From assembly GCA_905178155.1 (NCBI GenBank), contig CAJINV010000002.1:558376-622375 (forward strand): a stretch of DNA of 64,000 nucleotides. Reading direction: 5' to 3'. The DNA is from Amoebophrya sp. A120 (lineage: Eukaryota; Protista; Dinoflagellata). Both the position numbers and the translations under genes were made by a program. Shown in pieces: positions 1 to 64,000 of the stretch; position 1 is the first letter of the stretch; each line of letters begins with the position of its first letter. Under the pieces are notes generated by a model that made no database searches, had not been told where the DNA came from, and saw only the letters and a list, made by a program, of their open reading frames with translations.

Positions 1-1367
1 TGGCCAAGAAATCCTCGCACGAGTCGTTCACCAACTTCACGTAGGTGGTGTCCAGCACCTTCTGGAGTTCCGGAAACTCGAGCAACCTGATGAGTAAGTA
101 GTTCCAATTTGTCATGCGCGTCTGTGAAAAGCTCTGTGATTTGTCATGCGTTTTTGTCTATGATAATGGTAATTTTTTGTCAACATGAAGACCGATTATG
201 CCAGGAGATACGCAACACAAAATAAAATAATTCTACACACTATACCAGGTCTTGATGCAATCCAACGTCTTGAACACGGGCTTCGGCACTTTTTTAACGG
301 CGCCCACCTTCGCGACGTCCTGCAGCTCCCCTTCCTCCGCGGTTTCAAAATCAACCACCTGCTCCGTGCCGGTCCTGACGGAGCCGTCGGAGTTGTAGGA
401 ACGCTTGCAGCGGCAAACCTCGATAATCTGCTTGAGGACCATCATGGCCAGCTCCTCGTGGTACTCCTTCAACGGAAATTCCGCTGCCTTGGATTCGAAC
501 GAAGAGTGGATCTTGTACAAAACTGGCCAGGACTGGGAGTTCCCGATCAAGGTCTCCCCACGCTCGAGGACCAGGGTCATCGTCGTGCTGTCCCACTGCT
601 CAGCCTCCTCGGCGTATGCGAAGCAAATCAATTTTTTTCAGTGTTGTATCTCATCTGTCTTGCGAGTTTCACTTTCGTTTTGTTTTGGCTACGAAGTCGC
701 GCTGCAATAAAAGATCGGGAACGCAGGTCTTTTTTTTTCTGAATATGCAAGTATGGCGACCTGCCTTGTACGAAATCACGCAGCCCCCCAATGAATAGAA
801 ACTACAACGCCTGAAATCTTTTTTTGCATGTCATAGCACACTGAGAATCTCGAACGCATTCAGCCAGGCACCACAGTTCAGCGCCTCCATCAACAAGGTC
901 GCCTTCCGCACAAGTATGCAGGGGGTGAAAAAACAAAAGCACCTATACGAAAAATATGACAGCCGCCAACTCACATGTGAACACCGGCAGAGCATTACAA
1001 ATATAATCTGCATGACATAGAGCATAGAAATGTGGGCGATGTCATACTTCTCAATGTAGATGCTTTTCAAAAGACATCGCATACTTGACTCCGAGACGTC
1101 GGTGCCCAGAGCCCCGAACAGGTTTACGGCCTCACGCAGATTGCCCATGTCGGCGGACTCGTTGATCCAGTCCCGCTTGATATTGGACAAGTTGTACGAC
1201 TTCTTGCGCACAACCGCCCGCGCCTCCTGTTTCACATCCGTGTCGACTTTGTATCCCGGCAGCCCGCAGTCCAGAGCGAACTTGTCCGTGGTCGGGGTAG
1301 TGCCGTGGCGCTTCAGCTTGTTCTTCCCCCCGGCATTTCCAGTGCCGGCGTTGTTTCGCTTCGACAT
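1..1367 (-). CDS. Multi-exon hypothetical protein inside the giant element (3' end outside window)
   Basis: GC3-rich exons at about 1367-1020, 925-840, 620-245 and 105-1, separated by short AT-rich introns. No recognisable domain. Confidence 0.55.
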
Positions 1368-2756
1368 CTGCTAGTGCTGGATTTGTGGAAGAGGAGATGG
1401 TCTGGCAGTACGAAGCCAAGGCTGTTGCGCAGGAGAGGTTCAAACTCGGCGACCCGCGAAAGACTTCGGTGAGAGCGGCCGGTGTGCTATAGTTGCTGAT
1501 CAATGCGAGAGAAGAAACTGAAGGCCCAGGCGAAGATAGACGCTCGCAGACCGTCGCGGTTCTTTGATTGATGGTTCTGCTTTGAGTAGTAGTCCTTGCT
1601 TGCAGTCCCGCTATCGAGACTCCTACGCTGCACTACTATGCTTACCAGGACACTGGGTTTTCAACTCTGTCAAACAAGATTGATTTTACACGGAGCGGTT
1701 TTGGGGTCTTTCTGAAATTCGAAACCGAAACACCTTGCGACTTTTCTATAAGCAAGCACACTGCTGATTGCACTTAAGTCTTCGACTCGGTCCGAGAACT
1801 AGTCTTCTCTACTTTGTTTGCGATTTTGCGTGTGCCGTTTTTCGTCCCTCACAGGTACCGAGCGATCTCGCCTGAGTAGTTACTTAGTAATGCTTTGTTT
1901 GGCAAAGATATGCGACTCCTCACTACCGTTGCAAAACCTCTACAGTATATGTGCGCACGGATACTGGGGGTGGGGGCTGATGCCGAGAGTCGTCTCAGTG
2001 ATAGCGTGAACCTGCTGGCGTGGGAATAGAGCCGCTTGCCTTGATGTGAATGTGATGCTTCAAAATTATAAAGCACGAAGAAATCTGAGGGCCCGGCGAA
2101 GCCGGGGAAATACAGATAACAGGAGCAATGAATGCCCGAAACCAAAATAGCCCGCCACTGGAACATCGCGACTGGCAGAAAAAAACATCTACACAGACTG
2201 CATTTCTCGCTCGCTTTGCACGGAAGCTGCGTTGATATTCCAGAAAAAACTGGGCCCGAACTCCACAAGAAAAAAACACCGATAAAACGGCTGAATCAGG
2301 AGAGGGGGCCCTCGGGGGCTACTAGCAGGCCAACGAAGTCAAAAAAAAAAAGCGGGCTACCGACAAATACACATGAAGGCAATTTCTAGACGAGCTTTGC
2401 GCTTTTCCGTTTTACGCTAAGTGGCTAGGCCTGCGGGGGCCGAGAAATATTTGGCCCGGGGGGCTGTAAACTCGGGAGCCGGGCCTCGCCCGGCTCCCGG
2501 GTTTTAAAAAGCTGCCACGCGCGGAATTTATACTGCAAATCCGAGAGGCGGGCGGAGCCCGCCTCCCCGATTTTTTTTTTGCGCCCCCGCTTCCACCGAG
2601 GGCGGAAGGCAAAAAGAAAATCCCCAATACGGCCCACAGACCGGGGGCGGGCTACGCCCGCCCCCGCCCACTTTTTTTTCGGCTGGCCTCATACTCAGCC
2701 CTGTTCGAGCCGGATTCTGCAGGCAATCCCACCCCAGCCTCGGTTTCCAGAGAGGA

Positions 2757-2925
2757 TCAACCGCCCACCCAGATTTCAAACGGAAATCGAGGACCGGGCC
2801 CAATTTCAAACGGCAATCAAGGACCGCCTCCAATTTCAAACGGAAATCAAGACCCTCGGACGAATTCAAACGAAAATCAAGGATCTGGGACGAATTCAAA
2901 CGGAAATCAAGAATCGGTCCGAATT
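2757..2925. repeat. 30-bp period tandem array (about 5.5 units)
   Basis: Conserved aatttcaaacggaaatcaag core plus about 10 variable nt, period 30. Lies next to a GC-rich tract (2420-2750). Confidence 0.9.
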
Positions 2926-2942
2926 AGGTCTGATTTGGTCAC

Positions 2943-5900
2943 TATCTTAGTAATTTGTCTTGACCTTTTTATGATTTTTTTTGATCAGACCCCAAAACAT
3001 CTATTTGTCTTGCTTCTCATCTGTTGGCGAGGTTTCGTCGTTACTGGCAGTTCTGCTACCTCGTTCGTGGTTGAGAGGCTAGCTCTCGTGCGTGTGCAGT
3101 TGGTTCTGTTCAGAAAGCAGGTAGCAGCCAGGGGGGGCAGAGGGTTTTTACCGCACAGCGCTACTAGTGCCGCCGATGGAAAGATACCGCATCTCCTCCA
3201 GTGGGACCTCGCAACCCGCGACGACTTCTTCTTTCTGCTCGGCATCGAGCGGAGCGCCACACATACCCGCAGCGATGTCCAGAACGTTCTTTACCATTTT
3301 GTCGTAGTCCTCCTGCAATGCTATCATGTGGAAAATTTGCGCACTCCACCTATCAGGGTTGGGCTTTGTCATCTCGAGTAAAATCTACTATGATGCACTA
3401 CAGCGTTGGTCCCAATACATGACGTGACACAAGGGAGGGTCTGGCCCCGCATAGATACAACTCACATGCGCACAGAACACCTACTTCCCCACCCCCTGAT
3501 AGGAGTGCTCTTTCTCTCTTCACCCCACGCATACCCCGCTTCAGCATGTCCTCCTTGGCCCGATACCGCTGGTCCCATCCATATCGCGTCGAGTGGCGGA
3601 GAATCCAAGCCTGCATGTGCGCCCACGCAACCAAGAGCACCGTCACCCAGTGCCGGTCAACAACATCGCCCTCTGTGTAGCCAAGACGATGGACACCGCT
3701 GGACACAGTGACGAAACTTCGGAAAACTCGGTGGGCGGCAATTATTTTGTAAAGCGCCTTGGTTCTTCCGAGCGCCGAACAGGTTAGGGACTGCTTCAGG
3801 CCGGCTTTTTTCGTGTGGATGGATGTGCCATCCTGTATCTTCCATTCCCCGGGCGGTAAGTGCGCTTCCGCCCACTCACCGACCTCGTCCGTGACGGCGC
3901 GCCGCATGCGGTTAAGCTGCTTCGCCTGGGCGTCTGAAAGAACGAGGTACGCAGTTCCGGCGGATTTTGTTCCGGCAGAAACGCCCCCACCCTGCTCCGC
4001 GTCTTTGGCTGTCTTGTTACTAGTTGCCACAGGGTGTGGCCCGGTTGGTTTCGCCTTTTTCTGTTGGAAAATTTGCTTGTTCCGACCAACCACGCCGGTG
4101 GGCGAGGCGTGGTTATCAGTTGCCACGTCGACCTTTCGCTTCTTTGTGCCAGGATTTGCCTCGGCTACGCTGCTGTTGTTTGCCGAAGATGAAGAGGAAG
4201 ATGAAGAACCGGCGGCGGACGAAAACATCTGGAACTGGTCACCCTGGACTCGCACAGCAACACGAAGCCCCCTCTCGCCCGGCACTAAACCACCCTCCTC
4301 CGGCACTGCAGAATCTAAAATTTCTGCATCCTCTGCCATGCCTCCAGTTGCACCCCCTCCACCAGAGAGCATGCTCGTCGCAGCCTCTAGCAGGTACTTG
4401 TCGAGAAGGTGAGGAGAGTCCGGATGGCGCTCCAGTGGTGCTTTCGTGGGTTCCTCAGCTTCTTCCGGTGCTGTTCCGCGGGTAATCGGAGCCTCGGTGG
4501 GGAGCCAACGCTGCGCGGCCACATCGCGCCGCGCGCCGAGAATTGCATACGCGGCCCCGCGGTACGCGTCACTGAAGTCAAACTCCGAGTAGAAGTACCG
4601 GTCTGCCAACTCGCCAGCGCCGGAAGCAATCAACCCGCCCGCACCGTCTGCGGCGAGGCGCATACCAACAAACTTTTTTGGTCGATTCAGAACCCAACAG
4701 ACCAAGAGATGCTCCGTGCTCCCATCTTCAAGCTCAATCTTCACCAGGAGGTGGGTGCTGTCCTTCATCTGATCGCGCACGGCTTCGACTTCGAAATCGG
4801 CAAGACCGGCCAGAAGATGATCGGCGCCAGCCGCCTCTCCGCCCGGAGCGGCTTCTTGTTCCTCCCGGCCGATTTCCCCGAGTTCCCCCGCTGTTACGAA
4901 TGCTTCGTGGATTGTGGTGGCGCCCGCCAGGCTGCATACGTCCTTCACTATTTGCAGTGGCTCAACCCGCCACATATCCACCGTCCCGAGGGCGAACTGC
5001 TGCTCCGATGGAACACACAAGCGGCTGCGCTCGGTAGCCTGCCGCCCGCGCCACGTGCCAACACCGTTCCAGTTTTCCACGATGCTGCTGCGGATGTTCT
5101 CGTAGTACTTCTTCTCCACTAGGAGTGCCCGCTTTTGCTTTTCTTTTACTTCCCTCTGCGCCAGATACTCGGCCTCGAACCGCTCCAACTTCTCCTCTAG
5201 TTCTTTCTCCGCTCCGATATTGAACTCGCGCGCCGCCACGACGTACGTCTCCCAGATTTCCGGCCCGAGAACTTCCTCTGAGGCATCTCGGTTTGCGTCC
5301 CCGATGCTCATGCCGGGTAAATCGCCAAACCCGGTCATGAGGTCGGCGCGCGCGAACTCCGCGGGTACTTTGTGTCTGCACGTCTCGTAGCGCCAGTCCT
5401 GGTTTTCAAAAGCATCAAGTTCTGCGAGCGCGTCATCCCGTGCGCAAATCTGCTTCGAAAGCAGGCGGCCTACGTTCTTGGTATCAATCGCGACGATCCC
5501 GGACGGCGCGTTTTTGTCCTGCGAGCGCTGCAGCGTAGCATGCCGGCGCTCTATCAGAAGCGTATTTCGCGGCACGTGTTTCACGAGTGCAGCGAGCTCT
5601 CGCACAAACTCCACCGCGCTGCCAAATGGCAAAACATTTTTCCCCACCACTCCCGCGGCCGGTAGGTGCTGCTGCCCCTGGTACTGTCGGCAGGCCTTCT
5701 GGATCTGGGCGAGAGTGATCGTGGCTGGGTTTCCGCTTTCTACTGTGACATCCCTGTTGCAAAATTGTTCCAAAAAGGCGCCCTGTGCTTCCGCTCCTTC
5801 CTTTCGGTCGAACTCCGCCAGCCAGTCGAGGTGCTTGTGGTACGGGTTCTGGGTATGCAGCTCGAACGCAATGCTACTGCTTTTTGATAGAAAATATTGA

Positions 5901-8900
5901 TCGCTACTTGTCATACAAATCGCGACCTGAAAAGAGACGGAGAGACGGGCGGCCACGCAAGAATAGAAGACGAAAGCCGACGCTTTTATATGAGCAAGAC
6001 AACTACCAATTCTCCCGCTAGCACTTGCGGTTCTAGCACTGTGCAACTACGCATGACGCACTTCGTCTTCTCTTGCTTTTAATCCGCACCGGAGCTAACA
6101 TTAGAGCCTCCCGCTTACTCCCGCATGACAAATGCAAACTTGTGTCCTTTTGTCTGACATGCAAACTGGCAAAGGCAAATTTGTCTTGCATGAAGAGCGG
6201 CGTGATCTTCATGCGACCACTCCTCCCCACGCAAGACAAACGCTCAACTACGCAGGCAGCTAGCATCTAAATCTCCGTTCATAACGCACCACCCGCCCGT
6301 AAAACGCCGCAGCAAGTATCTCCAGGCCGTTCAGAGCCGCGGTAGAATGTTTTGCCGCGGTAGCAGGATCGACCGGCCCGAGCAAGCTCATTAAAGACCG
6401 CAGGCTGTCCGCGCGGAGGATGTGGCGAAGCTCGTCGACGCCCTTGTAGAACTGCTCGTGCGCCGTGTGGTCGCCCCCCATCGCATTTTCATGCTTCGCG
6501 ACATGGCCCTCGTATCGCTCGATGGGGCGGGTCAGCAAACTTACCACCATCATCGTGCAATCGACCCGGACCTTACTCCACTCCTTTCCCTCGAGGTGGA
6601 GGCGGGTCTTCTTGTCCAGCAGGCCCAAAATGTCCGCTACGACAACACGGGAAAGATCATCGCCACACCGGATCCACCTGCTGAAGGAGATGGGGCGTAT
6701 TCCCCGCGTTAGCTGTTGGAGGTTTCCGATGATTGCGTTCTTCGCTTCGGCGGGTGATCGGTACGCGCCCAGCTCCTCGTCCGTCAACACGAATGTCAGG
6801 ATGGTCTTGCCCTTCACACGCGATATGCTCATCTTGTAGAGGATGCTCGACAGACGCTTATCTTTTGCTGTAGCGGTTTTTGCTGCTTGTACTCGTTCCG
6901 CGCCATACGGCGTCCCCTCCAGATACGTCCGAAACGCCCGCGTTTGCCATGTCATAGCGCCTCCGCCCGCAGCTGATTCTTCCAACAAGGCGAACCGGTC
7001 CGGGCCAGTCGGGACGACAACGCGCGACGGGAGGTCCGACATCATGCCCGTCTGCGTCGTCAGCTGCTGCTTCCCGATCACCTTGCACGCGCCCCAAGTT
7101 TTCCTCTCCCACTTCGTCGGGTCGATGTCGTTCTCCAGCAGATAGGCATTGGCGCCCTCCTCCAGCGCCGTCCCGGCGTCGTGCTCCTCGCAGTGACTCG
7201 AGACTGTTACTAGGTGGGCCCCCGGCGTTTGGCGAAAAATATCTTTCTCCTCCAGCACTGCCATGCCGGTGGCCTTGTGCGTCAAAACCATGTCCGGCCC
7301 TCGATCAGAGCTCGTGTTGATTACTAGAAGCGGAGGTAGTTGCTTTTGTTGTGCTGTCGCTACGACACTTTTCAGATCACGCATGACAATGTCTGCGTTT
7401 TTCTGGGACGGAATTCTTGTATCGGTGAGAAGTTGCTCGAGGCCGGTCCCGCCTGCTGCTGCTTCTGCGATTTTTGTTACCTTTTTGCTCGGCAGGAGGA
7501 TCGTCGACGTCGGCACAACTACTTCATGAAGATTCTCGCCCGCGTACCACTTCACTGCCATGTGCGTCACCATCCACTTCGCCGCTTGGTCGACGAGAGT
7601 CTGCCGCCCGCCGCCAAGTATGTCCATCGACAATTTCGTTCCGCATGGGGTCGCGTCGCTCATGTGGGTCAGCAGAACACTTCGCGTTCCCGGGTCGGCA
7701 ATTATCTGTGCCGCGAGGGTTTCCCCGGCTTCTTTTGCAAGAAGTGATGCTTTATCAAAATGAGCATCTTCTCGCGGACCTCCAGTCAGAAACGGGTCTA
7801 GCGTTCTCGCCAATGTTGCGCTGACCCCAGCCAGGTCCACTTGCTCTGGAGACGGTGAACGCTCGCGAGGACCTCCTGAATCGGTGGCAGGAGGAGGAGA
7901 ACTGGGCTGCCCGTCACCGTCGTCGCCATCTACTACTAGTACGTCTTCCCCAGCGTGAAGCCCCCCGTCGTCCATCCACAATGCCCCGGATTCAATCGCG
8001 GCCAAGGCAGTGTCGGAAACATTTGCGGCCGGTACCTCCGGCTCTGCGGCCCCAACGTCGGCACGTATGCGTTACAAAAAATAGCCAGCAGAGATGCCTC
8101 CTCGAACAATCCTTTTCGTATTTTCATGACCAACATTTTGCACCTCCTTTGCGCTCGATCTGAAAGCACAATTCGCGGAGGGGAACATGCGCCCTTAAGG
8201 TGTTTGTCATGCGAATTTTGAAAAGGATAGGACAGGAGCAGTCATCACTGCCGGAACATTTGACACAAACATAAATTCCTCGCGAGGTTGGCAATCGTGG
8301 TTGCCGCTGGTTTCATTTGCGATGCTGCTGCTGCCCCAAAGATCGTCAACGGCTGCGAGCCCATCGAACGCGAAGTAGTCCCCTTGTGCCTCAGCAAGGT
8401 AGGCGTCCACTCCACGTAAAGCCATTCGGGGCGGAACGGGCGAACTGGTTACCTCTGAGAGCGATGTGTGGCGGCACGGCCTCAGATTGTCGTCGTCCGA
8501 AATTTTCAACACCAGGCCGGAGCAGCCGACTGCTTACACTGGTCACGCGGGGCCAGGAGGTCTAGTAGTGCCGACCGTTTTATTCGTTCTTGCAGGATGT
8601 GCGTTCGAAGAGAAACTTGGGACACAGTTATCTCTTCCATCACTTCACCGTCGGCGCCATCGTTGGGTGTTGGTTTGCCTTCGTCAACGAAATCGAGCGT
8701 GCGACAGCGCACTGGCGGTAAGTTCAAATTTTCCACAGAAGCGAAAAAAAACTGCTCTATGGATTTCGTCGTCTATGAAGAGTTGCTGCGCCGTGCCACG
8801 TTGTGGCCTCACTAGACCGGAAAAGAACGAAGGACCGACCTCGTAGAGTCTCCTTCTCGTCGTTCTTGAGATGTTTGTCGTTATGCCTGTAAAGTCAGTT

Positions 8901-9564
8901 TATTGAGAAACGGCACAAGAAAGTGGAAGTGCCTACTTTCGTTTTTGAGGCTACTTTTGCACTTTGCTTGATCGAACGCTACTCATACTCAGCTCAATGG
9001 ATCCTGAAAATTTTTGGTCGGTGTGACGACTTGCGCAATAATATGTCTTGCAGCTTGTTTTGCGTGTTACGCTCAAGGCAGCATGATCGAAGCGAGCTAC
9101 TACATCAGAGTGGCACATCTCGACATAAGGCAATCTGGATCGACATCTTCACGACGAGACACGACAGAGAGGGGCAACAGCGTGCTCCTCCTGCGCTCCA
9201 CACTTACACTCAGCTCGAGCAACGATTTGACGTGTTTGCAATGCGCTCAATGAATAAGAACTAAGATGAACGAATGTAGCGACATCGTTCACAGACAATC
9301 CGAGATAGGATGCGATGGGAGGTGGCAATGTAAGAAGGAAAAAGGACACTATGTACGACAGGAAGACAAAAAGCGGAGGCAATCAATGCGCAAGCAAAGC
9401 CCACTACTGGCAGAAACGAAAGGATGTCCGTAAAGGCCGAAAAACGAAATAAGCACAAAACAGCATAGGAGTCGGGAGCAGAGGCGGGTGTGAAGCAGGG
9501 ACGCAATAAAGCCGCCGGGAAACAAAGAGCTGGAAAGCGAAATAAAGCGGCGGACTACAACATA
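2943..9564 (-). mobile_element. Possible nested 6.6-kb TAT...ATA transposon carrying transposase B
   Basis: gtcac|TATcttagtaatt ... gactacaacATA|gtgac brackets the gene. The TIR is degenerate. Confidence 0.35.
3148..8736 (-). CDS. Transposase B: spliced hAT-like DDE transposase (5' exons uncertain)
   Basis: Motifs in hAT order: HMSDATP (D1), SSDRGPD (D2), HCEEH (CxxH) and FSRW in ORF 6260-8005, then VPRNTLLIERRH (E) in ORF 3398-6046. NLS-like PGTKKRKV. Last exon 3372-3148. Confidence 0.7.
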
Positions 9565-9796
9565 GTGACTAAGAAAAGGCGGCGCGACTCATGGAGATAA
9601 ACTCTACGACAGACGGACGGAAAACCGAAAAAATGGAAGCTACTAGTCCGGACATCAAGGGGAGGAAGGAGTCGCACTTTCTTGAGATACAAGCTGCAAG
9701 CCGAGCACTTCGCCACACCAAAAAGTGTAAATTTCGGAATTTTTGAAATTCGTTTGAAATGCTTAATTATTGCATTTAGCGCCGCGTGCTTCTGCG

Positions 9797-12700
9797 TTAA
9801 TTGTTCTTGTGCATGACAAACGCGATGTACCGGGCTGGGTGGCGACCACCTGCTTCGTTGCGGTCCTTGCGGTCCACCTTAGCCTCACCGTCGTCGTTCT
9901 TCTGCCGCTTGTTGCCATCGAGCTCCTCCTCGATCTCATCAATGGACTTGTACGCGAAGCCCTTCTTTTTCCGCAACCGCTCCTCCGCCAAGTGGTACCA
10001 CATGACCCAGTTGTGCTCCGAGAGGCAGACATCCTTGAACAACTGCGCCTGCTCATCGTACGACAACTTTTCGAACTCGCGCATGGTGAAACGGGACGTC
10101 TCGTACGACATGTGGTTGACCCACCACAACTTCTCATCCGGCATCAGCGACTCATATGCGAGCGCGGTGATATCCAAAGCGGAGTACAACGTGGCGTCCT
10201 TCAAATCGAACTGCACCTCACCGGTCTCGTCGCATATGAAAAAGCAAAACTTGCTCCGTCATTATTGCATTTGCGTTTCTACTACAGCTCGTTTTTAAAT
10301 TGTCATGCGTTTTTAAATTTTTAGAACCACAAATGCAATGATGACGAAGCACGTTTTGCAAGGGTATCGCAGGCGTTCAAGTCAATCGCGGAGGTGTAGA
10401 AGTCGCAGTCGGTCAAGAGCATGGCGTGGAAGTGGCAGTCTTTCCACATCGGCGGGTACCGGAAAGTAGACGCCGGAATCAGGACCTTCTCGATCGTGTG
10501 CTTTTGGTCGGCCTCCGTCGGTAACAGCGTGTTCAACTCTTTGGCCACCTCGGTGTCGGATTTCGGCATGGGGGCAACTGCGGCCAAATCGGTGTAGGAA
10601 ACGACGCCGTTGTCGTAGTGGCAGATCTGGACCGGGCAGTTGCTGATGCAGTGATGCACCACGACCGGAATACCCTGATCCAGCCGCTGCTTGACCTTCA
10701 TCATGTTGTTAACCCGGGCGGACAGGGCGCGGCGCATGGCCCAACTGGTCGGTCCGAAGTTCAAGCAAGCCAGCAGCTCCGCACCCCGCATACCGACGTT
10801 ATCGGCCATCTTCGCCGGTCCTTGGTTGCGGAACTTAGTGGGCAAGGACATGCACAGCTCCGTATCGTAGATTTCCGGCGCGCGGAGCATGGAGGTCATC
10901 TTCTTCACGCCGGCTCGCAAAGTACCAGTACAGTGGTTCTCCACGCGCACAGCAAGGTCCAGGCGGGCGGACTGCACGTCGTCCTCGGTGATCATGTTCA
11001 GCGACTCTTCGGCGTCCGCGGGGAACACGGCGTACTCGATAGCGGAGGCCTTGAACGTGGGCACTCGCCCGTCGCGATCACCCTTCAAAAAGCGCTCTCT
11101 CTGCATGGAGAAAAACGAACCCGCGCAGTTGATCCGCTTGTCGTTCTGCACGTGACGTTCCGCATGCGGCTGTTCTTGTTGCATCTCGCACAACGGAGTG
11201 TTGGCTAACTTCTGAGCCACGTATTGTTTCACCGAGTCGATTTTGCCTTGGTTGAGGAGGATGGCCTGCGACCGCGAGAATTTGCCGGGTTCGTAGCTCA
11301 GCTGATCGAACGCACAATCCAGCATCCCCTCCCACAAACCGAGCTCAGTCGGAAACTCCTCTTTTTGGGAGACGCAGAGGGTTTCGAAGAACCCATACTG
11401 CGGATCAGCCAACTCAAACAAGTAGCGGCTAATGGTTTGAAACAGCTGCTTCTGACCCTCCAAAATTCCGACTTTGCCGTGCCGGCCAGAAGCCTGCTGG
11501 ATGCAGTGCAGCGCGCGCTTCGCGATGGCGTACTTAGCCTGGGCCTGCTTGATTTGGATGAGCTCGCAGGTCGGAGCAGGACTGCCCGTTGTGAAGGGGT
11601 GCAACAACACGTCCGTCATGCGCTCAGCAACGTCCTGCGGCAGCGGTTCACCAGGCCCGATTTTGACCAAGTTCATCAACATCTTGCACTTGGAGTGGCC
11701 GAATTCGGACATCTCGATCACGCAGGTGGTCATGCCCGGCTTCAGCTCGGTCTGTATCAAGCGCTGCAACTCCCGCGGATCCGAGCCGAAATACGCGTCA
11801 TCCTCCTCGTCGGACTCGAGGCCGTCATCGTCAGCGTCGGGATGGAGAGCGGCCTGCGCATTGGCGTTCACGACCAAGGGGCGCACTTCGTACAAGTACA
11901 TCAAGAGCCGCCACTTCCACTGATCCAAGAGCAAGGCCGTGTACAAGTCGCCGCACCAGCGCGTGTCGACGCCGCCTTGGATGGGCAGACCTTTTTTTGA
12001 TGAAGAAATCAATAGATTTTAGGTGGTGGAAGGAGAAAAATTTGCATTTTTTGATGCCGCGACTCAGCAGAGGTTTCTAAGTGAAAACTTAGACCTCTCA
12101 ATTTACCTCTATCTGAACGCCAATTACTCAGTGTGATTAAGAGGTTTACTCCGAGGTTCATTGGGAGGTCTCTAGAGAGGTCCCCAAATGCCTTCCGCCG
12201 ATGGTATGATGAAAAACAAAGCATACCATCGTGAATCAATCAAAAATAACAACTTATACGTTCTTTCAGCATGTCGATCATGGTCAAGTTGTGGGTTGAG
12301 CGCCCGGCTTTGGCCTCCTGCATGCAGTACTCCATGAACGCCTTCTGCAAAAACGGGTTGTCCGGCATGTTTTCCAACGCGTTCAGCATCTTCTCCAGCA
12401 AGCGGACACGGGCGTCAAAAAGGTCACCCATGTTGGTGCGCTTCCCAAAGGGGCCTCTCATCAGCGCTTTAATAGCGCGCCGGATCTTCTCGATCCCCGT
12501 GTACTTGGACTTCGCCGTGTTACTGTCCCTGTGACAGGGGCCTGGGGTGAACGTGATGCACACCAGCTCGCACAACTGCTGCCAAGCAGCCATTTCCCAC
12601 GATGCCTGATCGGTCATGAGGTTGACAACAAGGTTGTCTCCCTCTTCCCAATCGGCGCCATCGTCGTCCTGCGCGACCCACTCAGCGAAACCTTCCGCAC

Positions 12701-13765
12701 CCATGATGGCACACAAGTACTCGAGCGCTTTCTCGGCGGATTGGCGCGAGGCCTTCTTGTCTTTCGAGTCCTGCGTGGACATGGTCATCTTCTTGTCAGC
12801 CGCATTGATCTGCACGGGCCACGTGGTCATCTCGAGCGCTTCGCCACCCAAGAAAAGCGGATAATCTTCTTGATTGAAGGTCTGTTTTAAATTTTAGCTT
12901 TTGATATTTAGACTTCGATAAATACATGACTTCATTAAAATTTGTCATGCTGTGATCAAAACAAAAGTAAAAAGTACGTTCACGAGGGTGGTGCTCCGTT
13001 TCCGGCGCTTAGTGTCATCATGGGCCAAGGTGAAGAACGCATTGCGCCGGCGCTGCTCGGACGCCATGCCGGTAATGCGGAGCCAGCGGTCATCAAAAAG
13101 TCCACGCGAGCGAGACATCATAGCCATGCAGCGACGCAGGATCCAGGCCTGTGCTCAGAAGTTGATGATCATATGAGATGACATACATCGCCACGCTCGC
13201 ATCACAAATGAAATTCTAAAACTAACAACAGAGCTTCGTGGTACCAGTTGATGGCTTTCGGGCGCCAGGTTGACACGCTTCTTGCCGCTATCGACGACGG
13301 CGTCGATCTTGGCGGCCACCGCGGTGATCAACGTGTCGACCTCGTTGCCCACCCAGACGTCCGGAAACTTGACCATGCCCATACCATTCTGGTCGAAAAT
13401 CTTGCGCCAGTGCACGCGGTTCTCATTCTCGACGATGTCCCACGCAATGAAGGTTACCTGCGTTTTTAAAAGTATGAATATGAAAATTGGTGTGCTTCGA
13501 GCGCATGACGACAAGAATAAAACGACTATCTGCATGACAAAAAAATCAATACCGCCTTCTGGACAGTGCGCGTCGCCGTGATGCGACCACAGTCGGAGAT
13601 GCCGAGCTCGGCCAACGCATTGCGACACACTGCCACGCTGCGCTGGAAGTTCGTCGGCTGAGTGGTGTGCTGACGGAGATTGACACATCCTTCATTATCG
13701 GAGCGAGTAAGTGGATTGATAAAACGTTTTTGCGTGCCAGCGTTCATCGCTAGCTGCCACGACAT
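9797..13765 (-). CDS. Transposase A: spliced hAT-like transposase-fold protein, catalytic E apparently replaced by Q
   Basis: Exons at about 13765-13557, 13458-13245, 13149-12977, 12881-12259, 11991-10355 and 10228-9797, mostly joined by GT-AG introns. Motifs TLAHDDTK, LMTDQAS, GPCH, VDTRW and SNCPVQICH. Confidence 0.65.
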
Positions 13766-14515
13766 TTTCACTCTTCCTACGGGTTTTGACTGTGAGGGAA
13801 CTGTTGCGTTTTTTTGTAGACAAACAAGTTAATTGACGAAAAGACTACACTACTTCCAACACACAAACAGGCACGCGTGGTTGCAGCGAACAAAATACCG
13901 ATGGACTTCGCAGTACTAGGCGCAGGCACTTACTCTTAGTTTTTTCCTTTAAATTCAACATGAATCTTCTTCCGAGGAATTACACCAGACGGCTTCGAAG
14001 ATTATTTCGTGTTTTTGCAGCTATGGCTTGATGTAACAAGCATTATCCCTCCTTCACTAACCGTAATTCCGCTTTATAGTCAACCGAATACTTGCTGCTT
14101 CAAATTAGATGCCTATTTTCAGCGCGGCTACGCTCAAATCATCATCAGACATTGCTCGTGAATTAGTATAGTACTAAAAAGCAATAGTCTGTAAAGAAAG
14201 TAGGAGAAGAAACGCTCCTAAAACCGAATGACTCTGCTGTGCAAATTTTTCGCAAACCCCTGTATTTCAATAGCTGGGATAAGGCTATCATCGATGTTGC
14301 TGCGATGCGGCTGTATCCTTTCATAAATTTTTTCAGAAGCGAAAGTATACTAGTGCTTTGTCCTCAATTATAGTTGTTCTTGCAGCTACAAATAATAGAA
14401 CGATAAGGAGGAAGCAGTAGAAACAGCTTAAAACTCAATAAACTGGACCTAATACAACACTACAACTCAAATAGAGTAGTCGATTTTGATTTTCCAATTC
14501 GCGACGAAGCGCTAC

Positions 14516-16298
14516 TTACAACTGCTTCGCCTTCTTCGCGGCTTTTCCTTTCGCCGGGGCGGCTTCGCGCTTCATCGGCTTCTTGTCCTCCACCTCCTCC
14601 TCCTTCTCCTCCTTCTTAGCGGCCTTCTTCTTAGGGGCGGCTTTCATAGACTTCGTAGTGGCCTCCACACCATCGTCCATGAGGGGCTGCGGGTCGGCCT
14701 TCTGGTCCTTCTTAGCACCCTTCTTGCCGGTGCCCTTCTTTTTCTTATCATCCTTTTCTTCCTTCTTCGCGTCGGAGTCCTTCTTTTTGTCATCGGACTC
14801 ATCGGGGGAGTTGTCCTTCATCTCCGCGTCACCGTCGGTCTTGGGGGACAAGTTCGCCACCACAGACATGACGTCCTGCATGTCGTTCTCGGTCAAGTTC
14901 GCGTAGTCCACCTTGCCAGCAGTCGCCTTCATCTTGGCGATGATTTCCGCGGTCATGTACCCCTCCGGGACAGCGGATCCGGGGACCGGAGTGGCCAGGT
15001 TGGGGACGGCCTTGGCGGCGCCCTTAGAAGCGAAGAAGTCGTCCTGATATTTATGTTTTATATTGAGGCTCGAACAAGAAGACACGAACGAAAATACGAC
15101 GCCAAATAAGTTGACTTATCATTATAAAAAACCACGTAACTCAACTTGACTTGTAAAAATTTAAAAATCAGGCACCGATTCGCTCAGCTTCAAGGAGCCG
15201 ACGTTCTTCTTCACGGTGCCCTTCTCGGCCTTGGGGACAAAACCGACCTTCTCCTCCTTCGCACCGATGCGGGTCTTGGCGTGGGGGTTGTTGGTGAAGG
15301 CGTTCAGCTGGTGCTTCTGTATATGATTTTAGTTGGTTACTTCTATGCTCTTCTACTACGCCACAAGTATGGAACATGTACATGAAACACGCATGACAAT
15401 TTTAAAATTCAAACTTGTTCTACCTGGAAGTCGAACTTCAGCTCCGGCACGGCATCCTTGTCCTCATCTTCGGTCGCGGAAGCGGAGGCAGACTCCATGT
15501 CAGAACCGTCGTACGCGATGCGCTTCGGTAACGACTTGTGAAACAACAACTTCTTCAGCACGTCCAAGTTACCCAAGGTGTCCAGCAGTTTGTCACCCAT
15601 CGCGCGCGCATCCAGGTCGGGCGAAGCCGCATCCACGGTGGGGGCGAACGCGGTGATCTTCAGCTTCCACTCAGCGGCAGACATCTTTTCGGACAGCTCT
15701 TCGGCCGCAGCCTTCAGGGTGGGAGCGTTCTTCTTTTCCGGTGCCTGTTATTGATTTTAGGTGGTCGCTCAAAAAGAAGTCACGTTTGCATCTCAGCGTG
15801 ACAAACTAGCATAATGATGTGGTTCAAAACTTCTATAAAAAAGCAAACGCGACTATACCGCTTTCTTCACTCCCTTCCAGACCTGGTTCCAGAACTCGAT
15901 CACGGCGGCCTGGTCCGGAAACTTGTGCCGGATGCTACGGGTGGCGGTGTTGCTGACGCAACCCAACAACTGCGCGGTGTTGTTGCAGCCAAGGTCGACG
16001 TAAACTGATTAGTTGTTTCAAGTGGAATTCGAAAATTTAGAAATCAGCATGAACATGTCATTTTCAATGGTGATATGCATGAAAAAAAAATTATCTTACA
16101 GACGGTCTCGCGGGGAAACGGGCAGTCGGGCATGGCGCTGATGTAAGTCCACCCAGCCTCTTGGGCCTGCACCACCAACAAGATGGCCGACAGGCTGCTC
16201 ACACCGTACTCCAGCTGGCTTGCGGAGAGACGCATCCCAGCAGCCAGACAATCCTGCAACTTTTGCAGGGCCACACTCTTGGCATTTTTGGACATTGC
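14516..16298 (-). CDS. Five-exon hypothetical protein with a Lys/Ala-rich (histone H1-like) C-terminal tail
   Basis: Exons at about 16298-16100, 16004-15859, 15744-15424, 15317-15176 and 15045-14516, joined by GT-AG introns. Tail KSMKAAPKKKAAKK...PAKGKAAKKAKQL. Confidence 0.7.
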
Positions 16299-17229
16299 GA
16301 AGAACGTCGTTGTTGTTGTTTTTATCGCTCGTTTTTTCACTCTTCCCTACGGTTGGAAATTAGAAAGCAGAATTGGCATGATCATGAAGATGGCATCATC
16401 AAATCCGTTATATGATACGCAAAAAAAAACCTTTTTCTTATAAGCGGGTTCGCGATTGACATGAAGATGGACGCGTGGTAAGTCAGCACAAGACTAACGA
16501 CACACAAAAGGGGGGGGATCTTGAATGCGTGTTGTAATGTGGGGCAGTACAGGTCTTATTAGGTGTGAATCCTAAAGAGCTTAGTACTTTGGCCAGAATT
16601 GAACGTCATGCACTACCATCCTGCTGTGGTGCAATTGAACAAACAAAAAAAACACAGACCCAGCCTATTCAACTCATGGCGCCCGTCGTTCTCAACTCGG
16701 TATTGCGCCGCTATTCTCTTCTTTTTCATCTCATTTGCATACATAAAAAAAGCTTTTTCTCGGTGGCCAGTGCTTCTGTATTCTGATGCTTCTGGTTTCG
16801 ACTTAGGGTTTAGGCCTTCTGGATGACCACTCTTCACATCTATCTTTCAACCAAACAACAGGACACTCCACAGTCAGAGTAACAGCCTGCTACGTGACGG
16901 GGCACCAGGAGCGCGAAGTCAACCGGCACCTGGACAAGCTGCAAAAAACCCGCTTTTAGAAGGCTTATTCCGCCCTCTAATTTCACCTTAATCCATGACC
17001 AAACTAGTTACCTTATCTAGCTAGCTCAAATTGGAACGTTCATTTTGACTTGCATACTCTTCTCCAACTGCTACCACCACGGGAGACGGCACCTGTACGC
17101 GCGCACGCGACGCGCGAAACAACACCTAAACAGCACCTGATACTGCAATGTTTTTAATTTGAAATGGGGATTTTTGAATCGCGTTGACAATAATCACTCA
17201 GACGCTGCCATACATTTTTACATTTGATA

Positions 17230-20200
17230 TTGCACCTGATCGTACAACGTTTTCTCTTTTTGCTTCAAAACTTGGATTATCACCTGCAGGTATGTCGGAG
17301 TTTGGAAAGAACTTGTGATGCGGGCTCGACAGTCATGAGGACGCCTCCAATCGCAGCGAAGCACGACAAGTTTTTGAGTCGCTAGGCGTTGCCCATTCTG
17401 CATGGCAAACTGCGTTTCTGCATGACAGTAACCACTCGGGGCGCTTGGATAACGTACATGACAGACTTGAGACTCATGCTGGCCGAGCATGACAAACCTG
17501 GCCTTCTGCCCGACCCAGACATATTTGCAATTGATATGGAGAATTTTCTGGTAGGGTTCGAGCCGCAAAGCAACGTATTGTTCCGTAATTTTGTCGTACT
17601 CTTGGTTCGCGGCTTTTGTCATAGAAGTTGAGGATGTAGTACAACCACCGCCGGGTTGATGCGACTGCATTATGTTGTTCGTGGCACCAACATCAGAAAG
17701 TGATGTTTTGGACCATGTTGAAGATGAAGTCGGAATCATTTGTGCTGCTGAAACACCACGACTACCAGCAACACCTGCAGATGACCTGTCCGAGCTGACG
17801 TTCCCAAAGGAAGACTCGTGTGTAGTGGTCGTGTTGCTGGAATTTGTGTTGGTATCCTGTGCAAAAGTATCGCAATCTTCGTAGTGATTGCAGGTATGCA
17901 TCAGCATTACAAACTCCTTTCTTATGGTAAATCCGCATTACAAACTCCATTTCTCATCCTGGTTGAATTCGTACTAGTACGATGCTTTTGTTTTGCAATC
18001 CTTAGATGGTGGAATTTAGCAATGTGTTGAAAACTGCCCCTGCGGAGGTAGGCGGAGGGGGCTCGTCTAGCACTTCATCTTTGTTCTCCATCTCCGGGTG
18101 GTCGTGGTCGAAAATAGATTCGTTTTTGCCCATAGTTGCAGAAGTTCCTGGATGCTGATTCCCCTGCAGCTTGATGTAGTTTTCTTCTTCTTCTTCTTCT
18201 TCTTCTTCTCTCACCGACAGCACATTCATCTGTTTCAAGATCGGATCCACATCGTCCAGATCCTCCTCCTCGTTCACCGTGCCAATCGACGACATGAGCA
18301 CAGATGGGTTCACCGCGGTTCTTTTGTGCTTCTTATTACTAGATGTTTGTTCCCCCGGAGCAGCTGCACCTCCGGGGTTGACTGAAATAGTTGACCCTGT
18401 GGAAGTTGTTGACAACACGGAGGAATTAATGATCTTGTTTCTCGACGTAGACACGGCATTCAATCTCCCGTGTAGTTGCTGCTGTTGCTGCCCCCCGGAG
18501 GTTCCACGTGGGGCTGGGGAGTAAGTCGTGCGTTGTGGTTTATTTTTCAATTTTAAATTTTCATTTGTTTTCCCAGGAACGACACCTCCGCCACTCCCGC
18601 TGTTCAAATTCCGGGTGTTCACGTCTTGGTCATAGTAAAGCGAGTTACTGTTCGTGTGCTGCTGATGGCCATGTTGTTGCAGTCCTGATGAAGTAGTTCT
18701 ATTCAGCCCGGATGATGATGATCCCGATCGTCCGGCATGAAGATTTTTACTGTGCGGGGACACCAGAATGGAGCTCGGCGACGGAAAATTTTTCTCCTTC
18801 CAAACTAAGGTCCGCTCGAGACTGAGGTTCAGGAGGTGGAGCGCTCGGAGTTGAAACTCTGCTTCTTTCACTTCTAATTCCTCTTCGTCAACGTTCTGCA
18901 GCAAAACGTGCATCTTCGGCGCCTGGTCTGGGGGAATCGTGGGGGACTTGGCAGGAACACCAAGCTGGTTATTTTCCGGTGGCGGTGACAGAGCGTACCT
19001 GAGTTTATGCTTTTCCTTTCACTTCGTAGTTCATTCTGCGTTCCTTGCATTACAAACTAACCAAGCTTCTCGCAAAGTATACAAAAAGCCATCTCGTCAA
19101 CCAAACTCATGATCAAGCAGAAGCAAGCCCTTCCATACCATATGTTCCACATCTCCTTCGACCCCTCCTTATCCGCCACTCCACCCACCGGTATGACCAC
19201 TGTGCCCAGGATCTTTTGCTCACGCGTCTTATTTATGCATTGCAAAAGTATCACACTCGTATAAATGCATTACAAATTTCCTCAGCATGAGAAATTAAAT
19301 TTGTAATGCGGATTTACCTTGAGAAAAAAATTTGTAATGCATGATTGCAATACGAGTACGACTACGATACTTTTGCTCGCGCGTCTTATTTTCAAAAACC
19401 GTCAACTCAACCACCTGTTGATCAGACTTCGTGCATTCCTCGATGTCGCTGAGGTAATTCGACGGTGATGCTGCACACGAACTGCCCGTAGTACCGATAT
19501 GAATTGCAAAAGCATCGTACTAGTAGTATAAATTGCATTACAAATTAGCTCAGCGTGAAAAATCAATCGGGTGCTCGCTTCTTCAGGCGAGCGAGTAACT
19601 GTTTAGCGTACTTTCTATGTTCCTGCTTGTAAATAGCTGGTGAATAGTGTTTCAACTTATCACCACCGGAGCTTGATGAAACAAAACCCTTTTTAGCTGT
19701 GAGCCAGTCAAGCTCGGGGAGTTGCCTGGGAGAATGTCAGCCGGAGCCAGCAATCAGCCCTGGCTTCAGATGGGCGCAATACTACCTCCTCATCCGTACT
19801 GCACCTATCAACCTCCGCACAACCGCAAGGTCCTAAGCAAGCCGCCTCTGCTTGCCCTTCCTTGCGTCAGAACAGGCGCCAAAGAACTGGCAGGTCCTAA
19901 GCAAGACGCCTCTTCTTGCCCTTCCTGCCGACCCTACCTGAGCCTGAGCTCTGGCAGTGGTACGTAAACGCCACCAAGAGACACAGGAAAACACGGAGTT
20001 ATGCCCTGCATCTCCCAGTTGCCCCCCTTTACCCTAGCCCTAACCCTTGAACCCTACTGCAGCGCCGCATTACTCGGCGCCCGACTACTTCGCAGCACTC
20101 CTGGATTGGTTGTAGGTCCATTTTTGCTTCATATTTGCGCCTTTTGATGTCCTGCGTCGCTCGTTAGTGACTCTTGACCCGAAAGTAGGAGGTGCGTCGG

Positions 20201-21200
20201 GGTCGGCATCTCCGAAAGCACTTTTGCGTTGAGATTAGTCGCTGCTATAGTGAAAAAAGGAAACCGTAGGATCGTCTACTACTTCCTTTCCCGTCAAAAA
20301 GGATCAGCGTGAAAAATGAAATTTGTCATGCTAAATTACCTAAGAAACCAGATTTGTCATGCTAGTCTGGCATTTATACGAGTACGATACTTTTGTTTTG
20401 GATAACCGAATTCCGGTGACAACTTCGCTTTCCCGTCATTCACGATCGGGATCTGGACAGGCCTATGAATTGCAAAAATGTCTGGGTCTGGAAGATTGGA
20501 ACTTGTCATGCTGCATCTGGATCATGCAAAAATTTGTGTTGCATGATTACCAAAAGATGTCCGCTTTTGACCAGGTTGACAGGGAGTTTCTCATGCAGGA
20601 TAGGCATGATAGACATCTCACAGCATCTCTCATGCTAGGTGCTGCATGCCAGGCCTCATGGGTCATGGAAAACCTGCATCACAAATCTCGCATTCTTCCA
20701 GACCCAGACATTTCTACATTCGATAGGGCCGGCCGTGCGATTTTTTTCCAGCTCCTACAGCTGTGCTTTCAACATCTTCTCCAGGAGTTGTACCAGCGAC
20801 GGTAGGGACGCTGAGAATTTTTGGGCGAAAATTATACAGGGTTGCACTCCCATTATTACTGTGACCGGACAGGGGAGACGGTGCGGCGTTTGTTTTCACT
20901 TCCACCACGTATTCGGTCGGTGGGGAGGTGGAGGAAGAGGAATAATCGGGTGCAGTTCTTATCCTGTGCAAAAGTATCGCACTCGTAGCAATTGCAATCA
21001 TGCATTTACAAATTTTTTTCTGGAGCTAAATCCGCATTACAAATTTTATTTCTCATGCTGAGGAAATTTGTAATGCATTTATACGAGTACGATACTTTTG
21101 CAATGCATAGCTCTTGCGCTGGATTGACGTTTATTTGGTGATTCCACGTTCCCGAGTTCGAGAACGTGGAGCAGCAGCAACATCTTGCTGATGAGTACAG
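17230..21200 (-). CDS. C2-domain-like, low-complexity and coiled-coil protein, interrupted at 17212 by the giant element
   Basis: Spliced exons give VELTVFENKTREQKILGTVVIPV...WYAL...PKMHVLLQ (C2-like strands), then an S/T/Q-rich region and a coiled coil. Start uncertain. Confidence 0.6.
17278..17536. mobile_element. Introner family B
   Basis: TAT...ATA; TSD tggat/tggag. Confidence 0.8.
17853..18004. mobile_element. Introner family A (TIR tatN4tgcaaaagtatcg)
   Basis: TSD gttgg/gatgg; right end variant tta. Confidence 0.75.
19234..19376. mobile_element. Introner family A, right end truncated
   Basis: Flanked by a 21-bp direct repeat (19213-19233 and 19370-19390). Confidence 0.7.
19498..20404. 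mobile_element. Introner family A with nested insertion
   Basis: TSD accga/accga. Confidence 0.85.
19564..20303. mobile_element. 740-bp retro-like insertion inside an introner
   Basis: 14-bp TSD tcagcgtgaaaaat (19550-19563, 20304-20317); no TIR. Confidence 0.7.
20464..20725. mobile_element. Introner family B (TIR tatN4tgcaaaaatgtctgggtctggaa)
   Basis: TSD aggcc/gggcc. Confidence 0.85.
20960..21109. mobile_element. Introner family A
   Basis: TSD gttct/gctct. Confidence 0.85.
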
Positions 21201-22359
21201 CTGTTCTAACTATAGCAAAAATCTACTTAGATAAACTAGAGCAGCTCTACTTTATATTTTTGCGCTGACCACTCCTGTGGCCATCAGGGTTGAGAAATCT
21301 TGACGTTGCAAGTTGCTCGTAGAAGTACTAGTGGTCTAGCTCTAATATCAAATGAGGATGCGAAAAGACACGCTCGTGTGATACGTAACAATTAGAAGTG
21401 TGTCTTTATTCATCTTCATCTTTACGAAAAAAAGTTGTCCTCCCTTGCTTTCTTTCACTTGGCAGGCGACTCAGCAACACACGATTAGAAGCGGCACGAA
21501 AAAAAACCTTGTGTGATTCTTTGTTCCTTAAGTATCGGACGGGATTGCAGCTCGATGACGCGGACGACAGAACCGAAAAGGAAAAACAAATGGAATAGGC
21601 AAGGTGGTATAGACGTGTATACAGCGACTCGTAGACCGAAAATTTTCCAACCGACAAGAAATGGAGCAAAAAGAACCACCTCAAAACAGGGACCGAGGGA
21701 CTATCATCCGTGCAGCACGCGAGTAAATTTTCAGCACGCGAATAGATATCATCAATTTCAATATACAACAATAAAGCCGCCACCTGCCCCCGCAACCGCA
21801 TCGGTTATGCTCCTCGTCCACCAATCTTGACGCAAGTCCAGAAGAAACGCCATCATCACGACCACTGGTGCTTACAGTTCGATTGTGCAAAGAAACCTTC
21901 GAAAAGCAAGATCGAAACAGCGAAGCATTCATCTTCATTCGGTATTTTTGTAGTTGTACTGGCGTGTGAAATAATTTGAGTCAGCATGTTGAGCTTGCAG
22001 TTTATGGTGATGTTATCCCACTTTCGTAAATGAAGGACAAACAAATAGTGAAGAAGGTACTTACTTCTCGTGAAGACGGCGCTTTGGCCCCCCGTGCCGA
22101 AATGAGGTAAAAATTTGAACTGGTGTAACAAGCAACATTCTTGTACATTTTTCCTATTGGCGTCAAGGCGTATATTAAGAGAATAAACAAACTTGAACTT
22201 CGTGACGCCGAGCCTGCGTTGATGAATACTATCTGTAAGTTACATACAGAGCTCGCGGCAGCTGCAGTTTTAATAGGCGCTCTAAAAAATAGACTTCGTT
22301 GACAATGTTCGATAAACAGCGAACGAGGAACTGCATGATAATCCGGAAAAATATGAAGT

Positions 22360-22631
22360 TATCAACTGTAAAAATGTCTGGGTCTGGAAGAATCCAACTT
22401 GTTATGCTGATTTTGGATTTTAAGAAAATCTGTATTGCACGAGCAGCAAAGAGAGTCCAAGTTTTGCTACACGGAAAGAGCATACATTTGTCATGCGGTA
22501 TAGGCATCAGGAAGCCCTCACAAAATCTGTGATGCTAGGGCATGCATCACAGACATCAGGAGTCATGCAAAATGTGCATGACAAACGCAAACCTGGCAAT
22601 CTTCCAGACCCAGACATTTTTACATTTGATA
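22360..22631. mobile_element. Introner family B
   Basis: TSD gaagt/gaagt. Confidence 0.9.
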
Positions 22632-22694
22632 GAAGTGACCCTGCGCACGACCTCCTGACCGCGGCCCCGCGCGCTTTGGCAACGGTGGTTGCGG

Positions 22695-22844
22695 TATGAA
22701 CTGTAAAAGCATCGTACTAGTATAAATTGCATTACAAATTAGCCCAGCATTACAAATTGAATTTGTAATGCTGATTTACCTTGCGAAAAAGATTTGTATT
22801 GCATAAATGCAATTACTACTAGTACGATACTTTTGCAGTTCATA
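22695..22844. mobile_element. Introner family A
   Basis: TSD tgcgg/tgcgg. Confidence 0.9.
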
Positions 22845-23334
22845 TGCGGCCATGAAGACGGCTTGAAATTGGTAATACATTGGTGTAAAAGAAGTAGAAG
22901 TAGCATATCAACATGTTGATTTTGATGTAGAAAGCAAACCCGAAAAAAAAAGAAATTGTTGCAGATCTTTGGCAAAATTTCCGTGCAGCTGCTCTAAAGA
23001 CCACCACGACAACATATCGTGGATTTTAAGAAGTGAGTGTAGAAAGAGCAATGCCTGATTTTGTGTTAGTTTGAAAACTAACATTGATGTTTTACGTAAA
23101 AAATATAGAAGTGGTAGGAAAATAAAACCCCCTACTGTTTGTTTGCTTATTCTAATAAAGTCGTGGCTTTCTGCCCGTTGAGTGATGAATTTATTCTATT
23201 CGGCGCTTTCGCCTCAGAGTATCCGTTTGTCTACTCATTATCGCCTGGATAAAGTTGTCGATAGATTATTACTGTAAACCAGTCAACACCCCAGCTGCTT
23301 CCTCCTTGTTGTCTCTCCCCCGACGTCCTTACCC

Positions 23335-26300
23335 TCACTTCGGCGCCGTCCTTTTTTTCAATTCCTCATATCGCAAGGAAAAATCCCCCCTCCCCATATT
23401 GACGTGGTAGGCTTTCGAAAATTTGTGTTGCTGACTTGTGATCACAAATCGCGTCTGTCTTGCAAGACGGCAACTCCACCGGCTCCGCCGCATTATGCGG
23501 GCGGTTTATCTTCATGCTGTGGGGCCTACAGCACGGACGTTTTTCATGCTAAGCTCCTAGGTCAAAGCCTCTCTACTCAGGCTTGATATGGGTCTGCAGT
23601 CCTCTCCAGCAACACAAATCTGATTTGTGTACTCAAATCCAGCATCAGAAACTTTGTTTTGATATGGGGAGGAGGGATTTTTCCTTTTGATACCTCATTC
23701 TCCGCTGTCAGCCGCACATTTTCCGCGTCCATTTCGCTATCCAGGGAAAAAAGTGTAACAGTTACACACTTGTTGGAGTTTCTGCATCACAAAGTTGCTC
23801 GACATGTTGGCAAAGAAAACCTGTGATGCGCAGACTGTATGTAAGGCAAAACACAAAGGAAAGGAGGCTGGCCCTGGCAAGCATTTCCTGCAGGAAAGAG
23901 GTTGTCTGTCTTGCTTGTCTTCCATCAGAGTGTGTAACTGTAACACTATTTTTCTCACGATATTCGCCTATCAAAGCGTACTGCTGATCCAACGTTTTGT
24001 ACAAAGTTTGCAAGTCCGCCGTCCCGCCCGTCGCCGTGGAATTTATCGGTTTTTCCATGGTGGTTGCGTTCTGAATGGTGGTGGCGTTTAAGGACGTTGC
24101 GTTCATCAAGCTTGTACTCGTGATCGCACTGGTATTGGTTCGGTCCTGCCCGCCCACCGCTGCGCCGGAGTCGTTGACATTCGACGAGCTTTTCCTCACT
24201 TCCGCCAACAACGCTTCCAACTTTTTGTTGCGCTGCCGCTCCAACTTTGTTAGCTCTTTCTCCTGCTGGAGGTCGTTTTTCAACCTGGTCGACTCGATCA
24301 GCGATCTGTCCTGCTGGGCCCGGGAGGCGGCGAGGTCGCGCTCCAGGTTGAAGCGACGCAGCTCGACCTCCTTCACCGCTTGGCCGGAAACCTTTTGTAA
24401 GAGTTGAAGTTGTGACATCAAACTCAAGTACTTGTTACTTATACTAGATCCAACACTTCTCCCAAGTCGAGTCAAATTTACCTATACCGCTGCTGTTGTC
24501 TTCGTGCCATGTCAATGAGAAAACATTTTTAGAAGGTTGTTGCCAAGTTCAAACCTGAAACACATGATCCTCAAAATCAGTACGAAAATCTCCTGCTCAA
24601 ACTCCCTTTCCCGCCTTAATTTCTCCTCCGCCTCCTGCGTCAATCCCTCCATATGGATTGCAAAAGTGTCTGGGTCTGGAAAGTTGGAGCGTGTAATGAT
24701 GGTCCTGCATTCCTGTGAAATCTGTATTGCATGACCAACAAAAGTGGTACTTAGCCTCTCACGTCTTACAAAAACGCAGTTTCTCATGCGGAGTTCGTAT
24801 GATAAAGCGATGTGCAGACTTGTTATGCTTTCCTGCATGAGGAAGTGACTTCCTCTTGCACATTTTAGCATCACAAATTTCCAGACCCAGATGACATGTT
24901 TGCATTTGATACTCCAACCGCTGGCACAAATCGCTCACCTGCTGTTTCAAGGCCACCACGTTCAAGCCCTCTTGCCTCGCGGTATGGCGTTCTCAACTGT
25001 TACATGCTCAACTGCAATGATGCAAGAATGGCAAAAGTGCAAGGCGGAAGATTGCGCCTTTTGCATTACAACTTTGGCGCAGATTATAATGCTATCCGGT
25101 GCGACGTCGAGAACTTGTCATGCGAAGCAGCTTGACGTTGATCCTGTAGATGATACGCATTTATTCAATTTTGCATTACAAATCCATGCAACAGTTGAGA
25201 ATGTAACGCTTGAGAACCCCATATGCGGCGGACAGCGCGCGCTCCTCCGCGTCAATCAAGGCTTTGTTCCTAACGGAGTGGGTATCAGAGTGCACAACTG
25301 CTTCTCCTCCCCCTCATTTGGAGAGCATGAACAGCAATACAAACGCCAACACATTCACTTGTGGCGCGTGTGCATGACAAATCTTCTATGCGCCGACTAG
25401 AACTGTTTGGGCTTCCAGAATTTGTCATGCCAACAGCGGCGCTACAGGGCTGCAACTGGATTTGGGATTTTGCATGGGTAGTTGTGCACTCTGATAGTAG
25501 TCGGACAGCTTCTTCGACGATTCCTCCCGCTCGACGGTCAGTTGCTTTATCGTCTTCTCCTGCCGTTTATGCATTGCAAAAGCATCGTCCTAGTGGAAAT
25601 TGCATTTACAATTTTTTCCAGAATGAAAAGTCCAATTTGTAATGCGGATTCGGGTAAAGTGGAAGTGGATGATTTGTCATGCATCGCTGCAATTACTACG
25701 AGTACGATACTTTTGCAGTGCATACCGTTGTGATTCTTCCACGATCTCCTTGTACAATTGGATCATGTCGTCCCGCTCTAATTCCGTTTTCTTCAGCTGC
25801 TGTGCGTAGGTTTGCTGCATCGAGTCCGACTTCGATTTTTCCGCGGAGAAGACTTCCCGATCCCTTTGTAAAACGGACAATTCTTCATTTAGAGTCGCGT
25901 TTTCCCGCGTCATCACCGACAAATCTTCCGCGTACAAATCTAAATCCCGTCGGTAGTTTAAGTTATCCGCCCGCTGTTGCTCCAAATTCTATTCTGAGTA
26001 AAAACATCCCCACCCCAAAGCTGTCATGCAAATCTGCATGCCAAAGAAGTGTCTCATACGAAACCACATGAGAAGCTTTTTCTAGTCGTGTTTTCGGCTT
26101 TGCGACGCTACAAATAGCATGACGCTCTAGATCTGTGATGCTGCTGAACTAGCCAAACAGGAAAACACTATGAGGACAAACTTGTCATGCGAAATAACCA
26201 AAGCTGGCTGATTTGTCTAGCAGATTTTCCATCTTGACTCAGATATGGGGACGTTTTTACCCAGGATAAATTCTCGTTGAGGTTCAAAATCCGCTCGCTC

Positions 26301-29300
26301 TGCTCGGAGAGTTGCTTCTCCCGGTCGGTTAACTGTTGGGAAGAGACGTCCAGTATCAACTGCAAATATGTCTGGGCCTGGAAGATTGCGAGACATTTGT
26401 CATGCATGTTTTGCATGATCCATGGCTCCTGTAATGCATGGCCTAGCATCTTCACAGATTTTTTTTTTAGAGGGCTTCCTGATCATGCCTACTCCGCATG
26501 ACAAATGCCCTTCCCCCGTAGCACAAACTGGACCCCTTTATTTGCTGGTCATGCAATAGCAATACAGATCTTTTTACAATCCACAGTTAGCATCACAAGT
26601 TCGCTTCCTTCCAGACATCCAGGGGTATTTGCAATGCATATCCAGCTTCCGCCGCAACTCTTCGATTCCGTTCTGCAGCGCAGATTCCGCTTTGTTGGAT
26701 TCTTCTAACTGCAATTCCAAGACCCGGTTTTCCTGCGCTTTCTCGTCCGCGATAGACTGCAGGCTGTCCCTCTCCTTGTCTAGCTCTTTGAGAGCGGATT
26801 GAAGTGATTGGATCGTGATCTGCTTTTCCTCTAAAATCTCGTCCTTCTTCTCCTTTGTGGATAACATTTCCGACCGCGATTGCCGTTCGAAATCCAACAC
26901 CCTCTGCGTCTCCTGTAGCTGCTGCACGAGCTGCTCCCGGGTGTGTTCCAAAGCCGTCATGAGAGACGTAAGCTGCGACTTTTCCGCCTCTAGGTTTACA
27001 CATTTTTCCTTTAATTCACTGTTCTTCGTGCTCAGCTCCTCATTTCCCTTCTCCAAAAACGTGTAGTCGGATTTCTTCGCTTCTGTGACCTTTTTATCCT
27101 GTGCAAAAGTATCGTACTCGTAGTTGTAATCGCGATTCTGCAAAACAAATTTCGTTTTCAAGCTAAATCAGCATGACAAGTTCCATTTGCCATGCTGAGC
27201 TAATTTGTATTGCAATACTACGAGTACGATACTTTTGCAATGCATACTTTTCCTTCTCTTTCAGCTCCTGCCGCAGTCGGTCCATTTCCTTCACGAAAAC
27301 AATCCTCTCCTGCTATCAAAAGGAAAAATCCCCCCTCCCCATATCGAAAAGGAAATTTGTGATGCTGATTTGTGACCACAAAACAGCTTTGTCTTGCGTA
27401 CAAGGCAAACGGCACCCATGTGGCGTATTGTGCAGCGAGTCTGTCATGCGTTTTCGCATATGTTAGACGTGTTTCGCATGCTCAGTTGCTAGCCGGCTGC
27501 GTACCCAAATGGGCTTAGAATTTGCCGCCACGCTCTTGCTGCAATTCTGTACGCAAATCCAGCATCACAAATTTCCTTTTCGTTATGGAGAGAGGGTTTT
27601 TCCTTTTGATACCTGCTCAAACGCGTTCAACTTCGTCTCGGTCTGGTCCATCGTGAAGGACTGCAGTGACTTCGAAGACTTCAGTTCCTGCAGCTCCTTC
27701 TCGATCGTATCGCACTTCTCTTCCACGAGCTTCTTTTCCTTCTGTAACTCCGTCACCAACACCTCCAGCTTTTCGCTCGATTTTTTCTCGTTGGTGACGA
27801 TAATCTCGGACTTTTCCTTCGTGAGAATCAAGTCCTGGTTTTGCTCCGCCAGGGACAGTATGGCCTGCAAAGGTATCGTACTCGTATAAATGCATCACAA
27901 ATTTTCTTAGCATGAGAAATAAAATTTGTAATGCGAATTTATTTACCTTTTAAGAAAAAGATTTGTAATGCATGATTGCAATACGAGTGCGATACTTTTG
28001 CACAGGATAGACAGAACTTCCTGTTGAATGGACGTCATCTCCTGGTTGAACTGCGCGACCTTGTCTAAGAGTTGCTGCTTTTCTAGCTTCAGTTCCTGCT
28101 GTAAAGATTCGTTGCGGGATAGAAGTTATGAATTGCAAAAGTATCGCACTCGTATCTTAAATGCATGACAAATTCTCTCAGCATGAGAAATAAAATTTGT
28201 ATTGCGGATTTACCTTGAGAACAAAATTTGTAATGCATGATTGCAATACGAGTACGATACTTTTGCAAGTCATAAAAGTTTCTCGTTTTCGATCTTCAAA
28301 GAGGCGTTTTCCAGGTCCTGTTCCTTCCTAGATTTTATCAACTGCAAATACGTTGAAGAAACTTGTGATGCAAGTCTGCCTATGATTGGCGCACTGCAAT
28401 ACGCAGGCAAGCATGACAAGTTCTGGAGCTGCTCCTATATGTTGCGCATTTCGCATGGCAAAGTGCGCCCTTGCGTGACAGGCAAGGGGATCTTTTCCTG
28501 CTCATGCATCACAGAGTTAAAGAGGCATGCCAGCCGAGCATGACAGTCTTGCATTCTTCCAGACCCAGACATATTTGCACTGCCTAGATTTCGAATGCTC
28601 AGAAGTGAGCCGGACGATGTCGGATTCTTTACCTTTTATTGTTTTATGTTTCACAAGTATGGATGGTTGTCTTCGTCACGCAGACACCAACAGAGGTATG
28701 AGAGGGTGCTTGTCATCTTCATGCACCGGTGAAGCTCGCATAAAATCAATGAAAAAGCAAAACAAAGAATATCAAAAATCCTACTCATTTCGGTCCGCAT
28801 GGCTTTTTCCAATTTCTCCTCAAGATCCGCCTTTTCTCTTTTCGACTCTTTCAGCTTTTCCACCCACGTGCTGCACTCGGTCTGCAATATCCAGGAAAAA
28901 AAGTGTGTAACTGTAACTTTCCTGGAGGAACAGCATCACAAATTTGCTCTGCATGACAGAGAAAACCTCTCATGCGTGGCTTGTAAGGGAAAACACAAGC
29001 GAAAAGAGGACTTCATGATGGTTGTCTGACATGACAGGCGTAACTCTGTTGCATGTTCTGCATGACAGAGTTAATAATACACCTACACACTTTTTCTCTT
29101 GCATATGCAAGCTCGTCCGTTCGGTCTCGAGGAGGGCGATGCGCTCCTGCGCGTCGTTGAGCAGGCGCTTGGCAGAAGCGTGGGAGGCCTGGTGTAGTTG
29201 TATTTGGTAAAATTAGCATGAGAAAAAACGTTATTGAATGTAGATTTTTGCATGACAAGTTCATTTTCATCACTATCGCATGGAGTGCCTATTCCGCATT

Positions 29301-32300
29301 AGAAATGCCCTTCCCGCGTAGCAAAAATCGCATCCCCTTTGCTGCTCACGCAATACAGATTTTTTTGGAATCCGAATGCAGCATCACAAGTTGCATTCTT
29401 CCAGACCCAGACATTTTTACATTTGATATTGCACCTGATCGTACAACGTTTTCTCTTTTTGCTTCAAAACTTGGAGTATCACCTGCAGGTATGTCGGAGT
29501 TTGGAAAGAACTTGTGATGCGGGCTCGACAGTCATGAGGACGCCTCCAATCGCAGCGAAGCACGACAAGTTTTTGAGTCGCTAGGCGTTGCCCATTCTGC
29601 ATGGCAAACTGCGTTTCTGCATGACAGTAACCACTCGGGGCGCTTGGATAACGTACATGACAGACTTGAGACTCATGCTGGCCGAGCATGACAAACCTGG
29701 CCTTCTGCCCGACCCAGACATATTTGCAATTGATATGGAGAATTTTCTGGTAGGGTTCGAGCCGCAAAGCAACGTATTGTTCCGTAATTTTGTCGTACTC
29801 TTGGTTCGCGGCTTTTGTCATAGAAGTTGAGGATGTAGTACAACCACCGCCGGGTATAGATTCGTTTTTGCCCATAGTTGCAGAAGTTCCTGGATGCTGA
29901 TTCCCCTGCAGCTTGATGTAGTTTTCTTCTTCTTCTTCTTCTTCTTCTTCTCTCACCGACAGCACATTCATCTGTTTCAAGATCGGATCCACATCGTCCA
30001 GATCCTCCTCCTCGTTCACCGTGCCAATCGACGACATGAGCACAGATGGGTTCACCGCGGTTCTTTTGTGCTTCTTATTACTAGATGTTTGTTCCCCCGG
30101 AGCAGCTGCACCTCCGGGGTTGACTGAAATAGTTGACCCTGTGGAAGTTGTTGACAACACGGAGGAATTAATGATCTTGTTTCTCGACGTAGACACGGCA
30201 TTCAATCTCCCGTGTAGTTGCTGCTGTTGCTGCCCCCCGGAGGTTCCACGTGGGGCTGGGGAGTAAGTCGTGCGTTGTGGTTTATTTTTCAATTTTAAAT
30301 TTTCATTTGTTTTCCCAGGAACGACACCTCCGCCACTCCCGCTGTTCAAATTCCGCCACCTCCCGCTGTTCATTTTTGCATGACAAGTTCATTTTCATCA
30401 CTATCGCATGGAGTAGTAAGTACTTTCAGCTCCATTTCCTCCGACTTCAGCGTTATCACACAGAAAAAAGTTTTATTGTTTGCAGTCGCGCATGACAAGC
30501 TTGCCAATCATGCATTTGCATGCTATGATTGCAACATAAATTTGTCACGCCGAAGACACAACAACTTTTTGCCCATCTGATAAGCGCAACCGCTTCCTCA
30601 TCCCTTTTTCTCCTCGCCTCTAGCTCTGCCTGCTGCGACTTCTTCAGCTCTGATATCGCGGCCAACTGCTGCTCCAAATCGCCCCGTAAACTGCTCACCT
30701 CGTAATTCAACGAAGCAATTTCGGCGTCCTTCGCTCCCAACTGGAGCAGTCTCTCTTCCAAATATTTTTGTAGCGACCCCTTTTCGTCCTTCAAATCGTG
30801 CAAAGATTGCATCAGCTCGGACACCTGGGACTGCATTTTCTCGCTCTGTTTCATGGTGGAAGACGCGGAAATCGAGGTCGAATGGTTCTGCAGTTTCCAC
30901 TGCCGGAGCTGTTGCTCGGTTTCCTCTAATTATTGCAAGGAAAAATCCTCGCTCCCCATATTGCAAACGCATCCGTCTGAAAATTTGCGATGCAGATTTG
31001 TGGCCACAGATCGCGCCGGTCTTGCAGCAAGCCAAGCGCAGGCAGTCCGCCACGTTATGCAGGCGATTTGTAATGCCGTAGGGACTACATGGCAGCCGTG
31101 TACCATGCTAGGCGCCTACACCAAAAGGGCCCTACCTAGGCTTGCGATCTGCGTGCAGTCCTCTACTGCAAGACAAATCGGATTTGTGTACGCAAATCCA
31201 GCATCAGAGATTTCCTTTTCGATATGGGGAGGGGGGATTTTTCCTTCTGATACTAATTCCGCCGTTTTTAAAGCCAGTTGCGTCCGGGTGTTCACCTTCT
31301 CCGCGTTGGACTGCGCTAAATCCGCGGTGATGCGCTCCACGAGTTGCTCCAGCTCCTGGACGCGGGCGTCCGTTATCGTATTTAAAAACGCCCTCACCGC
31401 GCAGTTGTAATGCAAATCTGCATACTGAAAACGTTTCTTATGCGGAGCCCCATGGGAGCAAGCATTTTCTAGCCGTGTTTTGGAATTTGTCATTCTCCAA
31501 TCAGCATGATATACTAAGTTCGTGATGCTGCTGAACAACCTCAAATAACAGCACACTACGAGTCCAAATTTGTCATGCCAAACAGGCAAAACTTGTGGAT
31601 TTGTCTAGCCGATTCCCCATCTTGACTCTGGGGTGGGGACGTTTTTACATAGGATATCCGTGTTCAGAGACCCGTCGTCGAAGGGGGATTTCAGGGCGGC
31701 CTGATAGATCGTGGTGTTCTTGGGCAACTTCAACTTCTACAACAAAGATATTATCAATCACATCTTGTTCTCAATCATAATTCCAGTATCATTTTCGTGC
31801 ACGACCTTGACATTACCAACACGATGGCTGCCTCTTCTAGGAGCAGAGAAACACGGTTTAAAAATACGTCCAGCCGCAGCTGCACGACAGTGAACTGGCT
31901 TTTCACGCTGGACAGCTCCTCCTGGGTGGTCTTCAGTTCGTCTTCTTTCTGCTTCTTTTGGTTTCGCATCTCCCCCATTTCCACTTTGAGCTCCGCCAGT
32001 TCGTTGTTGCAGGACACAAATTGTGCGTGCTTTTCCATTATGCGCTGAAAATATGTTCGGGTCGGGAAAGAACCTGTGATGCTGTGACTTGCGTATGATT
32101 GAAGCCCTTGCAATGGCAGCCAAGCATGACAAGTTTTTGGGACCACGCCTGCTGATGCCTAGCACGCATTACAAATTGCCTTTTTGCATGACAAAGGAAG
32201 CTCCTCTTTTACTACACCTGCAATACAGAAGATTTTCCAGGAATGCAAGACACGCATTACAAGTTCCACTTTATTTCAAGACCCAGACGTATTTGCATTT

Positions 32301-34493
32301 GATATCCATCACCGAGTTTTCGATTGTCGAATGCTCCTTGGTCAACTGGGTTAACTTTTCGATTTTGTTCTCGTACTCGTATGCATCCGCAGAAGTATCT
32401 GTATCGCACTGGTACTGTGATTGCAGATATTTGCATGTCAAATCTCTTTTTTGAAGGTAAACGTAAATCTACATGACAAATTTCATTTTTCATGAAGAGG
32501 AAATTATCTGCCATGCGATTTCTACTAGTACGATACTTCAACTTTTGCAATGCATAACTCAGCCTCCTTCTCGATCTGCATCTGGTACCGGGTCTGCAGG
32601 GCCGCCAGATCGTGTTTCAAGTTGTTGTGGGCTTGCTTCTATGCATGGCAGAAGTAAGAACGCACTCGTGTTTTGTGATAGCTGCCGACCTTGCATGACA
32701 AATCTGGTTTCTATAGGTAACTCAGCATGACAAATTCCATTTGTCATGTTTAGGAAATTTGTAATGCGATTCATACTATACTTCTGCAATGCATAGCTTC
32801 AAATTATCAAACGCTGCAGTCGAGGTGCTGGCGTTCGCTTCGTTCATTTGCTCCGCCTTGCGCAGTATGCAATGCAAAAGTATCGCACTCGTACTTCTGA
32901 TTGCAGTTATGCATTACAAATCCAGATCTTAAGGTAAATCCGCATTACAACTTCCATTTCTAATGCTGAGAAAATTTGTATTGCAATCACTACTAGCACG
33001 TACGATAATTTTGCAGTTCATACGCAGCCGGTCGCGCAGCTGCCGGATTTCCACCTTGATTAATTTTCTAGAAGCATGGTCATCATGCAGTGAAGAAGAA
33101 AGACGCAACGCGTCGTCCTCCATTGTGTCGAGTCATCGACAGTACACATTCTTTCTGCAAATTTTAGGTCCATTGTCTCTGCATGCGGTAATTGTACAAA
33201 ATCTTACCTCGGCTTCCTCATTGTTCTGCGTTTTTGCGAGTCCCAGAGTTTATCGTAGGAAAGAGGAAAACCACGTGTCCCTTGACGACGTCTATTAGAA
33301 TTACCTACTGCTAATTCGCCAAAGAAGTGATGTTCATCGTCCTACATTCATACGACAGAGCAGTAGAACGGCTTTTTTTTCACCCTGTGCAAGAGCTCTG
33401 GTTTCATGCACAAGCTATGCTCAGCATGGATGCGGGTAGAAGTATGTTCACCTTCTTCCTTCTACTACAAAGTGTAATGGCTGCAAATGTGAAGAAATCC
33501 TTGGTCGTATCAACTAAGGCTAAGGATTTTTACGTCGTCGAGGTGGCGATTTCTTTTTCCTCACCATAGACTTTTTTGCTGCTCCAATTGGTCCTGCAAA
33601 GCCCGTATGCATTGCAAAAATGTCTGGGTCTGGAAGGATGCAAGGTTTGTCATGCACAGGTCCATGACACCTGACGTCTGTGATGCATGCCCTAGCATCA
33701 CAGATTTTGTGAGGGTTTCCTGATGCCTATATCGCTTGAGAAATGCCTTCTCGCCGTGGCAAAAACTGGACCTCATTTGCTGTTCATGCAATACAGATTT
33801 TTGTAGTATCCAAATGCAGCATCACAAGTTGCAACCTTCCAGATGAACCAGACATATTTGCATTTGATATCCCGCTTTTCTCGATTGAACCTCTCCTCGA
33901 GGGCGGCGGTTTGCCTGATGGAGGTATCGTTCAAATTTGGTAAGATGCATTTTCTGCATGACAACCATATGCCCACTTGCAATATCCGCATGACAAATCA
34001 CTATTTACGTATATATTCCTGTACCTTCTCGCGTTCTCCTCGAACTTTGCCACGTCTTTCTGTCTATCAAGTGCAAATATGTCTAAACCGCAAGATTTGT
34101 CATGCATCTCGTGCACCACGCACATCGTCTGGAATGCACACAAAAGCATCACAAATTTTGTGACACCTTTCTCATGCCTATCCCGCATGAGAAATCCGCA
34201 TTTTACCTAGCAAGAAGCGGGCAGCTTTTGGCGTTCGTGCAACACAGCTTTTTTGTGGTCGAGACTTAGCATGACAAGTTGCAGTCTTCCAGACGACCCA
34301 GACATGTTTGCATTTGATACTGTCGGTTCCCCTCGGAATCCTCATACCGCTGCTTTAGCAAGTGGAAGGACTCCACTGATTTGAGCAAGTCCTGTAGCAA
34401 GTGGTCCACTATGGGTGCGGCCTCGTGCGGGAAGTGTTCTGTGTAATGCAGCTCGGCTAGCCGCCGTTTCAGCACGGCGTAGACGTCCGACAT
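23335..34493 (-). CDS. CEP135: CEP135/BLD10-like centriolar coiled-coil protein with more than 25 introns
   Basis: N-terminus YAVLKRRLAELHYTEHFPHEAAPIVDHLLQDLLKSVESF resembles the conserved CEP135 N-terminus. Remaining exons are coiled coil. Probable stop at 23335. Confidence 0.75.
23369..23692. mobile_element. Introner family C (TIR tatcN2aaggaaaaatccccctccccatat)
   Basis: TSD cctca/cctca. Confidence 0.9.
23738..23962. mobile_element. Introner family G (TIR tatc...gaaaaaa)
   Basis: TSD ttcgc/ttcgc. Confidence 0.85.
24652..24911. mobile_element. Introner family B
   Basis: TSD ctcca/ctcca. Confidence 0.9.
24983..25223. mobile_element. Introner family E (TIR tatggcgttctcaactgttacat)
   Basis: TSD cgcgg/tgcgg. 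Confidence 0.85.
25283..25496. mobile_element. Introner family F (TIR tatNagagtgcacaact)
   Basis: Perfect 17-bp TIR; TSD decayed. Confidence 0.8.
25568..25724. mobile_element. Introner family A
   Basis: TSD ccgtt/ccgtt. Confidence 0.9.
25990..26268. mobile_element. Introner family D (TIR tatcctgNgtaaaaacgtcccca)
   Basis: TSD aattc/aattc. Confidence 0.9.
26354..26640. mobile_element. Introner family B
   Basis: TSD tccag/tccag. Confidence 0.9.
27095..27246. mobile_element. Introner family A
   Basis: TSD ctttt/ctttt. Confidence 0.9.
27314..27611. mobile_element. Introner family C
   Basis: TSD cctgc/cctgc. Confidence 0.9.
27859..28009. mobile_element. Introner family A (opposite orientation to 27095)
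   Basis: TSD gacag/gacag. Confidence 0.9.
28127..28274. mobile_element. Introner family A
   Basis: TSD gaagt/aaagt. Confidence 0.85.
28336..28586. mobile_element. Introner family B
   Basis: TSD gattt/gattt; right end variant cta. Confidence 0.8.
28888..29105. mobile_element. Introner family G
   Basis: TSD tgcaa/tgcaa. Confidence 0.85.
29287..30371 (-). pseudogene. Templated copy of part of the neighbouring C2 gene inside a GT-AG intron of CEP135
   Basis: 29412-29855 matches 17213-17656 and 29856-30355 matches 18114-18613. Flanked by a 43-bp direct repeat (29244-29286, 30372-30414). Confidence 0.9.
30454..30582. mobile_element. Introner family G-like
   Basis: TSD agcgt/agcgc. Confidence 0.75.
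30931..31252. mobile_element. Introner family C
   Basis: TSD ctaat/ctaat. Confidence 0.9.
31374..31656. mobile_element. Introner family D
   Basis: TSD tccgt/tccgt. Confidence 0.9.
32039..32304. mobile_element. Introner family B
   Basis: TSD tccat/tccat. Confidence 0.85.
32380..32556. mobile_element. Introner family A
   Basis: TSD actcg/actca. Confidence 0.8.
32640..32795. mobile_element. Introner family A
   Basis: TSD gcttc/gcttc. Confidence 0.85.
32866..33022. mobile_element. Introner family A
   Basis: TSD cgcag/cgcag. Confidence 0.9.
33606..33869. mobile_element. Introner family B
   Basis: TSD gcccg/tcccg. Confidence 0.85.
34065..34319. mobile_element. Introner family B
   Basis: TSD ctgtc/ctgtc; removal restores NRQKDV in frame. 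Confidence 0.9.
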
Positions 34494-35392
34494 GATTTTG
34501 GTTCTTTATGTCGGGGCACCGCAGGACGACCTCCACGAAGATCTTCGCGATCGAGCGGGAGGGCACCACCGCTCCTGCAGCGGTGGGCGGCGCTACTTAG
34601 TACCGCGGGTCGAGGAACTTGTGTCCTATCGCAGGACCGGGAAGCCGCGGCGCTAAATCGCAAAGGCTAGCTATGATACAGCACGACCCTTGCGTCGTCG
34701 CAAAGCAACATCTTGCTTGCTTTTTTTCGTTTATTTCACGGCATAGTGCGGTTGCAACACGACTTTCTACACCTACTCGCTCCGCCTATTTCATCATTCA
34801 TGGTGAGAGGTACTGCAGATAGGTACATCTAACTAGTAAACCTAAATAACTAGAGCAGACACAGAGAAAAGAGACGAAAACTCGAAGCATGCACTTGAAG
34901 AAGAACAGCTCGAGCTCTGAGTGGAAAAATATTTTCAACCAGCATGACCTAGTACACACGACGACGTCACGTCGGTCACCACGACCACCTCACATGCTAT
35001 ACAGTATGTACGCGCTCAACAGCAGTAGTCACCGCGCCAACTCAAACAAACTAGGTACTGCAGATTATACCTGGAAACACAACGAAAACACGAACAACAG
35101 AGCCAGCGGGCCTGTACCTTCTGTCTTGGTTGCTGGGTGATCATTCTTATTGCCAGCATGTCCCGAAGATTTTTTCATTTTTTCTGATAAAACAAAGTGG
35201 TGTACAAAATAAATTCAAGCTCGTTCTTCAGTTTTGCAGTGTCTTTCAGTGTACTTTTAGCTCAACATCTCGGCATCCCACCTTCAACTAGGCACGATGC
35301 TTTGCAGCTCTGGCACTAGAACTTTACGTAGCCGCTTTACGGCTCTTTCATCTTCTTGCGCTTCCGTCTCTTACTTTCTCCAAAGTCGCGCA

Positions 35393-35998
35393 TCATTTTT
35401 CACTGCAGCTGCGCTCCGTCATCATTTTTAGACCAATGATGAGGAAAAATCTCTCAGGAATGGGAAGGGATGGCTGCACCTCCAATGTGACCGTCACATC
35501 GACGCCGCCCATAGAGTCGCCCAGCAGGGGTTCCGGAGGCTGCTTTACCTGCAGATTGTATGGAGTTGTTCACGCATGACAAGGCCGGCAGTAATTGTGA
35601 CGCGCCGACGGAATGATAAATCAATTGAGCATAATTGCATGATTTCTTTCACCAGCAAATCGCGCAATTTCTATACAAGAAAGAAGTACCTCAGGAGCTG
35701 CACAAAAATCGTTTCCGCAAGGGGGCGTCACGGATGAATCTGGCATTTCCACATCCGACGACGCGACGACACCGACAGAGTTTGCGTCGGCACTAGAGGA
35801 GCTTGAGGGCGCTGGCAGAATTCTGACACTGCTGGAGGTGACCTTGTGTGCCTCGAGAATCAAGAGCTCGTGTTGTGAGCATGACGACACGAAGTTTCAT
35901 TGATGATGACATTAGTGTTATTTTTGCATGACAGATCTCCAAAACCAAATTGTGCATATCATGATCAGATCCCAAAACTATAGTACCTCGCCGTCATG
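35393..35998 (-). CDS. Small spliced hypothetical protein
   Basis: ATG near 35998, GT-AG introns at about 35900-35986 and 35550-35689, open exons. Confidence 0.35.
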
Positions 35999-38354
35999 AT
36001 TGCACTGCTGCTTAACATACGCGAGGGAAATCCTAGAAAAAACCGGCGTGTAGTGTAAATATCAACGTACTGCATTCATACGCAAGAAAATGAAAACAAA
36101 AATTCTTCCGCATAACAACGGATTCTGCTTTGCATTCCACGACTACGACAGTAGCTTGTTACTCTAAACACAGGTTTTTTCGCCTTGCATATCGGTGCCG
36201 GACTCAAGAGTAGCGTCTGGCATGGACACATCTGGAGCGAGATCATTCGTGCGGCGGTCGACTGGGAGTGTATACATATGAAAAACCGAACCCCTCCTCC
36301 TCCCTACGTTCCGGAAAGGGAGGGAAACACAAACACATTATCAAAATGTTGAAAATTTTATTTAGAATAGGTTGCTACCATCAAAGTGTTAAACGACCTA
36401 TCATACACTGGGAAAAACACAAACGCCCTGCTATATCATCTGTTTTTTTTCTCCAAAGTCGCGCATCATTTTTCACTGCAGCTGCGCTCCTAATTTCATC
36501 TCGTTGCCGGTGTCGTGTCTACTGCTTCAAGATGAACTGTAACTGACTGACTGCTGGTGGTGTACAGAAACTGAATTACAAAAAGGTGTACAGTGTATTG
36601 CGAAATCAATTCTTTTAATTTCAAAAGTGTAGTGTACAAAGAGAAACATTACATCGTGAAACAGAAACGGTACAATTGAAAAAGTTCTTTGTTTAATTTT
36701 GTCGACGAGATGAACGGGGACCAGAATCTATAATTTCGACTGCTAAAAGTTATTGTAGCATTTTTGCACGCACAGTCGACTGCATCAAGCACCGCGCTGT
36801 ATCGTCCGAAGTAACTGCGGTGCGCAATTATTTTTTATTTTTGCGACGTAAAAAATTTTAGAGTCGGAAATTCAACGGTCCCCTCGTCGGGTGGCTGAAA
36901 TCGTGGATAAACATAAAATTCAAACAAGCACAGAGACTTCGTCAATATCAATCGCTCTTGTAAAACCGACGAGAAGTTACAAAAGGTGGAGTTTGTGAAG
37001 ATCGCAACAGCAAGATTAAAGTCGATAGAAGCAGGCTGCAGCAACACCTCCCCCAGGTAGTACAGGGACTGCAGAAATAAAGGCACAATTGGAAGAGGTA
37101 AAAGTAATGGCCCCGTTCAGTATTTTTATCACTTTTACGCTTGAAAACAACGACCGATGGCACTGTAGTGGTTCTACTTCTAACTGAGACGGTCAACTTT
37201 TCACTTGCCTCTAGCTTTCAATAGCTTTGGCTTTGCTGCTAGCTTCTACCTAGTGCTTACGGTCGAGTTTTGTCCTTTTATTTGTCTCATCTGTTCTTCT
37301 ATGTATATGCTGCGTCCACCTTTTTTTTTCTAATTGGAAGCCCTTGCCCTTCGCCTTCAATAGCAATAGCTTTTTTCGTATAGCTATAGGATGTGTTCGT
37401 GTACTTACTCAAGCGATCTACATTGAAAGAAGCCGGCTACATGTGCCCGTACAAACTTTTTTCTGTGTTCTTGAAATTGAAATTGTAATTGTTGGAAATA
37501 AAGCTAGCATAGCTTTTCAAACATTCATTGATTGATGTTCTTCTTGTGTGTGGTGCTTTTTTCAATTATACAATGCTGCTGTAGCAGTAGCACCACTACA
37601 CTTCGATGTGCTTTAAATATCAGAAGTACGACTATACTTTTCTGTATTGCACCCTGCTCGGAGGTGTCGGTCTGTATTCTTTCAGGATTTATTTTTTCTT
37701 CCCCTTAGCTTACTGAATCGGTACAACTGGTTCTTCAGATTTTCAGTGCTCGTGCGCTTTTCCTCGTAGTTGCAGTTGGGTATGAAATTATTTCTTCTGA
37801 TTCAGATAAACCCTCATGTAGCAACATAAGTTTGGTTCTTGCATAATTACTAGAATAGTGTACGTGGTGGTAGGTCAACATGGGCGGGTACCTACGACCT
37901 TTTGCTCTGCTGTTGGTACACGGGAACGTCCGTAATGGTAAAAATTGAGAATAAAGTTAAAATTGAAACAGATACAGCAAACCCCCGCCGAACAAGCTCA
38001 ATGGGTTGATTCTGAATAAAAGTTAAAATTGAAAGAGATAGCTGTCGTGGTGCTGTTGTTAAAATTGTTTAAAGTATACTGTGATGGAAATTGTCATCTT
38101 TTCAGAAAATTATTGTGAAGAAAATTAATTTGAGCGGGAAAAAGGACACACTATAATTTGCTGCCCTGGCTGCGTTCAGCGTCTATTCTAGTACGAGGAC
38201 GGGGGGGCATTTGTACAGGGTTTTTGCTACAGAATCAGGCAGAGGACGTCGAGCATTGTATTTTGTTTTGGATTTTGGGTTTGGCACGGCACGACAAGCA
38301 AGAAAACTACACGCAACGAGCCCCAGGGGACGTCGAAGGTGATGCAGTTGCAGT

Positions 38355-38604
38355 TATGAAATGCCAAAGTGTCTGGGTCTGGGGAATACAAACTTGTGAT
38401 GCGCATTTCAGAGCAGAGAAAAATATCTCATGCATGGGCAGCAAAAGTTCCCGCATTCTGTCACCAAAATGGGGGATTTGTCATGCGGATTCGGTATTGC
38501 CAACGCTTCTCGAAACCTGTGACGCTAGAGCTTCCATGCCAGACCTTCTGTGTCATGCAAACGCAGCATAACTCTTCCAGACCCAGACACTTTTGCATCT
38601 GATA
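38355..38604. mobile_element. Introner family B
   Basis: TSD gcagt/gcagt. Confidence 0.9.
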
Positions 38605-38643
38605 GCAGTTATTTACTGCGTATTCGCGTACTGGAGTTCTTCT

Positions 38644-38923
38644 TATCCTGTGTAAAAACGTCCCCACACCATAGTTGTCATGCAAATCTGCATGCTTAAA
38701 ATGTTTCTCATGCGGAGCCCCATGAGAAGCATTTTCTAATGGTGTTTTGAAATTTGTCATGCCCTAATCAGCATGAGAGACTAGATCTGTAATGCTGCTG
38801 AACTAGCTCAAACAGCACTACACTACGCGTCCACATTTGTCATGCGAAACAGCCAAAGCTTGTGGATTTGTCTAGCCGATTCCCCATCTTGACTATGGGG
38901 TGGGTACGTTTTTACATAGGATA
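38644..38923. mobile_element. Introner family D
   Basis: TSD cttct/cttct. Confidence 0.9.
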
Positions 38924-39703
38924 CTTCTATTCGGGTACTTGCTTTCTACGGGTAGCTGTACTATATTTGGGTAGAGGACTTCTATTCATCGGGTACGTAG
39001 TGCCATAATTGCATTTGTCGTGGTTGGTACATTGTTATTTTTTTCGTCGGGAATTTTTTCCGGTTGTTACAGGAATTTTGTAAAAATACGTTTTGAAGAC
39101 GAGCTCATTTTCCGGACCACTTCGTAGAAAAAGCTTTATGCTAAATTCGAAACAAGCCATAAGTAATACTCGCGCTTTCTGTATTCTTGAATCGATTATA
39201 CTGAAACAGAAACGCTGAAACAAAATTTGGCATCATGCCATACCCTGCGATCATACGCATAGCACATCAGCCGGGAGTTCTTCCTTCTTTACTTAACATT
39301 GGGTAAACGTCTGTGTAAAATTTCGATAAAACAGTATAAAATTTTTGCAGCACAAAGGGATCCTCTGCTCCCTGTTGTGATTTTGATTTGTGATAAAACA
39401 GTATAAAATTTGTGAGATTTTTTGAACCGATTGTTCTCCGCGACTGCTGTCGGTACTAGTTCTGTCGGTGTATAAGTTGTTAAAACAGGATAAAATTTTT
39501 GGAAATCGCATAGAGTACTGAGTTCGTCTTGAATTTTTTTGTTGGTCCTGATTCCATATTTGTGTAAACTGTGTAAAATCAAAAGGGTTTGAAATATATT
39601 AAGGCCGTGCAATACAAATTTTTTGTGAAGTAAAGTTCCATCTTCTTGTGCAGGCAAGAACAGCCTGCAATACAACTTCCAGGTCGTGCTTTTCGCACTT
39701 ACT

Positions 39704-42700
39704 TCACAACTGGTAGGTCGGAAGTAAGCACTCCGCTACCCCTGCCCCAGTAGAGACCACATGAGAATCTTCATGCGGGAGGTCTACCGCCGATGCCGAT
39801 GCGGCGTTCATCATCTTGGCGGAACCACGTGCGGGATTGGTGGTAGTGAAACTCCTATCAAATGCAAATATGTCTGGGTCTGGAAGATTGCGAGACTTGT
39901 GATGCAATTTTTCCAAGCTCCACAAAGTCTGTAATGCAGATCTTAGCATCACAAGTTCTGCAGCCCCTTGGCAATGCCTAAACTGCATGAGGAATATCCT
40001 CTCGTCAGTATGGCCAGAAGTAGGCATCTTTTGCGAGTCAGGCAAGACAGATTTTTCTTTTTGTGTGATCCGCAACATGCATTACAAGTTCCCATTCTTC
40101 CAGACCCAAACATATTTGCAATGCATAACTCCTGCCTCCACCAGTCGTCCCTGGCTTTTCCTCCACCTCGCCATCCTCCACTGACATATTCCGAGCTGGA
40201 GATGGACCTGGAACGAGTTTTCCATTCAAAAATCAATTCAAAACGAAAATGCTTGTCCAAGTTTTTGCACATGTAAAAGTAAGATGACATCAAACACCTG
40301 CTGACTCCATGCAGTAAGTTGTAAGCAGCATCGCAACAAACTGGTGCAGAAGTACCTGAGCCCGTATTTGTTTTCGCTTGCAGTTTCATCTCCGGGACGA
40401 GTAGCTGGTCCGGAAAGTTGCCGCACGCCGTGGTCTCCTGCTGGTGCTGCTGGTGAACAAGATCTTTCCTCCGAGGAGGATGTCCCCGGCGTGGGTGGTC
40501 AACTACCTCTCTGCGGTTTTCTATTCTCAACGGCGTCCTCGCGGCGCTCGCGGTCTGATCATCTTCCTGATTGCTCATGGTGCTCATGATCGACAATTTT
40601 TCCTGTCGCGAGTGGTCGATGCTGCCATGATGTCGTCGTGCAGAAGTAATCGGGCTGCAAGACGGGGAGGTAGGCGAAGAAGGTCGTCGTCGTGAACTGG
40701 AACTACTAGAGGTCAGTTTCTCATCCGCCGGCTTCTGTCCTTGTAGTCCAGTCGGGGCTCCTTGTTCCTCACCTACCAAATATAGCCGCCGGGGCGGGGG
40801 TAGTGAGGTCGTGGGCGTTTTTCTGCCGGCCGCAGCCTTGGCCGCGGCTTTGCTTTTTATGGGCTCGCCATACCGCCGCTATGCCACACGGTATGGCGTC
40901 CACTTGGGAAACGTCGCAAATTTTGGCAAATTTCCAAAATTCCTTTCCGAAAGCCAGCCCCGACGCTATGGGGCCGATCCGGGTGCCACGGGGGGCGCCC
41001 AAAAAGCGAAGAAAAACCGGGCCCATAGCATGCGGATTGGCCTTGCGCGTCTGGTACGCTTTTTATTTTTCGCGTTTTTACTTTTCACGCCGGCGCTTTT
41101 TGCAAAGCTCCCCAGGCTCTAAAACCGGCGAAAAGGCGGCCGCTTTCGCGGCCGCCCAAAATGCTCCGAAATCGCGGCCGTTCCCGGCTGTTTCGCTGTT
41201 CTGATTTTCGGCGCGCTTTTTGCGCGCCCCTTTTTGGGCGCCCCAAATCGCCAGAAACCAAGGGGGTGGGCGCCTCAGAAAGGCGCCCCTTTTGCCGGCT
41301 CCCCTGCGTCGTTTTATCAAGTGCGAGTCGATAGTTTTCGACCGGGCTTGTTTGACGGCAAAGCCCCGGCCGCTTGATAATTGCAAATTTTTTATGTCCA
41401 AAAACGCTTCCGCCCGCTTGGAAACTGCCGGTCGTTTTGCTGGCTGGGTGTCAAAAAAACTCCCCGGTTAGAACCGTTCGGTGACCTCACTACATACAAA
41501 GTAGCCCCGCGCTTCTACTCGTCCCTCGAAAACATCGTGCTCCTGCTGCTGCTGCTGGTGAACAAGATGTTCCCTCCCAGGAGGTCCTCGTCCCCGACAA
41601 CGTGGGTGGTCAACTACCTCTTCGGTCCTCGCGGCGCTCGCGGTCCGATCATTTTCCCGATTGCTCAACATGGTGCTCGTGATCGACAATTTTTCCTGCC
41701 GCAAGTCGATACTAGCATGATATCCTCGTGCCGTGGTGATCGGGCTGCCAGACAGGGTAGGCGAAGAAGGTCGTCGTGAACTGGAAGTACTAGAGTTCAG
41801 TTTTTCATCCGCCGGCTTCTGTCCTTGTACTTCAGTCGGAGCTTGATGTTCATCATCCACAAGCAAGCCTCGCGCTTCTACTCGTCCCTCGAAAACATCA
41901 TCGTGCTCCGGCAATACTGCAACGCCGACCTTGCTGTTTCCCCTACCGCCGCCGTCGTGTGGTCCTCGCAAAGGAGAGTCGTGTGAGGAGTCGGAATCGG
42001 AGTTGTCCTCATCTAGTACTCTTTCCTGGTCCCTTCTCTCGCAACTCTCGTCCGTCACTGAAAATTGCTGTACTGCCGCTTTCATCTTCCTTTCCCGTCG
42101 CTGCACGAGAAACAGTGCCACACCGATCCTCGTGGTGGCCACACACCCGGCGAGCAGGAGGGAGAGCACGGGCAGGAAGAGCAATAGGTATCCCACAGAA
42201 AAAAGCTGGCAGGTCTGATTTGTAAATGTAATGCAAAAATAAATAGACAAGACAATCTGTATTGCATATCCGAAGCAAACGCTATGGGGCCGCCCATGGC
42301 CAATTTTTCTATGTATTTATTTTTGCATTACAAATACCAGCCATGCCCCGGCTGACGCCGGGGCGCAAGGCTGTTGGGGCGGGGCAGGACTATTTGCGAA
42401 TCGGGCCACAATGCCACGGGCCCAATATAATGCACGACGAAACACACTGGGTGCCGGGTCCGGCCGCCTGTTTGCGCCGCGCCAACCCGCAGGACCGCTT
42501 GCGCGCTTCCCGCGCCTGCGGGCGCTCTGCGCAGGGGGCAGCTGCAAAGAACACCGGGGGCGAACAGAAGCCGCCCGACGCGAGAGGGTGGCGCGAGAGG
42601 GTGCGCGAGAGGGTGCGCGAGACGGTAGCGCGAGAGGGTTCGGGCCTATGCTTGAAAAGGCCGCAAAAAAACAGCCCTGCCTCGGGCGGATTCGGGTTTT

Positions 42701-45700
42701 TTTACCCCTCTCGCAGACCCTCTTTCTCACCTCTTCCGAGAGGCGTTGCTAATAGTCCGGCTATACTCGCGGGTAGAGGTCGACAGAGGTGGCCGAGAGG
42801 TGGCCCAGAGGGTGCGAGAGAGGTCTCCCCTTATTCGCGCAACCTCTCGGCACCTCTGTCCCCCTCTCGCTTGCCCTCTTTTTTACCTCTCGGCACCCTC
42901 CGAGGCGCTTAGCGGCCCTAAAGGGCGAGCGGTTCGGCGGGCTATACCCGCGCCACCTCTCGCGCACCCTCTCGAACTGCCTCCCGCGCCACCTCTCCAC
43001 CTCTGTCGACCTCTTTTTGGCCTCTTTTGACCTCTGTTTTACCTCCCGGCCACCTCTCGTCTACCCTCTACAAACCCATATTTTCGCATGAATATAATAG
43101 ATAGTAATGACCTGCCAGCTTTTTTCTCTGGGATAATAGGTAAAAGTGGTTGATGGTCCAGGAAGGTTCTGGTGGTTGCTGAGCTTCATCATCTTGAAGA
43201 TCACCTGCTTTTAATATTTCCAAGCTTTTGTTCAACGTTTGTTTTTTTCCTTCCAATTCGCTCCTGCTACCGCTTCTTTGTTCCTTGACGGTGGAGTTGT
43301 TCCCTACCCCATGTTCCCGCGTTTTCGGTCCGTCGTAAAAAGCTGCGGGGTTTTTATAAGCTGCAGAGAAATAGGGTGCAAGACGAGAAACAACACCACC
43401 GGGACCACTTCTACGACTGTCGTTGTCCTCGTGTGTTGCAGATGAGGAAGATGCCGCGGTCGAGGACCAAGTGGAATTTTTCGTCAGCGCCCGATCAAGT
43501 CGCCGGTTTTCTTCATGGACTACATCTCCCATGTTGATAGCAGCGCCGCGCAAGTTCGATCTTCTCTTCTTGCGTGGATGTGCGAGGACTTCTGCTCCTC
43601 CTGGTTCATCCGTTGTACTTGTTGTTGCGCCGCTCATTCGCATGATCTTCCTCCCAACTACATCTGCTGCGTCAAGTAGGGTTTTGCTTGTTGATGTCGA
43701 CGTAGAAGCACCAATCAAACCTGATGGGGGAGGATCTTCAGCAGGCTGCATTGTTCCCTGCACTTCGTGTTCGTCTTCCTCCGGGACAGAAGGCTGATGT
43801 CGAGGAGGTGCTGTAGCTGCTAGAAGTACAACTGCCGCATCAACGGCCTCCTCCCCAGCAACATCGGATTCAGATTCGTCCCCAGTGGACGATTCTGCAT
43901 CATCATCTTGATCTTCTTGCGGCGGCGACTGGTCGGCGTCCTCGTCGTGTAGTGGTGGGTCTGCAGGATCCTTTTCTTCTAGTTCTTCCCCTGGTCGTTC
44001 TGCTTCTTCCGCTTGTTCATCCTCCTCGGACCCAGTCTCGACTGAATCCCCCCCCTGGTCGTGGTCGAGGACCACGTCTTCTCCCAGATCCTCGTCCACA
44101 AAGTCCTCTTGCTCTGGTTGTGACCCCGATATTTTGCTTGTCGTTATTGTTCCACCCGTGGACAACGATTTCTTCGCACCGCCCCGCAAATTGAACTTCT
44201 TCTTGTTTTCCACTGGCACTGGTTGTACTAACTGATTTTCATTCTTCACGTGATCTTGCTCTTGGCCTTCTTCTAGGGCAACATTGCTCGTCCGCGTGGT
44301 GGAGGACGGGATTTGGTGTACTACACCGGCGGGTCCGTCTCGACTACTTTTAATATGATCCGTAGGTAGTTTATCATCGCGACGACCCCCTGCTCCAGAA
44401 CCCGTTGTATTACTAGCTGTTCTTTCACCTCGACCTCCGTGGCCCATGTTGAACAAAATGCTCTCACCTGCTCGTCCCAAGAAGGAAAAAAAGGAACCAG
44501 CGCTCACACCAACATCATGATCCGGAGCGGTTTCTTCATCTCGTTTCTTCATTTTCTCCTCTTGCTCCGTTCTTGGTGGTCGTGTCGCAGTATCTTCCAG
44601 GAACGCAACTCTGCTGGTGCCAGTCACGGAAGTTTGCGTCCTCACGCCACCTCGCAAGTTCGATTTCTTCGTGCGCGACGTGCCGCTAGAAGTAGTACTG
44701 CCGTCCAGGTTCGTTACTGTTCTCGGAGTAGAAGGTCTTTCGTGAGGTGATGCACTAGTCGACGAGGGGGAGGAGTCCTGCGTGAAGATGCTGTCGTTCT
44801 TCTTCTCGTCCTGGGGTGAAGAAGATGATGGTCCTCCAGGAGCTTCCTCCACCGTGGCCGCTCCAGTGGAGGAAAAGGTGGTCAGCAAAAAACTGGTGGC
44901 AGGTGTCAAGTCTTCTTCAACAGGAACAGCCTCTTCTCGTTCCGCATCTACTTGTACGTGTGCAGTTTCAGCTTGTCGTTGTTGTACCACGACCTCAGCT
45001 GGTGCAGCTACAGTGAGTTTTGCGGTTGCTACTTCATTTTTTGCAGCTGCTGCTATTTCTTCTTGTTGCAAGAACCGACTTTTACCACGTTCATCGGGAC
45101 CCGCTCCAGGAAGATCAGGTTCGCCGACATGGGGAGCTGTTGTACTAGACCCCGCTTCAGCCACTTGTACTTCTTCATGTTGATGTTGACCAGGTGCAGG
45201 ATTAAGATGCTGCTCTTCGTTCTCTGTCCCGCTCACCGGATGATTCCTCGCGGTTCCCGGCAGATGAGCTTCCACCTCATCCGCCTCTAACAGGGATGTT
45301 GACGCCCTACTGTCAACATGTCCATCTTCGCTGGATGATGAATGAACACGCACTGTTGATGCAGCAGGAACAGAGGAAGGAGGAGGAGCTACAGCTAGTG
45401 CATCACCTTGATTACTTTCCGGCAGTTTTGAAGATGCTGAAGTTGAAGACCATGTGGATCGTCGTGTAGTTTTTTGCATCATCGAAGACGCAGCTGCTGC
45501 TGCTGCTGCTGAACCCAACGTGTTTTTTTTCTTCTTTTTCTTGTTCTTCCCACCGGAAGTAGTGCCACTTGATGTTCTTGCGGTACTAGTACTAATATCG
45601 CGGTCTAGTTCATCATCATCACCGCCCCCTTCTTCATGATCCTCGTCTTTATTCTTGTTCTATGACAGTGCTCAACTCCCCCTCCCCCTCATTTGTCATG

Positions 45701-48700
45701 CAAAATACCCAAGCCACCCTTTGACTCTTAGCACTGTTTGCATGACACGTTCTGGTTGCCCAAATAGCACTACTTACACTCCAGTGCAAATTTGTCATGC
45801 AAAACCGGCATTCTTGCTTAGGCTGGTATTGCCGTTCATGCGATACAAATGAGGGTGAGGGGGAGTTGTGCACTGTCATATATTCCGGCGGACTTTGCTC
45901 ACGTCCTTCATCCGGAAGGCTGGCCCGACATCGCGGTCAGCAGCTCTCTTCTTGTTCCCCGCAATAGCACCCGCCACGGTCAATCCTGCCGCTCCTGCTC
46001 CGGCAAGTGCGGGATGGTCCGCGACGACTTTGAGGCCGAGGTTGCGGAGCTTGTCGTCGACTTCGCGATCGTACGTCAGGTCGAGTTGCTTCCTCCAAGC
46101 CGGTATCTTGTCCACGTGCTCCGTCAAATCGGTGAGCGCATTTTTCTATGGATAGCAAAAGTATCGCACTTCTACTAGTAGTAGTAGTCGCATTCATGCA
46201 ATACAAATTTCTTTCTCAAGTTAAATCCGCATTACAAATTTTTGTTTCTCATGGTGACGAAATTTGTCATGCGATTTAATATACTAGGACGATGCTTTTG
46301 CATTTCATATTTTCAGTGCAGCGTTTTTTGAATCGTCGGGGCGTAGTTCATCACTGGAAAAGTCAATTGGAGGCTGCGCGCCGCTTTCGATCATCCTGAG
46401 GAAAAACGTCCCCATAGTACCAGAGTCAAGATGGAGAATCTCGTTCGTTCGTTCGTTGTGGATCGGCTCTGCCGACCGGGTAACCCAACGCCTTGCATAT
46501 AAATGACCGACTTAGGCGAACCCCGTTGCGGGCATACAAATTGGCCGTACGGAAGGGCCCTAAGCGCTACATACATAGTTCACCCTAAGCGCCTACCACT
46601 TCGGTCTGGGACCTCGTCTACCTGATCCTGGGGGTCCACAGCGCACTAGCCCTTTGCTAGCATAAACAGACTGGGTTCTAAAAACTGACTTAACTCCCTC
46701 CATCCTTTCAACAGTAAGGCCATCATAAAGGTGCGCTAAAAAAGGTTCGGGGCGCTCCGTACGGAAGGGAGCCTTTCGACGCGGCGTACACTCTCCTGTA
46801 GAGGTTTACGCGGAACACGGATGGGCCGCGCACGCAACTCAGTCGAGGAGGACACACGCTATCCTCAATAACAGAGGCGGTAGTCCCTCACGGCGGCTGG
46901 CCTGTCTGAAGACTGTAAGCCCCACCTCCCATCTTCCCGGTTCGTCAATGACTCGGGCGAGCCATGTTACTTAGACTCCCCGCACATGCAAATATGGGAC
47001 GGCTGGGGGGGTTTAAAAGGTGCTCGCGCCGTTCATGATCTACTATAAAAGAAATAGTCTACTATAAAGAGAATCTGCTAGACAAATCGGCCAACTTTGG
47101 CTGTTTCGCATGACAAGTTTGTGCTCGTAGTGTCATGATCCTGAGTAGCTAGTTTAGCAGCATCACAGATCTAGCATATCATGCTATTTCTAGCATCACA
47201 AATCCCAAAACGCGACTAGAAAAACCTTCTCATGGGGCTTTGCATGAGAAACTTTTTTGGCATGCAAATTTGCATGACAACTCTGGGATGGGGACGTTTT
47301 TACTCAGGATATCGATTTCCTCAAAGTCAACGGGCTGCGGGTATCAAAAGGAAAAATCCCCCCACCCCATATCGAAATGTAAATCTGTGATGCGGGATTT
47401 GTGTACACAAATTGGCTTTGTAGTGCAGGAAGGCATCGCGGCCAGGTCCCCAGACTATGCAGGGGCGTATCGGTCTAGTTGTTCAGCATGGCAAACGGCT
47501 CCGCTTTAGTCCCAACAGCATGACAAATCGCCTCCATAATGGGGGCGAAGCTTTTGCCCTTGTCTTCTTGCAAGACAGACGTGATTTGTGACCTCAAATC
47601 AGCAACAGAAATTTCCGGAGAGATACCTTTTCGATATGGGGAGGGGGGATTTTTCCTCTCAATAGCGGGTGCGGGTCCGCGACTTGCTTGACATAGGCTT
47701 CTATCCTGTGCTTAAAGTATCGCACTCGTATAAAAAAATGCATTACAAATTATTTCCTCAGCATGATAAATAAAGTTTGTAATGCGGATTCAGCTTCAGA
47801 AAAAAATTTGTAATGCATGATTGCAGTTACAGTTAGTACGAGTACGATACTTTTGCACAGGATAGCTTCTATGTTCTCGGTCAACCGGTCTTGGTCGCCT
47901 GGTGACAATCGGTGGTAGAACTTGAAAAATTGTTCCTTGGTGTCGAGGTTCGCCGGCAGGATATGTCCATTATCCTTCAGACCGTCTAGCAGCCGTTTGT
48001 GGAACTCTATTTGCTCCTCGCTCGCCCCAGACCCATTGGCCAACTCGTTATAAAAGAGAAAAAAGAACAAGGCAGGGGGTATCTGTAATGCAAAAATGAA
48101 TTACTAGGCTACACAGAAAAAACTGTCATGGACGGCCCCGCCATAGGATGCTGTTTAGAATCGATCCGCAATTAGATTTAGATTTTCTTTGTGTGTATGT
48201 TTTTGCATTACAAATGTGACGTGCCTGCTTTTTTCTGTGCTGTGATAATCGTCGAATGGAAACCAGTCCTTTGGAAAGTTCTATCCTCTGTAAACACGTC
48301 CCCTCCCCAACATAGTTGTCATGCAATTCAGCATGCTCAAAATGTTTCTCATGCGGAGCCGCATGACAAGCTTTTTCTAGTCGTGTTTTGGAATTTGTTA
48401 TGCTCCAAGCATGGTAATAGGCTAGATCTGTGAAGATGCTGCTGAACAAGCTGAACATTATTGGCCCACTACGAGGACGCTAAAGAACTACTTGTCATGC
48501 GCAACAACCAAAGCTGATTGATTTGTCTAGCAGATTTCCCAGCTTGTTGACTATGGGCGGGGGAACGTTTGTTCTGCTCCGGATAAGTATGCACTGAAAA
48601 AGCATCGTGCTCCTGGTAATTGCAAGAATGCATTACAAATCTTTTTCTGAAGCAAAGTCCGCATTAGAAATCTTTATTTCTCATACTGAGGAAATTTTCT

Positions 48701-51700
48701 GTATATGCATTTATACGAGTAGGAGTACGATACTTTTGCAGTGCATAATAAGTTCTCCCCCGTCGTCATCCCCGCAATTTCGCTTGTGTCAAACAGGTGT
48801 GAGTATTGATCACCGCACGCTATCGCAAGAAAAAACTGTGTCAGGGGTCTCAACTTGTAATGCGCAACTTCCTTGAGTAGACTGTTTTTTGTCATGCTCG
48901 ATAATATGCAAGAAAGTCGTTTTCTCTACGTGTTTTCCCTTCTTGTGTCGGACGCATCACAAGTTTTGCGTGACATGCTGTGCAAATTTGTATTGCTAAG
49001 TCTGCAAAGGTTTGCGACTGAGACAGTTTTTTCTCACGATATTTGCGAGGGTTTCTCCTTTAATCCTCGGCAGCATATGCTGTGCAAAAGTATCCTATTC
49101 GTACTAACTGCAATCGAATCGTGCATTACAAATCTGATTCCCAAGTAGGTCAATCAGCATGACAAAAAACTTCATTTTTCATGTTGAAGAAATTTGTCAT
49201 GCGGTTTCTACTAGTACGATACTTTTGCAAAAATGCATACAGCATCGACGTCAGTTCGGCCCTCTGCGAGCTCGATAGCCCCTTCACGTAAGTCAGCCAA
49301 TCCTCGCGCGTGAGTTGTTGCTGCTGGTTCAAACCCAGGGCCGGTAACTTGCCCGCTGTGTCGTGGATGGCGGCTTTCAACCCCTGCCCTTCGACTTCGT
49401 TCAGCGGAAAGGGGTATCAAATGCAAATGTGTCAGGGTCTGGAAGGATGCAACTTGTGATGCTACCTTTGGACTCTACATAAAATCTGTAATTGCATGAA
49501 CAGCAAAAGAGCCAACAGGTGTAATTTGTGCTACGCGGAGAGGGCATTTCTCATGCTGTATGAGCATCAGAAAGCCCTCGCAAAATCTCTGATGCTAGGG
49601 CATGCGTCGCAGACCTCATGGGTTATGCAAAATCTGCATGACAAACTTCTGCATTCTTCCAGACCCAGACACTTTTGCAATCCATAAGGGGTCTGTGCCG
49701 TCGTGGCCCCGCAGATCTCCGGGAATAGCGTTTTATGAAATGCAAAAGCATCGTACTAGTATAAATCGCATGACAAATTTCCTCAGCATGAGAAATAAAA
49801 TTTGTAATGCACCTTTGCCTTAGAGAAGAGATTTGCAATGCATGACTGCAATTACTACGAGTACGATACTTTTGCAGTTCATACGTTTTCGAAGTACTGC
49901 GTGTTCTGGCCCAGGTGTTCCTCGGTGATCCGTATCGTAAGGAAAAATTCTATTCCCCCTCCCGCCCATATCGAAAAGCAAATTTGTGATGCTGGTTTGT
50001 GATCACAAGTCGACTTGTATTGCTAGAAGGCCAAAAGACGCACCTGCCCCCCTCGTTATTTGCAGCCAATTTGTCATGCTGTTTCGCGTTTCCAGTTGCT
50101 TCCTGTCATGCTGAAGACGCAAGGCTTTCCGCCCAGGCCAGCCAGCACTGCAATCCGCATCTCTACTTCCCTTCTAACATGACAACGCGATTTTTTGTGA
50201 TCACAAATCATGCTACACAAATCTGCCTTGGAGTATGGGGATCATGGGGCATTTTATTTCCTTTTGATAATCCGCACAAAGTCTTCTTTCTCTTCGGCCG
50301 ATATCGGCGTCGAGGGGAAGTTTTCCAAAAAAAAGTCATGCAGGTCCGCGCTGTTGTCAAGCTTTCCCAGTTTGTTTTTCCACGCGTTTTCTTCCAGTTT
50401 CAAATCCGGAATGGCCTTCGCAAGCTTTTCATAATAAGCGGTTTTTTCCGTGTCGCTCAAATTTTCCAGGTATCAAATGTAAAAATGTCTGGGTCTGGAA
50501 GAATGCGCGACTTGTCATGCAGCTTTTCCATGACCCATGAAGCCTGGAATGCAGGACCTAGCATGACAGATTCTGCGCGATCTCTCTCATGCCTATCCTG
50601 CATGAGAAACTCCCTCCCGACTTGGTCAAAACAGGACGACTTTTGGCAATCATGCAACACAGATTTTTGCATGCTTCAGATTTAGCATGACAAGTTGCGT
50701 TCTTCCAGACCCAGACATTTTTACGTTTGATACCAGGGGAAACACGTCGATGCGTTCCGGTAACTATGAACTGCAAAAGTATCCGATACTTGTATAAATG
50801 CATTGCAAACTTCCCCAACATGATGAGAAAGAAAATTTGTGATGCGGATTTACCTTTAAAAAAAGGTTTGTAAATGCATGATTGCAATACGAGTATCAGA
50901 TACTTTTGCACAGGATAGTAACTTGGTATCCAGCTCGTGATCCGTCCACGACGTGTGATCGTCGCGCAAATCGTATTACAGTGAAAAGTGCCCCCCACCT
51001 CCCCTGAAATTGCAAATATTTGTGATGCGCAGTTTCCAAATGAAAACTTTTTGTCGTGCATGAAAGGAGTATGAATCTTTCTGATGGATGCAGTAGAGTC
51101 TAGGCGTGTATCGCACCGCTTGCATGACAAGCGCCGCTCTTGCTGGGGTCTTTTGCAATGCAAATTTTTGCTATTCACGATCGCAAACCTGTGATGCTGA
51201 TAGATGCAAGAGGGCGAATGTTTCATTTGAAACGGTTTGCAATACAAATGCTCCCAAGTAGTTCGGGGGTGGGGGCATTTTTCATTGTAATAAATGGGCC
51301 TTCACCACTTCGTGCAGGTCACCCGCTTGCTCCGTGTATGAATTGCATCAAAAGTATCGCACTCGTTGTACTCGTCGCAGTCGTGCATTAGAAATCTCGA
51401 TCTTAAGGCAAATCCGCATTACAAATTCAATTTGTAATGCTGATCCAATTTGTATTGCAATTTATAGATACAACTATAACCATACTTCTTTTGCAATGCA
51501 TACCGTGGTCAAGTCGCTCATTTTGTTTGACACGTAATCTTGCCACTCCTCCTCTGTGAGGAATAGACCGAAGTCCGGTTTCGGCAGTGCACTTCCGGCG
51601 GCGCGGGCCTTGTTGATTTCGTCCACCAGCGCCGCCGTTTCGGCCGGGTTCGCGGCGATGCCGGGCATGTGCTGGGACTGGAAGTTGTTCTGGGACTGGA

Positions 51701-54700
51701 AGTTTGCGTTCAGCGTTTCCTCAAAATCGTCGGCAATGTCAGGCTGCCCGGTCATTGTCTTCGAGTAAATGAGCGAATTCCAGGATTCTCCCGTCGGCAT
51801 GTCCGGTAACGCAGAAGGCGGAGCAGGAACTGCTGGTGGTGCAGCAGTAGTTGTAACCTCGTCCAAGAACGGGTCCACAAACGTGAGCAACTTCAATTTT
51901 TCCTTGTCCGTCAGGTGGTCGTAGTAGCTTTCCGCCTCTGTCTGCGAGTTGATGATGTCGTCGTGGCCTTCAATGAAACCTGAAGCCGCAGGATGCTGCT
52001 CGCCAGCCGTGTGGTCCGGAGCGGGCAGGCCCAAATCCTCCAGAACTTCCTTGGAAAGCAGCTCGATCGGGGGTAGATTCCCGTATCATATGTAAAAGCG
52101 TGGTCCCCACGGCCCCATAGTCGTAGTCAAGTTGGGAAATAATCTGCAAGACAAATCAGAAGGCTTCGGTAGGTTGTTGCGCATGACAAGTTTAATATTG
52201 GGCTCGCAATGTAATCAGGATTAGCTAGTGGAGTAGCATCACAAATCTTGCATCTCATGCTGATTGTAGCATCACAAATTTCAAACAGCACTAGAAATAA
52301 TTGCGTCTCATTGGGCTCCGCATGATAGACATTCTCACCATGCAGATTTGCATGACTTGTACTATGGGGGGTGCGGGCTGGACGTTTTTCCACAGGATAT
52401 CTCGTCCGTGTCCTTCTTTGCCAAATAACCCGGACTGGCCTTTCCCGTCGCCGTCGTCAAGTCAGCAAGCTTGTCTCTGTGGGGCCCCGATTCATCGTCA
52501 TCGGTGTCCAGCCACTGCGTGTACTTCTTGGTCCAGAAGTCCTCCGCGTTTTCCGGCTGGTCCTCGCCCCCCAAACCAACGACCTTGTCGTCGTCTATGG
52601 CGTTCTCAGCTGTTAGTACATTCTCAACCGTTGCATGTTGAATTTGTGATGCAAGAATGGCAATAAAATTTGGTTGGTTCTAGATCTTAGTTGCAGAGAC
52701 GGAAGAACAAGAAGTAACAACGCAACAGAGAGATGGAGGGGGGACAACACTTCTGCCTGTAACGTCCAAAGAATCCGAACCACGCTGCTTTGGGAAAAGT
52801 AGCCCTAAGTGGCAAGGAAAACTTTAGTGCTCGCTTAAAACGGTGATCCCAGTGTACATGGCGGTTACAGGCGCCGGCTCCACCATCCATGCACTCACCG
52901 CTTTAACGTGTTGGGGGAAAAGAGTCGGAAGAGGAAAGCAAAACCACAACACGCACACAAACGGGGATCAAGGAATTTGGATCGTAAGGACCGATGCATT
53001 ATGAAAGTATTAAGCGAAAACCCGATCGAGAAAAGATGATACGTTACGACCCGTACGAGCAGCGATAAATGACGAGCGGACGAATTGGACGTAGAGAAAG
53101 TAAACGAGAGCGATTCGAAAGACGATCGAGGTATAGATGCGACAGAGCGTATATAGAGGTATAAATGCACGAGCAAGTCGAAATCAAGTACGGAAGAGGC
53201 GTTTGTAAAGTGCAATAGGGATATATCGAAAACAGCCAACGGCAATAAACCGAATGATCTCATAAATGATCTTCACGCACACTCAATAAATGTGAAAGGG
53301 GGGACCACCTTGCGCGTCTTGCGTAACAGATATTAAACTTGGTGCAGATCTACAGCCTGTTTTGCCAACCTTCGAGAATTTGCCATGTGTAGCAGCTTGA
53401 TCGCGCCGATCATTCTGATGGTGGTAATTTTGCCTGACCAAAAATCATCATGTACTAACGGTTGAGAAGGTGACCGATTTGAGAATCCCTTATCTTCTCC
53501 GATGGTGCTCACGTCCACATCCACGTCGTCCGGACTGGCCGCGTAAGTGTCTGGATCCGCCTGGTCCAGAAAATTGTTCACGTAGCTTTGGAATGTGTCT
53601 GCATGGTGAGTGGCGGGGGAGCCAGATGTGTCGTCCTTGCCTCGCAAGAATTCCCAGTAGGCCTGAATCTCGTCGTTGGTATCAATCGGCAGAGTGATGT
53701 CTTTCTTTAACAGAGAGTATCCCAGAGAAAAGGCCTAGTTAGCTGAACATATGTGAATGCAGAAATGAAAAAGATCCCATCTGCTTATCCTCCGCAGCCC
53801 GCTGTGGATTCGGATTGCGAATTCATTTTTGCGGCATCACTGTAAAAATGCATTACAATTAGGTATTTTGAAAAACAGATGTCTATACACAAATCTGGTG
53901 GCACCATGGTAACTTTTTGCTCCGGGATAGCTCGTCATCGGTTGGCCATGGCAAGTTCATCGCACCGGGGTCAGAAAGAACTTCCTTCGAAAACACTGGC
54001 GGAGGGCCGAGGTTTGGATGCGACGTCTCGGCCTTGAAAGCGTCGTTCCCCGCGGACAGGTATCAAATGCAAAAGTGTTTGGGTCTGGAAACTTGTAATG
54101 CTGAGTGGCGTAGCATGAGGAGGCCACACGTGTTGGCTCAGCATGACAAACCTCTGAGCTTGTAGGTGTTGCTTATTCTGCATGACAAATTGCGTCTCCG
54201 CATGACAGAAAAATGCGGCTCTTGGGCAACGTGCATGACAGATTTAAGAGTTTGTTATGCTAGACAAGCATGACAAACATGCTTTCTTCCAGACCCAGAC
54301 ATTTTTACAGTTGATAACAGGTGTACAGCTTTCCAGTCGTTGAAGTCGTGCTTCCAATTGATGGGCCTCGCAATGCTGCTGTCTTCCGGGTGGCCCTTCA
54401 ACAGCTTATCCGGGTACGCGTCGTCTTCGAATAGGGCCAAAGAGACGTCGACGTCCTTCTTTTCCGCTTTGCCGAACACCTCCGGTTATGCATTGCAAAA
54501 GTATCTCACGAGTATAAATCGCAATACAAATTTGCTCAGCATTTGAAATGGAATTTGTAATGCTGTTTTACCTTAGGAAGAAGATTTGTCATGCATATTT
54601 GCAATTACTACGAGTGCGATACTTTTGCACTGGATACCGGTTCCGTCTTGTCTAGGAAGTTGTTCACGTACGTTTCGAACTTTATCTTATCATCGGCGTT

Positions 54701-57700
54701 ATGAGAGTGCACAACTTCAACTCCCCCTCCCCCTCATTTGTATGGCATGAACAGCAACACAGGCAACAGCAGAAAAGGGACTTTCGCATGACGAATCTGC
54801 ATGCGGATTGTAGTTGTATTATTTGAGGTTCCAATTCCAAAATTTGTCATGCTAACAGTGCTTACGAGCAAGTGCAAGGTGTGACATTGGTATTTTGCAT
54901 TACAAATGAGGGGGAGGGGGAGTTCTTGTGCAGTCTCATATGCGTCCAACGAGTTGTAGTATGTCTTGATTTCGTCGTATGAAATGTAAAAATGTCTGGG
55001 TCTGGAAGGATCCAAGGTTTGTCATGCACATTTTGCATGACTCCTGATGTCTGTGATGCATGCCCTAGCATCACAGATTTTGTGAGGGCTTCCTGCTGCC
55101 TATACCGCATGACAAATGCTCTTTCCGTGTAGCAAAATTTGGACTCTCTTTGCTGCTCATGCAATACAGATTTTTTTAGAATCCAAATGCAGCATCACAA
55201 GTTCCAACTTTCCAGACCCAGACATTTTTGCAATCCATACGTCGTTGGTGTCGATTGCGCCATGGATTCCAGTTTCCGGGACTTTCCCCAAGTGCAAGTC
55301 GTCCGTCAAATGGTCCTTGCCAAACACATATCCTGTGCAAAAGTATCGTACTCGTATTGCAGTCGTGCATTACAAATCATCTTGCCAAGGCAGATTCGAA
55401 TTACAAATTTTATTTCTCACACTGAGGAAATAATTTGTAATGCATTTATACGAGTACGATACTTTTGCAATGCATAACACACGCAGCGTTGCCTCCTGAG
55501 AAAAAACGTACCCGCGGCGTCAAAACCTCAAGACTGATGAAACTCGGCAAACTAAACGAGTCAAGGAGCAGCCAAAGTTGCACCTTCCACTGACTTCGCG
55601 GGCCATGTTGCATGACAAAGTTTGGCTTGCGCCAGAATTTTCCCTCGTATTCATCTCGACGCGGATGGCAGCTTCACATCATAAAAAATCTACCTGTTCC
55701 TCTATGCGGATGAGTTCAACATGACAACTTCCAAAACGCCATGACAAAGTGCCTCTCCGACAGAGCCAATGCCAAAAGAAATATTTATATACTTTACTTC
55801 CCCTGCTCTTCGGGGCAATCATTATCCCAGATTTGCATCACAAGTACGGCCGCGCGGGTACGTTTTAACACAGGATATGGGGGGCCCAGCAGGTTGGCGA
55901 CAGGAGCAGGCGTAGCTGCGTCGACTACAGGATCCAACCCATCGCTATCTTTAGTTGCGCGCACGAAATAGTGGTCTTCCAGTACCTTATTCAGGTCGAC
56001 GTGACCTTTGCCGGTGGCCTCGTGTTCTATCAACTGCAAAAATGTCTGAGACTGGAAGATTGCCAGGTTTGTCATGTATATTTTGAATGATCCATGATGT
56101 CTGTGATGCATGCCCTAGCATCACAGATTTCTAGAGGACTTTGTGATGCCTCTACCGCATGAGAAATGCCCTTTCCGCGTAGCACAAACTGGAGTCCTCT
56201 TGCTGATCATGTTGCAATACAAACTTTTTTAGAAAAATCCAGAGACAGCATTACAAGTTTAGAATCTTCCAGACCCAGACACTTTTGCATTTGATATGTT
56301 CCGACCCTTGGTGATTCCAGCGCTCCCCGATGCTGCCCAAGTCGAATTTTTTGCCCTCAACTATGGCATTCTCAAAAGTTACATTCAGAGCTGTTACATG
56401 GATTTGTAATGCAAGAACAGCAACAGCGAAAGTGGCAATATTGCAGCTTTCGCATCACAGACTTTCCACAGATCATCATGCTGCTTAGCCCTTCGAAAAT
56501 TTGTCATACTAAGCACCTTGATCAAGTGGAGGCTGATGGCAATTTTGCATGACAAATCCGCGTAACAGTTGAAAATGTAACAGTTGAGAACGCCATATCG
56601 ACGTCAGAGTTCTCCGCGTCTTCCAGATATTTGTTGACGAAGGCCTCCAGAATGTCCTGCTTGTCCGCCCCGGTGTGCTTACCACTCGGGTCCGGATTAT
56701 GCATTGCAAATATTTCATTTTCATCCGGGTCTGGAAGGATGCGAACTTGTCATGCTACGTCTGAACCGTGCAAAATAAAATCTGTGTTGCATGATCAACA
56801 GCAAACATTGTCCACTTTTGACCAAGTTCAGACTGAGTTTCTCATGGACAGGGGGCACGATACGGATCTCACAGAATTTTTCATGCTAGGTCCACCTGCA
56901 TAATTCGTTCCAGACCTCATGCGTGGTCATCATGGAATAAAACCTGCATGACAACTGTCATCTGCATTCTTCCACACCCAGACATATTTGCAGTGGATAC
57001 GGGTGCTGTCCCAGCCACTCGTAGTGCTCTATCCTCTTCAAACACGCTAGCGCGTCAGAGTTATTTTTGTCTCTATATAAACTATGAGGTGATCGCTTTT
57101 TTGTGATACGGCTTTGTCGCCAAGCACGAAGATGACCACAGTTCACCTAAGAACTGTAGTCCAAGCTTGATGTCATGCGGATTTCGCACAGCTTCTTGAT
57201 TTGTGAAGCACGACATGCACAAGCACAACTACAACCCCCATCTTCACATTGACTCTGGAGTGGAGACGTCTTTGAACAGGATACACTTCTGGATGTCGTC
57301 ATATGGGATTCTCAAATGTTGCATTCTCAACTGCTACATGATTTGTCATGCAAAATGAGCGTCAACATTTTGTTCCACACAGTCAAGCTGCTTCGCATGA
57401 CAGATATAGAGAAAGGCTAAACAGCGACTACTTCTGTGCGGTATTCGTCATGCTACAGGTGCATCAGCCTCCCCTCTTTGACTTTTGCCATTCTTGCATT
57501 ACAAATTCATGTAAAAGTTGAGAATGTAACAGTTGAGAACTCCAGCATACGTCATTGCTGTCGATGATCTTGTTGTTTTTCGGGCTCGATTCGTGCGTCC
57601 AGAAGTCGTCGTATTTTCCTGGCAGTTCCAAACCGAGTTCCTTCAGCACACTGTGGTCGTCGTCGGATTCGAAAATCGAATGGTGCAGGTTCTTGCTAGT

Positions 57701-60700
57701 ATCCAGATCCTTCAACACGGTGTCGTACTTGGTTCTGCTTGGGAGAGAATCGTCCCAGGTAAAGTGATCCAGTTGGTCAAAAAAGTCACCCGGCAAGTGG
57801 GCCGGATCGACGTCCACATCGACTCCCTCCTTGTAACGCGCCTCGTCGGTTGCGTCCAGATAGTTGTTTAAGAGGGTTTCGAATTTCGCTTTGCCGTCTA
57901 TAGTCTCCAGGTGATTGTAGTACTCCTTCAGGTCGTCATTACTGTTGATCATTTTTCCGTCATGATCTAAAACGCCGTCGGGATCCGGTAGACCAGATTC
58001 CAGGATCATATTGTTGAACACGTGACGAAAGCCGGCGTTCCACGCAGTGTCGACTTTGCCGTTATCGACCGTGCCGTCATGGACATGCGCCACGGCATGC
58101 GCGAAGGCCTGTTCTTGCTTCCCCTCGTGCCCATGCAAGGACTCGTCGAAGTGGGTTTTCCATGCGGTCCAGTCTTTTGCGAGGATGTGGCTTGGATCGA
58201 CGTGTTATCCCGGGAAAAGATCATGTCAGGAAGGGACGATCTTGTTCTATCCGGCTAAAATGAACCACACGACAACTGATCAAATAGATCTGTACTATTT
58301 TGGTTTCAGCATCTGTCGTATCCATACAGGCATGAAACTACTAGAGCAGCCACAACGAACCTGCTGCTACTCTATCGGATGCTTACGACGCGTCCTCAGT
58401 CGCTTTCTGTCCCACCTGTAGTTCTTTCATCTTGCATGCACAGACCGTTCTATGCACTTGCACAACAAGCCTATATCTTTTTCAACTTCACTACCTCAAG
58501 AATCTGCAAAATCTTCGTTGTGCATGTAGTGCATGTCCCTGCTGATCCAAAACCGCCAGAACAGCAAAGTAGATAAAGACTTGTGTCAGATGTCTAGGCT
58601 CAATTGTCGTTCTTGTCCGGCCCGTCTGACAGATCTTTTGCACCGGATACATCAATATCCGGATCGCCCTCGTATTTGTCAGAATCTGCCTGATCCAGGT
58701 AGTCGTTCAACAGCGTCGCGAACGCGTTGTACTTTGCTTCCGGTGTAACAGCGTCGTCCAGTAGCTTATTGCCGTAGGCTCGCACGCTGGCAGCCGAGTT
58801 CAGGTGCTGGGGACTCGGGTCTGGCAGCCCCGCTCCGTGTACCATCCGTTCGAGGGCCTCGCCGAAATTTGTCGGGTTTTCGTACAGATTACGATTTTGA
58901 TCGTCGGTTACTTCACCGCCTTTCACGTGCGCCACGGCAGCGTCGTACATGGTTTTCCGATTGTCAGTGCCGCTGGGCCAAGCGTCTTTCCACTGGTCCC
59001 ACTGCTCCGTGCCGTCGTCAGTGAGGTGGCCCGGGTCGACGTCGAGGTCGGGAGACCCGTTGTATTTCTCGGAATCCACGTTGTCCAAGTAGTCGCTCAG
59101 CAGGGTCTCGAATGCGTCTTTTTGTGTTCCACTCAGGTGTTTGTAGTAGTTCTCCACGTCGTCATCACTGGAAATCTATCCTTTGCAAAAGTATCGCGCT
59201 CGTAGTAATTGCATTTATGCATGACGTGGCCTAGGTACGCACATACGACTCGGCACGGCAAATCGTATGTGGGGCGTTACAATTTTCGCGCCTTTTTCAT
59301 TGAGAAAACCCGCCAAAAAGCAGCACCGAGCCCGGTGCGGTTTGTAACGTATGGCAGCACCGAGCCCGCCCAAATATGTCTTTTTGCCCACCTACAAAAT
59401 TGGTATTGTAGCGGCGCGCCTTCACAATACATTTTGGCGCACCGAGGCGGCGCGCAAAAACGTCCCATCGCACGCCTTTCCCAGGTGGCGCCGGCGCCTT
59501 CGCCTCCTGCGTTTTTTACCTTGCCCTCGGACGCGCGCCAGGGTACGGGTTTTGTTTTTCTGCCCACCAAGGCCCGCGCGCGTGGCCTCGCGAATTAGCC
59601 GATGGGCCCCCGGTCCCCCCCCCCGCGTGCGTTTTTTCGCTTCGCACACGCCCGCGCCTGCGTCGCCCCCTGCCTTCCGCGGGCGCTTCTGCTCGCGGCG
59701 TCGCGCGACGAGCACTACCTCGGACGCACGGCACCAGCAGCGAATTTGTTTCACGTGTCTCACCGTCCCACCCCAAAAAAAACCAATCTTGGCACCGCCG
59801 CGCCCCGAGCGCTTTTTTCCATTTCTGTTGCTGTGTTCCGCCCGTCTGCTGCTTTATTCCCGAGTACAATTTGGCGTACCGAGGCCGTCCGCCTCGGTGC
59901 ACCGAGGCGGCCACTCCGAAAAACTGGCATTTTTGGCCTCGGTGCGCCATTTTGTATGCGCGTCCTGAAGAAACTTGTTCTAGCCTCGGTGCGCCAACTT
60001 GTAGTGGCGTACCGAGGCCACGACACTACCGAGGCGACGTCATGCATCTCTTTTCCAAGCGAAATCAGCATTACAAGTCTCAATTTGTAATGCTGGGACA
60101 ATTTGTAATGCAATTTATTATTTATACTAGTACGATGCTTTTGCATTGCATACAATCTGCATGTGTCGAGACCCGGATCCGTCTACATGCATTGTGTCGA
60201 GACCCGGATCCGGCAACCCGGCCTCGTGGATCATGTTGTCGAACGCGGTGGTGAACGGGTGCGACGACGGAACGTAGAGGTTTGAAGCGGCACCGGGCTT
60301 TACGTTACCGTCTTTCACGTGCTCCACTGCCGCATCGAAAATGGTTTTGCGAGTGTTAGTATGCATTGCAAAAGTAACGTACTAGTATAAATCGCAATAC
60401 AAATTTTGGCAAGAAGAAAAGTGGGATTTGTAAATGCTGTTTTAGTTTAGGCGGAAGATTTGTCATGCATATCTGCAATTACTACGAGTGCGATACTTTT
60501 GCACAGCATAGCTAGTGTCGCTGAGCGGCCAAGCGCCTTTCCACTGGTCCCACTGATCGGTGTCGTCGTGAGTGAGATGGCCCGGGTCGACGTCAACGTC
60601 GGGATCCACATTGTATTTCTCGGAATCCACGTTGTCCAAGTAGTCGTTCAGCAGGGTCTCGAACGCGTCTTTTTGTGTTCCACTCAGGTGGTTGTAGTAG

Positions 60701-63700
60701 TTCTCCACGTCCGCGTCCGAGTTGATCATGTGTCCTGACACGTCCGGCACAGTGTCCGGATCGGGAAGGCCAGCAGCGTGAATCATGTTGTTGAACGCGT
60801 GATGAAAGCCGGCGTTCCACGCAGTGTCGACTTTGTCAGCACCCACGACAGCGCCGTTATGGACATGCGCCACGGCATGCGCGAAGGCCTGTTCTTGCTT
60901 CCCCTCGTGCCCATGCAAGTGGGTGTCCCATGCGGTCCAGTCTGTTGCGAGGATGTGGCTTGGATCGACGTGTTATCCAGGGAAAAGATCATGTCAGGAA
61001 GGGACGATCTTGTTCTATCCGGCTAAAATCATTTTAGCTGGGTAGAAAAAACGTGCGACAATTGATAAAGTAGATCGTACGAATGAACCACACGACAACT
61101 GATCAAATAGATCTGTACTATTTTGGTTTCAGCATCTGTCGTATCCATACATGCATGAAACTACTAGAGCAGCCACAACGAACCTGCTGCTACTCTATCG
61201 GATGCTTACGACGCGTCCTCAGTCTCTTTCTGTCCCACCTGTAGTTTTTTCATCTTGCATGCACAGACCGTTCTATGCACAACAAGCCTTTATCCTTTTC
61301 AACTTCACTACCTCCATGATCTGCAAAATCTTCGTTGTGCATGTAGTGCATGTCCCCGCTGATCTAAAACCGTCAGAACAGCAAAGTACTTAGATAAAGA
61401 CCTGTGTGCGATGTCTAGGCTCAATTGTCGTTCTTGTCCGGCCCGTCTGACAGATTTTTTCCACCGGATACATCAACATCCGGATCGCCCTCGTATTTGC
61501 CAGAATCTGCTTGATCCAGGTAGTCGTTCAACAGCGTCGCGAAGGCGTTGTACTTTGCTTCACCCCCAGTACCACCGGCCAGTAGGTTATTGCCGTAGGC
61601 TCGCACGCTGGCAGCCGAGTTCAGGTGCTGGGGACTCGGGTCTGGCAGCCCCGCGCCGTGTACCATCCGTTCGAGGGCCTCACCGAAATCCGTCGGGTAT
61701 TCGTACCGATTGGGGGTCGGAACTCCATGCTGCGAGAAGTGAATTGCCCACGGGAACAACCCATGTTGAGGGTCGGTTACTTCACCGCCTTTCACGTGCG
61801 CCACGGCAGCGTCGTACATGATTTTCCGATTGTCAGTGTCGCTGGGCCAAGCGTCTTTCCACTGGTCCCACTGCTCCGTGCCGTCGTCAGTGAGGTGGCC
61901 CGGGTCGACGTCGAGGTCGGGAGACCCGTTGTATTTCTCGGAATCCACGTTGTCCAAGTAGTCGCTCAGCAGGGTCTCGAATGCGTCTTTTTGTGTTCCA
62001 CTCAGGTGTTTGTAGTAGTTCTCCACGTCGTCATCACTGGAAATCTATCCTTTGCAAAAGTATCGCGCTCGTAGTAATTGCATTTATGCATGACGTGGCC
62101 TAGGTACGCACATACGACTCGGCACGGCAAATCGTATGTGGGGCGTTACAATTTTCGCGCCTTTTTCATTGAGAAAACCCGCCAAAAAGCAGCACCGAGC
62201 CCGGTGCGGTTTGTAACGTATGGCAGCACCGAGCCCGCCCAAATATGTCTTTTTGCCCACCTACAAAATTGGTATTGTAGCGGCGCGCCTTCACAATACA
62301 TTTTGGCGCACCGAGGCGGCGCGCAAAAACGTCCCATCGCACGCCTTTCCCAGGTGGCGCCGGCGCCTTCGCCTCCTGCGTTTTTTACCTTGCCCTCGGA
62401 CGCGCGCCAGGGTACGGGTTTTGTTTTTCTGCCCACCAAGGCCCGCGCGCGTGGCCTCGCGAATTAGCCGATGGGCCCCCGGTCCCCCCCCCCGCGTGCG
62501 TTTTTTCGCTTCGCACACGCCCGCGCCTGCGTCGCCCCCTGCCTTCCGCGGGCGCTTCTGCTCGCGGCGTCGCGCGACGAGCACTACCTCGGACGCACGG
62601 CACCAGCAGCGAATTTGTTTCACGTGTCTCACCGTCCCACCCCAAAAAAAACCAATCTTGGCACCGCCGCGCCCCGAGCGCTTTTTTCCATTTCTGTTGC
62701 TGTGTTCCGCCCGTCTGCTGCTTTATTCCCGAGTACAATTTGGCGTACCGAGGCCGTCCGCCTCGGTGCACCGAGGCGGCCACTCCGAAAAACTGGCATT
62801 TTTGGCCTCGGTGCGCCATTTTGTATGCGCGTCCTGAAGAAACTTGTTCTAGCCTCGGTGCGCCAACTTGTAGTGGCGTACCGAGGCCACGACACTACCG
62901 AGGCGACGTCATGCATCTCTTTTCCAAGCGAAATCAGCATTACAAGTCTCAATTTGTAATGCTGGGACAATTTGTAATGCAATTTATTATTTATACTAGT
63001 ACGATGCTTTTGCATTGCATACAATCTGCATGTGTCGAGACCCGGATCCGTCTACATGCTTTGTGTCGAGACCCGGATCCGGCAACCCGGCCTCGTGGAT
63101 CATGTTGTCGAACGCGGTGGTGAACGGGTGCGACGACGGAACGTAGAGGTTTGAAGCGGCACCGGGCTTTACGTTACCGTCTTTCACGTGCTCCACTGCC
63201 GCATCGAAAATGGTTTTGCGAGTGTTAGTATGCATTGCAAAAGTAACGTACTAGTATAAATCGCAATACAAATTTTGGCAAGAAGAAAAGTGGGATTTGT
63301 AAATGCTGTTTTAGTTTAGGCGGAAGATTTGTCATGCATATCTGCAATTACTACGAGTGCGATACTTTTGCACAGCATAGCTAGTGTCGCTGAGCGGCCA
63401 AGCGCCTTTCCACTGGTCCCACTGATCGGTGTCGTCGTGAGTGAGATGGCCCGGGTCGACGTCTACGTCGGGATCCACATTGTATTTCTCGGAATCCACG
63501 TTGTCCAAGTAGTCGTTCAGCAGGGTCTCGAACGCGTCTTTTTGTGTTCCACTCAGGTGGTTGTAGTAGTTCTCCACGTCCGCGTCCGAGTTGATCATGT
63601 GTCCTGACACGTCCGGCACAGTGTCCGGATCGGGAAGGCCAGCAGCGTGAATCATGTTGTTGAACGCGTGATGAAAGCCGGCGTTCCACGCAGTGTCGAC

Positions 63701-64000
63701 TTGTTTGTCAGCACCCACGACAGCGCCGTTATGGACATGCGCCACGGCATGCGCGAAGGCCTGTTCTTGCTTCCCCTCGTGCCCATGCAAGTGGGTGTCC
63801 CAGTGGGTTTTCCATGCGGTCCAGTCTGTTGCGAGGATGTGGCTTGGATCGACGTTTTATCCAGGGAAAAGATCGTGTCAGGAAGGAACGATCTTGTTCT
63901 ATCCGGCTAAAATAAATGAACCACACGACAATTGATTTAAAGCAAATCTGTACTATTTTGGTTTCAACATCTGATGTATACAGGCATGAAACTTGAGCAG
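39704..64000 (-). CDS. Giant repeat-rich surface/membrane protein (5' end outside window; 3' end uncertain)
   Basis: Asp-rich repeats with GLPDP and FETLLxxYLD motifs. Removing introners joins exon 46146-45881 in frame to the 816-aa low-complexity ORF, and that ORF to a TM segment (YLLLFLPVLSLLLAGCV). Confidence 0.7.
39856..40127. mobile_element. Introner family B
   Basis: TSD actcc/actcc. Confidence 0.9.
40781..41496. mobile_element. GC-rich 716-bp TAT...ATA element
   Basis: IR gtagtgaggtc (40800-40810 and 41483-41493); flanks ccaaa/caaag. Confidence 0.7.
42189..43135. mobile_element. Introner family G with nested GC-rich MITE-like sequence (about 42345-43080)
   Basis: 25-bp TIR with 1 mismatch (tatcccacagaaaaaagctggcagg); TSD atagg/atagg; inner gagagg/cctctc foldback at 42774-43070. 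Confidence 0.85.
45661..45880. mobile_element. Introner family F
   Basis: TSD tgttc/tattc. Confidence 0.85.
46147..46309. mobile_element. Introner family A
   Basis: TSD ttttc/ttttc. Confidence 0.9.
46392..47311. mobile_element. Introner family D with nested insertion
   Basis: TSD tcgat/tcgat; left end variant cat. Confidence 0.85.
46442..47068 (-). mobile_element. 627-bp SINE/LINE-tail-like insertion
   Basis: 8-bp TSD gagaatct; (AACG)4 tail on the minus strand; no TIR. Confidence 0.7.
47342..47664. mobile_element. Introner family C
   Basis: TSD gcggg/gcggg. Confidence 0.9.
47702..47864. mobile_element. Introner family A
   Basis: TSD gcttc/gcttc. Confidence 0.9.
48049..48247. mobile_element. 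Introner family G
   Basis: TSD ctcgt/atcgt; related to the 42189 element in reverse orientation. Confidence 0.8.
48282..48585. mobile_element. Introner family D
   Basis: TSD agttc; the right copy is split by the next element. Confidence 0.85.
48588..48747. mobile_element. Introner family A
   Basis: TSD ataag/ataag. Confidence 0.9.
48821..49041. mobile_element. Introner family G
   Basis: TIR tatcgNNagaaaaaactgt; TSD decayed. Confidence 0.75.
49076..49239. mobile_element. Introner family A
   Basis: TSD cagca/cagca. Confidence 0.9.
49415..49686. mobile_element. Introner family B
   Basis: TSD agggg/agggg. Confidence 0.9.
49734..49883. mobile_element. Introner family A
   Basis: TSD cgttt/cgttt. 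Confidence 0.9.
49933..50269. mobile_element. Introner family C
   Basis: TSD atccg/atccg. Confidence 0.85.
50471..50732. mobile_element. Introner family B
   Basis: TSD ccagg/ccagg. Confidence 0.9.
50765..50917. mobile_element. Introner family A
   Basis: TSD gtaac/gtaac. Confidence 0.9.
50974..51292. mobile_element. Introner family H (TIR tattacaRtgaaaaRtgcccccac)
   Basis: TSD aatcg/aatgg. Confidence 0.85.
51337..51502. mobile_element. Introner family A
   Basis: TSD ccgtg/ccgtg. Confidence 0.9.
52084..52399. mobile_element. Introner family D
   Basis: TSD tcccg/tctcg. Confidence 0.8.
52596..53492. mobile_element. Introner family E with nested insertion
   Basis: TSD tcgtc/tcttc. Confidence 0.75.
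52688..53328. mobile_element. Probable solo LTR inside an introner
   Basis: Ends t(a)gttgcagagacg ... cgtcttgcgtaaca; flanks gatct/gatat; TATA-like and AATAAA motifs. Confidence 0.5.
53718..53929. mobile_element. Introner family G-like
   Basis: tatcccagag...ctccgggata; TSD decayed. Confidence 0.65.
54061..54316. mobile_element. Introner family B
   Basis: TSD acagg/acagg. Confidence 0.9.
54487..54636. mobile_element. Introner family A
   Basis: TSD ccggt/ccggt. Confidence 0.9.
54700..54940. mobile_element. Introner family F
   Basis: TSD ggcgt/tgcgt. Confidence 0.85.
54978..55239. mobile_element. Introner family B
   Basis: TSD cgtcg/cgtcg. Confidence 0.9.
55329..55476. mobile_element. Introner family A
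   Basis: TSD acaca/acaca. Confidence 0.9.
55492..55877. mobile_element. Introner family D-like (left end decayed)
   Basis: IR aaaacgtacccgcg / cgcgggtacgtttt. Confidence 0.65.
56028..56296. mobile_element. Introner family B
   Basis: TSD tgttc/tgttc. Confidence 0.9.
56362..56597. mobile_element. Introner family E
   Basis: TSD tcaac/tcgac. Confidence 0.85.
56698..56999. mobile_element. Introner family B
   Basis: TSD cggat/cgggt. Confidence 0.8.
57030..57283. mobile_element. Introner family D-like
   Basis: tatcctcttcaaa...tttgaacaggata; TSD decayed. Confidence 0.7.
57302..57549. mobile_element. Introner family E
   Basis: TSD cgtca/cgtca. Confidence 0.85.
59177..60152. mobile_element. Introner family A with nested GC-rich MITE (59217-60047)
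   Basis: TSD aaatc/caatc; inner 21-bp IR atgcatgacgtSgcctMggta. Confidence 0.85.
60360..60510. mobile_element. Introner family A
   Basis: TSD gttag/gctag. Confidence 0.85.
62046..63021. mobile_element. Duplicate of the 59177 introner plus MITE
   Basis: Essentially identical sequence, offset 2869. Confidence 0.85.
63229..63379. mobile_element. Duplicate of the 60360 introner
   Basis: Essentially identical sequence, offset 2869. Confidence 0.85.

Follow-up and report, generated by a model that had tools for sequence, protein, structure and literature searches.

The C/DxxH motif that follows the second catalytic aspartate is a feature of a clan of DDE transposases (PMC9587614, PMC3706591). 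Transposases of the hAT type (e.g. Hermes and maize Ac) carry D, D, CxxH, RW and E in this order, in elements typically of 2.5-5 kb (PMC3942097) with ends that fit the consensus (T/C)A(A/G)NG (PMC6027215), and produce target site duplications (TSDs) of 8 bp, or of 5-7 bp in hAT5, hAT6 and hAT7. Since hAT5 families with 5-bp TSDs, placed among the animal Blackjack-related hATs, have already been described (PMC12730594), a 5-bp TSD alone would not be new. Kolobok elements have C/DxxH, TTAA TSDs, RR..YY termini and accessory genes (PMC9587614). Dada elements (5-11 kb), which occur in the alveolate Perkinsus, encode multi-exon DDE proteins of about 1400 aa with DxxH, are devoid of terminal inverted repeats (TIRs), target small RNA genes with 6-7-bp TSDs, and were first recognised by profile methods alone (PMC3706591). 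The genomes of Amoebophrya parasites are a leading case of mass intron gain. In the strain with TAT-starting introners, 29,850 repeated introns were counted, and, because a search for Repbase domains found no transposase there, that study rules out transposase-mediated mobilisation of introners in general (PMC7789003). The Amoebophrya TIR families viewed from a later survey were assigned to superfamily unknown.

The window analysed here, a stretch of 64,000 nt from Amoebophrya sp. A120 (contig CAJINV010000002.1), contains two minus-strand ORFs that lie in one frame with six stops in between. The ORF at 6260-8071 (603 aa) carries SDAT (7660-7649), SDRG (7309-7298), CEEH (7192-7181) and FSRW (6685-6674), and that at 3398-6046 (882 aa) carries PRNTLLIERRH (5572-5540, with IERR at 5554), all of them where the original prediction had placed them. 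A 1508-aa Amoebophrya gene model with 47% identity retains all five motifs, so both ORFs very probably belong, as exons, to a single gene, with four exons in place of the two first proposed.

The splice junctions of this gene, all on the minus strand, were predicted solely from homologous gene models. The putative exon 1 (8231..8425, beginning MALRG...) aligns weakly with the N-terminus of homologue P0006 and the matching stretch of P0003, at a score of 45, below the highest among 300 shuffles (49). Intron 1 (8066..8229, approximate splice sites) is a decayed TAT-type introner with TAT-N7-AAA at both ends, recovered by an introner census and with the end pattern described in PMC7789003. Exon 2 (6284..8065) is stop-free, with 47.5% identity to P0006 aa 81-620, and encodes D1 (7657-7655), D2 (7306-7304), CxxH (7192-7181) and RW (6679-6674). 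The predicted intron 2 (5849..6283, 435 nt) gives a junction of homologue length by way of a non-canonical TA donor, while a canonical GT-AG alternative (6289-5849, 441 nt) keeps the frame and makes the product two residues shorter; the ends of the intron read TATG...CATA, and it is devoid of the codon GC pattern that the exons have. Exon 3 (3535..5848), stop-free with 35% identity to P0006 aa 623-1443, contains the candidate third catalytic residue E (5551-5549), an invariant HATLQRSQD block and a long C-terminal extension. The predicted intron 3 (3321..3534), a canonical GT-AG intron formed as G+TATG...GATA+G, joins it in frame to exon 4 with the stop codon (3148..3320), which aligns with the C-termini of P0006, P0003 and P0004 at scores of 83, 65 and 64, versus shuffle maxima of 47, 47 and 48 (300 shuffles each). 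The gene had been assigned to 3148..8736: its 3' end at 3148 holds, exon 4 being homologous to all three relatives, whereas the ATG at 8425 is a likelier start than 8736. Internal likeness of introns 1, 2 and 3 to intact introners is little or none (5, 5 and 40 of 100 shuffles, respectively). Splicing would yield a protein of ~1490 aa, in which the C-terminal stretch after E, originally put at about 700 aa, amounts to about 730 codons once the last exon is counted. The contigs of X6 run through the exon 3 boundary unspliced, the RNA?-labelled contigs of X3, X4 and X5 (one sample) leave the gene uncovered, and the raw-read run X7 gave only 2 reads on 18 kb, none of which bears on expression.

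The only relatives found were three gene models of Amoebophrya sp. AT5.2 (g750.t1, g6092.t1 and g816.t1), which have 45-51% identity, share the motifs and C-terminal blocks, and carry no annotation. Parts resembling ORF1 and ORF2 are joined in all three, each of which is a predicted gene model. The presence of three paralogues in one other Amoebophrya proteome (about 65-68% core identity) fits a mobile family. A word-index search with ORF1 alone yielded no relative among 7996 candidates, and neither a relative nor a copy of the element end was present among 81 stretches of viral contigs. A scan of metagenomes gave a single locus (L001), on a seemingly unrelated fungal-type contig, where the match covers 33 aa and contains a stop; it was rejected as pattern-selected chance.

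All five motifs are kept in P0006, with local identities over 11 aa of 0.91 (D1), 0.82 (D2), 0.73 (CxxH), 0.73 (RW) and 0.64 (E), versus 0.47 overall, E being locally the least conserved of the five (74th percentile). Among alignment rows with a residue at the site, D1 is kept in 3/3, W and E in 4/4, and D2 and CxxH in 2/2, a single homologue standing behind each of the last two. Further invariant acids exist, in QRSQD and FARADL. The C/DxxH feature, CEEH or CVEH, lies 38-40 aa after D2. A loose ordered pattern of the five motifs, chosen post hoc, arose in 14/5000 shuffles, and a stricter pattern in 0/5000. The candidate catalytic or critical residues D, D, R, W and E were identified from motifs and their conservation, with reference residues from PMC6027215 and without the use of a hAT profile alignment.

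This arrangement makes a hAT-like mode of action (D, D, CxxH, RW, E) likely, as judged from sequence and with no claim of membership in hAT. The split protein of hAT-like layout that had been proposed is supported by the order of its motifs and their conservation in homologues. As compared to maize Ac, the spacings from D2 to C (38 vs 34) and from W to E (230 vs 255) are similar, whereas those from D1 to D2 (117 vs 66) and from H to W (169 vs 60) are much longer. Unlike hAT, which has an invariant F/W at E+3, all four sequences have H at this position, and the R at E+14 is absent; the locus also differs by its ~730-aa C-terminal extension, a second gene, and an element length of 13.7 kb, far above the typical hAT range. 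A 5-bp TSD, if the present element makes one, would have its precedent in hAT5. Dada is similar in having a C/DxxH DDE protein of comparable size encoded by several exons, but the element described here has inverted ends and CxxH.

ORF-level annotation had been expected to miss this protein, as it does, and Pfam misses it as well, with no family, hAT domains included, at E<=10 for P0006, P0003 or P0004. CxxC is absent from P0006, P0001 and P0002, and a BED finger is lacking by this pattern and by Pfam, a further difference from hAT. One search of PDB sequence profiles gave no match and another gave two low-complexity matches (E 0.08 and 1.3), while NCBIfam and PHROGs gave weak unrelated matches only, the strongest being NarL (E 0.009), which falls well short of the cut-off. 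The protein is predicted to have an RNase H-like core, in which metal would be bound by D1, D2 and the glutamate in IERRH, and an all-helical insertion after CxxH. A single-sequence AF2 model of exon 2 (pLDDT 37.7) places D1 after a helix. In the better model, that of the P0006 core from a 5-row alignment (pLDDT 40.4), D1, D2 and CxxH have strands on their N-terminal side and helices on their C-terminal side, an order that is weak because pLDDT is about 30 at those sites. Foldseek found nothing at E<=0.001, and the top-scoring structures in VIA-align (Z up to 7.9) were unrelated helical bundles, with no transposase in either list; models of such low pLDDT are too poor for this silence to be informative.

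The gene lies within a larger element bounded by TIRs, which was not visible whole to the earlier reader. The right end (9729..9800) includes a 36-bp stretch (9729-9764). A 13,716-nt contig (run X1, record 1) carries an exact inverted copy of this stretch at its far end, which lies upstream of the window by ~3.9 kb; outside the shared stretch, only about 15/30 of the further letters seen match between the two ends. A generic scan of 1-17400 for TIRs with TSDs returned nothing credible that would enclose the gene. A 30-bp repeat in 4.6 copies (2773..2911, plus strand) carries TTCAAACG, a word that occurs six times in the window, five times in these repeats and once in the inverted end (9751-9758), and the repeats are likely subterminal sites for transposase binding. 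A 1,796-nt contig represents a 1.8-kb non-autonomous relative with both ends and the 2744-2974 repeats and without the gene; subterminal repeats and an internally deleted relative are further likenesses to hAT. The element also contains a second spliced gene (1..1370, minus strand), accessory or cargo, which continues upstream of the window and has no Pfam match; RNA?-labelled contigs of X3/X4, which also carry the inverted end, join 84>244 with GT-AG ends. The neighbouring gene A has no profile similarity to the putative transposase gene (B), and no more extensive homologue of gene A was found.

The locus is best explained, with good probability, as a transposase gene with four exons that belongs to a cut-and-paste DNA transposon of ~13.7 kb; its lineage would be a very divergent one, with a mode of action that is probably hAT-like. 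By analogy to hAT/MULE chemistry (PMC5499845), the transposase would bind the TTCAAACG repeats and the ends, excise the element via a hairpin on the flanking DNA using the W of RW, and insert it with a short duplication, most simply of 5 bp adjoining TA termini. Such an enzyme, with its long C-terminal module, would widen the known range of C/DxxH transposases. The interpretation originally offered is, as a whole, partly supported.

The right terminus is either 9799, which reads TAACG... and fits the hAT consensus, or 9796, followed by TTAA at 9797-9800. The second reading would make TTAA the duplicated target of a Kolobok-like, TTAA-specific element with the same DDE chemistry and with the second gene as an accessory. 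TTAA is common to all three right-end junctions seen, other copies diverging after 9800/9801, and the C/DxxH motif and a second gene inside the ends are also as in Kolobok. However, this identity is unlikely, as the terminus next to TTAA would be 5'-CG, versus the 5'-RR of Kolobok, TTAA targeting leaves the T at the fifth base of all three flanks unexplained, and the protein has an RW motif and no zinc-finger pattern (no CxxC). The RW motif and the TDxGxxM-like context of D2 are presumably hAT-like, which also counts against Kolobok.

Rather improbable, too, is that the protein is not the transposase of the element, being instead a cargo or host gene with chance motifs, or a domesticated transposase inside old ends. 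Profile support is absent, the motif pattern was picked after the sequence was seen, the gene is old, as three introns have entered it and their ends have since decayed, and 15/112 right-end bases differ in the non-autonomous relative. Against this, the five motifs are correctly ordered and each lies within a conserved block, several paralogues exist in another Amoebophrya proteome, and the internally deleted relative retains the ends and subterminal repeats. Least probable is that an introner-like insertion (6283-5854) broke the gene so that the ORFs are no longer joined and the copy is dead: the homologue-length junction requires a non-canonical donor and no intact TSD surrounds the insert (flanks TGCGT/CCCAG), but Amoebophrya commonly has non-canonical introns (PMC7789003), a GT-AG intron of the canonical kind would also keep the frame, and the long exons, aligned across some 540 and 800 codons, are stop-free while the insert lost its TSD, which implies selection after insertion.

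With a transposase-like gene missed by domain searches, in an element with inverted ends beside introner repeats, the premise against transposase mobilisation is gone and the question is reopened. The likely transposase encoded here is a candidate, open to testing, for mobilising the mini-transposons that create introns in Amoebophrya. Dispersed TAT...ATA elements of about 150 and 260 bp (20464..63379), candidate non-autonomous clients, are introner-type repeats with 5-bp TSDs: an exact 5-bp TSD flanks 25/37 paired TAT-ended elements of the window, and none has a TSD of 4 or 6-9 bp, a count that applies to these repeats and not to the gene-bearing element. Their TAT-N7-AAA ends and short direct repeats are like those of published Amoebophrya introners (PMC7789003), and intron 1 is such an element. 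It is possible, though doubtful, that the gene represents the first recognised Amoebophrya-specific DDE transposase lineage, with TA termini and a 5-bp TSD and invisible to Pfam, and that it or close paralogues mobilise TAT introners. If so, the TAT introners, which gave rise to introns by the tens of thousands and to the gene's own introns too, would move by transposase, and the published conclusion would be overturned. The link from gene to introners is weak: the similarity between the element end and the introner end over 45 nt was reached in 33/1000 shuffles (p~0.03), and both begin with 5'-TA if the terminus is 9799.

The minus-strand gene B (about 8425-3148) is probably a real gene for a very divergent hAT-like transposase, predicted to be functional and carried by a terminal inverted repeat (TIR) element. 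The original prediction placed SDAT, SDRG, CEEH and FSRW in one ORF and PRNTLLIERRH in the next, followed by a long C-terminus. This is borne out: the first four motifs lie in ORF 6260-8071(-) and the last in ORF 3398-6046(-), the two ORFs are in one frame with six stops between them, and the E is followed by about 730 aa that include conserved blocks towards the C-terminal end. A five-motif pattern (D1, D2, CxxH, RW, E), chosen post hoc, was recovered in 14 of 5000 shuffles in its loose form and in 0 of 5000 in its strict form.

A HMMER search of 1.84 billion representatives returned two proteins at E<=0.001; one more relative came from a profile search. All three are gene models with the source label Amoebophrya sp. 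AT5.2, and each contains ORF1-like and ORF2-like sequence in a single chain. The complete relative P0006 (1508 aa) retains all motifs, as THMSDGT, NTSSDRGSDM, SHCVEHD, FSRW and VEREHATLQRSQD. Because the D2/CxxH stretch is missing from P0003 and lies ahead of the start of P0004, the evidence for conservation of D2 and CxxH comes from one homologue, P0006. Local identity is 0.91, 0.82, 0.73, 0.73 and 0.64 at D1, D2, CxxH, RW and E, versus 0.47 overall; E is the least conserved of the five motifs, and further invariant acidic residues are present elsewhere. No Pfam family matched at E<=10, and sequence searches of NCBIfam, PHROGs and PDB with the gene B family gave no meaningful match.

Homology suggests a gene of about 1490 aa starting at ATG 8425, with four minus-strand exons at about 8425-8231, 8065-6284, 5848-3535 and 3320-3148. 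Exon 4 aligns significantly with all three relatives and exon 1 weakly, while the alignments of exons 2 and 3 are stop-free, and both exons show a codon GC pattern that is absent from intron 2. At the exon 2/3 junction, removal of 435 nt (TA donor, AG acceptor) gives an exact match to the homologues; an alternative, canonical intron of 441 nt also preserves the frame. Each of the three introns starts with TAT[GC] and has [GC]ATA no more than 5 nt from its 3' end (8229-8066, 6283-5854 and 3533-3322, measured from word to word); these words have a frequency of about 0.4% per base in the gene B region. Intron 1, which has full TAT-N7-AAA ends, is a decayed introner, one of the short TAT...ATA intron-creating elements; introns 2 and 3 might also be decayed introners.

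Judging from its motifs, which have the hAT-like layout of the original prediction, the gene B protein probably functions in the hAT manner. The protein is not classed as hAT because it lacks a BED finger and has H at position E+3, where hAT proteins have F/W. Compared with maize Ac (D301, D367, C401, H404, R463, W464 and E719; PMC6027215), the spacings are 117 versus 66 for D1-D2, 38 versus 34 for D2-C, 169 versus 60 for H-W and 230 versus 255 for W-E. Kolobok (PMC9587614) and Dada (PMC3706591), as described there, share C/DxxH with the gene B protein but differ in their element ends. By analogy with hAT and MULE transposases (PMC5499845), the protein would bind the element ends and subterminal repeats, cutting would proceed via a flanking-DNA hairpin assisted by the W of RW, and the 3' ends would be joined to a staggered target. 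Both structure models score below 41 pLDDT; the better one has strands ahead of D1, D2 and CxxH, followed by a helical run, and the other disagrees at D1.

The element ends were traced by aligning public contigs to the window. A 13,716-nt contig from run X1 covers 1-9798 with zero differences, an agreement that is not independent if X1 is the window's own source, as is possible; towards the opposite end of this contig, 9729-9764 recurs exactly in inverted orientation. Run X1 also contains a second contig (1,796 nt), without gene B, that combines the left end with the repeats 2744-2974 and the right end 9687-9798 (15 differences). These repeats comprise 4.6 copies of a 30-mer and hold five of the six TTCAAACG words in the window, the sixth being in the element's right end; their total number is not above chance, and it is the clustering that is noteworthy. 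The subterminal repeats (2775-2902) contain AAACGG, which we take to be the maize Ac transposase-binding word. Three GC-rich palindromes (2468-2504, 2537-2573 and 2642-2666) adjoin the tandem repeats, between the element's two genes. The second gene is spliced and lies inside the element's ends; it occupies <1-2006(-) and is carried by a 5.4-kb contig labelled "RNA?" that extends through the left inverted end.

Three right-end junctions are identical up to 9800, from which the bases are ATTGT in the window, AATCT in X1 and ATAAT in run X6. A terminus at 9799 (5'-TAACG) with a 5-bp target fits these junctions: TAACG matches the hAT end consensus given in PMC6027215, and the right flanks read A-n-n-n-T in 3 of 3, as expected from a palindromic 5-bp target. 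A terminus at 9796, with TTAA as the target, also fits. Target-site duplication (TSD) length is variable within hAT, as described for hAT5/6/7 (PMC12730594).

The 5-bp TSD that the original prediction proposed, and that the gene B element may make, is seen in the TAT...ATA elements that are abundant across the rest of the window. Among 37 paired candidates (including some mispairs, and two that are one duplicated locus), 25 have an exact 5-bp TSD and eight a 5-bp TSD with one mismatch; none has an exact duplication of 4, 6, 7, 8 or 9 bp. These elements fit the introner description in PMC7789003, which, taken with the source labels of the homologues, points to an Amoebophrya-type genome; introners with a 5-nt TSD are also described in Polarella, the enzyme being unnamed there (bioRxiv 10.1101/2020.10.14.339549). 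The evidence is no more than suggestive for a link between the introners and the gene B element: with a terminus at 9799 both would start with TA, and their ends are alike and collinear, a likeness equalled by 33 of 1000 shuffles, but the end sequences diverge from the third base, A-n-n-n-T occurs in 0 of 25 introner TSDs, and nearest-neighbour identity among the window's introners is only 67-88%. The value of gene B is that it reopens the question of how Amoebophrya introners move. We found no description of its family in the listed Amoebophrya transposase, introner and hAT literature, subscription journals and Repbase excepted. In the 19 of 118 Amoebophrya rows of PMC12130899 supplement file 8 covered here, the TIR families are of unknown class, and the single Amoebophrya row naming hAT (these 19 rows, and hAT places 1-60 of 84) ends up as non-LTR. 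In PMC9860276, mobilisers were sought by BLASTP against known transposases, an approach that would likely miss the gene B protein.

The neighbouring gene A, 9800-13700(-), has the hAT-like words TDQA (12614), GPCH (12542) and TRW (11964); CxxH is absent at the expected place, Pfam gave no match, and there is no similarity to gene B. The final ORF of gene A terminates at the right-junction TTAA of the gene B element, and gene A contains a 116-bp intron-like insert (10244-10359) with 38-nt inverted arms, of a type different from the TAT family. Over gene A, the match of "RNA?"-labelled contigs from runs X3 and X4 ends at 9801, with 28 letters beyond; either a poly(A) tail directly at the border of the element or an empty site could account for this. 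At 12036-12229 there is a match to a 411-nt contig whose depth is about double the local value, and variant letters at about 17000-17085 have equal depth; these are possibly another repeat family. TTTGT[AC][AT]TGC, likely an internal motif of introners and their relics, is frequent: 17200-64000 holds 103 copies, and 1-17200 another 11, of which several are intronic. Local duplications (17208-18413/29407-30155 and 58894-64000) are near-identical (99-100% over 300 nt) and include a 2869-bp tandem unit, with introner insertions copied along.
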